From: an uncultured Alphaproteobacteria bacterium
GTDB lineage: Bacteria > Pseudomonadota > Alphaproteobacteria > SHVP01
Length of the DNA stretch: 51,378 bases
NCBI GenBank assembly: GCA_938023835.1
Contig: CALJDF010000021.1
Coordinates: 1-51,378 of the forward strand
Direction of reading: 5' to 3'
The position numbers and the translations under genes are program-made. Within the stretch, counting starts at the first letter, position 1; each line of letters begins with the position of its first letter. Positions 1 to 51,378 of the stretch are shown here, in pieces. Under the pieces are notes generated by a model. The model did not search any database. It was not told the origin of the DNA and worked only from the letters and a program-made list of their open reading frames with translations.

Positions 1-99
1 GAGGCCGGCGGCGCCATCGCCCGGGGGTAACCGCCCGCCCCGCGCCCTTGACGCACGGCGATTAGGGCTCATGCTGCGCCTCCAAAACAGGGAGGACGC

Positions 100-1068
100 A
101 TGACCAAAGCCGTCGTATTGCACGCCACCGGGGGTCCGGAGAACTTTTCCTGGGAAGACTGGGATCCGGGCGCGCCCGGCCCCGGCGAGGCGCGGGTGCG
201 GCAGACCTTTGCCGGGCTGAATTACGTCGATACCTATTTGCGTTCGGGGCTCTACCCGCTGGCGAAAATGCCGGCCGTGCTGGGCCGCGAAGGCGCGGGC
301 GTGGTTGAGGCCGTGGGCGACGGGGTGACCGGGCTCAATGTCGGCGACCGGGTCGCCTATTCCAGCCATCTCGGTAGTTATGCCGAGGTCAACTTGGTGC
401 CGGCCGACCGCCTGGTGCCGCTGCCCGACGATGTCTCCGACGAACAAGCGGCTGCGATGATGCTCAAGGGCATGACCGCGCAGTACCTGGTGCGCCAAAC
501 CAAGGCGCTCGGCCCCGGCGATACGCTGCTCTATCACGCGGCCGTGGGCGGGGTCGGGCTGATCGCCTGCCAGTGGGCCAAGCACCTCGGCGCCACGGTG
601 ATCGGCACGGTGGGCTCGGCAGCGAAAGCCGAGCGCGCCAAGGCGCATGGCTGCGACCACGTCATTCGCTATGACGAGGTGGATTTTCTCGACCAAGTGA
701 TGGCGCTGACCGACGGGCGCGGCGTGGATTACGTGTGCGACGCGGTGGGCGTGACCACGATCGAAAAGTCGATGAAGGCGATGGCGCATCACGGCGTGTT
801 GGTGTCGTTCGGCGCGGCCGCCGGCCCGGTGCCGCCCGAGACCTGGGCCAAGTTGCCGCCCGAGCGCTATCTCATCAAAGGCACGCTGCCGGGCTATACC
901 AAGACGCGCGAGCAGCTATTGGCGAGCGCCGAGGATTTGTTTGCGGTGGTGCGCTCGGGCGCGGTACGGATCGAGATCAACCAACGCTACGCACTCAAAG
1001 ATGCCGCCCAAGCCCATACCGACCTCGAAGCCCGCAAGACGACGGGCTCGACCATCTTCGTGATTTAG
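100..1068 (+). CDS. NADPH:quinone oxidoreductase (Qor/zeta-crystallin, MDR superfamily), paralogue 1 of 4
   Basis: 322-aa ORF. N-terminus MTKAVVLHATGGPE, nucleotide-binding AAVGGVGLIACQWAKHLGATVIGTVG, C-terminus ALKDAAQAHTDLEARKTTGSTIF. GGAGG RBS at 91-95. Confidence 0.9.
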   Translation: MTKAVVLHATGGPENFSWEDWDPGAPGPGEARVRQTFAGLNYVDTYLRSGLYPLAKMPAVLGREGAGVVEAVGDGVTGLNVGDRVAYSSHLGSYAEVNLVPADRLVPLPDDVSDEQAAAMMLKGMTAQYLVRQTKALGPGDTLLYHAAVGGVGLIACQWAKHLGATVIGTVGSAAKAERAKAHGCDHVIRYDEVDFLDQVMALTDGRGVDYVCDAVGVTTIEKSMKAMAHHGVLVSFGAAAGPVPPETWAKLPPERYLIKGTLPGYTKTREQLLASAEDLFAVVRSGAVRIEINQRYALKDAAQAHTDLEARKTTGSTIFVI

Positions 1069-1079
1069 GGAGAAGACCA

Positions 1080-2051
1080 ATGACCAAAGCCGTTCGCATT
1101 CACGCCTATGGCGGGCCCGAGGCGCTCGTTTATGAAGATGTCGATGTGCCGGCGCCGGGGCCGGGCGAGGTGCGCCTCAACCAGACGGTGGCGGGGGTCA
1201 ACTTTCTCGACATCTATCACCGCGCGGGCACGCATTTCGCCAACCTGACGCCGCCCGCGGTGCCGGGGGTCGAAGCGGTCGGCATCGTCGAGTCGGTCGG
1301 CGACGGGGTCACGCATGTGAAGGTGGGCGACAAGGCGGCCTATCCGCTGACCGCCGGGGGCTATGCCGAAACCCGGCTCATCCCGGGCAGCGATGTGGTG
1401 AAGGTGCCCGACGGGATCGACGACAAGGTGCTGGCCGCGACCTTCATGAAGGGGCTCACGGTCGGGCACATGCTCAACGATCTGACCACCTTCAAGAAGG
1501 GCGATTTCATCTTGTGGCATGCCGCGGCGGGCGGCGTCGGGATGATCGGCTGCGAATGGGCCAAGCATTTGGGGCTCAACGTGATCGGTACCGTGAGCAC
1601 CGAAGAAAAGGCCGAACGGGCCAAGGCGGCGGGCTGCGATCATCCGATCATCTACACCAAAGAGAACTTTGCCGAACGCGTGCACGAGATCACCGACGGT
1701 ACGCTGTGCCAGGCGGTGTTCGACGGCGTGGGCGCGGACACGTGGCTTGATTCGCTGAAGTGCGTAAAGCCCTATGGGGTGTGCGCGTCGTTCGGGTTGG
1801 CGTCGGGGCCGTTACCGCCGATGGGCTTTGCCGAAATTCCGAGCGAAGCGTTCGTCACGCGCGCCAGCGTCGCGGCGGTCTCCAAGACACGCGATGCCTA
1901 CGAAAAAAGTTCGGCGTCCTTCTTCGAGATTCTCAAGCAAGGCGTGCTGACGCCGCGCATCGAACACGAACTACCGCTCAAGGATGCCGCCGAAGCGCAC
2001 CGGCGCTTGGAGTCGCGGCAAACGACGGGGTCGTTAATCCTGATCCCCTAG
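1080..2051 (+). CDS. Quinone oxidoreductase family protein (MDR), paralogue 2 of 4, the most divergent
   Basis: ATG at 1080 gives MTKAVRIHAYGGPEAL, with AAAGGVGMIGCEWAKHLG and a C-terminal SRQTTGSLIL. The 735-1079 part of the supplied ORF overlaps paralogue 1 out of frame and is not coding. Confidence 0.88.
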   Translation: MTKAVRIHAYGGPEALVYEDVDVPAPGPGEVRLNQTVAGVNFLDIYHRAGTHFANLTPPAVPGVEAVGIVESVGDGVTHVKVGDKAAYPLTAGGYAETRLIPGSDVVKVPDGIDDKVLAATFMKGLTVGHMLNDLTTFKKGDFILWHAAAGGVGMIGCEWAKHLGLNVIGTVSTEEKAERAKAAGCDHPIIYTKENFAERVHEITDGTLCQAVFDGVGADTWLDSLKCVKPYGVCASFGLASGPLPPMGFAEIPSEAFVTRASVAAVSKTRDAYEKSSASFFEILKQGVLTPRIEHELPLKDAAEAHRRLESRQTTGSLILIP

Positions 2052-2052
2052 G

Positions 2053-2589
2053 TCACAACGCCAGGCGCATCGCGATGCGGTGATCGGGCATCGGCAGGTA
2101 ACGCCGCTGTTTGTCGAGATCGCCCTGCACGGTCGGGCCGACTTGATCGGCGGGGATCGTCACGAAGCCGAGCCGCTCGTAGTAGCGCTTGTTCCACGGC
2201 ACGTGATCGTAGGTGGTGAGCACGAGGTCTTCGTGTCCGCGACGACGCGCCATGGCGATGACCTCGGTCATGAGCTGGCCGCCGATGCCTTGGCGTATGT
2301 GGCTCGGCAAAACCGCGATTTGTTCGAGATAGCCGGCGCCCTCGGCCGCGCTCAGCGCGAAGAACCCGACCCGTGCGCCCTTGGCTTTTGTGTCGGCAAA
2401 GACCAAGCCGCCTTGTGCGGCGCATCCCCGCCAGGCGTTTTCTTCGGCCATGAGGAGGGGGTGGTCGTCGCCGAAATCGACGGTGATGCCGACCTCGCCA
2501 TAATGCGCAAAGGCGGCATCGTCGATCTCGAAGGCGGTGGCGACGTCGGCAGGCGTACCGGGTACCAGGATGCAGGGCGTTTTCGTCAT
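2053..2589 (-). CDS. GNAT family N-acetyltransferase
   Basis: Acetyl-CoA motif LEQIAVLPSHIRQGIGGQLM and YYERLGF. Start taken at the ATG giving MTKTPCILV (2589); the ORF extends to 2631. Confidence 0.8.
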   Translation of the reverse strand: MTKTPCILVPGTPADVATAFEIDDAAFAHYGEVGITVDFGDDHPLLMAEENAWRGCAAQGGLVFADTKAKGARVGFFALSAAEGAGYLEQIAVLPSHIRQGIGGQLMTEVIAMARRRGHEDLVLTTYDHVPWNKRYYERLGFVTIPADQVGPTVQGDLDKQRRYLPMPDHRIAMRLAL

Positions 2590-2648
2590 CCCCGGCATTT
2601 CATGGTACGACCGCAGGCGTTGGCAAACCAAATAAGCGAGAGGGCGAA

Positions 2649-3614
2649 ATGGTCAAAGCCGTCGTGATGCATAAACCGGGTGGGCCTGAAGTGCTGCAGT
2701 GGGAAGAGGTCGCGGTCGGCGACCCCGGCACCGGCGAAGCCCGCGTGCGCAACACCGCTGTCGGGCTCAACTTTCTCGATACGCTGTTTCGGTCCGGCGC
2801 CATCCCGATGGACCTGCCGGCCATTCTCGGTTGGGAAGCCGCCGGGGTGGTCGAGGCGATCGGCGGCGGCGTGACCGCCATCGGCCCCGGGATGCGCGTG
2901 GCCTACCACACCCCCAACGGCTGCTATGCCGAGGAACGTCTGATCAAGGCCGACGAATTGGTGCCGTTACCCGAGGCGATCAGCGACGACCAAGGGGCTG
3001 CCGGCATTCTCAAGGGTATGACCGCGCAATACCTGTTGCGCCTTACCACCCGGATCAAAGCGGGCGACACGGTGCTGGTGCATGCCGCGGCCGGCGGGGT
3101 CGGGTTGTTCATGTGTCAGTGGGCCAAGCATCTCGGCGCCACCGTGATCGGCACCGTCGGCACCGACGAGAAAGCCGCGCTGGCCAAGGCGCATGGCTGC
3201 GATCATCCAGTGGTCTATACGCGCGACGACTTTCTGCCCGTGGTTCAAGAGGTGACCGGCGGGGTGGGCTGCGATGCGGTCTATGACAGCGTCGGCGCGG
3301 ACACCATCGAGCGGTCGTGGCAATCGGTGCGGCCGCACGGCACGGTCGCGTCGTTCGGCATGGCCTCGGGGCCGATTACGCCTGAACAACTCGCCAAACA
3401 ACCGACCGACCGCTATTTCATCCGCACCACGTTGCAAAGCTATAACGCGACCCGCGAAGATTTTCTGGCCAACGCCAAGGATTTCTTCGACGTGGTCGAA
3501 AGCGGTGCGGTCAAGGTGACGGTCGGCCAGACGTTTGCGCTGAAGGACGCGGCCAAGGCCCATGCCGCGTTGATCGGGCGCGCGACCACCGGCTCGACGG
3601 TGCTGAGGCCCTAG
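2649..3614 (+). CDS. NADPH:quinone oxidoreductase (MDR), paralogue 3 of 4
   Basis: 321-aa ORF with MVKAVVMHKPGGPEVL, AAAGGVGLFMCQWAKHLGATVIGTVG and GRATTGSTVL. Confidence 0.9.
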   Translation: MVKAVVMHKPGGPEVLQWEEVAVGDPGTGEARVRNTAVGLNFLDTLFRSGAIPMDLPAILGWEAAGVVEAIGGGVTAIGPGMRVAYHTPNGCYAEERLIKADELVPLPEAISDDQGAAGILKGMTAQYLLRLTTRIKAGDTVLVHAAAGGVGLFMCQWAKHLGATVIGTVGTDEKAALAKAHGCDHPVVYTRDDFLPVVQEVTGGVGCDAVYDSVGADTIERSWQSVRPHGTVASFGMASGPITPEQLAKQPTDRYFIRTTLQSYNATREDFLANAKDFFDVVESGAVKVTVGQTFALKDAAKAHAALIGRATTGSTVLRP

Positions 3615-3632
3615 AGCGAACATCGCGCAACG

Positions 3633-4901
3633 ATGAACCTTTCGTCCTTCGGCGGCATCGGGCGGGCGCTCGCGAACCGCAATTACCGCGTTTACAGCTA
3701 TGGCTCGGCGGCGTCGTTGATCGGGACGTGGATGCAACGCGCGGCGGTGGGCTGGCTCGCGTGGGAGCTGACACACGATCCCAAATGGGTCGGCATCGCG
3801 GTGTCGGCCGACTTGTTGCCGACGATTGTCTCGAGCCCGATCGCCGGGGTGTTGGCCGACCGCTTTCATCCCATGCGCATGCTGAAGGTGCTGCAGCTGC
3901 TGGCGGGCCTGCAAGCGGCCGCGCTGGCGGTGCTGACCTTCAGCGGGTTGATCACGATCGAATGGCTGGTCGCGCTGACGGCGGTGCTGGGCGTGGTCAT
4001 GGGGTTCAACCACCCGGTCCGACAAACCACGATCTATTTGCTGGTGCGGCGCGAGGACCTCTCGGCCGCAGTGGCGATGACGTCGGTGATCTTCAACACC
4101 TCGCGCGTCATCGGGCCGGCGATTGCCGGCTTCGTGATTCATTTCGGCGGCGCGGAGTTTGCCTTCGGGCTGAACACGATCTCCTTCATGATCATGCTGG
4201 CGGCGCTGGCGGCGGTGCGCTTGCCGCCGCTGCCGCCACGCACGCGCCCGACGATGAGCGTGTTGGGCGACATCATGGCGGGCTATCGCTACGCGTTCGT
4301 TCATGCCGGGATCGGGCCGACGCTGTTGATCAGTTTGTCGGCGGCATTGTTGGTGCGCCCGGCGGTGGAAATGCTGCCGGCCTTTGTCGGGCAGATCTTC
4401 GAAGGCGGGGCGGATTCGCTGGGGCTGATCTTGGCCGCCAACGGGGTCGGCGCGATGTTGGCGGGGATTTGGCTGGCTTGGCGGGGCAGCGCCGAAGGGC
4501 TTGTGCCGGTCGCGATCTGGAGCGCGGTGCTGGCCGCCGTCGCGCTCGTCGGCTTGGCGGCGAGCGACACCTTCTGGCTCGGCACCGCGTTCGTCTTCGT
4601 GCTCGGGATCGCGATGTCGTTACGCGGCACCGCGACCCAAACGCTGATCCAAAACGCGGTCGATCCCGAGATGCGCGGCCGGGTGCTGAGCCTCAATTCG
4701 TTGATCTTCAACGCCGGCCCCGCAGTGGGTGCGTTCACGCTGGGGCTGATCGCCTCGTGGGCCGGGCTGCAGCCGCCGCTTTATGTCGCGGCCGTGCTCT
4801 CGCTCGGGGTGTGGCTGTGGGCTTGGCTGCGGCGCGACCGGTTGGCCGCGGCCCTGGAAGGGCCCGACACCCGCGAACGGCGCGCCGACGCGGGTGCATG
4901 A
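3633..4901 (+). CDS. MFS transporter (12-TM, EntS/MFS_3-like)
   Basis: 422-aa hydrophobic ORF. Has an N-terminal NRNYRVYSYGSAASLIGTWMQ and multiple predicted TM helices. The antisense 445-aa ORF is Arg-rich junk. Confidence 0.85.
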   Translation: MNLSSFGGIGRALANRNYRVYSYGSAASLIGTWMQRAAVGWLAWELTHDPKWVGIAVSADLLPTIVSSPIAGVLADRFHPMRMLKVLQLLAGLQAAALAVLTFSGLITIEWLVALTAVLGVVMGFNHPVRQTTIYLLVRREDLSAAVAMTSVIFNTSRVIGPAIAGFVIHFGGAEFAFGLNTISFMIMLAALAAVRLPPLPPRTRPTMSVLGDIMAGYRYAFVHAGIGPTLLISLSAALLVRPAVEMLPAFVGQIFEGGADSLGLILAANGVGAMLAGIWLAWRGSAEGLVPVAIWSAVLAAVALVGLAASDTFWLGTAFVFVLGIAMSLRGTATQTLIQNAVDPEMRGRVLSLNSLIFNAGPAVGAFTLGLIASWAGLQPPLYVAAVLSLGVWLWAWLRRDRLAAALEGPDTRERRADAGA

Positions 4902-4972
4902 CAGGTGCCCTTGCGGCTCGGATTTGCTACCAACGGCGCTAAGCAACGCGCAACACAATCGGGAGAGACGGC

Positions 4973-5944
4973 ATGACCAAGGCAATCCGCGTCTACGAGG
5001 CCGGCGGGCCCGAGGTGCTCACGTGGGAAGACGTCGATGTGCCCGCCCCCGGCGCGGGCGAGGCGCTGGTGCGCCAGACCGCGGCGGGGTTGAACTTCAT
5101 CGATACCTACCAGCGCTCGGGGCTCTATCCGATGACGCTGCCGGCGATCATGGGCAACGAGGGTGCCGGCGTGGTCGAGGCCGTCGGCGAGGGCGTGACC
5201 GAGGTGCAGCCGGGCGACCGCGTCGCCTATCACAGCGCGCCGGGCGCCTATGCCGAACAACGCATCGTGCCGGCCTGGCTGCTGGCCAAATTGCCCGACG
5301 GCATTTCCGATCAACAAGGCGCGTCGATGATGCTCAAGGGCGGCACCGCGCAATACCTGCTGCGCCAGATCTACGAGGTGAAGGCCGGCGACACGATCGT
5401 CATCCATGCCGCTGCGGGCGGCGTCGGGTTGATTGCCTGCCAATGGGCCAAGCATTTGGGGGCGACGGTGATCGGCACGGTGGGCTCGGACGAGAAAGCC
5501 GCGCTGGCCAAGGCGCATGGCTGCGATCATCCGATCGTCTATACCCGCGAGGACTTTACCGCGCGGGTGCGCGAGCTGACCGACGGCAAGGGCGTACCGG
5601 TGGTGTACGATTCGGTGGGCAAAGACACCTTCATGGGCTCGCTCGATTGCCTGCAGCCGCGCGGGTTGATGGTGACCTTCGGCAATGCGTCAGGCCCGCC
5701 CGATCCGCTCAACGTGCTGGCGCTATCGCAAAAGGGCTCGTTGTTCCTGACCCGCCCGACCCTGGGACACTACACGCCCGACCATGCAGCGGTGGTGAAA
5801 GTCGCAAACGATTTGTTCGACGTGGTGTCGTCAGGGGCAGTCAAGATCGAGATCAACCAAACCTACGCCCTCAAAGATGCGGCCCAAGCGCATCGCGATC
5901 TCGAATCGCGCAAGACCACAGGCTCGACCGTCTTTACGATTTAG
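4973..5944 (+). CDS. NADPH:quinone oxidoreductase (MDR), paralogue 4 of 4
   Basis: 323-aa ORF with MTKAIRVYEAGGPEVL, AAAGGVGLIACQWAKHLGATVIGTVG and ALKDAAQAHRDLESRKTTGSTVF. The 3' end overlaps the convergent channel gene by 11 nt. Confidence 0.9.
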   Translation: MTKAIRVYEAGGPEVLTWEDVDVPAPGAGEALVRQTAAGLNFIDTYQRSGLYPMTLPAIMGNEGAGVVEAVGEGVTEVQPGDRVAYHSAPGAYAEQRIVPAWLLAKLPDGISDQQGASMMLKGGTAQYLLRQIYEVKAGDTIVIHAAAGGVGLIACQWAKHLGATVIGTVGSDEKAALAKAHGCDHPIVYTREDFTARVRELTDGKGVPVVYDSVGKDTFMGSLDCLQPRGLMVTFGNASGPPDPLNVLALSQKGSLFLTRPTLGHYTPDHAAVVKVANDLFDVVSSGAVKIEINQTYALKDAAQAHRDLESRKTTGSTVFTI

Positions 5945-6782
5945 CGGGCCCGTTCAAGCCGGCGAGATCTTGCCGCAAGGCCGCGATCTCGTCGCGCAGC
6001 GCCGTGACCTCGTGGCGCATGGCTTCGCGTTCGGTATGGGCGACCTCTTCGGCGGCGCGCATCGCGGCGCGGGTTTCGTCTTGGTCGGCCTTGATCTCGG
6101 CGTCGTGCTCGGCCTGCATGGCCCCGACCACCACGGCGATGAACAGGTTCAGGATGGTGAAGGTCGCGACCAAAATGAACGGCACGAAGAACAGCCAAGC
6201 CAACGGGAATTGTTCCATCACCGGGCGCACGATGCCCATCGACCAGCTTTCCAGCGTCATGATCTGGAACAGAGAGAACATGCTGGCGCCGATATGCCCG
6301 AACCATTCCGGGAAGGCGGCCGCGAACAGCTTGGTCGCAATGACCGCACAGACGTAAAAGACCAACACCAAGAGCGCCATGATGGCGGCGATGCCGGGAA
6401 TCGCGCCGAGCAACCCCTGTACCACCTGGCGCATCCGCGGCACGGCCGAGATCAGGCGCAAGACCCGCAAGATGCGCAGCGCGCGCAAGACGCTGAAGGC
6501 TTCGCTCGCGGGCACCAAGGCGATGCCGACAATCACGAAGTCGAACAAACTCCAAGGGTCGCGGAAGAAGCGCCAACCGCGCGCGCCCAGGCGCAACACG
6601 ATCTCGATCACGAAGATCGCCAAAATGGTGCGGTCCAGCGCGATCAGAAATGGCCCCGCAGCCTTCATCACCCAGGGCGAGGTCTCCAGGCCCAGGGTGA
6701 CGGCATTCACCAAGATCAGCCCGATCACCGCGCGTTGAAAAAGCGGATGATCGACCAGCCAAACCAGCTTAGCGCGCATCAC
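5934..6782 (-). CDS. Bacterial voltage-gated sodium channel (BacNav/NaChBac family, single 6-TM domain)
   Basis: S4 helix with Arg at every third position (RALRILRVLRLISAVPRMR, nt 6429-6488). Pore filter FQIMTLESWSMG (TLESWSMG at nt 6234-6257). C-terminal coiled coil EVTALRDEIAALRQDL. The ORF begins with GTG at 6782; the first ATG is at 6779. Confidence 0.88.
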   Translation of the reverse strand: MMRAKLVWLVDHPLFQRAVIGLILVNAVTLGLETSPWVMKAAGPFLIALDRTILAIFVIEIVLRLGARGWRFFRDPWSLFDFVIVGIALVPASEAFSVLRALRILRVLRLISAVPRMRQVVQGLLGAIPGIAAIMALLVLVFYVCAVIATKLFAAAFPEWFGHIGASMFSLFQIMTLESWSMGIVRPVMEQFPLAWLFFVPFILVATFTILNLFIAVVVGAMQAEHDAEIKADQDETRAAMRAAEEVAHTEREAMRHEVTALRDEIAALRQDLAGLNGPAKS

Positions 6783-6799
6783 ATCTCGACCTTTGCGGG

Positions 6800-7996
6800 T
6801 TAGTACGGCTGCGGGGCGGGCGCGGGCATCGCCTGGGGGCGCGTCGTGGCGCGCAGGACCGCCAGGCCATAGACCGCGGCCAACGCCGAAGCGGCCAACA
6901 CGCCAACGCGCACGGCGCGCGCGGCCTCGGGTCCGTCAAAGGCGAGCCCGCCGATGAACAGACTCATTGTGAAGCCGATGCCGCACAGGATCGAGACGCC
7001 GTAGATCATGCCCCACGTCACCCCTTCGGGTTTGCGCGCGAGGCCCAGCTTGACCGCCAACCACACCGCGCCGAACACGCCGATCTGTTTGCCGACGAAA
7101 AGCCCCAGCATGATCCCGAGCGTCACCGGGGCGAGCAAGCTGCCGAAGGTCAAGCCTTCGAGACTGACACCCGCATTGGCGAAGGCGAAGACCGGCAAGA
7201 CGACGAAGGCCACCCAGGGATGGAGGCCATGCTCGAGGCGCTGGAGGGGTGGTTCGTCGTAGAAGGACGGGTCCTTCGAGCTCATCGGCACGAACAGCGC
7301 GACCGCAAAACCGGCCAGCGTGGCATGTACACCCGACTTCAACACGCTGGCCCAGACCACGAGACCGATCAGGATGTAGATCGCCGGGCGCATGATGCCG
7401 AGACGGTTGGCGATGAACAGCGCGCCCAGGCCACCGGTCGCGGTGCCGAGCGAGACCAACGAAAGATCGGCGGTAAAGAAGATCGCGATGATGGCGATGG
7501 CGGCGAGATCGTCGAAGATGGCGACCGCCGTCAAGAACAGCCGCGCCGCGACGGGAACGCGGTCGCGCAACAGCATTAGGATGCCCAGGGCGAACGCGAT
7601 GTCGGTGGCGGCCGGAATGGCCCAGCCGTCGATCGCGATGGGATCGTTCCAGTTGATGGCGGCATAGATCATCGCTGGGATGATCACGCCACCCATCGCG
7701 GCGAAACCGGGCAGGGCGATTTGGTCGGCGCTGGACAAATGCCCGGCGACCATTTCGCGTTTGATCTCAAGCCCGATGAGGAAGAAGAAAATCGCCATCA
7801 AGCCGTCGTTGATCCACAACAGCAGCGGCTTATCGATGACGAAGGTGGCGACCTGAACCGACACCGGCGTGGTCAACAACCGGTCGTAGAGCCATGCGAG
7901 GCTGGAGTTATCGAGGATCAGCGCAAGGGCTGCCATTGCCATCAACATGGCGCCCGCCACCAACGGCGATTTGATTAGTCGTTGTAGATTTTCCAC
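6800..7996 (-). CDS. nhaA: Na+/H+ antiporter NhaA
   Basis: NhaA hallmarks LWINDGLMAIFFFLIGLEIKRE and AIFDDLAAIAIIAIFF (DD pair). Start is uncertain: GTG at 7996 gives a typical N-terminus, while the ORF extends to a TTG at 8080. Confidence 0.88.
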   Translation of the reverse strand: MENLQRLIKSPLVAGAMLMAMAALALILDNSSLAWLYDRLLTTPVSVQVATFVIDKPLLLWINDGLMAIFFFLIGLEIKREMVAGHLSSADQIALPGFAAMGGVIIPAMIYAAINWNDPIAIDGWAIPAATDIAFALGILMLLRDRVPVAARLFLTAVAIFDDLAAIAIIAIFFTADLSLVSLGTATGGLGALFIANRLGIMRPAIYILIGLVVWASVLKSGVHATLAGFAVALFVPMSSKDPSFYDEPPLQRLEHGLHPWVAFVVLPVFAFANAGVSLEGLTFGSLLAPVTLGIMLGLFVGKQIGVFGAVWLAVKLGLARKPEGVTWGMIYGVSILCGIGFTMSLFIGGLAFDGPEAARAVRVGVLAASALAAVYGLAVLRATTRPQAMPAPAPQPY

Positions 7997-8093
7997 CCTG
8001 AGAACCCCGGCCCATCTAAAAAAACGCGTCCGGTCGGAAACCGGGCGCGTCCGGCCCCAGAGATAGGGTGGGACCGACAAAGTTCAAGCCGTG

Positions 8094-9032
8094 CTAGACC
8101 ACGATTTCGATGACATCGTCGATGACAAAGGGGGCGAGCGGATCGACCGCCGCCTCTTCGCCCTCGAGAGTCGGCCGGACCCGTTCGATGGTCTGGGCCA
8201 TGAAATCGAGGAAGGCGCGCACCCGCGCGGTATGGCGCAGCTCCTCATGGGTCAGCACCCAGAGCCCGATGTCGAGGTCGCGGTTGGGCGGCGCAACGCG
8301 GACGAGGTCGGGATCGCCGTCGGCCAAGAAGCACGGCAGCAAAGCCAAGCCCATACCGGCGCGGCAGGCATCGAGGACGCCCATATAGGTGTTGACCCGA
8401 AACACGGTGCGCGCCGGATCAAGGTTGGTCGTTATCCACTCGTAGGGCGGGGTCAACACCAAGGCCCCCGAGGGCTCGATCCAGTCGTGGGTGGTGAGAT
8501 CGTCGAGCTCGGCGTTGAGCGCAAGATAGTTGTGTGCGCCGTAAACCGCGAAGGCGATCGAGGCCGCACGCCGGCCGACCAGTTGTTCGTCCGGCGTGTT
8601 GGTTGGGCTGACCGCGACATGGGCCTCGCGGTTCAAGCTGGGCGGCTGGTTGGAGATGATCAGTTCGAGCTCGACCAAGGGGTAGGATTCGCGAAACGTG
8701 GCGAGCTGCGGTGTGAGCAGGCGCTGCAGCAGGGTATCGCGGGTGACCACGCGGAGCGGACCGCGTAGGCGTACATCGCGGCCCTGGATGCGGCGCGAGA
8801 CCGCATCGATCCGACCCGCGACGTCAGAGGCGGTTTCGGCCAGCTCCTCGCCCGAGGCAGTGAGCAGATAGCCGCTGCGATGACGGTCGAACAGCCGCAC
8901 CCCGAGGCTTTTCTCGAGCGCGTTCAAACGCCGAAATACGGTGGTGTGGCTGACGTCCAAGGTGGTGGCGGCGGCCGATAAGGAGCCGCCTTCGGCCACC
9001 GCCCTGAACAAACGCAGGTCGTCCCAGTCCAT
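8094..9032 (-). CDS. LysR family transcriptional regulator (possible NhaR-like, upstream of nhaA)
   Basis: The ATG at 9032 gives MDWDDLRLFRAVAEGGSLSAAATTLDVSHTTVFRRLNALE (winged HTH), followed by a C-terminal LysR substrate domain. Confidence 0.88.
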   Translation of the reverse strand: MDWDDLRLFRAVAEGGSLSAAATTLDVSHTTVFRRLNALEKSLGVRLFDRHRSGYLLTASGEELAETASDVAGRIDAVSRRIQGRDVRLRGPLRVVTRDTLLQRLLTPQLATFRESYPLVELELIISNQPPSLNREAHVAVSPTNTPDEQLVGRRAASIAFAVYGAHNYLALNAELDDLTTHDWIEPSGALVLTPPYEWITTNLDPARTVFRVNTYMGVLDACRAGMGLALLPCFLADGDPDLVRVAPPNRDLDIGLWVLTHEELRHTARVRAFLDFMAQTIERVRPTLEGEEAAVDPLAPFVIDDVIEIVV

Positions 9033-9052
9033 CCGCGCGCCATCGCCCTTCT

Positions 9053-9078
9053 TTGCAGAAATGCAAGGATAGTTTGCA
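9053..9078. promoter_or_regulatory. Candidate LysR operator: TTGCA-N4-TGCAA-N7-TTGCA half-sites in the divergent promoter
   Basis: Read directly: TTGCA 9053-9057, TGCAA 9062-9066, TTGCA 9074-9078. They lie 20-45 nt upstream of the LysR ATG in a locally AT-richer stretch. Confidence 0.35.
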
Positions 9079-9150
9079 AACAGCTCTATTGCTGTGCATC
9101 GAAGCACATCCTATTTTCCATATCAACAACGAACACATGGAGCCGACGAG

Positions 9151-9450
9151 ATGACCGCTACGTACTTGGACAACGCCCCGACAAGCCGGCACAGCCCGGT
9201 CACGCGGGGTGACGTGGTGGATCACGTGGCTCATGCGGCTGCAGCGATCGCCCGTGCCTCCCTCCGGCCGGTCGCTGCGGTCGTCGCTTCCAACCGCGCC
9301 AAAGTCACCACGGCGCGACTTGCTGGCCTGGATCGGCGCCTTATGCGCGACATCGGGGTCAACCACCGCGACGAGGTTTTGCTGGCGGCCCAGCGTCGGC
9401 AAACGAACAAGCGTTTTTGGGACCGCCGAAAAGAACGGCCTGACGTTTAG
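9151..9450 (+). CDS. DUF1127 domain-containing small protein
   Basis: ATG at 9151 preceded by GGAG (9139-9142). Contains ARLAGLDRRLMRDIGVNHRDEV, which matches the DUF1127 signature (L..LD..L.DIG..R.E). Divergent from the LysR gene. Confidence 0.55.
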   Translation: MTATYLDNAPTSRHSPVTRGDVVDHVAHAAAAIARASLRPVAAVVASNRAKVTTARLAGLDRRLMRDIGVNHRDEVLLAAQRRQTNKRFWDRRKERPDV

Positions 9451-9478
9451 GCCCTCGGGCCGGGAAGTGAGGTACACC

Positions 9479-9751
9479 ATGAAAATGTTTCGCCGGTCTC
9501 TGTTGATCGCCGGACTCATTGGAGGGGTTGCGCTGTCGGCTTTGCCGGCCCACGCGCAAAACACGTGCTTCATTCGCGATCAGGCGATCGAGAACCTAAA
9601 GACGAGTTATGGCGAGGAAGTCGAGGCCCGTGGCCTGTCGAACGACGGCAAGGTCATGTTCGAACTCCTCACCAGCGAAGACGGCTCGTGGACGATGTTG
9701 ATGACCCACGCCGACGGCAAGACCTGCTTGGTCGGTTCGGGCCAATCGTGA
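9479..9751 (+). CDS. Small secreted hypothetical protein (signal peptide, two Cys)
   Basis: MKMFRRSLLIAGLIGGVALSALPAHA-QNTC is a Sec signal with an AHA-Q cleavage site. The mature part is about 65 aa with Cys in NTCF and KTCL. Confidence 0.6.
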   Translation: MKMFRRSLLIAGLIGGVALSALPAHAQNTCFIRDQAIENLKTSYGEEVEARGLSNDGKVMFELLTSEDGSWTMLMTHADGKTCLVGSGQS

Positions 9752-9812
9752 ACAGCGGTGACCGCGATGAAAGCCAAGGGTCCCGCGGTCTAAGGGCTGC
9801 GAACCCGGCGGG

Positions 9813-10823
9813 ATGGCGATGAACAAAGTGCTGACGGAGACCTCCCTGTCCGGAAGCACGGGCGCCATCCCGCCGATTTCTCCCCAACCGATCAAGATGC
9901 TGATCGACGGTGTCTGGCGCACCGATATCGTCGACACACCCGATTTGCGCCAGCGCCGCATGGACGAACGCAAACACTGGTTTCGCGACGTCATCAGCGC
10001 CGACCCGAAGGCCGCGTTCCCGGCCGAGGCCGGGCGCTATCATCTGTACGTTTCTTATGCCTGCCCATGGGCGCATCGCGCGATTCTGTATCGCCGCCTG
10101 AAGCGGCTGGAGGATGTCATCGCCATGTCGGTGCTGCATCCCAAATGGGGCGGCCCGCAGGGCTGGCGCTTCGGCGATACCGACATGAGCACGCCGGATT
10201 TGGTCGAAGACCGGCAGTATCTCTACGAGGTCTATCAGGCCTCGAAGGCCGATTTCACCGGTCGGGTCACGGTGCCGGTGCTGTACGACACCCAGACCAA
10301 ACGCATCGTCAACAACGAATCGCGCGAGATCATGCGCATGCTGGACGGCGCGTTCAATCACTGGGGCAAGGGCTGCCAGAATTTCTTCCCGCCCGACCTG
10401 CGCGACGGTATCGAGGCCATGAACGGACTCATTCTCAAGAACGTCGCCGAGGGCGTTTACCGGGCGGGCTTCGCCCAAAGCCAGGAACGTTACGACAAAG
10501 CCATCGCGGCGCTGTTCGACACCCTCGACGAGCTGGAAAAGCGGGTCGCGACACAATCGTTTTTGTTAGGCGACCGGGTTACTGAAAGCGACTGGCACTT
10601 GTTTCCGGTTCTGGTGCGATTCGACTTGGTCTATCACACCGTCTTGCGTTGCAGCCTGCGTCGGCTGGCCGACTACCCCGCACTGACTGCCTATTTGCAG
10701 AGGCTGTATCGGCTGCCGGGGATTGCGCAAACCGTCAAACCGGATCAGATCCGGCTGCACTACGACGAGCCCGAATTGCCGATCAATCCCAACATCATTC
10801 CCGTACCCGCCACGACCCACTAA
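9813..10823 (+). CDS. Glutathionyl-hydroquinone reductase (Xi-class GST, YqjG/ECM4 family)
   Basis: RYHLYVSYACPWAHRAILYRRLKRLE carries the CPWA active site. The roughly 330-aa length is typical of YqjG. Confidence 0.88.
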   Translation: MAMNKVLTETSLSGSTGAIPPISPQPIKMLIDGVWRTDIVDTPDLRQRRMDERKHWFRDVISADPKAAFPAEAGRYHLYVSYACPWAHRAILYRRLKRLEDVIAMSVLHPKWGGPQGWRFGDTDMSTPDLVEDRQYLYEVYQASKADFTGRVTVPVLYDTQTKRIVNNESREIMRMLDGAFNHWGKGCQNFFPPDLRDGIEAMNGLILKNVAEGVYRAGFAQSQERYDKAIAALFDTLDELEKRVATQSFLLGDRVTESDWHLFPVLVRFDLVYHTVLRCSLRRLADYPALTAYLQRLYRLPGIAQTVKPDQIRLHYDEPELPINPNIIPVPATTH

Positions 10824-10832
10824 ACTCGCCGC

Positions 10833-11183
10833 ATGATGGACGTCTACGGACTTAAGAACTGCGATACCTGCAAGAAGGCCACGATGTGGCTTTCCGAGCG
10901 CGGGATCGACTACGTTTTCCATGACGTGCGCGAAGAACCGCTCGACGCCAAGACGGTCGATGCGTGGCTGAAGGAACTCGGCAGCACCACCTTGGTCAAC
11001 CGGCGCAGCACGACATGGCGTGAGTTGGCGCTAGAACAAAAAGATGGCGCGGGCGCTGTGCCCGAGGCCGGCAAACTCATCCTCGAACACCCGGCATTGA
11101 TGAAGCGCCCGGTGTTCGATATCGGGCGCGAACGCCTGGTTGGCTTTACGCCCGAGATTCAAAAGGTGTTGAACAAGCTTTAG
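10833..11183 (+). CDS. ArsC/Spx family protein (YffB-like thiol reductase)
   Basis: N-terminal YGLKNCDTCKKA, LVNRRSTTWREL and a C-terminal HPALMKRPV. Length 116 aa. Confidence 0.82.
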   Translation: MMDVYGLKNCDTCKKATMWLSERGIDYVFHDVREEPLDAKTVDAWLKELGSTTLVNRRSTTWRELALEQKDGAGAVPEAGKLILEHPALMKRPVFDIGRERLVGFTPEIQKVLNKL

Positions 11184-11197
11184 CCTTGAAACGACGG

Positions 11198-11221
11198 TTA
11201 CCAGACTATACGTTCTGGTAA
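11198..11221. promoter_or_regulatory. Candidate TetR operator 1 (perfect 8-bp inverted repeat TTACCAGA-N8-TCTGGTAA abutting the tetR ATG)
   Basis: Read directly from the sequence. The right arm ends on the A of the ATG at 11221. Confidence 0.5.
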
Positions 11222-11802
11222 TGGCGCGACCAAAATCCTTCTCTCCCGACGCGGCGCTGGACAAGGCGATGGGCGTCTTTTGGCGCAAGGGCTTTGCCGA
11301 TTGTTCGATCGACGACCTGGTCGCGGCGTCCGGCGTGAGCCGCTATGGCCTCTACAGCACCTTCGGCGAAAAGGACGACCTCTACGCCGCCGCGTTGGAC
11401 CGCTATGCCGACGGGGTGATCGAGCCGTTGTTCGGGCCGCTTGAAAAAGAGGGCGCCGGGCTCGCCGATATCCACGCCTATTTCGACCGAGTCGTGGCCG
11501 CGGGCGAACGGCCGGAAGCGCGGTTTGGCTGCATGTTGTGCAACACCGTGGGCGAGGCCGACGACATCAGCGCCCCGGTCGCGCGGCGGGTTGCGCAGTT
11601 TCTCGATCGCCTTCGCTTTGGGTTTCTTCGCGCTTTGGAAAACGCCAAACGCGACGGCGACCTTGCCGCGACCACCGACCCAAAGGAAATGGCCGATTAC
11701 CTCGTCGGGGTTGTGCAGGGGATCAGCGCCTATGCCCAAGCCCCGGTCCCGCGCGAGGCAGTTCACAACTTCCTGCGATTGGCTGTGGCCGCCGTCAAAT
11801 AG
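11221..11802 (+). CDS. TetR/AcrR family transcriptional regulator
   Basis: N-terminal HTH KAMGVFWRKGFADCSIDDLVAASGVSRYGLYSTFGEKDDLY, followed by a helical C-terminal ligand domain. Confidence 0.88.
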   Translation: MARPKSFSPDAALDKAMGVFWRKGFADCSIDDLVAASGVSRYGLYSTFGEKDDLYAAALDRYADGVIEPLFGPLEKEGAGLADIHAYFDRVVAAGERPEARFGCMLCNTVGEADDISAPVARRVAQFLDRLRFGFLRALENAKRDGDLAATTDPKEMADYLVGVVQGISAYAQAPVPREAVHNFLRLAVAAVK

Positions 11803-11816
11803 TTTTGTTTTGCCTA

Positions 11817-11837
11817 TTCCAGAACATTCGTTCTGAA
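11817..11837. promoter_or_regulatory. Candidate TetR operator 2 (TTCCAGAAC-ATTC-GTTCTGAA) upstream of the SRPBCC gene
   Basis: Imperfect palindrome that shares the CCAGA(A/C) half-site with operator 1. It sits 23 nt upstream of the ATG at 11860; an AAAGGAG RBS is at 11846-11852. Confidence 0.45.
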
Positions 11838-11859
11838 TTACTGAAAAGGAGCAAGCACC

Positions 11860-12345
11860 ATGGGAACTATCACCGTCACCAAGACCCTCAACGTCGATGC
11901 CGCCCGGGCCTGGGCCGCATTGGCCGATTTCGGCAACATCGCCCACTTTCACCCCGGCCTATCGGGCTCGCACCTGCTCGACGGGTCGGCCAATGCCGGC
12001 GTCGGCGCGGAACGGCGCTGCGACCTCAAGGACAAGAACTACTTGGTCGAGCGGGTGCGCGATTGGAAAGACGGATCTTCTTAAACCGTCGATATCATCG
12101 ATTCGTCGATGCCCTTGCGCAGCGCGACCGCCACCCTCAGCGTCCGGGCCATCGACAATCAACGCAGCGAGGCAGCCATGACCGTCGATATGACGATGAA
12201 GTTCGGGCTTCTGGGCGTTGTGATGGAGATCCTGATGGCGCGGCCGACGATGAAGCGCACGATGGTGAGCATCCTCGACGGGCTTGATCAATTCGCCGGC
12301 GCGTCGGCGGCGCCGCCCGTTGAGACGGCCGCAGCCACCGCCTAG
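11860..12345 (+). pseudogene. SRPBCC (START/polyketide-cyclase-like) family gene interrupted by an in-frame TAA
   Basis: ORFs 11860-12084 and 12109-12345 are in the same frame and are separated only by a TAA at 12082-12084. Read-through gives ...RVRDWKDGSS*TVDIIDSSMPLRSATATLSVRAID..., a contiguous SRPBCC-like fold of about 160 aa. Confidence 0.6.
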
Positions 12346-12374
12346 GTCATACCTGCGACTGGGCGCGGCTGCCG

Positions 12375-13628
12375 CTAGGTGTTCATCGAGTCGAAGAACT
12401 CGTCGTTGTTCTTGGTTGCCTTGAGTTTGTCGAGCAAGAACTCCATCGCGTCGGTCGTGCCCATCGGCATCAAGATGCGGCGCAACACCCACATCTTCGA
12501 CAGCGTGCCCTTGTCGACCAGCAGTTCTTCGCGGCGGGTGCCCGACTTGGTGATGTCGAGCGCCGGGAAGGTGCGTTTGTCGGCAAGCTTGCGATCGAGA
12601 ATGATTTCCGAGTTACCGGTGCCCTTGAATTCTTCGAAGATCACCTCGTCCATGCGGCTGCCGGTATCGATCAGCGCGGTGGCGATGATGGTCAGCGAAC
12701 CGCCCTCTTCGATGTTACGGGCCGCGCCAAAGAAGCACTTGGGGCGTTGCAGTGCGTTGGCGTCGACGCCACCCGTGAGCACCTTGCCCGACGAGGGCAC
12801 AACGCTGTTGTAGGCGCGCGCGAGACGGGTGATCGAATCCAACAAGATCACGACGTCGCGCTGGTGTTCGACGAGGCGCTTGGCTTTTTCGATCACCATC
12901 TCGGCCACCTGCACGTGGCGCACGGCAGGTTCGTCGAAGGTCGAACTGATGACCTCGCCTTTGACCGAGCGGTCCATGTCGGTCACTTCTTCGGGCCGCT
13001 CGTCGATCAGCAGCACGATGAGATAGACCTCGGGATGGTTCGAGGTAATCGAATGCGCCACGTTTTGCAGCAGCATCGTTTTACCGGTGCGCGGCGGCGA
13101 CACGATCAGACCGCGCTGGCCCTTGCCGAGCGGCGAAATCAAATCGATGACGCGACACGACGGATCGGCTTTGGGATCTTCGCGCTCGAGGGTCAGGCGC
13201 TCTTCGGGATAAAGCGGGGTGAGGTTGTCGAAGTTGAGCTTGTGGCGGCTCTTTTCGGGTTCCTCGAAATTGATCGCCGAGACCTTGAGCAGGGCAAAGT
13301 AGCGCTCGCCCTCTTTGGGGGCGCGTATTTCGCCTTCGACGGTATCGCCGGTGCGAATGCTAAAGCGCCGGATCTGGCTCGGACTGACATAGATGTCGTC
13401 GGGCCCGGCGAGGTAGTTCGATTCGGGCGAGCGGAGAAATCCGAAGCCGTCCTGGAGAACCTCGAGAACCCCGATGCCGGTGATCTCGACGTCTTTCTCA
13501 GCGAGCTGTTTGAGAATCGCGAACATCATGTCTTGCTTGCGCAAGGTGCTCGCGTTTTCGACCTCTAGCTCCTCGGCGTAGGCGAGCAGATCGGTCGGAG
13601 ATTTGGCCTTTAGTTCCTGGAGATTCAT
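12375..13628 (-). CDS. rho: Transcription termination factor Rho
   Basis: [27 protein letters not shown], the RNA-binding domain, and Walker [20 protein letters not shown]. Length 417 aa. Confidence 0.98.
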
Positions 13629-13827
13629 GTGATCTCTATTTTTTCAGTCTACGAAGGGAGCGGCGAGGGCTGACTAACTTGATCTCGAATGCGGCCGAAT
13701 GGGCCGGGGAAAGCAAGTCAGCGTCGCTGGAGGTGGGGTGGGCCCCAGTAACCGGGGCCTTCTGAGGGCCGAAGGATTGTCGAAACCCCCGACGAAGTCA
13801 AATGAAGATTGCGGCGGGGTCTGCGCC

Positions 13828-14274
13828 CTAGAACGGTTTGGTCACGATCATGATCACGATGATCACCATCAGGACCGTCGGTACCTCGTTGACCCGTTTG
13901 TAAAAGCGGCGCGAATGGCGGTTCACGTCCTTCTCGAAATCGCGGCGCCAGCGCGACAGGTTGCCGTGAAACCAAAACATCGCCGTCAGGGCCGCAACCT
14001 TGACCCACACCCAGCCGGTCGCCAAATCGACAATGCCGGGGGTCAGGGCCAACAAAACCCCGAAGACCACCGCCGAGATCATCGCCGGATTGATGATGCC
14101 GCGCAGCAAGCGGCGCTCCATCACCTTGAAGGTCTCGGACTGCACCGAGCCCGGTTCGGCGTCGGCGTGATAGACGTAAAGCCGCGGCAAATAGAGCATG
14201 CCCGCCATCCAGGCGATCACCGAAATGATGTGCAGCGCTTTGATCCAGAGATAGGCATCCGTCAGGACCGTCAT
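13828..14274 (-). CDS. hemJ: Protoporphyrinogen IX oxidase HemJ (CopD-like, UPF0093)
   Basis: LWIKALHIISVIAWMAGMLYLPRLYVYH with four TM helices. The ATG at 14274 overlaps the hemH stop (ATGA). Confidence 0.85.
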   Translation of the reverse strand: MTVLTDAYLWIKALHIISVIAWMAGMLYLPRLYVYHADAEPGSVQSETFKVMERRLLRGIINPAMISAVVFGVLLALTPGIVDLATGWVWVKVAALTAMFWFHGNLSRWRRDFEKDVNRHSRRFYKRVNEVPTVLMVIIVIMIVTKPF

Positions 14275-15308
14275 GCCGCCGCCCCCATGGCGACCGGACA
14301 GCCGGCATGGCCCGACGGGCACAGGCGACCCCCGCCATGGCTACACAAGGCCGGATCGTTGCGCGATGCCATCGCGGTGACGATGTCTTGCAGTGCCTCG
14401 ACAAACGCTGGCTGCGTGCCCAGCGCCGGAACCCGGATGTAGCGCGGCACGCCTGCATCGTCGGCGAGCGCACGGTACTCGATATCCAATTCGACCAAGG
14501 TCTCGGAATGCTCGGAGACAAACGCGATGGGCACCACGATAAGGCCCGTGCCGTCGCGCCCGGCCGCTTTGATTTCATCTTCGGTGGCGGGCCCGACCCA
14601 TTTCAACGGGCCGACCCTACTTTGGAAACAAACCCGCCACTGGGTGTCGTCGAGACCGACCGCGGCGGCGATCGCGGCGGCACCTTGTTCCACTTGCCAA
14701 ACGTAGGGATCGCCGCTTTCGACGATGCGTTCGGGCAACCCGTGCGCCGAGAACAACACTCGGACCGGTTGGTCGGGCGTTTCCGCCAGCGCGTCTTTGA
14801 TGAGCGCCGCATAGCCTGCGACGAAACCGGATGCCGTGGGATAGCAGCACACCGCCCGGGTCGGCACCGAGAGGCCGACGGCGCGCGCGGCCTTGTGCCA
14901 GGCATCGAGCGAGGACTGCGTCGTGGTGGTCGAGAATTGCGGATAGAGCGGCAGTAGCAAGACGTGATCGGCACCCCATTCTTTGACGTCGCGCGCGGTT
15001 TGATCGCTCATCGGATGCCAGTAGCGCATTGCGATGAACACGCGCATCTCCGGGTTGCCGAGTGCATCCGTCAGCGCCGCAGCTTGTTTCTCGGTTTCCG
15101 GCAGGATCGGGGAGCGGCCACCGATCTCGCGGTAGATCTCGGCAGCCGTGGGCGCCCGCCGTCGCGCGATCAACGACGCGAGCAGCGGTCGGATCGGCCA
15201 CGGCACCCGCAAGATCGCCGGATCGCCAAACAGATTGCGTAGGAAGCCGCGCACCGCCTCGGGCCGATCGGGCCCACCCAAATTGAACAGGACAACAGCT
15301 GTCTTCAT
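14271..15308 (-). CDS. hemH: Ferrochelatase
   Basis: MKTAVVLFNLGGPD, LLPLYPQFSTTT and AFVSEHSETLVELD. There is a C-terminal Cys-rich tail, CSHGGGRLCPSGHAGC. Confidence 0.95.
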   Translation of the reverse strand: MKTAVVLFNLGGPDRPEAVRGFLRNLFGDPAILRVPWPIRPLLASLIARRRAPTAAEIYREIGGRSPILPETEKQAAALTDALGNPEMRVFIAMRYWHPMSDQTARDVKEWGADHVLLLPLYPQFSTTTTQSSLDAWHKAARAVGLSVPTRAVCCYPTASGFVAGYAALIKDALAETPDQPVRVLFSAHGLPERIVESGDPYVWQVEQGAAAIAAAVGLDDTQWRVCFQSRVGPLKWVGPATEDEIKAAGRDGTGLIVVPIAFVSEHSETLVELDIEYRALADDAGVPRYIRVPALGTQPAFVEALQDIVTAMASRNDPALCSHGGGRLCPSGHAGCPVAMGAAA

Positions 15309-16336
15309 GGGGCCGAGCGTACCGCGTCGACCAACGCCGCGACATGCTCCGGCGGCGTGTGCGGCAAGATGCCGTGTCCCAAGTTGAAGACGAATGGACC
15401 GTCCTTGAAGGCCGACACGATGCGGCGGATCTCGTTGGTCATGGCCGTGCCGCCGGCAACCAGCATCAACGGATCAAGATTGCCTTGCACCGTGCACTGG
15501 TTCTGGATGGCTTGCCGCGCCCAGCCCACCGGCACGGCACTGTCGAGACCAACGGCCTGAACCCCGGTGCGCGCCGCATAGTCAGCCAAGGCCAAACCGG
15601 CGCCGCGGGGAAACCCGATCACCGGTACATCGGGATGGGATTCGCGCAGCGCCGCGACGATGCGGTGCGCCGGTTCGATACACCACCGCGCAAAGGCCGT
15701 TTCCGGCAACGCACTGGCCCAGGTATCGAACAGCTGCACGGCCTCGGCACCGGCATCGATCTGGCGCGCCAAATACGCAATCGTCGCCTCGGTAATCAGG
15801 TCGATCAGCCGGCCGAATTCTTCGGGGTCGCGAAATGCCCAGACCTTGGTGTTTTCGAAATTGCGGCTGCCCCCGCCTTCGACCATGTAGGTCGCAACGG
15901 TCCATGGCGCCCCCGCAAACCCGATCAACGCCGTCTTGCTATCCAGGTGACCGCGCACCCGCTCGACGGTCTCATAGATCGGTTCTAGGCGATCGTGTAG
16001 GCCATCCATGGCGAGACCGGCCAAGGCTTGGCCATCACGAATTGGATCGAGGATCGGCCCTTCGCCCTCGGCAAACCGCAGGTCTTGGCCAAGGGCCTGG
16101 GGGATCAGCAAGATGTCGGCAAACAAGATCGCTGCGTCGAACCCGAACCGCCGGATCGGCTGCAAGGTAACGTCGGCGGCGCGTACCGGGTCGTAACACA
16201 AATCGAGAAAGCTGCCGGCCTCGGCGCGTAGGGCGCGATACTCGGGCAGATAGCGCCCGGCTTGCCGCATCAGCCAAATCGGTGGCACCGCCTGAACATC
16301 GCCGGTCAGGGCGCAAAGAAAGGGCTTTGATGTCAT
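15305..16336 (-). CDS. hemE: Uroporphyrinogen decarboxylase
   Basis: PPIWLMRQAGRYLPEYR and FNLGHGI motifs. Start taken at the ATG at 16336 (the ORF track starts at a TTG two codons upstream). The stop overlaps the hemH start (ATGA). Confidence 0.95.
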   Translation of the reverse strand: MTSKPFLCALTGDVQAVPPIWLMRQAGRYLPEYRALRAEAGSFLDLCYDPVRAADVTLQPIRRFGFDAAILFADILLIPQALGQDLRFAEGEGPILDPIRDGQALAGLAMDGLHDRLEPIYETVERVRGHLDSKTALIGFAGAPWTVATYMVEGGGSRNFENTKVWAFRDPEEFGRLIDLITEATIAYLARQIDAGAEAVQLFDTWASALPETAFARWCIEPAHRIVAALRESHPDVPVIGFPRGAGLALADYAARTGVQAVGLDSAVPVGWARQAIQNQCTVQGNLDPLMLVAGGTAMTNEIRRIVSAFKDGPFVFNLGHGILPHTPPEHVAALVDAVRSAP

Positions 16337-16360
16337 GGGCAAATCGAACCAACGTTGTCT

Positions 16361-16390
16361 CTACTCTTATATACAGAATTATAAGAATCT
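16361..16390. other. AT-rich patch, candidate DNA unwinding element
   Basis: ctactcttatatacagaattataagaatct has 23 A/T in 30 bp, within a GC-rich window. Confidence 0.4.
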
Positions 16391-16407
16391 GTAGTGGTTG
16401 TAGTGGT
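16390..16407. repeat. Perfect tandem direct repeat TGTAGTGGT x2
   Basis: Read directly: 16390-16398 and 16399-16407 are identical. Confidence 0.9.
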
Positions 16408-16418
16408 GCGCTGAGTCC

Positions 16419-16427
16419 TGGGGATAA
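16419..16427 (-). promoter_or_regulatory. DnaA-box-like 9-mer TTATCCCCA
   Basis: Reverse complement of tggggataa. One mismatch to TTATCCACA. Confidence 0.5.
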
Positions 16428-16500
16428 GAAACTGTCCCCAAAGTTTACTGTTACACACAGCGTGCTGTGGGCGATGCGGACGAGCGGGACAACTAGCTGC

Positions 16501-16509
16501 TTATCCCGA
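16501..16509 (+). promoter_or_regulatory. DnaA-box-like 9-mer TTATCCCGA
   Basis: Two mismatches to TTATCCACA. Shares the TTATCCC core with the other two boxes. Confidence 0.45.
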
Positions 16510-16549
16510 CCAAGCGGTCGTTTGGAGGTGCTGTGAATTGGGTGAGTGG

Positions 16550-16558
16550 TTGGGATAA
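16550..16558 (-). promoter_or_regulatory. DnaA-box-like 9-mer TTATCCCAA
   Basis: Reverse complement of ttgggataa. Two mismatches to TTATCCACA. Confidence 0.45.
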
Positions 16559-16737
16559 GTCGGGTCGAGAAAGCTGCCCGGAAAGTTGTCCGATGCCGCG
16601 TATAAAATTCTTCCACGTGGCCAAACCGTTCTCATCGAATCCCTGGCATCGGGGAGGAAACACCCGCCCGCCGTGGGTCTGTTGATTGTCCGGTCGTTTC
16701 ATCATACTTGTGCACAGCTTTTGGCCCGGGAGCAGCG

Positions 16738-17559
16738 GTGAGCGACAAGACTTTTAAATTGCATTTGGTTTCGGACGCGACCGGCGAAACGTTGCAGGTC
16801 TTGGCCCGCGCCGCGATTACCCAGTTCGAAGAATATGAACCGGTCGAGTTCATCTGGTCGATGATTCGCAGCTCGGCGCAATTGCAACTGGCGATCGACG
16901 GCATTCAGCAAGATCCCGGCATTGTTTTGTTTACGCTGGTCGATCAGACGTTGCAGCGTGATCTCGTCAATGCTTGCCGCAGTCTCGAGATGCCGTGCGT
17001 TGATGTGCTCGATCCGACGATCGCTACCTTGCGGGAATTCCTTCATACCGAATCCAAGAACCAGCCCGGCCGGCAACACACGCTCGACGACGAGTATTTC
17101 GAGCGCATCGATGCCATGCACTTCTTTTTGCAGCATGACGATGGTCAATCGCTGGAAACCATTCACGAAGCCGATGTCGTGTTGGTCGGCGTGTCACGGA
17201 CCTCGAAGACGCCGACCGCCATGTATCTTGCTAATCGCGGCATTAATGCCGCCAATGTTCCCTTGGTTTCGGGCCAACCGCCGCCCGACGCGTTGGAGAC
17301 CCTCAAGGGGCCTTTGGTGGTCGGGCTGGTGAACAGCGTCAAGCGATTGGTCGAGTTACGCCGCAATCGCTTGTTGCAGCTCAACGAGAACGACGACACG
17401 CCCTATGCCGACGAGGGCGAGATCAAAAAGGAAATCGCGGCGGCGCGCCGGTTGTTCACGCGCCACCAATGGCCGGTGATCGATACCACTGGGCGCTCCA
17501 TCGAAGAGACCGCCGCGGCCATCATGAAACTCTATTCCAATTGGACGCGGCCGGCATGA
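16738..17559 (+). CDS. DUF299 bifunctional kinase/pyrophosphorylase (pyruvate phosphate dikinase / PEP synthase regulatory protein family)
   Basis: FKLHLVSDATGETL and a P-loop VVLVGVSRTSKTP. GTG at 16738 is preceded by GGGAG (16728-16732); the ORF track starts at a TTG at 16708. Confidence 0.88.
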   Translation: MSDKTFKLHLVSDATGETLQVLARAAITQFEEYEPVEFIWSMIRSSAQLQLAIDGIQQDPGIVLFTLVDQTLQRDLVNACRSLEMPCVDVLDPTIATLREFLHTESKNQPGRQHTLDDEYFERIDAMHFFLQHDDGQSLETIHEADVVLVGVSRTSKTPTAMYLANRGINAANVPLVSGQPPPDALETLKGPLVVGLVNSVKRLVELRRNRLLQLNENDDTPYADEGEIKKEIAAARRLFTRHQWPVIDTTGRSIEETAAAIMKLYSNWTRPA

Positions 17560-18152
17560 CAGCGTTGATCTTGGCCTCCGCCAGTGCCGCGCGGCGGCAA
17601 ATGCTGCAAAACGCGGGCATCGATTTCGCGGTCCAGCCTGCGCGGGTCGACGAATCGGCAATCAAAGAAGCCATGCAGGCCGACGGCGCCCACCCCTCGG
17701 ACGCGGCCCAAGCGCTGGCCGATCTCAAGGCGATGCGCGTATCGCCGGAACCGGCAGCGGCGTTGGTCATCGGCGCCGATCAAGTCTTGGAATGCGACGG
17801 CACGTGGTTCGACAAACCGGACACCGTTGCCACGGCACAACGTCAATTGGAGGCCTTGTCGGGCCGCACGCATCACCTCCATACCGCGGCCGCTGTCGTG
17901 AAAGAGGGTGGCGTGATCTGGCGCGAGGCCACCGACGTGGCGCTGACGATGCGGCCGCTCAGCGCCGCATTCATTGCCGACTACTTAGAGGCCGCCGGCG
18001 ACACCGTGTTGCAGTCCGTGGGGGGCTATCAAATCGAAGGGCGCGGGGTGCAGCTTTTTGCCGCGCTGCGTGGCGACTTCTTTTCGATCCTCGGCCTGCC
18101 GCTGCTGCCGCTGTTGGAGTTCTTGCGCGGCCATGATGCGGTGCCGGCATGA
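17556..18152 (+). CDS. maf: Maf-like nucleoside triphosphate pyrophosphatase
   Basis: MTALILASASAARRQMLQNAGIDF and GGYQIEG motifs. ATGA overlap with the upstream stop. Confidence 0.9.
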   Translation: MTALILASASAARRQMLQNAGIDFAVQPARVDESAIKEAMQADGAHPSDAAQALADLKAMRVSPEPAAALVIGADQVLECDGTWFDKPDTVATAQRQLEALSGRTHHLHTAAAVVKEGGVIWREATDVALTMRPLSAAFIADYLEAAGDTVLQSVGGYQIEGRGVQLFAALRGDFFSILGLPLLPLLEFLRGHDAVPA

Positions 18153-18985
18153 TTTCGGGCAAGGCGAGGATTGCAGGGGTGATGGGCTGGCCGGTCGACC
18201 ATTCGCGCTCGCCGCGGCTACATAACTATTGGCTCGATCGTCATGGGATCGATGCCGCGTACGTGCCGCTCGCGGTGGCCCCCGAAACCCTCGAACAGGC
18301 GGTGCGCGGGCTGCCCGCCCTGGGGTTTGCCGGCGCCAACGTCACCATCCCGCATAAAGAAGCGGTGTTGCCGTTCCTCGATCGGATCGACCCCGCGGCC
18401 GAACGCATCGGCGCGGTCAACACCATCGTGATCAAAGACGGCCGCCTGCACGGCAGCAACACCGATGGCTTCGGCTTTCTCGAAAACCTTAAAGCGGGCG
18501 CGCCGCAGTGGCGGGGCGAGGCAGGGCCGGCGGTGATCGTCGGCGCCGGTGGTGCGGCCAAGGCGGTGGCTTGGGCGCTGATCGATGCCGGGGTGCCGAC
18601 GTTACGGATCGTCAACCGCAACGCAACGCGCGCCGAAGACCTGGCCGCCGCGTTGGGGCCCAAGGCGCGCGCGATGGTGTGGGAGTCGCGGGCCGATGTG
18701 CTGGGCGAGGCGGCGCTTTTGGTCAATACCAGCGCCTTGGGGATGACCGGGCAACCGGGGCTGGACCTCGATCTGGCGCGGCTGCCGGCGACAGCGGTGG
18801 TGAACGACATTGTTTATCAGCCCCTGGAAACGCCGCTGCTTGCGGCAGCCCGTACCCGCGGTAACACCGCGGTCGAGGGCATCGGCATGCTTTTGCACCA
18901 GGGGCGGCCGGGGTTCGCGGCCTGGTTCGGGGTCGACCCGACGGTCGATGCCAGTCTGCGCGACCACGTTTTGGCCGGCGATTGA
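18149..18985 (+). CDS. aroE: Shikimate dehydrogenase
   Basis: GWPVDHSRSPRLHN, GANVTIPHKE and VGAGGAAKAV. ATGA overlap with maf. Confidence 0.95.
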   Translation: MISGKARIAGVMGWPVDHSRSPRLHNYWLDRHGIDAAYVPLAVAPETLEQAVRGLPALGFAGANVTIPHKEAVLPFLDRIDPAAERIGAVNTIVIKDGRLHGSNTDGFGFLENLKAGAPQWRGEAGPAVIVGAGGAAKAVAWALIDAGVPTLRIVNRNATRAEDLAAALGPKARAMVWESRADVLGEAALLVNTSALGMTGQPGLDLDLARLPATAVVNDIVYQPLETPLLAAARTRGNTAVEGIGMLLHQGRPGFAAWFGVDPTVDASLRDHVLAGD

Positions 18986-19608
18986 CTGCGCGCACCGTGA
19001 CATTGGGCCTGACGGGCTCGATCGGCATGGGCAAGAGCGAAGCCGCGCGCATGTTCCGCCGCCTCGGCGTGCCGGTGTTCGACTCCGATGCCACGGTGCA
19101 CCGGTTGCTGGGGCCGGGCGGGGCTGCGGTGGCGGCGGTCGAGGCCGCGTTCCCGGGCGTGGTCAAGGATGGCGCGGTGGATCGCAAAGCGCTGGGCGCG
19201 GCGGTGTTCGGCAAGCCAGACGATCTGCGCCGGCTTGAGGCCATCTTGCATCCGATGGTGCGGGCCGCGCGGGCGACGTTTATGCGTCGGGCACAGGCGC
19301 GGCGCGACCGGCTTGTGGTGTTCGATGTGCCGTTGCTGTTCGAAACCGGCGGCGAACGCGATTGCGATGCGGTGATGGTGGTGAGCGCGCCGGCGTTCGT
19401 GCAGCGCGCTCGCGTTCTTGCGCGGCCCGGCATGACGCCGGAGAAGTTCGCCGCCATCCTCGACCAACAAGTGCCCGATGGGGAAAAGCGGCGCCGCGCC
19501 GACTTCGTTGCGCCGACGGGCATGGGCAAGCGCGTGACCTTGAACGCGATTCGGCAGGCCATCACAATGCTGATCGGCAACCAAGAGGAGCCCCCTTGTC
19601 CGACGTGA
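18982..19608 (+). CDS. coaE: Dephospho-CoA kinase
   Basis: LGLTGSIGMGKS P-loop and FDVPLLFE. Start is either the TTG at 18982 (TTGA overlap with aroE) or the GTG at 18997. Confidence 0.92.
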   Translation: MTARTVTLGLTGSIGMGKSEAARMFRRLGVPVFDSDATVHRLLGPGGAAVAAVEAAFPGVVKDGAVDRKALGAAVFGKPDDLRRLEAILHPMVRAARATFMRRAQARRDRLVVFDVPLLFETGGERDCDAVMVVSAPAFVQRARVLARPGMTPEKFAAILDQQVPDGEKRRRADFVAPTGMGKRVTLNAIRQAITMLIGNQEEPPCPT

Positions 19609-20288
19609 CCAAAGCCGATCGCGAGATCGTCTTCGATACCGAAACCACCGGCCTATCACCGGAGGACGGCCACCGCGTGGTGGAGATCGGCTGTGTCGAG
19701 CTGATCAACCACGTACCGACCGGCAACAACTGGCATCGCTACATCAACCCGCAGCGCTACATGCCGGGCGAGGCGTTTCGGGTGCATGGCCTCAGCGAGG
19801 AGTTCCTGGCCAAGCAGCCGACGTTTGCCGAGATCGTCGACGATTTCTTGGAATTCGTTGGGCGAACGCCGCTGGTCGCGCACAACGCGAGCTTCGATAT
19901 CGGCTTTATCAACGCAGAGCTTGCCCTGCTCGAACGACCGCCGCTCGATGTCGCGCGGATCGTCGACACGGTGGCGATCGCGCGGCGCAAGTATCCCGGC
20001 GCCCAGGCCAGCCTCGATGCGCTGTGCCGGCGCTTTGACGTCGATTTGTCGGCGAGGACCAAGCATGGCGCGTTGCTCGACGCCGAATTGCTGGCCGAGG
20101 TTTACCTTGAGCTAATTGGCGGTCGGCAGCCGACTCTGGGTCTGGCTGTCGACCTCGATACCGTGCCCATCGATGCGGCACCGACCAAGACCTGGCCCGA
20201 GCGCGACTTCGCGCCGAGCGACGCCGAACTCGCGGCGCACGCGGCCTTTTTGGAGAAGGTCAGCGAGCCGATCTGGCGCGCGACCTGA
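19596..20288 (+). CDS. dnaQ: DNA polymerase III epsilon subunit (3'-5' proofreading exonuclease)
   Basis: Exo motifs IVFDTETTGL, VAHNASFDIGF and HGALLDAELLAEVY. TTG at 19596 lies 5 nt after AGGAG (19586-19590); an alternative GTG at 19605 overlaps the coaE stop. Confidence 0.92.
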   Translation: MSDVTKADREIVFDTETTGLSPEDGHRVVEIGCVELINHVPTGNNWHRYINPQRYMPGEAFRVHGLSEEFLAKQPTFAEIVDDFLEFVGRTPLVAHNASFDIGFINAELALLERPPLDVARIVDTVAIARRKYPGAQASLDALCRRFDVDLSARTKHGALLDAELLAEVYLELIGGRQPTLGLAVDLDTVPIDAAPTKTWPERDFAPSDAELAAHAAFLEKVSEPIWRAT

Positions 20289-20768
20289 TCAGTTGATCGT
20301 TTCGCCGTCTGTTGGCGCGGCCTGGGCCTCGGCCCGCTGGCGCTCGTAGAGCGCGCCGAAATCCACCGGATCCAACAAGATGGGGGGCATGCCGCCGTCA
20401 CGGGTCAGGTCCGACAAAACGCGGCGGGCAAAGGGGAACAACAGCCGCGGGCATTCCACCAGACAAACCGGTTGGACCTGTTCGGCAGGCACGTCGAACA
20501 ACTCGAAAACCCCCGCGAACAGCACTTCGGCAACGAAAACCGCATCCTTCTCGCGACTGGCGGTGGCCGTGGTCCGCAGCGCGACCTCAAAGCGGTTGTC
20601 GCCCAGGGGCTGGACCTGAACGTCCATACCGACATCGATGGTCGGCGTCGGCAGATCATTGGACAGGCTTTGCGGCGCATTCGGGTTTTCGTAGGAACAG
20701 TCCTTCAGGTATTGCGCCATGAGGCCGATCCGGGGGTTGCCGGTGGCGGCGTCACTAGTGTCGGTCAT
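20289..20768 (-). CDS. secB: Protein-export chaperone SecB
   Basis: ATG at 20768 gives MTDTSD...IGLMAQYLKDCSYENPNAP...LLFPFARRVLSDLTRDGGMPPILLDPVDF. Its stop abuts the dnaQ stop. Confidence 0.93.
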   Translation of the reverse strand: MTDTSDAATGNPRIGLMAQYLKDCSYENPNAPQSLSNDLPTPTIDVGMDVQVQPLGDNRFEVALRTTATASREKDAVFVAEVLFAGVFELFDVPAEQVQPVCLVECPRLLFPFARRVLSDLTRDGGMPPILLDPVDFGALYERQRAEAQAAPTDGETIN

Positions 20769-20841
20769 AGGGGTTCTTTCGCTGAGTGGGACTGGGGTGT
20801 GGCTAACATGGATGCAGCGGGCGCGACAAGCGCCGGCACGG

Positions 20842-21360
20842 CTAGGACTCGCGCGGGGGCAGCGTGGGACCGCGGGGCGTGGGACCCTCGGCAGGATCAA
20901 CTTCTTGGAACTCGCCATCGATGATGGGGCCGCGGTCGTTTTCGGGCGGCCGGAACCCATGGGCGGTCATGCGCACCTCAAGGCGGCGCAGCAGGGGCCG
21001 CCGGATCAGCACCCGGAAGGGCGGCCCGAGAAGCAAAAGACCGATCGCGTCGGTGAAAAACCCAGGGGTCAGCAAAAGCGCCCCCGCGGCCACTAGGCAA
21101 ACGCCGTCGAACGCCTCTTCGATCGGCAATTCGCTGCGCGCCAGGGTGTCTTGGGCACGCAAAAGGGTCCGCAGGCCTTGCCGACGGATAAGCGCGCTGC
21201 CGGCAATCGCGGTCAACAAGACGAGACCAATGGTGGCCCAAACGCCGATCTCGCCACCGACGACGATAAACAGCGCGATTTCGGCGGCCGGAACGCCGAC
21301 GAACAGCAAGAAAAGGATGAAACCGAACAATTGATTTGCGCTTTCGAGAACGAGGGCCAT
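20842..21360 (-). CDS. fxsA: FxsA family membrane protein
   Basis: IVVGGEIGVWATIGLVLLTAIAGSALIRRQG and LLLTPGFFTDAIGLLLL. Confidence 0.85.
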   Translation of the reverse strand: MALVLESANQLFGFILFLLFVGVPAAEIALFIVVGGEIGVWATIGLVLLTAIAGSALIRRQGLRTLLRAQDTLARSELPIEEAFDGVCLVAAGALLLTPGFFTDAIGLLLLGPPFRVLIRRPLLRRLEVRMTAHGFRPPENDRGPIIDGEFQEVDPAEGPTPRGPTLPPRES

Positions 21361-21485
21361 CTATGTGGGCACGAGGGTCGTAAGGCGCCACCCCTCGTGG
21401 ACTCGCGCCGGGCTTGGGTCTAGTCTAAGTCAACAATCGGTCGCGGGCGACTGGCGGCGTCTTAACAGTGCGTCAGGGACGCAGC

Positions 21486-22172
21486 ATGGGCGAAGGCATT
21501 CAGTTCATAGAAATCATCTTTTTCGCCATGGTGGCGGTGTTCATCATTCTGCGTCTGCGCAGTGTGCTGGGCCGGCGCACCGGGAACGAACCGCCGCGCA
21601 CAAAGCCCTTTGTCCACGGTCGAACGCAGCAGGATGAAGACGACAATGTCGTGTCCCTGCCCGACCGGCAGCGCGCCGATGATTCTGGTCCAGAACCAGA
21701 AAGCGACCTCCCGCTCGGCACGGCGGCAGACGGGGTGCGCGAAATCCGCGCGATGGACCCCACGTTTCAGCCCGACGAATTCGCCGCCGGGGCCCGCACC
21801 GCCTATGACATGGTGCTGGCGTCGTTTGCCGCAGGCGATGTCGATACCTTGCGCGCGCTATTGGACGACGATGTCTATACGAATTTCCAGCACGCCATTG
21901 CCGATCGCGAAAGCCGCGGGGAGACCCTTGAGACGACTTTGGTTGCCGTGAAGACCGGCGACATTGTCGAGGCCCGTGCCGTCGGCCGCATGGCCGAAGT
22001 CACCGTCAAGTTCGTTGCCGAACTGGTCAATGTGACGCGGGACAAGGACGGCGAGGTCCTATCCGGCGATCCTCGCGTGGTGCAGAACACCACCGACTAC
22101 TGGACCTTTGCGCGCGATGTGCGGTCGTCCGATCCCAATTGGAAATTGATCGCCACCCGTAGCGAGAATTGA
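21486..22172 (+). CDS. Tim44-like domain protein (TimA family)
   Basis: One N-terminal TM helix, then a C-terminal Tim44-like fold (DEFAAGARTAYDMVLASFAAGD...WTFARD...DPNWKL). ATG at 21486 follows AGGGA; the ORF track starts at a GTG at 21468. Confidence 0.85.
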   Translation: MGEGIQFIEIIFFAMVAVFIILRLRSVLGRRTGNEPPRTKPFVHGRTQQDEDDNVVSLPDRQRADDSGPEPESDLPLGTAADGVREIRAMDPTFQPDEFAAGARTAYDMVLASFAAGDVDTLRALLDDDVYTNFQHAIADRESRGETLETTLVAVKTGDIVEARAVGRMAEVTVKFVAELVNVTRDKDGEVLSGDPRVVQNTTDYWTFARDVRSSDPNWKLIATRSEN

Positions 22173-23401
22173 TCTCCGGCCGACTATGGATCTTGTTGGG
22201 CGTTGCCGGGATATTTGCGGCCGCCCTGATCGCCTTTGCCCTTTTCCCGCCCAAGCCGTTGACTGAAAAAGTCGTCACCGCACCGTTCGTTTATGTCGAG
22301 CGCCTCAGCGTCGAACACGCGCTGATCGGATGGGAGGACGACGATCAAAGCGCTGCCTTGCGGGCCTTTCGCCTTTCGTGTGCGCGGCTGCTCACCCTGC
22401 CCGACGATCGCCCGATGGCCGACGCGACCTTCGGCACAGTCGCCGATTGGCGCCCGGCTTGCGAGGCGGCGGTCAAGGACACCTCTACCGACGCCGCGGG
22501 GGCGCGGGCGTTCTTTCAGACCTGGTTTCGACCCGTAGCCATTCGCAACAACGGCGACGATATCGGGTTGTTCACCGGCTATTTCGAACCTGAGCTGACC
22601 GGGCACACGGAAAAAGCAGGACCCTTCCAGGTGCCGATCTATGCGCCGCCGGCCGATTACGTGCAGGCCGACCTCGGTGCGTTCCGCGACGACCTTAAGG
22701 GCCAGCGCATCGTTGGCCGGGTGGTGAACGGGCGCCTGAAACCCGCCGACACACGCGCCGAAATCGATGGCGGGGCGCTCGACGGTCGCGCCGAGGTGTT
22801 GCTGTGGGTAGACGATCCGGTCGATGCCTTCTTTCTGCATATCCAAGGTTCGGGGCTTGTCAAAATGGCCGATGGCGACGTGGTCCGCGTCGGCTATGCC
22901 GGGACCAACGGCCACACCTATCACGCCATCGGGCGCAGCTTGGTGGCGAGCGGGGCGATGGTCCAAGACGCGGTCTCGATGCAATCGATTCGGGCGTGGC
23001 TGGCGGACAACCCGGACAAGGCCGCTGCGCTGATGCAAGAAAACGCGTCCTATATCTTTTTCCGGCGGCTTGATGGCGATGCGCCGATTGGGGCGCAGGG
23101 CGTACCGCTGACGCCGGGCCGCTCGCTGGCGGTCGATGATGCGTGGCTGCCGTACGGATTGCCTTTGTGGGTCGATACCGTGACCACCGATCGTCAAGCT
23201 GCGGTCGGCGATCCGAAACATTTTCGCCGACTGATGATTGCGCAAGACACCGGCGGGGCGATCACCGGCATCGTGCGCGGCGATGTGTATTGGGGCACGG
23301 GCGATGGCGCCGGGGCCATTGCCGGGCAGATGCGCGAGGCCGGGCGCTATTACGGGTTGCTGCCGCGCGCCCTGCTTGAGCGCCAAGCCCGGAGCGAGTA
23401 A
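22169..23401 (+). CDS. mltA: Membrane-bound lytic murein transglycosylase A
   Basis: GYFEPEL, FFLHIQGSG, GRSLAVD and IAQDTGGAI (3D domain). TTG start overlaps the upstream stop. Confidence 0.9.
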   Translation: MISGRLWILLGVAGIFAAALIAFALFPPKPLTEKVVTAPFVYVERLSVEHALIGWEDDDQSAALRAFRLSCARLLTLPDDRPMADATFGTVADWRPACEAAVKDTSTDAAGARAFFQTWFRPVAIRNNGDDIGLFTGYFEPELTGHTEKAGPFQVPIYAPPADYVQADLGAFRDDLKGQRIVGRVVNGRLKPADTRAEIDGGALDGRAEVLLWVDDPVDAFFLHIQGSGLVKMADGDVVRVGYAGTNGHTYHAIGRSLVASGAMVQDAVSMQSIRAWLADNPDKAAALMQENASYIFFRRLDGDAPIGAQGVPLTPGRSLAVDDAWLPYGLPLWVDTVTTDRQAAVGDPKHFRRLMIAQDTGGAITGIVRGDVYWGTGDGAGAIAGQMREAGRYYGLLPRALLERQARSE

Positions 23402-23406
23402 GCGCC

Positions 23407-24006
23407 ATGGCGCCCAAGCCGCCCCGCCCGACAGGTCCGCCGCTGAGCGACGACGACGCCAATCTTTGGGCCGAGGTGATGCGTGATGCGCGCGCGCTTG
23501 ACCCCGCGGCGCGGCGCCGCAGTGCCGATGGCGTCCCCCCCGCAGCGCCGGCAAAGGAGACACCGGCGCCCGACGCGGCGTCACCGCCGTCGGCGAAACA
23601 ACCACAATCCCCACCATCGCGGACGCGCGCCGCGCCGCCCACGCCGGGCGTCGGCACCGACCGGCGCACCCAGGTCCGCTTGCGGCGCGGGCAAATCGAG
23701 ATCGATGCGCGGATCGACCTGCACGGTCGCACCCAACAGCAGGCGCGCGCGAGCCTCGAGGGTTTTCTTTTGAACAGTGCCGCGCGCGGCCATCGCTGCG
23801 TCTTGGTCATCACTGGCAAGGGGTCGCCCCGCGGCGACGACGCGGCCGGGTTCATGCCCGATCGCGATCGTGGGGTGTTGCGCGAACAAGTGCCGCGCTG
23901 GTTGGCGCTGCCGCCGCTCGCCCAGCATGTGGTGACGTGGCAACCCGCAGCGCGCCAGCATGGCGGCGCGGGCGCGCTTTATGTTCTGGTGCGGCGCAAG
24001 AAATGA
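23407..24006 (+). CDS. Smr domain protein (SmrB-like endonuclease)
   Basis: Pro-rich N-terminus, then the Smr core IDARIDLHGRTQQQARASLEGFL...VLVITGKG...GVLREQVPRWL...HGGAGALYVLVRR. Confidence 0.88.
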   Translation: MAPKPPRPTGPPLSDDDANLWAEVMRDARALDPAARRRSADGVPPAAPAKETPAPDAASPPSAKQPQSPPSRTRAAPPTPGVGTDRRTQVRLRRGQIEIDARIDLHGRTQQQARASLEGFLLNSAARGHRCVLVITGKGSPRGDDAAGFMPDRDRGVLREQVPRWLALPPLAQHVVTWQPAARQHGGAGALYVLVRRKK

Positions 24007-24377
24007 CGCCGTTCGGTGCCCGGGTGCGCGCCCTTCGCCGGGCCCAGGGTGTCACCCTCAAGAAGATGGCGGCCGACCTGCAGATCTCCGAGGCGTATCT
24101 CTCGGCCCTCGAACACGGCCGGCGCGGTCGACCGACGCAGATTCTGGTGCGCCAGATTTGCGGCTACTTCAACATTATTTGGGACGAGGCCGAGGCGCTG
24201 GAAAACCTGGCGCGGCTGTCGCATCCGCGGGTCGTGGTCGATACCGCGGGCTTGTCGCCCACGGCGACGGAGCTTGCCAATCGACTGGCGGAAGAAATTG
24301 GCGGCTTGGATGAAGAGGCGCTGGATGCGTTGTTAGGCGCGCTGGACGCTGCGGCGGCGCCGCGCCCTAGAGAATAA
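24003..24377 (+). CDS. XRE-family helix-turn-helix protein
   Basis: ATG at 24003 (ATGA overlap with the smr stop) gives [42 protein letters not shown]. Confidence 0.8.
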
Positions 24378-25677
24378 ATTTCGACAGGTCGGAATCTTTG
24401 GCGAGATCGGAGACGTGCTCGCGCACATACGCCGCGTCGATGGTGATGGTTTCGCCGGGTTGATCGGTGGCGGTGTAGCTGACCTCGTCCAACAGACGTT
24501 CCATCACCGTGTGGAGACGGCGGGCGCCGATGTTTTCCACGGTCGCGTTGACCTCGGCGGCGACGCTGGCGATTTCGTCGATCGCTTCGTCGGCGAAGTT
24601 CAGGGTGACGTTTTCGGTGCCGATCAGCGCCGTGTATTGACGAATGAGGCTGGCCTCGGGCTCGGTCAGAATGCGACGGAAATCGTCGCGCGTCAGGGCC
24701 TTGAGCTCGACGCGGATGGGCAGGCGGCCTTGGAGTTCCGGCAACAAGTCAGACGGCTTGGCAAGCTGGAAGGCGCCCGAGGCGACAAACAGGATGAAAT
24801 CGGTGCGCACCGTGCCGTGTTTGGTGGCGACTTGAGTCCCCTCGATCAGCGGCAACAAGTCGCGCTGCACGCCTTCGCGGCTGACGTCGGCGCCCTGGCG
24901 ATCTTGCCGGGCCGTGATCTTGTCGATCTCATCGAGAAACACGATGCCGTGTTGCTCGACCCGCTCGATGGCTTCTTTGACCAGTTTGTCTTGGTCGACC
25001 AGCTTGTCGCTCTCTTCTTCCATCAACAGGTCATACGATTCGATCACCTTGAGGCGCTTGGGTTTCGAGCGCTGGCCGAAGGCTTTGCCGAGCATGTCGT
25101 TGAGGTTGATCATGCCCATCTGGGCGCCGGGCATCCCCGGTACATCGAAGGTCGGCATGCCGCCGCCGCCGGAGTCTTGCACGTCGATCTCGATCTCTTT
25201 GTCGTCAAGCTCGCCCTCGCGGAGTTTCTTGCGAAAAGCCTGCCGGGTTGTTTCGCTGGCATCACCGCCGACCAAGGCGTCGAGGACGCGCTCTTCGGCC
25301 GCGAGTTGCGCGCGCGCTTGAACTTCTTCGCGGCGTTGATTGCGGACCATGGTGATGGCGATCTCGACGAGGTCGCGCACGATTTGTTCGACATCGCGGC
25401 CGACGTAGCCCACCTCGGTGAACTTGGTCGCTTCGACCTTGAGGAACGGCGCGTTGGCGAGTTTGGCGAGCCGGCGTGAGATTTCGGTCTTGCCGACACC
25501 GGTCGGGCCGATCATCAGAATATTCTTGGGCACGATTTCTTCGCGCAGGTCTTCGTCGAGCTGCTGGCGGCGCCAGCGGTTGCGCAACGCGATGGCGACC
25601 GCGCGCTTGGCGTCGTGCTGACCGATGATGTGACGGTCGAGCTCGGAGACGATCTCGCGCGGACTGAATTCGGACAT
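24367..25677 (-). CDS. hslU: ATP-dependent protease ATPase subunit HslU
   Basis: [15 protein letters not shown] and Walker [18 protein letters not shown]. Length 436 aa. Confidence 0.98.
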
Positions 25678-25680
25678 AAA

Positions 25681-26229
25681 CTAGACGCTTTCGACGATGA
25701 CGTTTTCGTTGGTATAGACACAAATATCGGCGGCGATTTTCATTGCGCGGCGGGCGATGGCCTCGGCATCCATATCGTCGCGATCGATCAGCGCCCGCGC
25801 CGCCGCCAGCGCGAAATTGCCGCCCGAGCCGATGCCGATCACGCCGTCGTCGGGCTCCAACACGTCACCCGATCCGGTGAGGACCAGGCTCACGTTCTCG
25901 TTGGCCACCGCCATCATCGCTTCGAGGCGGCGCAGGTAGCGATCGGTGCGCCAATCCTTGGCCAGTTCGACACAGGCGCGCTCCAACTGGCCGCCGTGCT
26001 TTTCGAGCTTGCCTTCGAGGCGTTCGAACAGCGTGAAGGCATCCGCGGTGGCGCCGGCAAAACCGACCACAACGCTGCCGTCGGCCAGGCGCCGAACCTT
26101 GCGGGCCTGGGATTTCATCACCGTCTGGCCGACCGAAACCTGGCCGTCGCCGGCAATCACCGCTTTACCGTCTTTGCGCACCGATAGGATGGTGGTGCCA
26201 TGCCAATTGGGGCTCGGTTCATGGGCCAT
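25681..26229 (-). CDS. hslV: ATP-dependent protease subunit HslV
   Basis: ATG at 26229 gives [32 protein letters not shown], with the catalytic Thr in the GTTIL context. The upstream part of the ORF is not coding. Confidence 0.95.
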
Positions 26230-26280
26230 GTGGCTAATCCCTTGGAAAAACGCGCGGGCGCGGCGCGCCGGAAGGCCGAG

Positions 26281-26308
26281 ATGTAAGGATTTGCGCCGTG
26301 CGGTCAAG
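26281..26308 (-). promoter_or_regulatory. Candidate sigma32 (RpoH) promoter for hslVU: CTTG-N16-CCTTACAT
   Basis: On the minus strand, CTTG at 26308-26305 and CCTTACAT at 26288-26281, about 50 nt upstream of the hslV ATG. Confidence 0.3.
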
Positions 26309-26389
26309 AGCAACCGGTGGTCACATGCGGTCAATCCTGCTATATGGGCGCCGCGCTGACCTCGGCCCCCAAAACAAGAGGAGCGGCCC

Positions 26390-26989
26390 ATGCGCCAGGC
26401 CACTGTCGAACGAAAAACCAAGGAAACCGCCATCACCGCCACCGTCAATCTCGACGGCAGCGGGGTCTATACGGTGTCGACCGGGATTGGGTTCCTCGAT
26501 CATATGCTGGAGCAGCTCTCGCGGCACTCGCTCATCGATCTTGAGGTGACGGGCAAAGGCGACACCCACATCGATTTTCACCACACGGTGGAGGATAGCG
26601 GCATCGTGATCGGCGAGGCGGTCAGCCAGGCGCTGGGCGATCGCGCCGGCATCGTGCGCTATGGCACGGCCTATATTCCGTTCGACGAGACGCTGACGCG
26701 GGTCACGCTCGATTGCTCGAACCGGCCCTACACGGTGTGGCACGTCGACTTCCCGACCTCGAAGCTGGGCGAGATGGACACCGAATTGTTCCGCGAGTGG
26801 TTCCAGGCCTTTGCGCAAGGCGCAGGGCTGACGCTGCATGTCGAAAACCTGTACGGGCGCAACAGCCATCACATTGCCGAGTCTTGTTTTAAAGGGCTGG
26901 CGCGCGCATTGCGCCAAGCGCTCGTTGTCGATCCCCGCCAAGCACAGACGGTACCCTCGACCAAGGGCGTGCTTGGCGGCTCGCTCTAA
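26390..26989 (+). CDS. hisB: Imidazoleglycerol-phosphate dehydratase
   Basis: [31 protein letters not shown] and NSHHIAES motifs. AGAGGAG RBS. Confidence 0.96.
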
Positions 26990-26994
26990 CGGCC

Positions 26995-27405
26995 ATGCGC
27001 CTCTATAGCGTCTACCAGAGCCCCGAGGCGCGGGGCGACCGGGACCTCATTTTCATCAAGGACGGGTTTTGCTGGCCGGCCTTGGTGCTGCCGGTCATCT
27101 GGCCGTTGTGGCGCGGATTGTGGCTGGTGGCGGCCGCCGTCTTCGTGATTCTCGTGGTGGTTTCGACCGCGGTCGACAACGGATGGATCGTGCCGCTCAC
27201 CGGGGGCGTCATCGACATCGCCGTGGCGTTGGTCATGGGGTTCGAAGGCAACAACCTGTGGCGCTGGACCAAGTCGGGGCGCGGCTGGCGCGAGGTCGGC
27301 ATCGTGTCGGGGCGGCGGTTGGCCGATGCCGAGCGGGCGTTCTTCGTCGCGTTCGACGTGACCTCGACGGGCGCGTTGTTGCCCCGCGAGCCCGCGCCGC
27401 AATGA
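26995..27405 (+). CDS. DUF2628 membrane protein
   Basis: [24 protein letters not shown] and EGNNLWRW. Two TM helices. Confidence 0.75.
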
Positions 27406-28040
27406 CCACGGCGATCATCGACTACGGCTCGGGCAATCTGCGGTCGGCGGCCAAGGCGTTCGAACGTGCCGCCCGTGAAAACGGCGGCGATGCCATCGTG
27501 GTGACCGCGTCGCCTGACGTGGTGCGCGGCGCCGACCGGATCGTCTTACCGGGCGTCGGGGCTTTTGCCGATTGCCGTGCCGGTCTACTCGCACTTGACG
27601 GGATGGCGGCGGCGCTCACCGCTGCTGTCATCGACGGTGGCCGTCCCTTTTTGGGGATCTGCGTAGGGATGCAACTGATGGCGACGCAAGGGCTGGAACA
27701 CGGCACCCACGACGGGTTCGGTTGGATTCCCGGCACCGTCGAGGCGCTGACGCCGGCGCCCGGCCGACCGGTGCCCCACATGGGGTGGAACGATCTGCGG
27801 GTCAACACGCCCGATCATCCGGTGCTCGCGGGGGTTGAAACCGGGGCGCATGCGTACTTTGTTCACAGTTATGCGTTTAACGCTGCCGACCCGGCCCACG
27901 TCTTGGCGGAGACCGATTATGGTGTCCCCGTCGCGGCCGTCATCGGGCGCGATAATTTGGTCGGCACGCAGTTTCACCCGGAGAAGAGTCAGGAGACCGG
28001 TTTGCGGTTGATTGCGAATTTCTTGTCATGGACGCCCTAA
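27402..28040 (+). CDS. hisH: Imidazole glycerol phosphate synthase, glutaminase subunit
   Basis: ATG at 27402 (ATGA overlap) gives [16 protein letters not shown]. Also LPGVGAF, the nucleophile GICVGMQL, and FHPEKS. Confidence 0.95.
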
Positions 28041-28561
28041 TGAACAGCACCCACGTCGAGTGGCTGAGCGACTTCGAGGACGACGACCTCGACGATATTT
28101 GTGCGGCCACCGAACAGGCGATCAAGGTCGGGATCGGCTTTGACTGGATCGACCCGCCGCCGCGCGATCGGATTGAAGCCTATTGGCGCGGCGCGCTGTT
28201 GGTGCCCGAGCGCGACCTCTTGGTTGGGCGCTACAACGGCACGCTTGCCGGGACGGCGCAAATGGTGCGTCCGGCGCCCAACAACGAAGCCGGCGCGCAC
28301 AACGTGACGCTCAATAGTTTCTTCGTTGCGCCCTGGGCCCGCGGTCACGGGTTGGCGCGCAAGATGCTGGACGAATTCGAAAAGCATGCCCGCGAATTGG
28401 GTTTTCGCCAGATCAGCCTCGACGTGCGGGAGACCCAAGAAGGCGCGATCGCGCTCTATGAGAACGCGGGCTTTGTGCGTTGGGGCGTTAAACCCAATTA
28501 CGCGTTGGTCGAGGGCACGTTCATTCGCGGGTTTTTCTATACCAAGGACCTGGGCGCGTGA
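28028..28561 (+). CDS. GNAT family N-acetyltransferase (inserted between hisH and hisA)
   Basis: [29 protein letters not shown] and ALYENAGF. Alternative ATG at 28040 (TAATG overlap with the hisH stop). Confidence 0.8.
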
Positions 28562-29280
28562 TTCTCTATCCGGCAATCGATCTCAAAGACGGGGTCTGCG
28601 TGCGCCTCAAGCGCGGCATCATGGCCGATGCGACGATCTACAACGACGATCCGGCAGCGCAGGCGACGCAGTTTAAGACCCTCGGCTTTTCGTGGCTGCA
28701 CATTGTCGATCTCAATGGGGCCTTCGCCGGGCAACCGGTCAATGCAGATGCGGTTTCGGCGATCCTCGGGGCGACCGACTTGCCGGTTCAACTGGGCGGC
28801 GGCATCCGCGATTTGCAAACCATCCAGCGCTGGATCGATCGCGGGGTGGCGCGGGTCATCCTGGGCACGGTGGCGCTGCGCGATCCAGACCTGGTGCGCA
28901 CGGCGGCGCGCGAATACCCCGGACGGATCGCGGTCGGCATCGATGCCAAGGGCGGCAAGGTCGCCGTCGAAGGCTGGGCCGAGGTCTCCGAAATGACCGC
29001 AATCGACCTCGCTAAGAGTTTCGAAGACGATGGCGTGGCGGCGATCATCCACACCGATATCGATCGCGACGGTGTCCTTGAAGGGGTCAATGTCGCGGCC
29101 ACCTTGGAGGTGGCGCAGGCGGTGTCGATCCCGGTGATTGCCTCGGGCGGCGTCGCCACGGTGGCCGACGTGACGGCGCTCAAGGCACGCGAAGACCAAG
29201 GCATCGCCGGGGCGATCATCGGCCGCGCCCTGTACGAAGGGACGTTGGAGCCGGCCGGGGCGTTGGCCGCGGCGGCCTAG
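28558..29280 (+). CDS. hisA: ProFAR isomerase HisA
   Basis: [19 protein letters not shown] and [10 protein letters not shown] overlap with the upstream stop. Confidence 0.95.
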
Positions 29281-29283
29281 GTC

Positions 29284-30060
29284 ATGCTGAAAGCCCGCAT
29301 TATTCCGTGCCTCGACGTCAAGGACGGGCGCGTGGTCAAGGGCGTCAACTTTGTCGATCTGCGTGATGCCGGCGATCCGGTCGAACAGGCGCGGCTTTAC
29401 GACGCGCAAGGCGCCGACGAGTTGTGCTTTCTGGATATCACCGCGAGCCACGAGAACCGCGACACGATCTTCGATGTCGTGGCGCGCACGGCCGAACAGT
29501 GCTTCATGCCGCTGACCGTCGGCGGCGGGGTACGGACGCTGGACGATGTGCGCAAACTGTTGCTCGCGGGCGCCGACAAGGTGTCGATCAATACGGCGGC
29601 GGTGACCGACCCGGACTTCGTGCGCCAGGCGGCCGAAAAATTCGGCAGCCAGTGCATCGTGGTGGCGATCGATGCCAAACGAAACCCCGGCGCCGAGGCG
29701 GGACGCAACTGGCAGTTCGAGGTGTTTACCCATGGCGGGCGCAACCCCACCGGCATCGATGCCGTGGCGTGGGCGCAACGCATGGCTGAGTATGGTGCCG
29801 GCGAGATTCTCCTGACCTCGATGGATCGCGACGGCACCAAGCAAGGATTCGACCTCGAGCTGACCCGCGCGATTGCCGATGCGGTAACGATTCCGGTGAT
29901 CGCCTCGGGCGGTGTCGGTACGCTCGATCATCTCGCGGCCGGGGTGTCGGAGGGTCATGCGACGGCGGTTTTGGCCGCGTCGATCTTTCACTTCGGCGAA
30001 TTCACCATCGGCGAGGCCAAGGCGCATCTAAAACAAGCGGGCGTGCCGGTTCGTGACTGA
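29284..30060 (+). CDS. hisF: Imidazole glycerol phosphate synthase, cyclase subunit
   Basis: [25 protein letters not shown] and IASGGVG. Confidence 0.97.
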
Positions 30061-30976
30061 GCGTGCCGCGGGGTCGGCGGCGATCCCGTCGGTGGCCTGG
30101 GGCACGATTGCCGCGCTGTTCACCGTCACGATCTGGGGCGGCTGGATTGTCGCCACGCGGTTTGGGGTGACCAGCAACCTCGCGCCGGTTGAGATTGCGA
30201 TCTTGCGGACCGCGCCACCGGGATTGATTCTGCTGCCGGTGTTTTTTCGGATCCCGTGGCGCACGGTGCGTTGGCGCCACATCGCCGCGTTGATCGGTGG
30301 CGCTGGGGCGCCGTTTCTTCTTATCGTCAGTACCGGGATGCAGTTCGCGCCAACGGCCGATATCGGCGCGCTGCTGCCCGGCACCATGCCGCTGTTTGTC
30401 GCGTTGTTCGCGTTCATGCTGCTGGGCGAACGGTTCGATCGGTGGCGCATGGTCGGGTTTGTTCTGATCATTGCCGGCGGCTTGGCGGTGGGCGGGGTCA
30501 GTCTTTTTACCGGCGACCCCGGCGAGTGGCGCGGCCATATCCTGTTTCTGTGCGGTGCCTCGATGTGGGCCATCTACACCATCGGGTTGCGGCAATCGGG
30601 GTTGGATGCGTGGCAAGCGGCGGCGGTGGTCAATACCGGCTCGATGCTGTTGTTGGTGCCGTTGGCCCTCATCTTTGGCGATTTGCACTTCGATGCGCCG
30701 TTGCGCGACATCGCGATTCAAATCGGCGCGCAAGGGATTTTGTCGGGGCTCTTGGCGATGGTCGCCTATGGCATTGCGATCCGCCATCTTGGCGCGTCGT
30801 CCGCGGCGGCCTTCAGCGCGTTGACGCCGGTGATTGCCACCTTGATCGCGGTGCCCGTGATGGCGGAATTGCCGGCGCCGCTGACGTGGGTTGGCGTGAT
30901 TGCGGTATGCTGCGGCGTTGCCTTGGCAAGCGGCGTGCTGCGCCGCCGCGCCGAAACGCAAAGGGTTGGCAGATGA
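30053..30976 (+). CDS. DMT superfamily transporter (EamA-like, 10 TM)
   Basis: 307-aa hydrophobic ORF with two EamA-like halves. GTG start overlaps the hisF end by 8 nt. Confidence 0.8.
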
Positions 30977-31440
30977 GCAAGGACACCTCCGGCGTGACGA
31001 TCCGAAACGCGGTCGCCGCCGATGCCGCCGGCATTTCGGCGCTGATGGTTGCGGCCTATAGCCCCTATGAATCGCGCCTGGGCGCCCCGCCACCGCCACT
31101 GGGTGCCGATTACGCCGAAGAGATCACTCTCTACCAGGCCTGGGTGATGGACGAGGCCGGGGCCATCATCGGGGCGTTGTTTCTCAACGCCGCCGAGGAC
31201 CACATGCTGTTGGTCAACGTGGCGGTGTCACTGGATCAACAGGGCCGCGGGCTCGGCCGGATGTTGATCGAAAAGGCCGAGCAAGAAACGCGGGCGCAAG
31301 GGTTTGACGATTTACGACTTTTCACGCACGCCAAGATGACCGAAAACGTCGCGCTCTATACGCGCCTGGGGTGGCGCGAATACGATCGCCAAGACCATGC
31401 CGGGGTGCCCCGGGTCTTTATGAGGAAGTCACTTACATGA
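30973..31440 (+). CDS. GNAT family N-acetyltransferase
   Basis: ATG at 30973 (ATGA overlap) gives [13 protein letters not shown]... Also VNVAVSLDQQGRGLGRMLIEKAE and LYTRLGW. Confidence 0.8.
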   Translation: MSKDTSGVTIRNAVAADAAGISALMVAAYSPYESRLGAPPPPLGADYAEEITLYQAWVMDEAGAIIGALFLNAAEDHMLLVNVAVSLDQQGRGLGRMLIEKAEQETRAQGFDDLRLFTHAKMTENVALYTRLGWREYDRQDHAGVPRVFMRKSLT

Positions 31441-31784
31441 ACGAACTCGACACCAGCAGTGCCGTCATCGACCGTGTTTTCGCGGTCATCGAACAGCGCC
31501 GCGATGCCGACCCTAAGGAGTCTTACGTCGCCAAGATGTTTTCCAAGGGCCGCAAGAAGATCGCCGAGAAAGTCGGCGAGGAAGCCGTGGAAACCGTCGT
31601 GGCGGCGGTCGACAAAGATCCCGGGCAGGTCATCTACGAAAGCGCCGACCTGATGTTTGCACTGATGGTGCTGTGGGCGCAGATGGATTTGCGCCCCGAA
31701 CAGGTATTCGCGGAACTCGCGCGCCGTGAAGGGACGTCCGGCCTCGCCGAAATGGCGGCCCGCAAAGACAAGACGATCGACTAG
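31437..31784 (+). CDS. hisE: Phosphoribosyl-ATP pyrophosphatase
   Basis: SYVAKMFSKGRKKIAEKVGEEAVETVVA and ESADLMFALMVLW. ATGA overlap with the upstream stop. Confidence 0.92.
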   Translation: MNELDTSSAVIDRVFAVIEQRRDADPKESYVAKMFSKGRKKIAEKVGEEAVETVVAAVDKDPGQVIYESADLMFALMVLWAQMDLRPEQVFAELARREGTSGLAEMAARKDKTID

Positions 31785-31794
31785 GAGAACGCCG

Positions 31795-32163
31795 ATGAGC
31801 TACGACACCGACAATGTGTTCGCCAAAATCCTGCGCGGCGATCTGCCGTGTTCCAAGGTCTACGAAGACGATCACGTCTTGGCGTTCAACGACATCGCGC
31901 CGCAAGCCGAGACCCACGTCCTGGTCATCCCCAAGGGCGCTTATGTATCGATGGACGACTTCTCGGCCAATGCGACGGACGCCGAAACGCTCGGCTTCTT
32001 CCGGGCGGTCGGCAAGATCGCGCGCGACCTCGGGGTCGATGCCACGGGCTATCGCTTGATCGCCAATCACGGGCCGGATTCCCACCAATTAGTGCCGCAT
32101 TTTCATGTGCATATTTTGGGTGGCGAATCGCTGGGCACCGGCCTGATCAACAAGCAAAGCTAG
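31795..32163 (+). CDS. HIT family protein (histidine triad nucleotide-binding)
   Basis: NVFAKILRGDLP plus the triad HFHVHILGG. Confidence 0.92.
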   Translation: MSYDTDNVFAKILRGDLPCSKVYEDDHVLAFNDIAPQAETHVLVIPKGAYVSMDDFSANATDAETLGFFRAVGKIARDLGVDATGYRLIANHGPDSHQLVPHFHVHILGGESLGTGLINKQS

Positions 32164-32168
32164 CGCGC

Positions 32169-32843
32169 GTGGCGGTAACGCTCTACGGCACGCCGCTGTC
32201 GCCCTACTTTTGCCGCGTGTGGTTCGCCGGTCTGGCCAAGGGGCTTGATCTTGAGCTGGTGATCGGGCCGCCCGACGTCGCCTCCGATCCCAACCGGGCG
32301 CGCAGTCCAACCGGGAAAATTCCCTTCATCGAGGACGGCGACCTGCTGCTGTACGAGTCCGAAGTGATCGTCGAATACCTGGAGGACAAGTATCCCGAGC
32401 CGTCGTTGCGGCCGACCGATGCGGCGGCGCGCGCCCGTTCGCGATTGGTGTCGCGGCTGGTCGATCTCTATTTGCTCGCACCGGTGCATGCGCTGGTGCC
32501 GCAGATCCGCACCACACCGCGCGATGCCGCGGTCGTGGCCCACCATCTCGATGCGATCAAAGCAGGGTTGGCGCGGATCGACGACACGGTCGAACCGGGA
32601 CCGTGGTGCCTTGGCGCGGCGCCGACGTTGGCCGATTGCGCGCTCGCCACGGCGTTGTGGTACCTGCCCAACATTTTGCGCCACTTTGTCGACGACGACC
32701 TGCGCGACGGCTATGCCCGGCTCACGCCGTATTGGGATTTTGTGCAGGGCGCGCCGGTCTTTGCCGAGGCGTTTGTCGAGATGGCCAAGACCCGCGATGC
32801 GTTTCGGCGGGATCTGGCCGAGAAATACGGCGCCCAGGCCTAG
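32169..32843 (+). CDS. Glutathione S-transferase family protein
   Basis: GTG at 32169 gives (M)AVTLYGTPLSPYF, then TGKIPFIEDGDLLLYESEVIVEYLEDKYP (thioredoxin-like N domain) and a helical C domain. Confidence 0.82.
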   Translation: MAVTLYGTPLSPYFCRVWFAGLAKGLDLELVIGPPDVASDPNRARSPTGKIPFIEDGDLLLYESEVIVEYLEDKYPEPSLRPTDAAARARSRLVSRLVDLYLLAPVHALVPQIRTTPRDAAVVAHHLDAIKAGLARIDDTVEPGPWCLGAAPTLADCALATALWYLPNILRHFVDDDLRDGYARLTPYWDFVQGAPVFAEAFVEMAKTRDAFRRDLAEKYGAQA

Positions 32844-32852
32844 CGTCTAGGC

Positions 32853-34511
32853 CTAGGCCACCGCTTTGAGGTCGGCGGCGTCGTTGAGAATGTAAACCTG
32901 GAGCGGGTCGGCGCGACCGCGCACGGTGACCACCTCGAGGCGTTCTTCAGACAAGTCGAGTCCCGCCCGCCGCGCCACCTTCTTGCTGACGATGAGCTGC
33001 GAGGTGAACTCTTTGTTCATGGTCTCCAGACGGCTTGCCGTGTTGACCGGATCGCCGATGGCCGTCACCGACCTGGCGCCGGCATAGCCCATATCGCCGA
33101 CGATGACGCTGCCGACATGAATGCCGATGCCGATCCGCAGCGGTTCGGGCAGATCGTTCTTAAGGTTCTCGTTGAGCTCTTTGAGGCCGACTGCCATGCG
33201 CCGCGCCGCTTCCAACGCGGACCGGCAGCCCGCTTCGGCATCGGTTTCGATCCCGAACAGCGCCATCACGCCGTCGCCGATGAATTTGTCGAGTTGACCG
33301 CCGGCGCGTTCGACCGCCTCGCCCATGGTGCGAAAATACTGGTTGAGCACGAACACCACGTCGTAGGGCAGTTTCTTTTCCGAAAAGGCCGTGAAGGCGC
33401 GGATATCGGCAAACAAGATGGCGACCTCGCGTTCGGCGCCTTGACTGATCGCCGACCGTCGGTGGCCGTCCTTCGCGGTGGCATCGGGCGACAACAACGG
33501 CGTGACCGACACGTCGTGGGTCGGTCGCAATTGGCAGGCGAGCCGTGTTGCATCCGAGGCGCCGACGCGTTGCAACACGCGTTGTTCCTCTGTCGAGGGT
33601 TCGGGGAGATTTTCGCGGCCCACGCTGACGTGGATGCGACACGTGGAACAGCGGCCGCGCCCGCCGCAAACCGAGGCATGCGGCACGCCGATTCGGCGGC
33701 TGGCGTCGAGCACGCTTGAGCCCGGTTCCATCGCGACCTTGCGGCCATCGGCGTAGGTGATGGTCACCATGTGCGCCCGCGATTGGATCACCCAGCGCCC
33801 GATGCGGCCGAGCACCACGAGGGCCAGCAAGGCGAGATAGGTGATGCGGCCCCAGTCAAAGACGGCGAGCGCTTGGGCAATCGCGGCCTCGTCGGGCGGG
33901 TTGGCGGTTTCGATCAATCGATCGACGAAGGCTTCGTCTTCGAGCAAGCGCGCAAATTCCCGGCCGCCGTCGACAAAGCCAACCAAGGAAAGAACCGGCA
34001 ACAGCAGGACGGTCGCGAACAACCAAGGCGCCCACGTCGAGAACCACGGCTTGAGGCGGAGCCAGAAATACAGCCCCATCGTGCCGTGGGCCCAGGCCAG
34101 CAACAACGCGACCGCCTGAATCCACCCCTTCTCCGGATTCGTAATCCACAACGTCGACAGCACATAGCCGTAGGTATCGTTGGTGTCGGCAATGAGGGTC
34201 ATGACCCGGGTGCCGATGATGTGTTCGAGCAGGACGACGGGCAGCAACAAACCGAACAAGATTTGCAACGCCTCGCGTAGGGGCATGCGTAACGTGCGGC
34301 GGCGGAACAGCGACCACAACACCAACACGACGTGCACCAGAATTGCGCCGTAGAGCAGGGTCGAGCCGATGGGATTGCGCCAGACGGCTAGAAAGACCTC
34401 GCGACCGATTTCCATCGTCTCGAGCGAGGCAATGCCGAGCGCATGATTGAGGAGATGCGTCGCGACATAGACGTAGAGGATGATCCCCGCCGCCATCCGC
34501 GCGCGCGCCAT
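32853..34511 (-). CDS. Membrane-anchored 2Fe-2S ferredoxin-domain / class III adenylate-guanylate cyclase
   Basis: About 6 TM helices with conserved His (aa 1-245). Fer2-like Cys pattern C282-X5-C288-X2-C291-X34-C326 (VCGGRGRCSTCRIHV...RLACQ). Cyclase core VAILFADIRAFTAF...KFIGDGVMALFG...IGIHVGSVIVGDMG...GDPVNTASRLE. Confidence 0.88.
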   Translation of the reverse strand: MARARMAAGIILYVYVATHLLNHALGIASLETMEIGREVFLAVWRNPIGSTLLYGAILVHVVLVLWSLFRRRTLRMPLREALQILFGLLLPVVLLEHIIGTRVMTLIADTNDTYGYVLSTLWITNPEKGWIQAVALLLAWAHGTMGLYFWLRLKPWFSTWAPWLFATVLLLPVLSLVGFVDGGREFARLLEDEAFVDRLIETANPPDEAAIAQALAVFDWGRITYLALLALVVLGRIGRWVIQSRAHMVTITYADGRKVAMEPGSSVLDASRRIGVPHASVCGGRGRCSTCRIHVSVGRENLPEPSTEEQRVLQRVGASDATRLACQLRPTHDVSVTPLLSPDATAKDGHRRSAISQGAEREVAILFADIRAFTAFSEKKLPYDVVFVLNQYFRTMGEAVERAGGQLDKFIGDGVMALFGIETDAEAGCRSALEAARRMAVGLKELNENLKNDLPEPLRIGIGIHVGSVIVGDMGYAGARSVTAIGDPVNTASRLETMNKEFTSQLIVSKKVARRAGLDLSEERLEVVTVRGRADPLQVYILNDAADLKAVA

Positions 34512-34541
34512 TAGCGGGCTCCCGGTACGGCGGGGTGGGCG

Positions 34542-35525
34542 CTAGATCGCGATGTGCTCATCGACAAGCTTTTTGAGCGAAACCTCTGGCCGTGCGCCGT
34601 AATGGGAGAGGATCTCCGACGCTGCTAGGCCCGCGATCAATCCGCAGGTCTTGAGGTCGTAATCGCGCGCCAAGCCATAGAGAAAACCCGCCGCGTAGAG
34701 ATCGCCGGCGCCGGTCGTGTCGACGACGCGGTCAACCGGCATGGCGTCGATCACGTGCACTTCGGTGCCGCGCACGATGACCGATCCCTTTTCGCTACGC
34801 GTTAGGGCGGCGATCTCGCAGTGGCCTTGCACGCGTTGGAGCGCATCGTCGAAGCTGTCGACCTGATAGAGCGATTTGAGCTCGTCTTCGTTGGCGAACA
34901 CGATGTCGATGTCGCCTTCCATGAGCTGCAAGAATTCTTGCCGATAGCGGTCGACGCAAAACGAATCCGATAGCGTCAGCGCGGTCTTGCGCCCGGCGCC
35001 GTGGGCGATTTCGATCGCCCGACGGAAAGCGTCTTTCGCCGATGGCGGGTCCCACAAATAGCCTTCCATGTAGGTTACCTGGGCGCGCGCGATCTGATCT
35101 TCATCGATGTCGTCCGGACCCAACTCGACACAGGCGCCAAGATACGTATTCATCGTGCGCTCGGCATCGGGGGTCACCAGGATCAACGACCGCGCCGTGG
35201 CCGGGCCGGCGACGAGATGCGCGGTGGTGAACTCCACGCCCGCGGCGCGCATGTCGTGGGTGAAGACGTCGCCGAGTTCGTCGTTATGCACCTTGCCGAT
35301 AAACCTGCAGGCGCCGCCGAGGGATGCAATGCCGGCGGCGGTATTTCCGGCGGACCCGCCCGAGATCTCGCGGCCGGGGCCCATTTCGCCGTACAGGGCT
35401 TGGGCCTGGGTTTCGTCGATCAAGTTCATCGACCCCGGCACCAAATTGTGGCGGCTCAGGAATTCCGGTTCTGCCGCGCTAATCACGTCGACAATGGCGT
35501 TGCCGATACAAACGGCATCAAGCAA
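34542..35525 (-). CDS. Adenosine kinase / PfkB family sugar kinase
   Basis: CIGNAIVDVI, GGSAGNTA and the C-terminal anion hole VDTTGAGDLYAAGFLYG. Apparent TTG start. Confidence 0.88.
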   Translation of the reverse strand: MLDAVCIGNAIVDVISAAEPEFLSRHNLVPGSMNLIDETQAQALYGEMGPGREISGGSAGNTAAGIASLGGACRFIGKVHNDELGDVFTHDMRAAGVEFTTAHLVAGPATARSLILVTPDAERTMNTYLGACVELGPDDIDEDQIARAQVTYMEGYLWDPPSAKDAFRRAIEIAHGAGRKTALTLSDSFCVDRYRQEFLQLMEGDIDIVFANEDELKSLYQVDSFDDALQRVQGHCEIAALTRSEKGSVIVRGTEVHVIDAMPVDRVVDTTGAGDLYAAGFLYGLARDYDLKTCGLIAGLAASEILSHYGARPEVSLKKLVDEHIAI

Positions 35526-35674
35526 ATCGGCTGACAGAGGAGTCTCCTTTGGATCGGCGCGACATCACGCAGCGCCGCTGGCATGACGGCGGTCGCCGCA
35601 GTATAGATAGCCGGCGCGCCCGGGCAACACAGGGTCGCCGTCCCGAGGCCGCACGGTACAACGGAAAACCCATT

Positions 35675-36352
35675 ATGATCAGCGCCTTCGCCAAAGCCAT
35701 CGCGCAACTTCCCGAGCCCTCGTTTCGCAAGGTGTTCGTGAAGAGTTTCCTCGTCACGCTGATCGTGATCATCCTGGTCGGCGTTCTTGCCGGGGCGGGC
35801 GTCGAATACCTGTGGGTGACGTACGATCTATGGTTCGCGGGCTGGATTTCGGGCGCCGCCGGCTCGGTCATTTTCATCTTGGCCCTATGGCTGTTCTCGC
35901 CGGCTGTCGCGACGATGGTGATCACGACGTTTTTCATGGGCGAGATTCTCGAAGCGGTGGAAAAAGAGCATTACCCGCACGATGTGCCGGGCGAGGACCT
36001 TCCGATCGGCCAAGAGATCTTCGTCGGTTTGCGGTTCCTGGCGGTGATGATTGTGTTGAACTTGGTGATGCTGGTGCCTTACGTCTTTTTGGCGTTGGTC
36101 TTCGGGATCGGGTTCTTGGTCTATTTTGCGTTGAACGGCTATCTCATGGGGCGCGAGTACTTTGAGGCGGTGGCGCATCGCTATACCGACATCAAGTCGA
36201 CAAAGGTGCTGCGCCGTCGGGAACGCGGCCGCATCTTTTTTGCCGGCGCCATCGTTGCCGTGCTGTTCACGATCCCGATCGCCAACTTCTTCGCGCCGAT
36301 GATCGCGCCGGTGGCGATGATTCACATCTTCAAGGGACTCCGTGCCGCATAG
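35675..36352 (+). CDS. EI24/CysZ-like membrane protein
   Basis: ATG at 35675 gives MISAFAKAIAQLPEPSFRKVF, with 4-5 TM helices and LNGYLMGREYFE. Confidence 0.7.
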   Translation: MISAFAKAIAQLPEPSFRKVFVKSFLVTLIVIILVGVLAGAGVEYLWVTYDLWFAGWISGAAGSVIFILALWLFSPAVATMVITTFFMGEILEAVEKEHYPHDVPGEDLPIGQEIFVGLRFLAVMIVLNLVMLVPYVFLALVFGIGFLVYFALNGYLMGREYFEAVAHRYTDIKSTKVLRRRERGRIFFAGAIVAVLFTIPIANFFAPMIAPVAMIHIFKGLRAA

Positions 36353-36959
36353 CGCGCGATCCGGCTTGCCGCAGCGCGCATGGATTTTGGCGGGATGTCT
36401 TGGTGTTCTGGCAGCGTGCGGGGCGCCGGTGGACGAACGCGCGCGGGTCGCCGGCGTTCTCAAGGACGATGTGCCGCCACCGTCAAGCGTCGTGGTGCGC
36501 GAAGCCAACGCGACACCGCGGGCGCCGTTGGCCACGCCGCCGGATGCCGTGAAACTGACACCCCCCGCACCGCGTCCCACCGAAACAACACCGCCGCCAC
36601 GCCGTGTCGCGCGGTCGGCGCCGACGCGCCAACCGACCGCGTCCGATAAGGCGCCCGCACCGACGCAAGCAGTGAGCCTCCTCGAACCGGCACGCCTTGT
36701 CGGGCTCGGGCGCAGCGAACTTGCCGACCTCATGGGCACGCCGGAGATTTTGCACAACGAACCGCCGGGCGAAGTGTGGCTTTACAAAAGCGATGCCTGC
36801 ATCGCCCACGTCTACCTCTACGAGGGCGCAGGTCCCGAGGATTATCAGGTCAGCTACGTCGAAACGCGCAGCAAAGGCGCGTCGGTGACGAGTGCGCAAT
36901 GTCTCGCGCACTTTGCGGCGGGCTCGACCAGCACCGTGCGCTTGGACGAGGACGACTAA
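36342..36959 (+). CDS. Pro-rich lipoprotein, hypothetical
   Basis: Lipobox LGVLAAC-G after a basic n-region. A long Pro/Thr-rich linker leads to a globular C-terminal approx 85 aa. GTG start overlaps the upstream gene end. Confidence 0.6.
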   Translation: MPHSARSGLPQRAWILAGCLGVLAACGAPVDERARVAGVLKDDVPPPSSVVVREANATPRAPLATPPDAVKLTPPAPRPTETTPPPRRVARSAPTRQPTASDKAPAPTQAVSLLEPARLVGLGRSELADLMGTPEILHNEPPGEVWLYKSDACIAHVYLYEGAGPEDYQVSYVETRSKGASVTSAQCLAHFAAGSTSTVRLDEDD

Positions 36960-37717
36960 CGCGGGCGTTTGCGACCGTTTGCTGGCTTTTTCGCTGCGGC
37001 CTTTTTCTTGGGTTTCTTTTTCGTCACGACTTTTTTGGTGCGGCGCAGTTTGGTCGTGGCGGGCTTCCTCGGCGCGCCACCCTCGACCGTGGTTTTGCCC
37101 TTGAAGGTGCAGAATTCGGCGATCTGACACGCCGGACAATCGGGCACGCGCGCTTTGCAAATGTAGCGACCATGGAGCAGCAGCCAATGATGGGCGTGCA
37201 GCTTCCAGGTCTCGGGCACGACTTTTTCCAGCGCGGCCTCGACAGCGAGTGGTGTTTTGCCGGGTGCAAGGCCGGTGCGGTTGCTAACGCGAAAGATATG
37301 CGTGTCGACGGCGATGGTGGGATGGCCGAAGGCCTCGTTCATCACGACATTGGCGGTCTTGCGGCCCACGCCGGGCAGCGCCTCAAGCGCCTCGCGGTCC
37401 TCGGGGACGATGCCGTTATGGCGGTCGATCAACAGGCGGCTCAACGCGGCGACGTTCTTAGCCTTGGCGTTGAACAGCCCGATGGTCTTGATGAAGTTGC
37501 GAATCTTGGCCTCGCCCAACCGCGCCATTTTTTCGGGCGTGTTGGCGGCCTTGAAAAGCGCCGGGGTGGCTTTGTTGACGCCGACGTCGGTGGCTTGGGC
37601 CGACAGCACGACCGCGACCAGAAGCGTAAACGGGTTGTCGTAGGTGAGCTCGGTTTGGGGTGCGGGGTTGTTCTTCGCCAAACGGCGAAACACCTCGTCG
37701 ATGTCGGTCTTTTTCAT
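36956..37717 (-). CDS. nth: Endonuclease III with Lys-rich C-terminal tail
   Basis: ATG at 37717 gives MKKTDIDEVFRRL. HhH-GPD LPGVGRKTANVV and the 4Fe-4S motif CKARVPDCPACQIAEFC, followed by a basic tail of about 47 aa. The upstream 158 aa of the ORF are not coding. Confidence 0.93.
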   Translation of the reverse strand: MKKTDIDEVFRRLAKNNPAPQTELTYDNPFTLLVAVVLSAQATDVGVNKATPALFKAANTPEKMARLGEAKIRNFIKTIGLFNAKAKNVAALSRLLIDRHNGIVPEDREALEALPGVGRKTANVVMNEAFGHPTIAVDTHIFRVSNRTGLAPGKTPLAVEAALEKVVPETWKLHAHHWLLLHGRYICKARVPDCPACQIAEFCTFKGKTTVEGGAPRKPATTKLRRTKKVVTKKKPKKKAAAKKPANGRKRPR

Positions 37718-37798
37718 GGCGCCGAGACTAGCGACCGGCGCCGCGCAGGCAAACTTCGCGGTCGGGCGCGGCACCGATTTTGTGATAAACACCCCGAT

Positions 37799-37993
37799 AT
37801 GGCACGTCGCAAGAAACCGTCTCCCGCCAAACCGGCCACCCCGCCGCCGTCGCTCGAGACGTTGCTGGCGGCAAGGGCCGCCACCGATCCGCATGCCTGG
37901 GAGTCGATGCTCAACCTCAACAAAATGCGCAGCGCCCGGCGCCAGCAAGAGAAAGCCGCGCCGGCCCGGCCTGCGACAAAAGATCGCGATTGA
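37799..37993 (+). CDS. Possible small basic protein (64 aa), hypothetical
   Basis: The ATG at 37799 gives MARRKKPSPAKPATPPPSLETLLAARAATDPHAWESMLNLNKMRSARRQQEKAAP... Third codon positions are mostly G/C. A hairpin (38013-38030) follows. No recognisable domain. Confidence 0.3.
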   Translation: MARRKKPSPAKPATPPPSLETLLAARAATDPHAWESMLNLNKMRSARRQQEKAAPARPATKDRD

Positions 37994-38042
37994 TTTCTGA
38001 TTCGATGTGACTCCGGTCGTGCCCGACCGGTAGACTTTTCCC

Positions 38043-38540
38043 ATGCACGCCGAGGAAAACCCTTCGATCCCGAGCCCGCCGACGTTGTTCGACGCGGTGT
38101 TGTATCCCCATCGCTCGCTCGGCCCGACCGGGTTTTGGATTTTGATGGCCTGCGTCTCGGCAGTCAGTTTCGGCGCAGGGTTGTTGTTCATGCTAGCCGG
38201 GGCGTGGCCGGTGCTTGGGTTTTTCGGGCTCGACGTCTTGTTGATTTACGGTGCGTTCAAGCTCAGCTATCGCGCGGCGCGCATGGTCGAAACCATCGCG
38301 CTGACCGAAGAGTCGCTCTTGGTGCGGCGGGTCACACCGCGGGGTCGGGTGCGTAGTTGGACGTTCCAACCCTTTTGGGTGCGCGTGTCCATCGACGAGG
38401 CCGCCGGTCGCGACAGTCGCTTGGTGTTGTCGAGCCACGGTCGCCACGTCGCGCTCGGCGATTTTTTGTTGCACGACGAACGGGTGGCGTTGGCCAAGGA
38501 ATTGCGCGGCGCATTGGCACCTCTCAAGGGCAGCGCATAA
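38043..38540 (+). CDS. DUF2244 integral membrane protein
   Basis: PHRSLGPTGFWILM, GAWPVLGFFGLDVLLIYGAFKLSYR and FQPFWVRV. Confidence 0.8.
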   Translation: MHAEENPSIPSPPTLFDAVLYPHRSLGPTGFWILMACVSAVSFGAGLLFMLAGAWPVLGFFGLDVLLIYGAFKLSYRAARMVETIALTEESLLVRRVTPRGRVRSWTFQPFWVRVSIDEAAGRDSRLVLSSHGRHVALGDFLLHDERVALAKELRGALAPLKGSA

Positions 38541-38546
38541 GGCGCG

Positions 38547-38993
38547 CTAGAACTTCCGAATCAAAAAGACGCCCGCCACCAGGAACGCGATCCCGAGGGC
38601 GCGGCCCGGCGAAACGGCGTGTTGCGGCAATCCCAAGGCGCCGAAATGGTCGAGGGCGACCGACCCGATCAGTTGGCCCGCGATCACCGCGCCGATCATT
38701 GCCGTCGCGCCGATGATGGGTGCCGAAAACAAAAGAAAGAAGACAAACACTGCGCCGATCGTGCCGCCGCTGACATAGACCCACCAGGGGGCGGACAGCC
38801 CGGCCGCGCCGGGCCAAGGCACGCGAATAACAAGCGCGGTGATCGCCAACAAACTGAACGACACCATGGTCGAGACCACAGCCGCCGAAACCGGATGGCC
38901 GAGCGAGCGCCCGAGGATGGCGTTGATCGACGCCTGAACCGGCGTCAGAAATCCGCCGAGGGCGACGGCGAAGAGCAAGAACCACGACAACAT
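38547..38993 (-). CDS. DMT family transporter (DUF606/YdcZ-like)
   Basis: ATG at 38993 lies 5 nt after AAGGAG. Contains PVQASINAILG and GQLIGSVALDHFG, with five TM helices. Confidence 0.78.
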   Translation of the reverse strand: MLSWFLLFAVALGGFLTPVQASINAILGRSLGHPVSAAVVSTMVSFSLLAITALVIRVPWPGAAGLSAPWWVYVSGGTIGAVFVFFLLFSAPIIGATAMIGAVIAGQLIGSVALDHFGALGLPQHAVSPGRALGIAFLVAGVFLIRKF

Positions 38994-39122
38994 AGGCACT
39001 CCTTGTTAGGGCATGCCGAACCTTCGCGCGGGGATTGCAGGACGGCAAGCGGGTGACGGCGGGCAAATCGAGACCGCAAGAATCGGGTGGTGTCGGGCGC
39101 CTGGCGGGCTCACACTTTGGCC

Positions 39123-40013
39123 ATGACGGAGTTTCTCAACAGCCGCGACTACGAACGGATCGAAACGGCGATCGCGCGCCTGGCCGAGGTGCGCGATGCG
39201 CCGCTATCGCTCGACGCGATCGTGGCGGAAATCGGGCTCAGCCCGTTTCATTTTCAACGCCTGTTCAAACGCTGGGCGGGCTTGAGTCCGAAGAAGTTTC
39301 AGCAATACCTCGGCGTCGATCACGCCAAGGCCCTTTTGGCATCGTCCTCCAGCGTGCTGGACGCGGCGTTCGATGCCGGGCTGTCCGGCCCGTCGCGGTT
39401 GCACGACTTGTTCGTTGCCTGCGAGGCGATGACCCCCGGCGACTACAAGGCGCGAGGGGCGCGGTTGGGGATTCGCTACGGCTATGCGCCCTCGCCCTTC
39501 GGCGACTGCTTGCTCTATCTCACCGATCGCGGGGTTTGCGGTTTGGGGTTTGTGATGGGCACCGGTGCCGCCGCCCGGCGTGCCGCCCATGACGACCTCG
39601 CGCGCAATTGGTCGCGCGCCTCGTTTACGCGAGACGATACGGCGGTGGCCGACGTCGTCCGCCGCATCTTTGCGCCGAGCCGAAGCGACAAGCCGCTCAC
39701 CTTGGTTCTCAAGGGCACCAACTTTCAAATCCGGGTCTGGGAGGTCTTGCTGGCGATCCCGCCCGGCCACACCGCGACCTACGAGGCGATCGGCGCCTAT
39801 CTCGACCTACCGCGACACGGTCGCGCGGTCGGCAACGCGGTGGCGCACAACGCGATTTCGTGGCTGGTGCCGTACCACCGTGTGATCCGCAAGTCGGGCG
39901 TTCTCAACCACTACCGCTGGGGCGGTGCGCGCAAGCGCGCGATGTTGGGATGGGAAGCGGCGCACACGCCGAGGGCGGCGCGCGACGCCGGGGGCGCCGC
40001 CGCGATGACCTAG
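39123..40013 (+). CDS. AraC-type HTH fused to an O6-alkylguanine alkyltransferase-like domain (Ada/Ogt-like; active-site Cys replaced by Tyr)
   Basis: HTH IVAEIGLSPFHFQRLFKRWAGLSPKKFQQY. C-terminal AGT fold TATYEAIGAYL...GRAVGNAVAHNAISWLVPYHRVIRKSG, where the canonical motif is PCHRV; the Tyr codon TAC is at 39873-39875. ATG at 39123; the ORF extends to 39087. Confidence 0.82.
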   Translation: MTEFLNSRDYERIETAIARLAEVRDAPLSLDAIVAEIGLSPFHFQRLFKRWAGLSPKKFQQYLGVDHAKALLASSSSVLDAAFDAGLSGPSRLHDLFVACEAMTPGDYKARGARLGIRYGYAPSPFGDCLLYLTDRGVCGLGFVMGTGAAARRAAHDDLARNWSRASFTRDDTAVADVVRRIFAPSRSDKPLTLVLKGTNFQIRVWEVLLAIPPGHTATYEAIGAYLDLPRHGRAVGNAVAHNAISWLVPYHRVIRKSGVLNHYRWGGARKRAMLGWEAAHTPRAARDAGGAAAMT

Positions 40014-40016
40014 GGT

Positions 40017-40385
40017 CTAGGGGGTTGTTTCCGTCTTAGCGTCGTTGGCGCCGGGGATCACCGCCGCATCATCGTCGTCGTCGTCGCTGAGGGTCGGCAA
40101 ACCATCGTCGTCATCGTCGTCGCTGGGCGCATCGTCGGGGTTCTCTTCTTCGGCCTTGGGCGCCTCTTTTACCGGGGCCGGCCGTCCGCCGCGGGTAAAG
40201 CTGCTGCGCGATTTCGGTTTGCGCGGCGTGCCCGGCGGCAGGGTCACAACCTTGAAGACCTCGTTGCCGCACTCGGGGCAAATGGCGCCGTTACCGGGGC
40301 CCTTTTTGTTGAGGTCGTAAAATTTCGTTTCGCATTTTTCGCACGTCCATTTGGCGCCATGTTTGGCGGCTGTCGCTTCGGTCAA
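40017..40385 (-). CDS. FYDLN_acid family protein (zinc-ribbon, acidic C-terminus; TIGR02300-like)
   Basis: WTCEKCETKFYDLNKKG...ICPECG zinc ribbon, then an acidic tail (DDDDDD twice). TTG at 40385 lies 8 nt after AAGGA; an upstream in-frame ATG at 40451 is the alternative. Confidence 0.7.
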   Translation of the reverse strand: MTEATAAKHGAKWTCEKCETKFYDLNKKGPGNGAICPECGNEVFKVVTLPPGTPRKPKSRSSFTRGGRPAPVKEAPKAEEENPDDAPSDDDDDDGLPTLSDDDDDDAAVIPGANDAKTETTP

Positions 40386-40636
40386 TCGAGATGTCCTTGT
40401 TGGGGTTTGGGGCGTGGCCGCCCAATCGGTTGGTACCGATAATCGTGCCATATGCGCATGAAAGGGCCGAAAAGGCACGAACTTCCGGCCGTTTTGGCAG
40501 GATTCCGACGAATCCGCTTGCACTCGGTCGGTGGGAGGGCCATATCTCTCGCCATCAGACTGCGACGACCCGGCGTATCTCGATCTGTCCACGCCGACTT
40601 AACGTCATACCCCACGGAAATCGTTGACCTGAGACC

Positions 40637-40656
40637 CGGCGGGCAGGAGCCCGCCG
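40637..40656 (+). promoter_or_regulatory. GC-rich hairpin (8-bp stem CGGCGGGC/GCCCGCCG, loop AGGA) followed by TTTCTAT in the cspA leader
   Basis: Read directly. It ends 33 nt upstream of the cspA ATG. Confidence 0.4.
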
Positions 40657-40689
40657 TTTCTATGAACTTACGAAGAATTGGAAAGACAC

Positions 40690-40896
40690 ATGATTGGAAC
40701 CGTTAAGTGGTTCAACGCAACGAAGGGCTATGGCTTTATTGCTCCGGATGACGGCGGCAAGGACAGCTTCCTGCACATTTCAGCGCTCGAGCGCGCTGGT
40801 CTCTCGCATGTCAGCGAAGGCCAGAAGCTCGAATACGATCTCGAATCCGGTCGCGACGGCAAAACGTCGGCGGCCAACGTTCGGGTTCTCGACTAA
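40690..40896 (+). CDS. cspA: Cold-shock protein (CspA family)
   Basis: [33 protein letters not shown], with RNP1 KGYGFI. Length 68 aa. Confidence 0.95.
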
Positions 40897-40908
40897 GCGA
40901 TAAAGATT

Positions 40909-40938
40909 GAGGGGGCCTTGCGCCCCCTCGGTTCTTTT
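40909..40938 (+). terminator. Rho-independent terminator after cspA
   Basis: GAGGGGGC-cttgc-GCCCCCTC (8-bp stem) followed by GGTTCTTTT. Confidence 0.75.
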
Positions 40939-40981
40939 GCCCCGGCACCATCGCGGTCGCCGGGTTTTTTGTGCGCGAGGG

Positions 40982-41797
40982 CTAGTCCTTGAGGCCCAGC
41001 ACATCTTTCATGTCATAGAGCCCGGGCCCTTGGTCTTTGGCCCATAGGGCGGCGCGCACGGCGCCGGCGGCGAACAGCGTGCGGTCTTGCGCGCGGTGGG
41101 TGAATTCCAAGCGCTCGCTGTCGCTGGCAAACATCACGGTGTGATCGCCCGGCACGCTGCCGCCGCGCAAGGAGGCGAAGCCGATCGCGCCTTCGGCGCG
41201 CGCGCCGGTAATGCCGTCGCGGCTGCGTTCGGCAACGCTATCGAGATCGACGCCGCGGCCTTCGGCGGCGGCGCGGCCCAGTAACAACGCGGTGCCCGAC
41301 GGCGCGTCGACCTTTTTGCGGTGGTGCCTTTCCACGACTTCGATGTCGAAGGCATCGCCGCCTAGCTTGGCCGCGACTTGCTTGACGACCTGGGCCAGGA
41401 CGTTGACGCCGACGCTCATGTTGGCGGCATAGACGATGGCGGTGTCGGCGGACGCGGCCCGCAGCGCGGCTTCGTCGTCTGCGGTGAGCCCCGTGGTACC
41501 GGCGATCAAGATAGTGCTGTGTGCGGCGGCGGCCTTGGCGTTGGCGACGGTCGCGGCCGGCACGGTGAAGTCCAACACGGCTTGGCACGAGGCAAACAGC
41601 GCATCTGGGGTGTCGACGACATCAACGCCGATGGCCGGCAGACCGGCGACGGCCCCGACATCCTGCCCGACGGCACTGCTCCCGGCGGCCTCGCTACCGC
41701 CGGCCACAACACAGCCTGGCGTGGCGCTCACTTGGCGAAACAGCGCTTGCCCCATGCGGCCGGCGCAGCCCGCGATTCCAATCTTTAAATCTGCCAT
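40982..41797 (-). CDS. dapB: 4-hydroxy-tetrahydrodipicolinate reductase
   Basis: ATG at 41797 gives MADLKIGIAGCAGRMG. Also ERHHRKKVDAPSGTA. Confidence 0.94.
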   Translation of the reverse strand: MADLKIGIAGCAGRMGQALFRQVSATPGCVVAGGSEAAGSSAVGQDVGAVAGLPAIGVDVVDTPDALFASCQAVLDFTVPAATVANAKAAAAHSTILIAGTTGLTADDEAALRAASADTAIVYAANMSVGVNVLAQVVKQVAAKLGGDAFDIEVVERHHRKKVDAPSGTALLLGRAAAEGRGVDLDSVAERSRDGITGARAEGAIGFASLRGGSVPGDHTVMFASDSERLEFTHRAQDRTLFAAGAVRAALWAKDQGPGLYDMKDVLGLKD

Positions 41798-41862
41798 GGT
41801 CGTTCCCGGCATTTCTTTTACGATGGCGACATTTAGCACACGTGCTGCGCATCTGGGGACGA

Positions 41863-42594
41863 ATGATGACAGACGCTAAGAAAATTGCTGTGGTCACCGG
41901 CGCCAATCGGGGGCTAGGACTTGAAATCGGTCGCCAACTCGCCCGCGATCATGGCTTCCACGTGGTGCTCACCGGGCGCGATGCTGCGAAGGTCGAGGCG
42001 GCCGCGCACGCGTTGCGCGCGGATGGGCTCGATGTGGTGGGTCACGTTCTTGACGTTACGCGCGACGACAGCGCCGATGCGTGTGCGGCCTGGGTCGAGA
42101 AGACCTACGGCGCGATCGATGTGCTGGTCAACAATGCCGGCATTTTGTTGGAACGCATTTACGGCGACACCGAAAACATCGAAACCGACGCGATGGATGT
42201 CGGCATCGATGTCGTGCGGCAGATCCTCGAGACCAATTTGTTGGCGCCGTTGCGGGTGACCCAGCACCTCGCACCGTTGGTGCGGCGCGGCGGGCGCGTC
42301 GTGAACATGGCGTCGCAAATGGGCCAGTTCGCGTTGGCCGGCCCTAACATGGTGGGGTACCGGATATCCAAGACGGCGCTCAACGGGCTCACCGCGAACT
42401 TGGCCGTTGGGCTCAAGGGCCGCGGGATTGCGGTCAATTGCTGTTGCCCGGGTTGGGTGCGTACCGACATGGGCTCCAAGCACGCCATGATCGAGGTCGA
42501 AGAAGGCGCGCAAACCCCGGTTTGGCTGGCCGCCGAGGCGGACGCCGGACTGACCGGCAAGTTCTTTCACGAAAAGAAAGATATCCCCTGGTAG
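41863..42594 (+). CDS. SDR family oxidoreductase (carbonyl reductase-like)
   Basis: AVVTGANRGLG, NNAG and the catalytic YRISK. Confidence 0.88.
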   Translation: MMTDAKKIAVVTGANRGLGLEIGRQLARDHGFHVVLTGRDAAKVEAAAHALRADGLDVVGHVLDVTRDDSADACAAWVEKTYGAIDVLVNNAGILLERIYGDTENIETDAMDVGIDVVRQILETNLLAPLRVTQHLAPLVRRGGRVVNMASQMGQFALAGPNMVGYRISKTALNGLTANLAVGLKGRGIAVNCCCPGWVRTDMGSKHAMIEVEEGAQTPVWLAAEADAGLTGKFFHEKKDIPW

Positions 42595-42679
42595 ATCGCG
42601 CCGCACCCAGCGATTTCGACCGACTGCCCGCTCTCTGTTAGACTGCCCCGCCCCGCCCCGCGCGCGAAAGGACCGCCCC

Positions 42680-43858
42680 ATGGCTTCGACCGACATCAAC
42701 GCTCCGCAGACCTCACTCAGCGGCTTGGGCCGCCATGACGTCATGGCCGACCTGCATGCCGACGAAGAGGCGCGGTTGAACTATCAAATGGCGTTCGCGC
42801 GGCACCTGCGGGAAAACGTGCAGAGCCAGAACAAAACGATTTTCGAGGGCAGGGTCGAACCGGCGTTCAAGCGCCACGAGGGCCGCAAACCGAAAGACCG
42901 CCACGAGGTGCGCCGCGCCATGCTGCAAGACCCGGCCTATCAGTGGTGGGCGTGTATGCGGCGCCATCAACAAGAGATGGGCAGCCAGCACAAGATGCCG
43001 ATTATCGAACGGCAGATCGACACGCTGATCGAAAAGGCGCATGTCGCCAATCCGATGCTCGGCACGCTGCACCTCGACGACGAGGTGCCGGTGCCGCGCT
43101 ACCAAAGCGCGATGGATATGCATTGGATGCCCGGCAGCTATCACGGCGAAGAACAGGACAACGATGTGTTCCCCGCCGCGCTGTACGACCTTGGCGGGCT
43201 TTACATGGGGACCGGCGGCAAGATGGGCCCCTATAACGACGGTCCGGGTTGGTCGGTCGTCCATTGGCTCGACTACACCTACCCGAATTTTACCCCGAGC
43301 AGCGTGCTCGACGTCGGCTGCACCGTCGGTCATTCGACGCTGGCCTATGCCGACGCATGGCCTGGCGCGGAGATTCACGGCATCGATTACGCCGCGCCGT
43401 TGTTGCGTTATGCGCATGGCCGGGCCGAGTCGATGGGACGCCCGGTGCATTTCTGGCAGGGCCTCGGCGAAGACACCAAGTTCCCGGACAATTCGTTCGA
43501 TCTCGTGGTGTCCTCGATGTTCCTCCACGAAACCTCGCACAAGGCCGTGTATCAGATCGTTGAAGAGGCGCATCGCATTCTGCGTCCGGGCGGGTTGATG
43601 CTGCATGTCGAGCAGCCTCCCTTCGCGATGATGGACAGCGCCTGGCGGCAATTCGAAATGGATTGGGATACCCACAACAACAACGAACCGTTCTGGGGTC
43701 CGATGCACGACATGGATCTTGAGGATGTGGCCATCAAAGGCGGGTTCGCCAAGGACCAGGTCGAACAGACGATGGCCCCGTTTGTCGTCCCGCAAGCCGA
43801 CGGCACGATACATGTCCCGGACAAGGGCGAGTGGTTCTTCTACGCCGCGTGGAAATAG
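42680..43858 (+). CDS. Class I SAM-dependent methyltransferase with uncharacterised approx 210-aa N-terminal domain (paralogue A)
   Basis: Motif I VLDVGCTVGHSTL, then FPDNSFDLVVSSMFLHE and HRILRPGGLMLHVEQP. The N-terminal half has no domain I recognise. Confidence 0.8.
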   Translation: MASTDINAPQTSLSGLGRHDVMADLHADEEARLNYQMAFARHLRENVQSQNKTIFEGRVEPAFKRHEGRKPKDRHEVRRAMLQDPAYQWWACMRRHQQEMGSQHKMPIIERQIDTLIEKAHVANPMLGTLHLDDEVPVPRYQSAMDMHWMPGSYHGEEQDNDVFPAALYDLGGLYMGTGGKMGPYNDGPGWSVVHWLDYTYPNFTPSSVLDVGCTVGHSTLAYADAWPGAEIHGIDYAAPLLRYAHGRAESMGRPVHFWQGLGEDTKFPDNSFDLVVSSMFLHETSHKAVYQIVEEAHRILRPGGLMLHVEQPPFAMMDSAWRQFEMDWDTHNNNEPFWGPMHDMDLEDVAIKGGFAKDQVEQTMAPFVVPQADGTIHVPDKGEWFFYAAWK

Positions 43859-43879
43859 CGGCAATCGCCGTTCGACGAC

Positions 43880-43913
43880 AAAGGCCGGAAAATTTCCCGG
43901 CCTTTTTCTTTTT
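43880..43913. terminator. Bidirectional rho-independent terminator between convergent genes
   Basis: AAAGGCCGG-aaaatttc-CCGGCCTTT (9-bp stem) followed by TTCTTTTT. An A-tract on the other side serves the minus-strand CBS gene. Confidence 0.7.
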
Positions 43914-43929
43914 GAGGTGGCGCCCGCGC

Positions 43930-44373
43930 CTAGTTGCGCAGTTGGGTGATCCGGCCCGCGCTTTCGGCGTGACGGCTTTCTTCTTCCGCCTTTTCCTCGC
44001 CGTAGAAATCGCGCGTCGAGACGACCCCGACCACGCGGCCGTCCTCCATCACCGGTAAATGCCGATAGCCCCGTTCGTTCATCGCTTTGAGGGCGTCGAG
44101 CGCCGTGGCGCCGGCATCGATGGTGTCGGGGTTTGGCGTCATGACCTGCGCGAGCGTCGTCATATCAGGATCGAGGCCGTCGGCGACAACGCGGTAGACC
44201 AGGTCGCGTTCGGTAAAGATGCCTTCGAGGGTATCGCCGGCCATGACCAGAACGGCGCCGACGCGGCGGTGCTTCATCAGGCGGGCGGCGTCGCGCACGT
44301 GATCGTTTGCGGTCAGGACGATCAAGGTCTGATCGGACACGACGTCAGGCACGATTTGGCGTTGCTTGGCCAT
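43930..44373 (-). CDS. CBS-pair domain protein
   Basis: ATG at 44373 gives MAKQRQIVPDVVSDQTLIVL. Two CBS repeats (HRRVGAVLVM...GIFTERDL and GYRHLPVMEDGRVVGVVSTRD). Confidence 0.88.
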   Translation of the reverse strand: MAKQRQIVPDVVSDQTLIVLTANDHVRDAARLMKHRRVGAVLVMAGDTLEGIFTERDLVYRVVADGLDPDMTTLAQVMTPNPDTIDAGATALDALKAMNERGYRHLPVMEDGRVVGVVSTRDFYGEEKAEEESRHAESAGRITQLRN

Positions 44374-44481
44374 GTCACTCCCTTGTTTTCGGCGTGCTTC
44401 GCCACGCTTCTCGAAGCGGTAGTTTATCACGAAACCAAGCGGTCCCGTGCCGAGCGGAATTAACCGCTTTAGGTCAATGCG

Positions 44482-45663
44482 TTAGTGCGATTTGCGGGCG
44501 GAAAAAAACAACCACAATCCGGGCCCGCGGACCTCGATGCCGTTGGGTCCCAGGGCGCAGCCCGGACCCATATCCTGGTGCACGCCAGCGGCCCGAAAGC
44601 CCGCCCCGGTGGCGAGGCCGGTCAGGTCCATATCGCGGAAGCCGCACCGGAAGGGTTCGTTGTTGAACCGGGTATCCCACTCGCGAAGGAACTGCTCGGC
44701 GGCCGGTTGGCCGTGATATTGCGGCTGTTCGGCATGGACCATGACGCCGCCCGGTTTGAGGATGCGGTGGATTTCCTTGGCCATCCGCTTCATCGCTTTT
44801 TGCGGCATTTCGTGAAGCACCATCGCGCTGGTCACGACATCGAAATGATTGTCGGGAAAATCGGTCGCCTCGGCGTTTTGCTGCGAGAAATGCACGCCGA
44901 CGTCGAGCGAGTCGGCGCGCATCTTACCGAACCGCACCTGCGGCGCGCAGACATCGATGGCATGGACTTCGGCCTTGGTGAAGTGCTGCGCCAACGGCAA
45001 CGTCGAATGCCCCACGGTACAGCCGATATCGAGAATGCGTTTGGGGTTGATGTCGGGGAACTCGGTGGTCAGCCAGTTGACCATCGACCAGCCCGCGGCG
45101 TCGTTCCATTTGCCGAACTCGCCGCCGGTGGCGAGATAGAGACTGGCGGTGTCGTACATCGCGCCGGCGTAGAGGTCTTCGCCGTCGCTGGCATTGTAGC
45201 CGCCCGGCTGACAGTGGATGTCGATCGCGGTGACGTAGCGCGGCACCTTGAGGTCGGGGTTCAGCCGGAGCGTCGATTTGCCGCGACCGTTGGCTTTGGC
45301 GGCGCGCGCCTCAAGCGCGTCGAATTCTTGCGCCAGGACTTGGCTGCGCGCGGCGTAGGACAGTTCTTGATTGCCGCGTTTGAGCGCGCTCCACATTTGC
45401 CAATAGGGGTCGGCGTACATTGCCTCGCGTACTTCGGCCCGGGTCTTGGGCGGGCCGCCATGCCGCTTGTGGTAGCGCGGCGCGACCCGTTCATCGTAGG
45501 CCCGCTTGTTGCCGGGATAGATGTCCTGGGCGACGTGAAAATAGGACGTCATGACGAAATCGAAGCGGGCGAAGTCGTCGTGGCTCATGGCCGGGCTCAG
45601 CGCATGTTGCCCTTCGTGCCGGACGGAAGGGGGACGTTTACGGCCACCGCGTTCTGGATGCAT
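44482..45663 (-). CDS. Class I SAM-dependent methyltransferase with uncharacterised N-terminal domain (paralogue B)
   Basis: Motif I ILDIGCTVGHSTL, then FPDNHFDVVTSAMVLHE and HRILKPGGVMVHAEQP. Alignable with paralogue A over its whole length. GGAG lies 6 nt before the ATG at 45663. Confidence 0.8.
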   Translation of the reverse strand: MHPERGGRKRPPSVRHEGQHALSPAMSHDDFARFDFVMTSYFHVAQDIYPGNKRAYDERVAPRYHKRHGGPPKTRAEVREAMYADPYWQMWSALKRGNQELSYAARSQVLAQEFDALEARAAKANGRGKSTLRLNPDLKVPRYVTAIDIHCQPGGYNASDGEDLYAGAMYDTASLYLATGGEFGKWNDAAGWSMVNWLTTEFPDINPKRILDIGCTVGHSTLPLAQHFTKAEVHAIDVCAPQVRFGKMRADSLDVGVHFSQQNAEATDFPDNHFDVVTSAMVLHEMPQKAMKRMAKEIHRILKPGGVMVHAEQPQYHGQPAAEQFLREWDTRFNNEPFRCGFRDMDLTGLATGAGFRAAGVHQDMGPGCALGPNGIEVRGPGLWLFFSARKSH

Positions 45664-45739
45664 CGCGGGCTCCTGATGTTGCCTTCATAGTGTAGCGGTT
45701 TTCGGGGGATCGTCCTGTCTGCCGCTCAGGGCACGGCGG

Positions 45740-46873
45740 CTACTCTTTGAGGTCGGCCCAGAGCTCTTTGACCTTGGAGAAAAAGCCTTCGGATTCGGGG
45801 CTGTGCGATTTGCTGCCGCCGGCGTCTTCGAATTCCTTGAGTAGTTCTTTTTGTTTTTTGGACAGATTGACCGGCGTTTCGACGACCGCTTGGATGAACA
45901 GATCGCCCTTGCCGTTGCCGCGCACCGCGGGCATGCCTTTGGCGCGCATGCGGAACTGCTTTCCGCTTTGCGTGCCGGCCGGCATCGTCAGGCGTGCGCG
46001 GGTGCCGTCCAACGTCGGCACCTCGACGTGGCCGCCCAACGCGGCGGTCGTCATGCTGATGGGGACGGCGCAAAATACGTTGAGGCCTTCGCGCTCGAAG
46101 AACTGGTGGGGCGTGACCGACAGAAAGATGTAGAGATCGCCGGGCGGGCCGCCGCGTAAGCCGGCTTCGCCTTCGCCCGAGAGGCGGATACGGGTGCCGT
46201 CCTCGACGCCGCGCGGGATGTTGACGGCGAGCGATTTCTCGCGCCGCACGCGGCCCGAGCCGCCACACGGCTTGCACGGGTTTTCGATGACATGGCCCAT
46301 GCCCTGGCAGGTTGGGCAGGTTCGTTCGATCGTGAAAAAGCCCTGTTGGGCGCGCACCTTGCCGTGGCCGCGGCACATGCCGCAGGTGGTGGGCTGCGCA
46401 TCGCCTTCGCTGCCCGAGCCGTGGCAGGCATCGCAGGCGACCGATGTCGGCACACGGATAGTCGCCTTTTTGCCGTGGTAGGTCTCTTCGAGCGTGATTT
46501 CCATGTTGTAGCGCATGTCGGCGCCGCGGGTTTGGCTGTGCCGCCGACCGCCACCACCGAAATCGCCGAAAAGATCTTCGAAGATGTCGGAGAAACTCGA
46601 CGCGAAGTCGAACGCGCTCGATCCACCGCTACGCCCCATGCCGCCGTTTTCGAACGCCGCATGGCCGAACTGGTCGTAGGCTGCGCGTTTCTGATCGTCG
46701 CGCAGCACATCGTAGGCCTCGGAGAGTTCTTTGAATTTGGCCTCAGCTTCGGGGTTATCCGGATTGCGGTCCGGATGGTATTGCATCGCAAGTTTGCGAT
46801 AGGCCTTTTTGATATCGGCGTCGGATGCCTTGCGGTCGACGCCAAGCGCCTCGTAGTAATCCTGCTTTGTCAT
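45740..46873 (-). CDS. dnaJ: Molecular chaperone DnaJ
   Basis: J-domain DYYEALGV...YHPDRN. Four CxxCxGxG repeats: [24 protein letters not shown] and CKPCGGSG. Confidence 0.98.
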
Positions 46874-46911
46874 CTCGGCGGTCGCATTGCTGTTTTTCCC
46901 CCAAAACGCAG

Positions 46912-46951
46912 TTCCGCCCCGCGCGCAAGATCGTTACGGCACGGGGCGGAA
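46912..46951 (-). terminator. Intercistronic hairpin between dnaK and dnaJ (possible partial terminator)
   Basis: 10-bp stem TTCCGCCCCG/CGGGGCGGAA with a 20-nt loop. On the mRNA strand it is followed by CTGCGTTTTGG. Confidence 0.35.
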
Positions 46952-46984
46952 GAGCGTTTCATCGTCTTACCGACGAGGTTCGGT

Positions 46985-48910
<1,926 letters not shown>

Positions 48911-49005
48911 GTTCTTCACTCCTATTCGGCGAATCCGCCTTTGGGCCCCAATTCGGCAGCCCGGGTGTGGATTCCCTGCGGGAATATCCGCTAAGGCCGA
49001 GGGTT

Positions 49006-49033
49006 ATATAGGCTCCGAATCCGGCCCGACAAG
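49006..49033 (-). promoter_or_regulatory. Sigma32 (RpoH)-type promoter upstream of dnaK: CTTG-N17-CCTATAT
   Basis: On the minus strand, CTTG at 49033-49030, a 17-nt spacer, and CCTATAT at 49012-49006. This matches the alphaproteobacterial heat-shock promoter pattern and lies about 95 nt upstream of the dnaK ATG. Confidence 0.6.
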
Positions 49034-49096
49034 CGCCCTGGGGCCGGTTTGACGACAAATAAGGGCTCCAAAGAGCCGAAATTAATGATTCGAGGG

Positions 49097-50065
49097 CTAG
49101 GTCGCCCGTCCCGTGTGCCTGGCGTGATACCGGGTCTCGATCGCGTCCCAGATTTCGGCCTCCAGCGAGACCCCGTTGAAGCGGTTGGTCTCTTGGATTC
49201 CGGTGGGCGAGGTGACGTTGATCTCGGTGAGGTACTTGCCGCCGATGACGTCGATGCCGACGAAAATCAGGCCGCGCTCCTGCAGCGCCGGGCCGATCGC
49301 CTCGCAAATTTCCATCTCCGCCGGGGTAATGTCGGTCTTCAGGGGCTTGCCGCCGACATGCATATTGGCCCTGATCTCGCCCTGCGCCGGCACCCGGTTG
49401 ATCGCGCCGGCGGCCCGGCCATCGACCAAGATGATGCGTTTGTCGCCCTCGCGCACCTCGGGCAGGTAGCGCTGCACGATCACGGGCTCGCGAAACATTT
49501 CGGTGAACATTTCCATCAGCGAGGAGAGGTTCTCGTCGTCCGGCTTGAGTCGGAAGACGCCGGCCCCGCCGTTGCCGAAGAGCGGCTTGACGATGATGTC
49601 TTTATGCTTGGCGCGAAAATCCTTGATCTCGTCCATGTCCGAGGTGATCAGGGTCGGCGGCATGACGCCCGGAAAATGCGTGACGAATAGTTTTTCCGGC
49701 GCGTTGCGCACATGGACGGGATCGTTCACCACCAAGGTATCTGGGTGGACGTGTTCGAGAATGTGCGTCGCGGTGATGTAGGACATGTCGAACGGCGGGT
49801 CTTGGCGCATCAGCACGACATCGAGGGTGGCGAGGTCGATTACCTCCGGGGCGCCGAGGCTGTGGTGGTTGCCCTTTTCGTTGCGCACCGTGAGCGGCTG
49901 GGCGCGCGCGAAGGCGCGGCCTTCGCGCAAAAACAGATCGCGGGGCAAGTAGTGAAAGAGGCCATGACCGCGGGCTTGCGCCTCGAGCGCCAAGACGAAG
50001 GTCGAGTCGGCGCCGATGTCGACACCGGCGATGTGATCCATTTGGATGGCGACAGCGAGGCTCAT
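49097..50065 (-). CDS. gshB: Glutathione synthetase (ATP-grasp)
   Basis: FMRQDPPFD-like [32 protein letters not shown] and [16 protein letters not shown]. Confidence 0.95.
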
Positions 50066-50096
50066 ATCAATCCACGAAAAAGGGCAGCAGGCGCGG

Positions 50097-50924
50097 TCAG
50101 TTCAGACGCGATTTGATCTTTCGTACCAGCATTGCCGCGTCGTTGCGCTGGTCTTCGCCATCGGCCATGCCTTGATAGCGTTCGGCGGAGACTACCGCGT
50201 CTTTCACTCGTCCGCAGGCGACCTGAAGAACCCCAAGTTCGCGCCACAACCCGGCCTCGCCCGGCGCGAACAGCAACATGCGTTCGATCAGTTCGGCGGC
50301 GCGATCAAACCGCTGCTGCTGGACGGCGCGGGATTTCATGTTGTTTTGCAGCCGCAACAGGACCGCCCGTTTGCTGACGGGCTTATAATGCGCGGGTTGC
50401 AAGTCGGCATCGTTGTCAAAGGACTTCAGCAATTCGCGCATCTGGAGCGGCGTCACAACGGAACCGCCGTTGAACGGGTCGAGCACGACGCGCTCATTAC
50501 GGTGATCGAGGCGCACCAGGAAGTGGTAGGGAAACGATAGGCCCGTCACCGACCAACCGGCGCTTTCGGCGGCGTGGATCAGAAGAATGGCCAAGCTGAC
50601 CGGCAAGCCCATGCGGCGGTCGATGACGCGAATGAGGTTGGCGTTTTGATCGTCATCGTAGGTTTGCGCGTCGCCACGATAGCCGTGGGTCTGCAGGAGG
50701 TTTTGCAGGGCGTCGGTCTTGCCGACCAAGTCGTTCGACGAAGACGCGAGGGCCGCGCCCAATGCGTCGAGATGATCCTCGTAGCGCGCGAGCGCGACCT
50801 GAGGCCGGTCCAAGGCCCCGAGCCAAAGCGCGCCACGACCGAGGTCAATGGCGTCGTCGTCGATCGCGCCGAGGGCGGCAAGGCGATCGTGCAGAACGTG
50901 CGGCTCAAGCGCCGTTTCGCTCAC
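50097..50924 (-). CDS. SirB1-like protein (transglutaminase-like N domain plus TPR-like C domain, UPF0162)
   Basis: [31 protein letters not shown] and FPYHFLVRL, then a helical repeat C-terminus. GTG start overlaps the upstream stop (GTGA). Confidence 0.72.
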
Positions 50925-51378
50925 GAACCGCGCCTTGGATCGTCCTTGAGCACGACAAAACTGACGACCCGTTCGACGCCCTTGATATTGCTGGCGTGGC
51001 CGGTGACGCGCTCAAGCTCGGGTTGGTCTTGCGCCACGCCCATCAAGAAGATCACGCCATTCACGGTTTCGACGGAGTAGTTCACGGCCGAGATTTCTTT
51101 GTCGGTCAGAAGTTTAAAGCGCAACTCGTTGGCGATCCGAACGTCTTTGAAGTAGTCGATCAGGCCGCCGCGATCGCGCACCTCGACTTCGTTGAACACT
51201 TCTTTGACGCCGTCGACTTGCCACGTCATGCGCGCCACATCGACGCGCTCATCGGGTGTATCGACCGTGCCGCTGAGCAACACGCGTCCCTCGACCGAAT
51301 CGACACTGACGCGCGTGAACAGTTTGTCGCTCAGTTCGATGAACTTGTCTTTGATTTTGAATTCGATCGTGGCGTCGT
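50921..51378 (-). CDS. BON domain protein (OsmY-like), 5' end outside window
   Basis: The frame stays open to the window edge. Two BON-like units: FKIKDKFIELSDKLFTRVSVDSVEGRVLLSGTV and ELRFKLLTDKEISAVNYSVETVNGVIFLMGVA. Confidence 0.8.
   Translation of the reverse strand, partial: DATIEFKIKDKFIELSDKLFTRVSVDSVEGRVLLSGTVDTPDERVDVARMTWQVDGVKEVFNEVEVRDRGGLIDYFKDVRIANELRFKLLTDKEISAVNYSVETVNGVIFLMGVAQDQPELERVTGHASNIKGVERVVSFVVLKDDPRRGS

Follow-up and report, generated by a model that had tools for sequence, protein, structure and literature searches.

The question raised by this locus is whether the non-coding gap between hemE and a DUF299 gene, in a stretch of 51,378 nucleotides from an uncultured marine alphaproteobacterium (referred to here as the window), is the site where the chromosome starts to replicate. 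The first-pass annotation had proposed the gap as a replication origin, and this proposal is supported by the location of the gap, an enrichment of DnaA-box-like sites, an unwinding module and a step in the corrected GC3 skew. Judged from its sequence features, the gap is very probably the chromosomal oriC of this organism, of the hemE/DUF299-linked type and without CtrA sites. This type is already known from Caulobacter, Azospirillum, sphingomonads and others. The gap sits where alphaproteobacterial origins are already known to lie, and the find is sound but ordinary. The locus is made up as follows.

15305 to 16336, minus strand: hemE (uroporphyrinogen decarboxylase; Pfam URO-D, E=1.8e-119), the left flank
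16337 to 16737, no strand: candidate oriC, the entire non-coding gap of 401 bp, 53% GC compared to about 63% in the window
16738 to 17559, plus strand: DUF299 / Kinase-PPPase gene (RP001 / CCNA_00001 / yqfL homologue; Pfam PF03618, E=2.5e-89), the right flank

The ATG of hemE is at 16336 on the minus strand, and the gene ends a minus-strand string of rho-hemJ-hemH-hemE (12375-16336). The DUF299 gene has a GTG start at 16738 on the plus strand, with a GGAG ribosome-binding site at 16729-16732, and opens a plus-strand string of DUF299-maf-aroE-coaE-dnaQ (16738-20288). The full gene order is rho, hemJ, hemH, hemE, the gap, DUF299, maf, aroE, coaE, dnaQ, secB, fxsA, tim44, mltA, hslUV and his. The part of this cluster from rho to secB is a known marker of alphaproteobacterial origins, and the gap lies inside it. 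The Caulobacter origin, Cori, sits between hemE and duf299 (PMC6393856), that of Azospirillum is flanked by yqfL and hemE (DoriC), hemE is used as an indicator gene by Ori-Finder, and hemE-linked origins have been predicted for the Sphingomonadaceae. The synteny around hemE is kept in relatives of the window, and a divergent hemE/DUF299 pair with a gap of 375-481 bp was found in 24 related loci, which represent 22 distinct lineages including the window (L038 belongs to the L005 genome and L034 is a separate lineage). In relatives, mnmE and gidA are found about 25 kb to the left of the gap. The closest named relatives of the MltA protein are about 54% identical and belong to Skermanella and the Azospirillaceae. 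It had also been argued that the 4 kb to the left are all minus and the 4 kb to the right all plus, as expected for diverging forks. This is true, but it reflects two operons only and the strands are mixed over the whole window (to the left of the gap 8 genes are on each strand, and to the right 21 are plus and 17 minus), thus it is a weak argument. On the right side, dnaK-dnaJ and hslUV are head-on to the predicted fork.

At the hemE end of the gap, five elements follow each other.

16355 to 16394, no strand: putative A/T-rich duplex unwinding element (DUE), the lowest duplex stability
16385 to 16389, no strand: GAATC (GANTC), possible CcrM methylation site at the junction of DUE and array
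16390 to 16407, plus strand: tandem 9-mer TGTAGTGGT x2, a period-3 T-N-G array that reads TAG TGG TTG TAG TGG in the register 16392-16406
16407 to 16418, no strand: G+C-rich spacer TGCGCTGAGTCC, 11-12 bp from the array to box A, containing GAGTC
16419 to 16427, minus strand: box A, the predicted anchor DnaA box, TTATCCCCA, 1 mismatch

By nearest-neighbour free energy the DUE is the least stable stretch of the 51 kb at lengths of 30, 40 and 60 bp alike, with a 30-bp free energy of -30.1 kcal/mol compared to a mean of -46.1 (sd 3.4). The 30-bp patch with 23 A/T that had been pointed out at 16361-16390 is confirmed and falls in this least stable duplex. The sequence of the DUE hardly varies among the 9 lineages nearest to the window. 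On its minus strand the element carries a perfect TATAAT (16378-16383), located 42 nt before the start codon of hemE and possibly serving as promoter of that gene.

The tandem 9-mer had likewise been described before; it was recovered by TRF as well and proves to be part of a clade-wide module. Read 3'->5', the array is GGT GAT GTT GGT GAT. Its score is 10/10 in the window and at least 9/10 in 20 of the 21 lineages, and upstream of it at least 22 of 30 bases are A/T, again in 20 of 21. The spacer measures 10-13 bp in most lineages, and the order of A/T-rich stretch, T-N-G array, spacer of 10-13 bp and TGGGGATNA is kept from a gap of 53% GC to a gap of 16% GC, with TGGGGAT(A/T/C)A as the box end of the clade-wide module. 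The strand that carries the array (the plus strand) reads 5'-array-spacer-TGGGGATAA-3', with the box 3' of the array. A composite pattern of array, spacer and box has a single match in the window compared to 0.00 expected. We infer that the T-N-G array is a DnaA-trio-like track for single-strand binding.

To the right of box A, further sites that resemble DnaA boxes are spread over the gap.

16432 to 16440, plus strand: box B, cTGTCCCCA, 3 mismatches, with the W-box core TCCCCA at 16435-16440; faces away from box A
16451 to 16459, plus strand: box C, TTACACACA, 2 mismatches
16466 to 16474, minus strand: box D, TCGCCCACA, 3 mismatches, degenerate in this genome
16501 to 16509, plus strand: lineage-specific box TTATCCCGA, 2 mismatches
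16532 to 16540, minus strand: box E position, CAATTCACA, 3 mismatches here
16550 to 16558, minus strand: box F, TTATCCCAA, 2 mismatches
16679 to 16718, plus strand: 40-bp block CTGTTGATTGTCCGGTCGTTTCATCATACTTGTGCACAGC, near-invariant in close lineages, including TTGTGCACA (16708-16716, 2 mismatches)

Three boxes bearing TTATCCC had been proposed, at 16419, 16501 and 16550, and both their coordinates and their 1-2 mismatches were reproduced. Their number is far above chance: TTATCCC has 4 copies in the 51 kb, 3 of which are inside the gap, and three copies were seen in 0 of 5000 dinucleotide shuffles of the gap. As DnaA boxes the three do not fare equally. Box A is conserved, its position being kept as T[T/A/G]ATCCCCA in nearly all lineages, and it carries C at position 7. 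Box F is partly conserved (TTATCCCGA in L005) and shares a 17-nt context with box A. The 16501 copy is lineage-specific and not conserved in relatives; it and the box at 16550 are the two arms of a 13-nt inverted repeat. The site TGTCCCCA that had been noted at 16433-16440 is present, lies within box B and holds the W-box core.

Once the relatives are aligned, it becomes apparent that the positions of the boxes are conserved and their sequences drift around the DnaA consensus. Box B is kept as TTGTCCCCA, TTACCCACA or TTGTCCACA. The position of box C reads TTATGCACA in L008-L010 and TTACGCACA in L005, and the alignment columns of box D hold TAATCCACA in L001, TGATCCACA in L006 and TCGTCCACA in L008. 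Box E lies in a conserved block, CTGTGAAT, which reads TTATTCACA in L008 and TGATTCACA in L002 and L011. The 40-bp block is probably a promoter or leader of the DUF299 operon, and the TTGTGCACA within it is possibly a DnaA site. No perfect consensus DnaA box is found in the gap, where the best site has 1 mismatch and several of the boxes have 3.

The sites as a group are well above expectation. The gap holds 6 9-mers with at most 2 mismatches from TTATCCACA compared to a mean of 1.02 in 5000 dinucleotide shuffles (P=0.0004 for at least 6), and it is the densest 401-bp stretch of the window for 9-mers within 2 mismatches. The W-box hexamer TCCCCA, a consensus taken from PMC4285127, occurs 2 times in the gap compared to 0.10 expected at the window rate. 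When the 22 lineages are taken together, sites with no more than 1 mismatch have a density of 4.41 per kb within the gaps compared to 0.16 per kb in 251 kb of flanks, a 28-fold difference; the enrichment of DnaA-box-like sites in these lineages is 8-28-fold. A de novo search of the 22 gaps returned TAATCCCC, ATCCCCAT and TATCCCCA as the top 8-mers, found in 12, 10 and 9 gaps with a null maximum of 8, and these fit T[T/A]ATCCCC(A). The second-densest stretch of the window, at about 8.9-9.3 kb, is the promoter gap of a LysR and a GST gene. It was rejected as a second origin candidate, as it has four weak sites of 2 mismatches, is GC-rich (62% GC) and is without an A/T element.

Strand asymmetry gives a more qualified picture. 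A cumulative GC-skew minimum had been predicted at 16.3-16.8 kb. In the raw skew of the window there is no minimum at the gap, the skew being positive on both sides, and the prediction holds only in relatives: in GCA_040216735.1 the cumulative G-C minimum lies 268 bp from the homologous gap. In 9 of the 9 loci tested, the raw skew of the right side exceeds that of the left. After correction for gene orientation, the GC3 skew of the window makes a step of +0.096±0.033 at the gap (p=0.0055), and the best-fitting step position across the window is 16.0-17.0 kb. The left flank after correction is +0.019±0.028, about zero and not negative, and a symmetric sign switch is rejected (p=0.0002). A left flank of about zero rather than negative is also seen in the L005/L038 and ERZ24794644 NODE_8 lineages; in the latter the step (p=0.014) has its best position at the gap and is a step only. 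A full sign switch is found in GCA_040216735.1 (1.4-Mb contig; 43.6-kb composite), with -0.100±0.020 on the left and +0.048±0.024 on the right (p=1.3e-5). Given that every lineage has the same orthologues on both sides of the gap, part of the recurring step could stem from the composition of individual genes.

Other features were searched for as well. The three GANTC sites that had been listed (16385, 16413 and 16637) are present, but three such sites are no enrichment when compared to dinucleotide shuffles (P=0.17). The one at 16385 is the only one of the three conserved in close relatives and in L016 and L018. No CtrA box TTAA-N7-TTAA was found in the whole window with 1 mismatch allowed, which bears out the absence reported in the first-pass annotation. 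There is no match to the strict IHF consensus WATCAANNNNTTR between 16000 and 17000. A sigma-70 consensus scan of the gap gave no promoter, including at the conserved 40-bp block, a terminator scan of the gap gave one weak terminator-like hairpin at chance level, and a tRNA scan gave none. The window has no Rfam match at the gathering threshold, and RNAalifold on 10 gaps gave no conserved structure (consensus -2.49 kcal/mol over 422 columns, with a negligible covariation term).

Looking at what else the gap could be helps to place these results. It could be an ordinary divergent promoter or regulatory region in which the role of DnaA, or of another factor, is limited to regulating transcription, with the origin elsewhere, for example beside dnaA. 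The perfect hemE TATAAT in the A/T patch, the conserved block just upstream of the DUF299 gene, the raw skew without a minimum at the gap, the left flank that is not negative and the absence of dnaA from the genes of the 51-kb window would all suit this reading. However, it leaves unexplained the box enrichment across 22 lineages, the oriented module of array, spacer and box beside the least stable duplex, and a skew step whose best-fitting position is the gap in three genomes, one of which has a sign switch. Promoters also exist inside Cori, and in Alphaproteobacteria dnaA is typically away from oriC rather than adjacent to it, thus we regard a purely regulatory gap as unlikely. The missing negative skew on the left would be accounted for if the gap were a relic or secondary origin, an ancestral hemE-linked oriC whose sequence has been kept and whose initiation has moved to, or is shared with, a second site. 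The flat left flank in the window, L005/L038 and NODE_8 is consistent with such a relic, as are boxes D and E and the 16597 position, which are degenerate here though good in relatives. The unwinding module and box A, on the other hand, are intact and strongly conserved here, a significant skew step still maps to the gap, a close relative has the full sign switch, and nothing else in the 51 kb looks like an origin; all of this makes a relic very unlikely.

Two further readings concern what the gap might encode. Read from the minus strand, the array becomes ACC ACT ACA ACC ACT ACA. These are six codons for threonine, whose wobble position holds the variable base, and they could be part of a leader peptide or of an N-terminal extension of hemE. 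The relatives also have ACN (ACA in the A/T-rich genomes), and the frame is open into the hemE ATG in L001, L005, L006, L008-L011 and L021. Yet in L005, L008-L011 and others the stretch from the upstream stop to the threonine run contains no ATG, GTG or TTG, and in the window the frame is 1 nt off hemE and ends in a TGA overlapping the ATG. The adjacent 'DSYNS' is invariant at the nucleotide level including the wobble bases, in lineages whose flanking proteins differ by 10-25%, which argues for a constraint on the DNA and not on a peptide. The Pfam URO-D domain starts at residue 5 counted from the TTG at 16342, which is residue 3 from the ATG at 16336. The lack of start codons in several relatives, the frame shift and the wobble-level invariance led us to reject the coding reading, which is highly improbable. 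A structured non-coding RNA or riboswitch leader could find room in 401 bp, and a small RNA gene is known in the Cori of Caulobacter. The scans described above found neither an Rfam match nor appreciable covariation, and the conservation comes as islands of 8-10 nt without paired arms; the chance that the gap encodes such an RNA is negligible.

If the gap is the oriC, initiation could proceed along the following lines, in which the sequence features are those observed and the actions of the proteins are inferred. DnaA would bind weak-to-moderate boxes over about 300 bp, starting with box A, then boxes B-F and possibly the site at 16708, with a box core of TCCCCA/TCCACA like the W- and G-boxes of Caulobacter. 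ATP-DnaA would oligomerise leftwards from box A across the 11-12 bp G+C-rich spacer, reach the T/G-rich strand of the period-3 array (16392-16406) and melt the adjoining A/T-rich element at 16355-16394. Transcription of hemE from the TATAAT inside the DUE may aid the opening, as reported for Caulobacter. The forks would then run co-directionally with hemE-hemH-hemJ-rho on the left and with DUF299-maf-aroE-coaE-dnaQ on the right, and repression of the CtrA type would be absent. The origin call, if right, fixes the replichore orientation and position 1 for a marine lineage known only from metagenome-assembled genomes, which can help in genome finishing and in growth-rate estimates from peak-to-trough coverage. 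About 20 further lineages would also speak for the hemE/DUF299 gap as the conserved alphaproteobacterial origin and for CtrA control as a Caulobacter-specific addition.

Compared with Cori at the level of features, the gap shares both its flanking genes and the wider gene cluster around them. Cori also has an A/T-rich element on the hemE side with the hemE promoter inside (here a possible promoter), and weak or moderate DnaA sites with a TCCCCA/TCCACA core (the G-box TGATCCACA and the W-box TCCCCA), which are predicted here. Promoters as well as a small RNA gene lie inside Cori (PMC6393856). GANTC sites are present in both, but they are not enriched in the gap. Unlike Cori, which has multiple CtrA sites overlapping its DnaA sites, the gap has no TTAA-N7-TTAA; it also has no strict-consensus match for the IHF site found in Cori and no visible extension into the DUF299 coding region. 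From the missing CtrA box, the first-pass annotation had suggested that control would differ from Cori if the gap is the origin. The CtrA boxes are indeed absent, but this is not an unusual departure: the predicted or validated oriCs of Azospirillum (yqfL-hemE, DoriC), the Sphingomonadaceae and Sinorhizobium meliloti, which likewise adjoin hemE and DUF299, have several DnaA boxes in mixed orientation and a DUE with no CtrA boxes. They too have partition or gid genes within tens of kb (parAB at 12.4 kb in Azospirillum, mnmE-gidA at about 25 kb in the relatives of the window). The gap differs from them in belonging to a different, uncultured lineage and in the C at position 7 of box A. The left half of the E. 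coli oriC (13-mer DUE and R1) is another point of comparison: DnaA binds the T-rich strand there (PMC5716108). Unlike it, the gap is without 13-mer GATC repeats, an IHF consensus site and SeqA/Dam logic, and its genomic context is another one.

One feature, and only one, goes beyond routine annotation: the conserved T-N-G array, whose distance from the anchor box is fixed. The basal unwinding system (BUS) consists of a DnaA-box, DnaA-trios and an A/T-rich region (Richardson 2016; Pelliciari 2021, 2023), with a spacer of at most 16 bp and a mode of 10-13 bp (PMC8287927). The order and strand geometry are the same in the gap: a box, a G+C-rich spacer of 11-12 bp that is within the 16-bp limit, a period-3 array and, distal to the array, A/T-rich DNA. 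The predicted box has at most 2 mismatches, and the trio strand, 5'-trios-spacer-TGTGGATAA-3', agrees in orientation with the table in PMC8287927. A BUS on the minus strand (five NAN trios, a 15-bp spacer and TTATATACA at 16367) is unlikely because its 'box' sits in the A/T patch and falls to 3 mismatches in relatives. Unlike a BUS with a co-oriented tandem pair, the gap has a single anchor box, and box B faces the opposite way. The main difference is in the central base. Only 2 of the 5 triplets in the window have a central A, and these are not consecutive, so that the rule of at least 3 consecutive 3'-NAN-5' trios, (.A.){3,}, fails; in the A/T-rich relatives L019-L023 the central base is T throughout, as (TTG)5-6, and the rule fails there too. 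In B. subtilis, G or T as the central trio base lowers activity (PMC10721633). Tentatively, and with a good deal of doubt, we suggest from these alignments that the origins of this clade may use a variant single-stranded DnaA track of period 3, in which the outer bases are invariant and the central one is free (3'-G-N-T-5'). Such a track would range from (TAG)3 to pure (TTG)5-6, placed 10-13 bp from a T[T/A/G]ATCCCCA box in gaps of about 16% to 53% GC. If DnaA does read it, the central-adenine rule of B. subtilis would fail in this clade, which would imply either that the DnaA proteins of the clade have a different pocket for single-strand recognition or that the array is read by a second protein. 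The G is invariant at the 3' position of the triplets; in B. subtilis this base is captured along with A. Canonical (TAG)3 arrays are found in the relatives L009, L010, L012 and L017. The T-N-G arrays would thus be natural variants of the DnaA-trio, with A, G, T or C in the center, and could serve as a probe of the central-adenine rule outside Firmicutes.

The gap between hemE and the DUF299 kinase gene is, on our prediction, very probably a chromosomal origin of the hemE/DUF299 type. The first-pass annotation had proposed an origin at this place, and the proposal is supported by a conserved gene cluster, an enrichment of DnaA-box-like sites, an unwinding module and a step in the corrected strand skew. 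The features of the gap and its borders are as follows.

16337-16737, 401 bp: candidate oriC gap, 53% GC vs ~63% GC in the window
ATG at 16336, minus strand: hemE, left of the gap (Pfam URO-D, E=1.8e-119)
GTG at 16738, plus strand: Kinase-PPPase/DUF299 gene, right of the gap (Pfam, E=2.5e-89)
16729-16732: GGAG ahead of the DUF299 GTG start
16679-16718: conserved 40-bp block CTGTTGATTGTCCGGTCGTTTCATCATACTTGTGCACAGC, immediately ahead of the DUF299 gene, almost unchanged among the closest lineages
Between the tandem 9-mer and box A: spacer TGCGCTGAGTCC, 12 nt
16419-16427, minus strand: box A, TGGGGATAA as read on the plus strand, right end of the unwinding module

The genes left of the gap, rho, hemJ (UPF0093), hemH and hemE, are all minus-strand genes. 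Right of it DUF299, maf, aroE, coaE and dnaQ are on the plus strand, and beyond dnaQ come secB, fxsA, a Tim44-like gene, mltA, an HTH gene, hslUV and his genes. The same cluster borders known alphaproteobacterial origins. The Caulobacter origin, Cori, sits between hemE and duf299 (PMC6393856), the Azospirillum oriC sits between yqfL and hemE, and hemE-linked origins are predicted throughout the Sphingomonadaceae. Ori-Finder uses hemE as an indicator gene, and a standard origin finder doing so would probably call the gap as the origin. The co-orientation of genes with diverging forks, also put forward earlier, holds for the two flanking operons only, the orientation being mixed over the whole window. 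Both dnaK-dnaJ (45740-48919) and hslU-hslV (24367-26448) are on the minus strand in the window, and thus head-on to a fork leaving the proposed origin rightwards. No dnaA, dnaN, parAB, gid genes or tRNA were found within the window. Among the related loci from other genomes and metagenomes (handles L001-L041), three have mnmE (trmE) and gidA (mnmG) on the minus strand ~25 kb left of the homologous gap (L034 1-1692, L035 1-1630, L036 1-1630), by position just past the window's left end, and parAB and parS may sit further left.

Other loci in the window can also be described. Four zinc-type quinone oxidoreductase paralogues occupy 100-5944, with a GNAT gene and an MFS_3 transporter among them, and this array left of rho is kept clade-wide, A/T-rich relatives included (L012 1-3388, L018 1378-5290, L034 5962-15964). 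The 705-bp, 62% GC gap at 9108-9812, between a divergent LysR-type regulator and a GST gene, has two small genes called in relatives, of 84-105 aa and with no Pfam family (L034 19229-19897, L035 19273-19948). A 552-aa protein at 32853-34511 joins a 2Fe-2S ferredoxin domain to an adenylate/guanylate cyclase catalytic domain, and its gene has the same position in L037, L038, L040 and L041. At 42680-45663 two paralogous genes of ~392 aa, both encoding a SAM-dependent methyltransferase domain, are on opposite strands and point towards a small CBS-domain gene between them.

Using the DUF299 protein as query against genome and metagenome collections we obtained 33 loci, in 24 of which hemE and DUF299 are divergent neighbors across a gap of 375-481 bp. 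This arrangement is kept down to 54% DUF299 identity and is also present in very A/T-rich genomes, with gaps of 16-21% GC. Over 22 distinct lineages, DnaA-box 9-mers with at most one mismatch reach 4.41 per kb in the gaps, compared with 0.16 per kb in flanks totalling 251 kb, and those with at most two mismatches 14.9 vs 1.8 per kb. In an unbiased 8-mer count over the 22 gaps, TAATCCCC (12 gaps), ATCCCCAT (10) and TATCCCCA (9) rank first or close to it; in 200 shuffled sets no 8-mer exceeded 8. Aligned among close lineages, the gaps are 45-68% identical to the window overall, with conserved islands at about nine box positions where the sequence drifts around the DnaA consensus; the degenerate TCGCCCACA of the window, for example, is TAATCCACA or TGATCCACA in relatives. 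Conserved positions with drifting sequence are as expected from a turnover of functional weak DnaA sites. The second TTATCCC of the window (16501) has no counterpart in the relatives' gaps in this alignment. Compared with the near-identical L001, the L003 locus on contig JAYQJC010000005.1 (885 kb) carries, at locus positions 8500-10900, frameshifts in hemE, hemH, DUF299, aroE, coaE and dnaQ, which look like long-read assembly indel errors.

Within the window itself every motif listed in the first-pass annotation was recovered at the coordinates given there, and the tandem 9-mer TGTAGTGGT x2 was also detected by TRF. TTATCCC has four copies in 51 kb, and the three lying within the gap were matched in none of 5000 dinucleotide-preserving shuffles of the gap. 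In the same shuffles, at least six 9-mers within two mismatches of TTATCCACA had P=0.0004 (shuffle mean 1.02), and the gap is the densest 401-bp stretch of the window for such 9-mers. Boxes that have the TCCCCA/TCCACA core are similar to the G-box TGATCCACA and W-box TCCCCA of Caulobacter (PMC4285127). A 17-nt extended context, TGAGTnnTnGGGATAAG, is common to box A (16412-16428) and box F (16543-16559), and box F also forms a 13-nt inverted repeat with the lineage-specific box at 16501 (16500-16512 / 16547-16559, 92% complementary, 34 nt between arms). The three GANTC sites are present, at a number that is not significant (P=0.17). CtrA control is absent from the proposed origin, no TTAA-N7-TTAA being found in the window even at one mismatch. 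This had been taken as a departure in control, but it is usual outside Caulobacter (PMC4468827) and no special feature.

A cumulative GC-skew minimum at the gap, the main check proposed earlier, does not appear cleanly within the window, as both sides have positive raw skew and the cumulative curve climbs from the first base. We split the third-codon-position skew of the window into a strong gene-orientation term (-0.106) and a strand-independent term. The latter (GC3) amounts to +0.019±0.028 left of the gap and +0.115±0.018 right of it, a step of 0.096±0.033 (p=0.0055) that fits best, of all scanned positions, at 16.0-17.0 kb; the data reject a symmetric sign switch (p=0.0002). For two relatives we used paired loci from one long contig each, found via orthologues of the leftmost window gene and MltA. 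The 43.6-kb composite from JAVJOO010000002.1 (GCA_040216735.1, 1.40 Mb) has GC3 of -0.100±0.020 left and +0.048±0.024 right, a step (p=1.3e-5) best at the gap, a cumulative G-C minimum 268 bp from the gap, and raw skews of -0.037 over the left 26.5 kb and +0.020 over the right 16.7 kb. The 42.5-kb composite from ERZ24794644 NODE_8 (0.62 Mb) has -0.015±0.024 and +0.080±0.028, with the step (p=0.014) again best at the gap and the cumulative G-C minimum away from it. In 9/9 of the shorter loci the right side has the higher raw skew, and in 5/9 the local cumulative minimum is no more than ~450 bp from the gap. Gene-specific composition may contribute to the step seen repeatedly, because the gap has the same orthologous neighbors everywhere. 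On the left flank (window 1-16336) the strand-independent GC3 skew is about zero, not negative, likewise in L005/L038 (one genome) and NODE_8 (L035+L041), unlike GCA_040216735.1, where it is negative as expected.

The A/T patch at 16355-16394 is the least stable 30-, 40- and 60-bp duplex in the entire window. From left to right on the plus strand it is followed by GAATC, the tandem 9-mer, the spacer and box A. Read in one register, the tandem 9-mer is a period-3 array, TAG TGG TTG TAG TGG. An array scoring at least 9/10 for T-N-G, with at least 22/30 A/T bases before it, is present in 20/21 lineages, and in most a [T/C]GGGGAT[T/A/C]A box lies 10-13 bp past it. The array differs between lineages: L009, L010, L012 and L017 carry (TAG)3, and the A/T-rich L019-L023 carry (TTG)5-6. 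For the strict composite ATCCCC-N9-15-(CNA)4 the window has one match vs 0.00 expected, and 12 loci have a match at the gap.

The minus strand of the array could be read as threonine codons (ACN), the variable base falling on the wobble position, and in several relatives the frame of this run is open as far as hemE (to its start in L001, L005, L006, L008-L011 and L021, in-frame in several). However, we reject a coding role because most lineages have no start codon from the upstream stop to the threonine run, the window's frame is offset by one base from hemE (16336-16407, minus, ending in a TGA that overlaps the hemE ATG), and the block adjoining the array is invariant in nucleotide sequence even at wobble positions, against differences of 10-25% in the flanking proteins. 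A structured RNA is unlikely, given that Rfam has no match for the gap and the alignment fold of the gaps gives -2.49 kcal/mol over 422 columns. Promoters are another matter: the A/T patch contains a perfect TATAAT for hemE and the 40-bp block ahead of the DUF299 gene is conserved in close relatives, so promoters probably coexist with the origin, as in Cori (PMC6393856). This block had no sigma-70 consensus match in a scan, and could be a promoter, leader or protein-binding site.

In the origin that we propose, DnaA would bind scattered boxes of weak to moderate strength that have the TCCCCA/TCCACA core. Starting from box A it would reach across the spacer, continue along the T/G-rich strand of the array and then open the A/T element, possibly assisted by hemE transcription.

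Canonical DnaA-trios require a central adenine, unlike the array, where it is found in only 2/5 triplets of the window and in none in the A/T-rich relatives, the outer G and T being invariant. In B. subtilis a G or T at the trio center reduces activity, and the captured dinucleotide is 3'-GA-5' (PMC10721633). In layout and strand geometry the module matches the basal unwinding system, which consists of a DnaA box, a spacer (mode 10-13 bp), DnaA-trios and A/T-rich DNA, written 3'->5' as AATAGGTGT-spacer-GAT... (PMC8287927). Judged from its sequence, the conserved T-N-G array with non-adenine centers may be a variant DnaA-trio track, and it is the only unusual point of the proposed origin.
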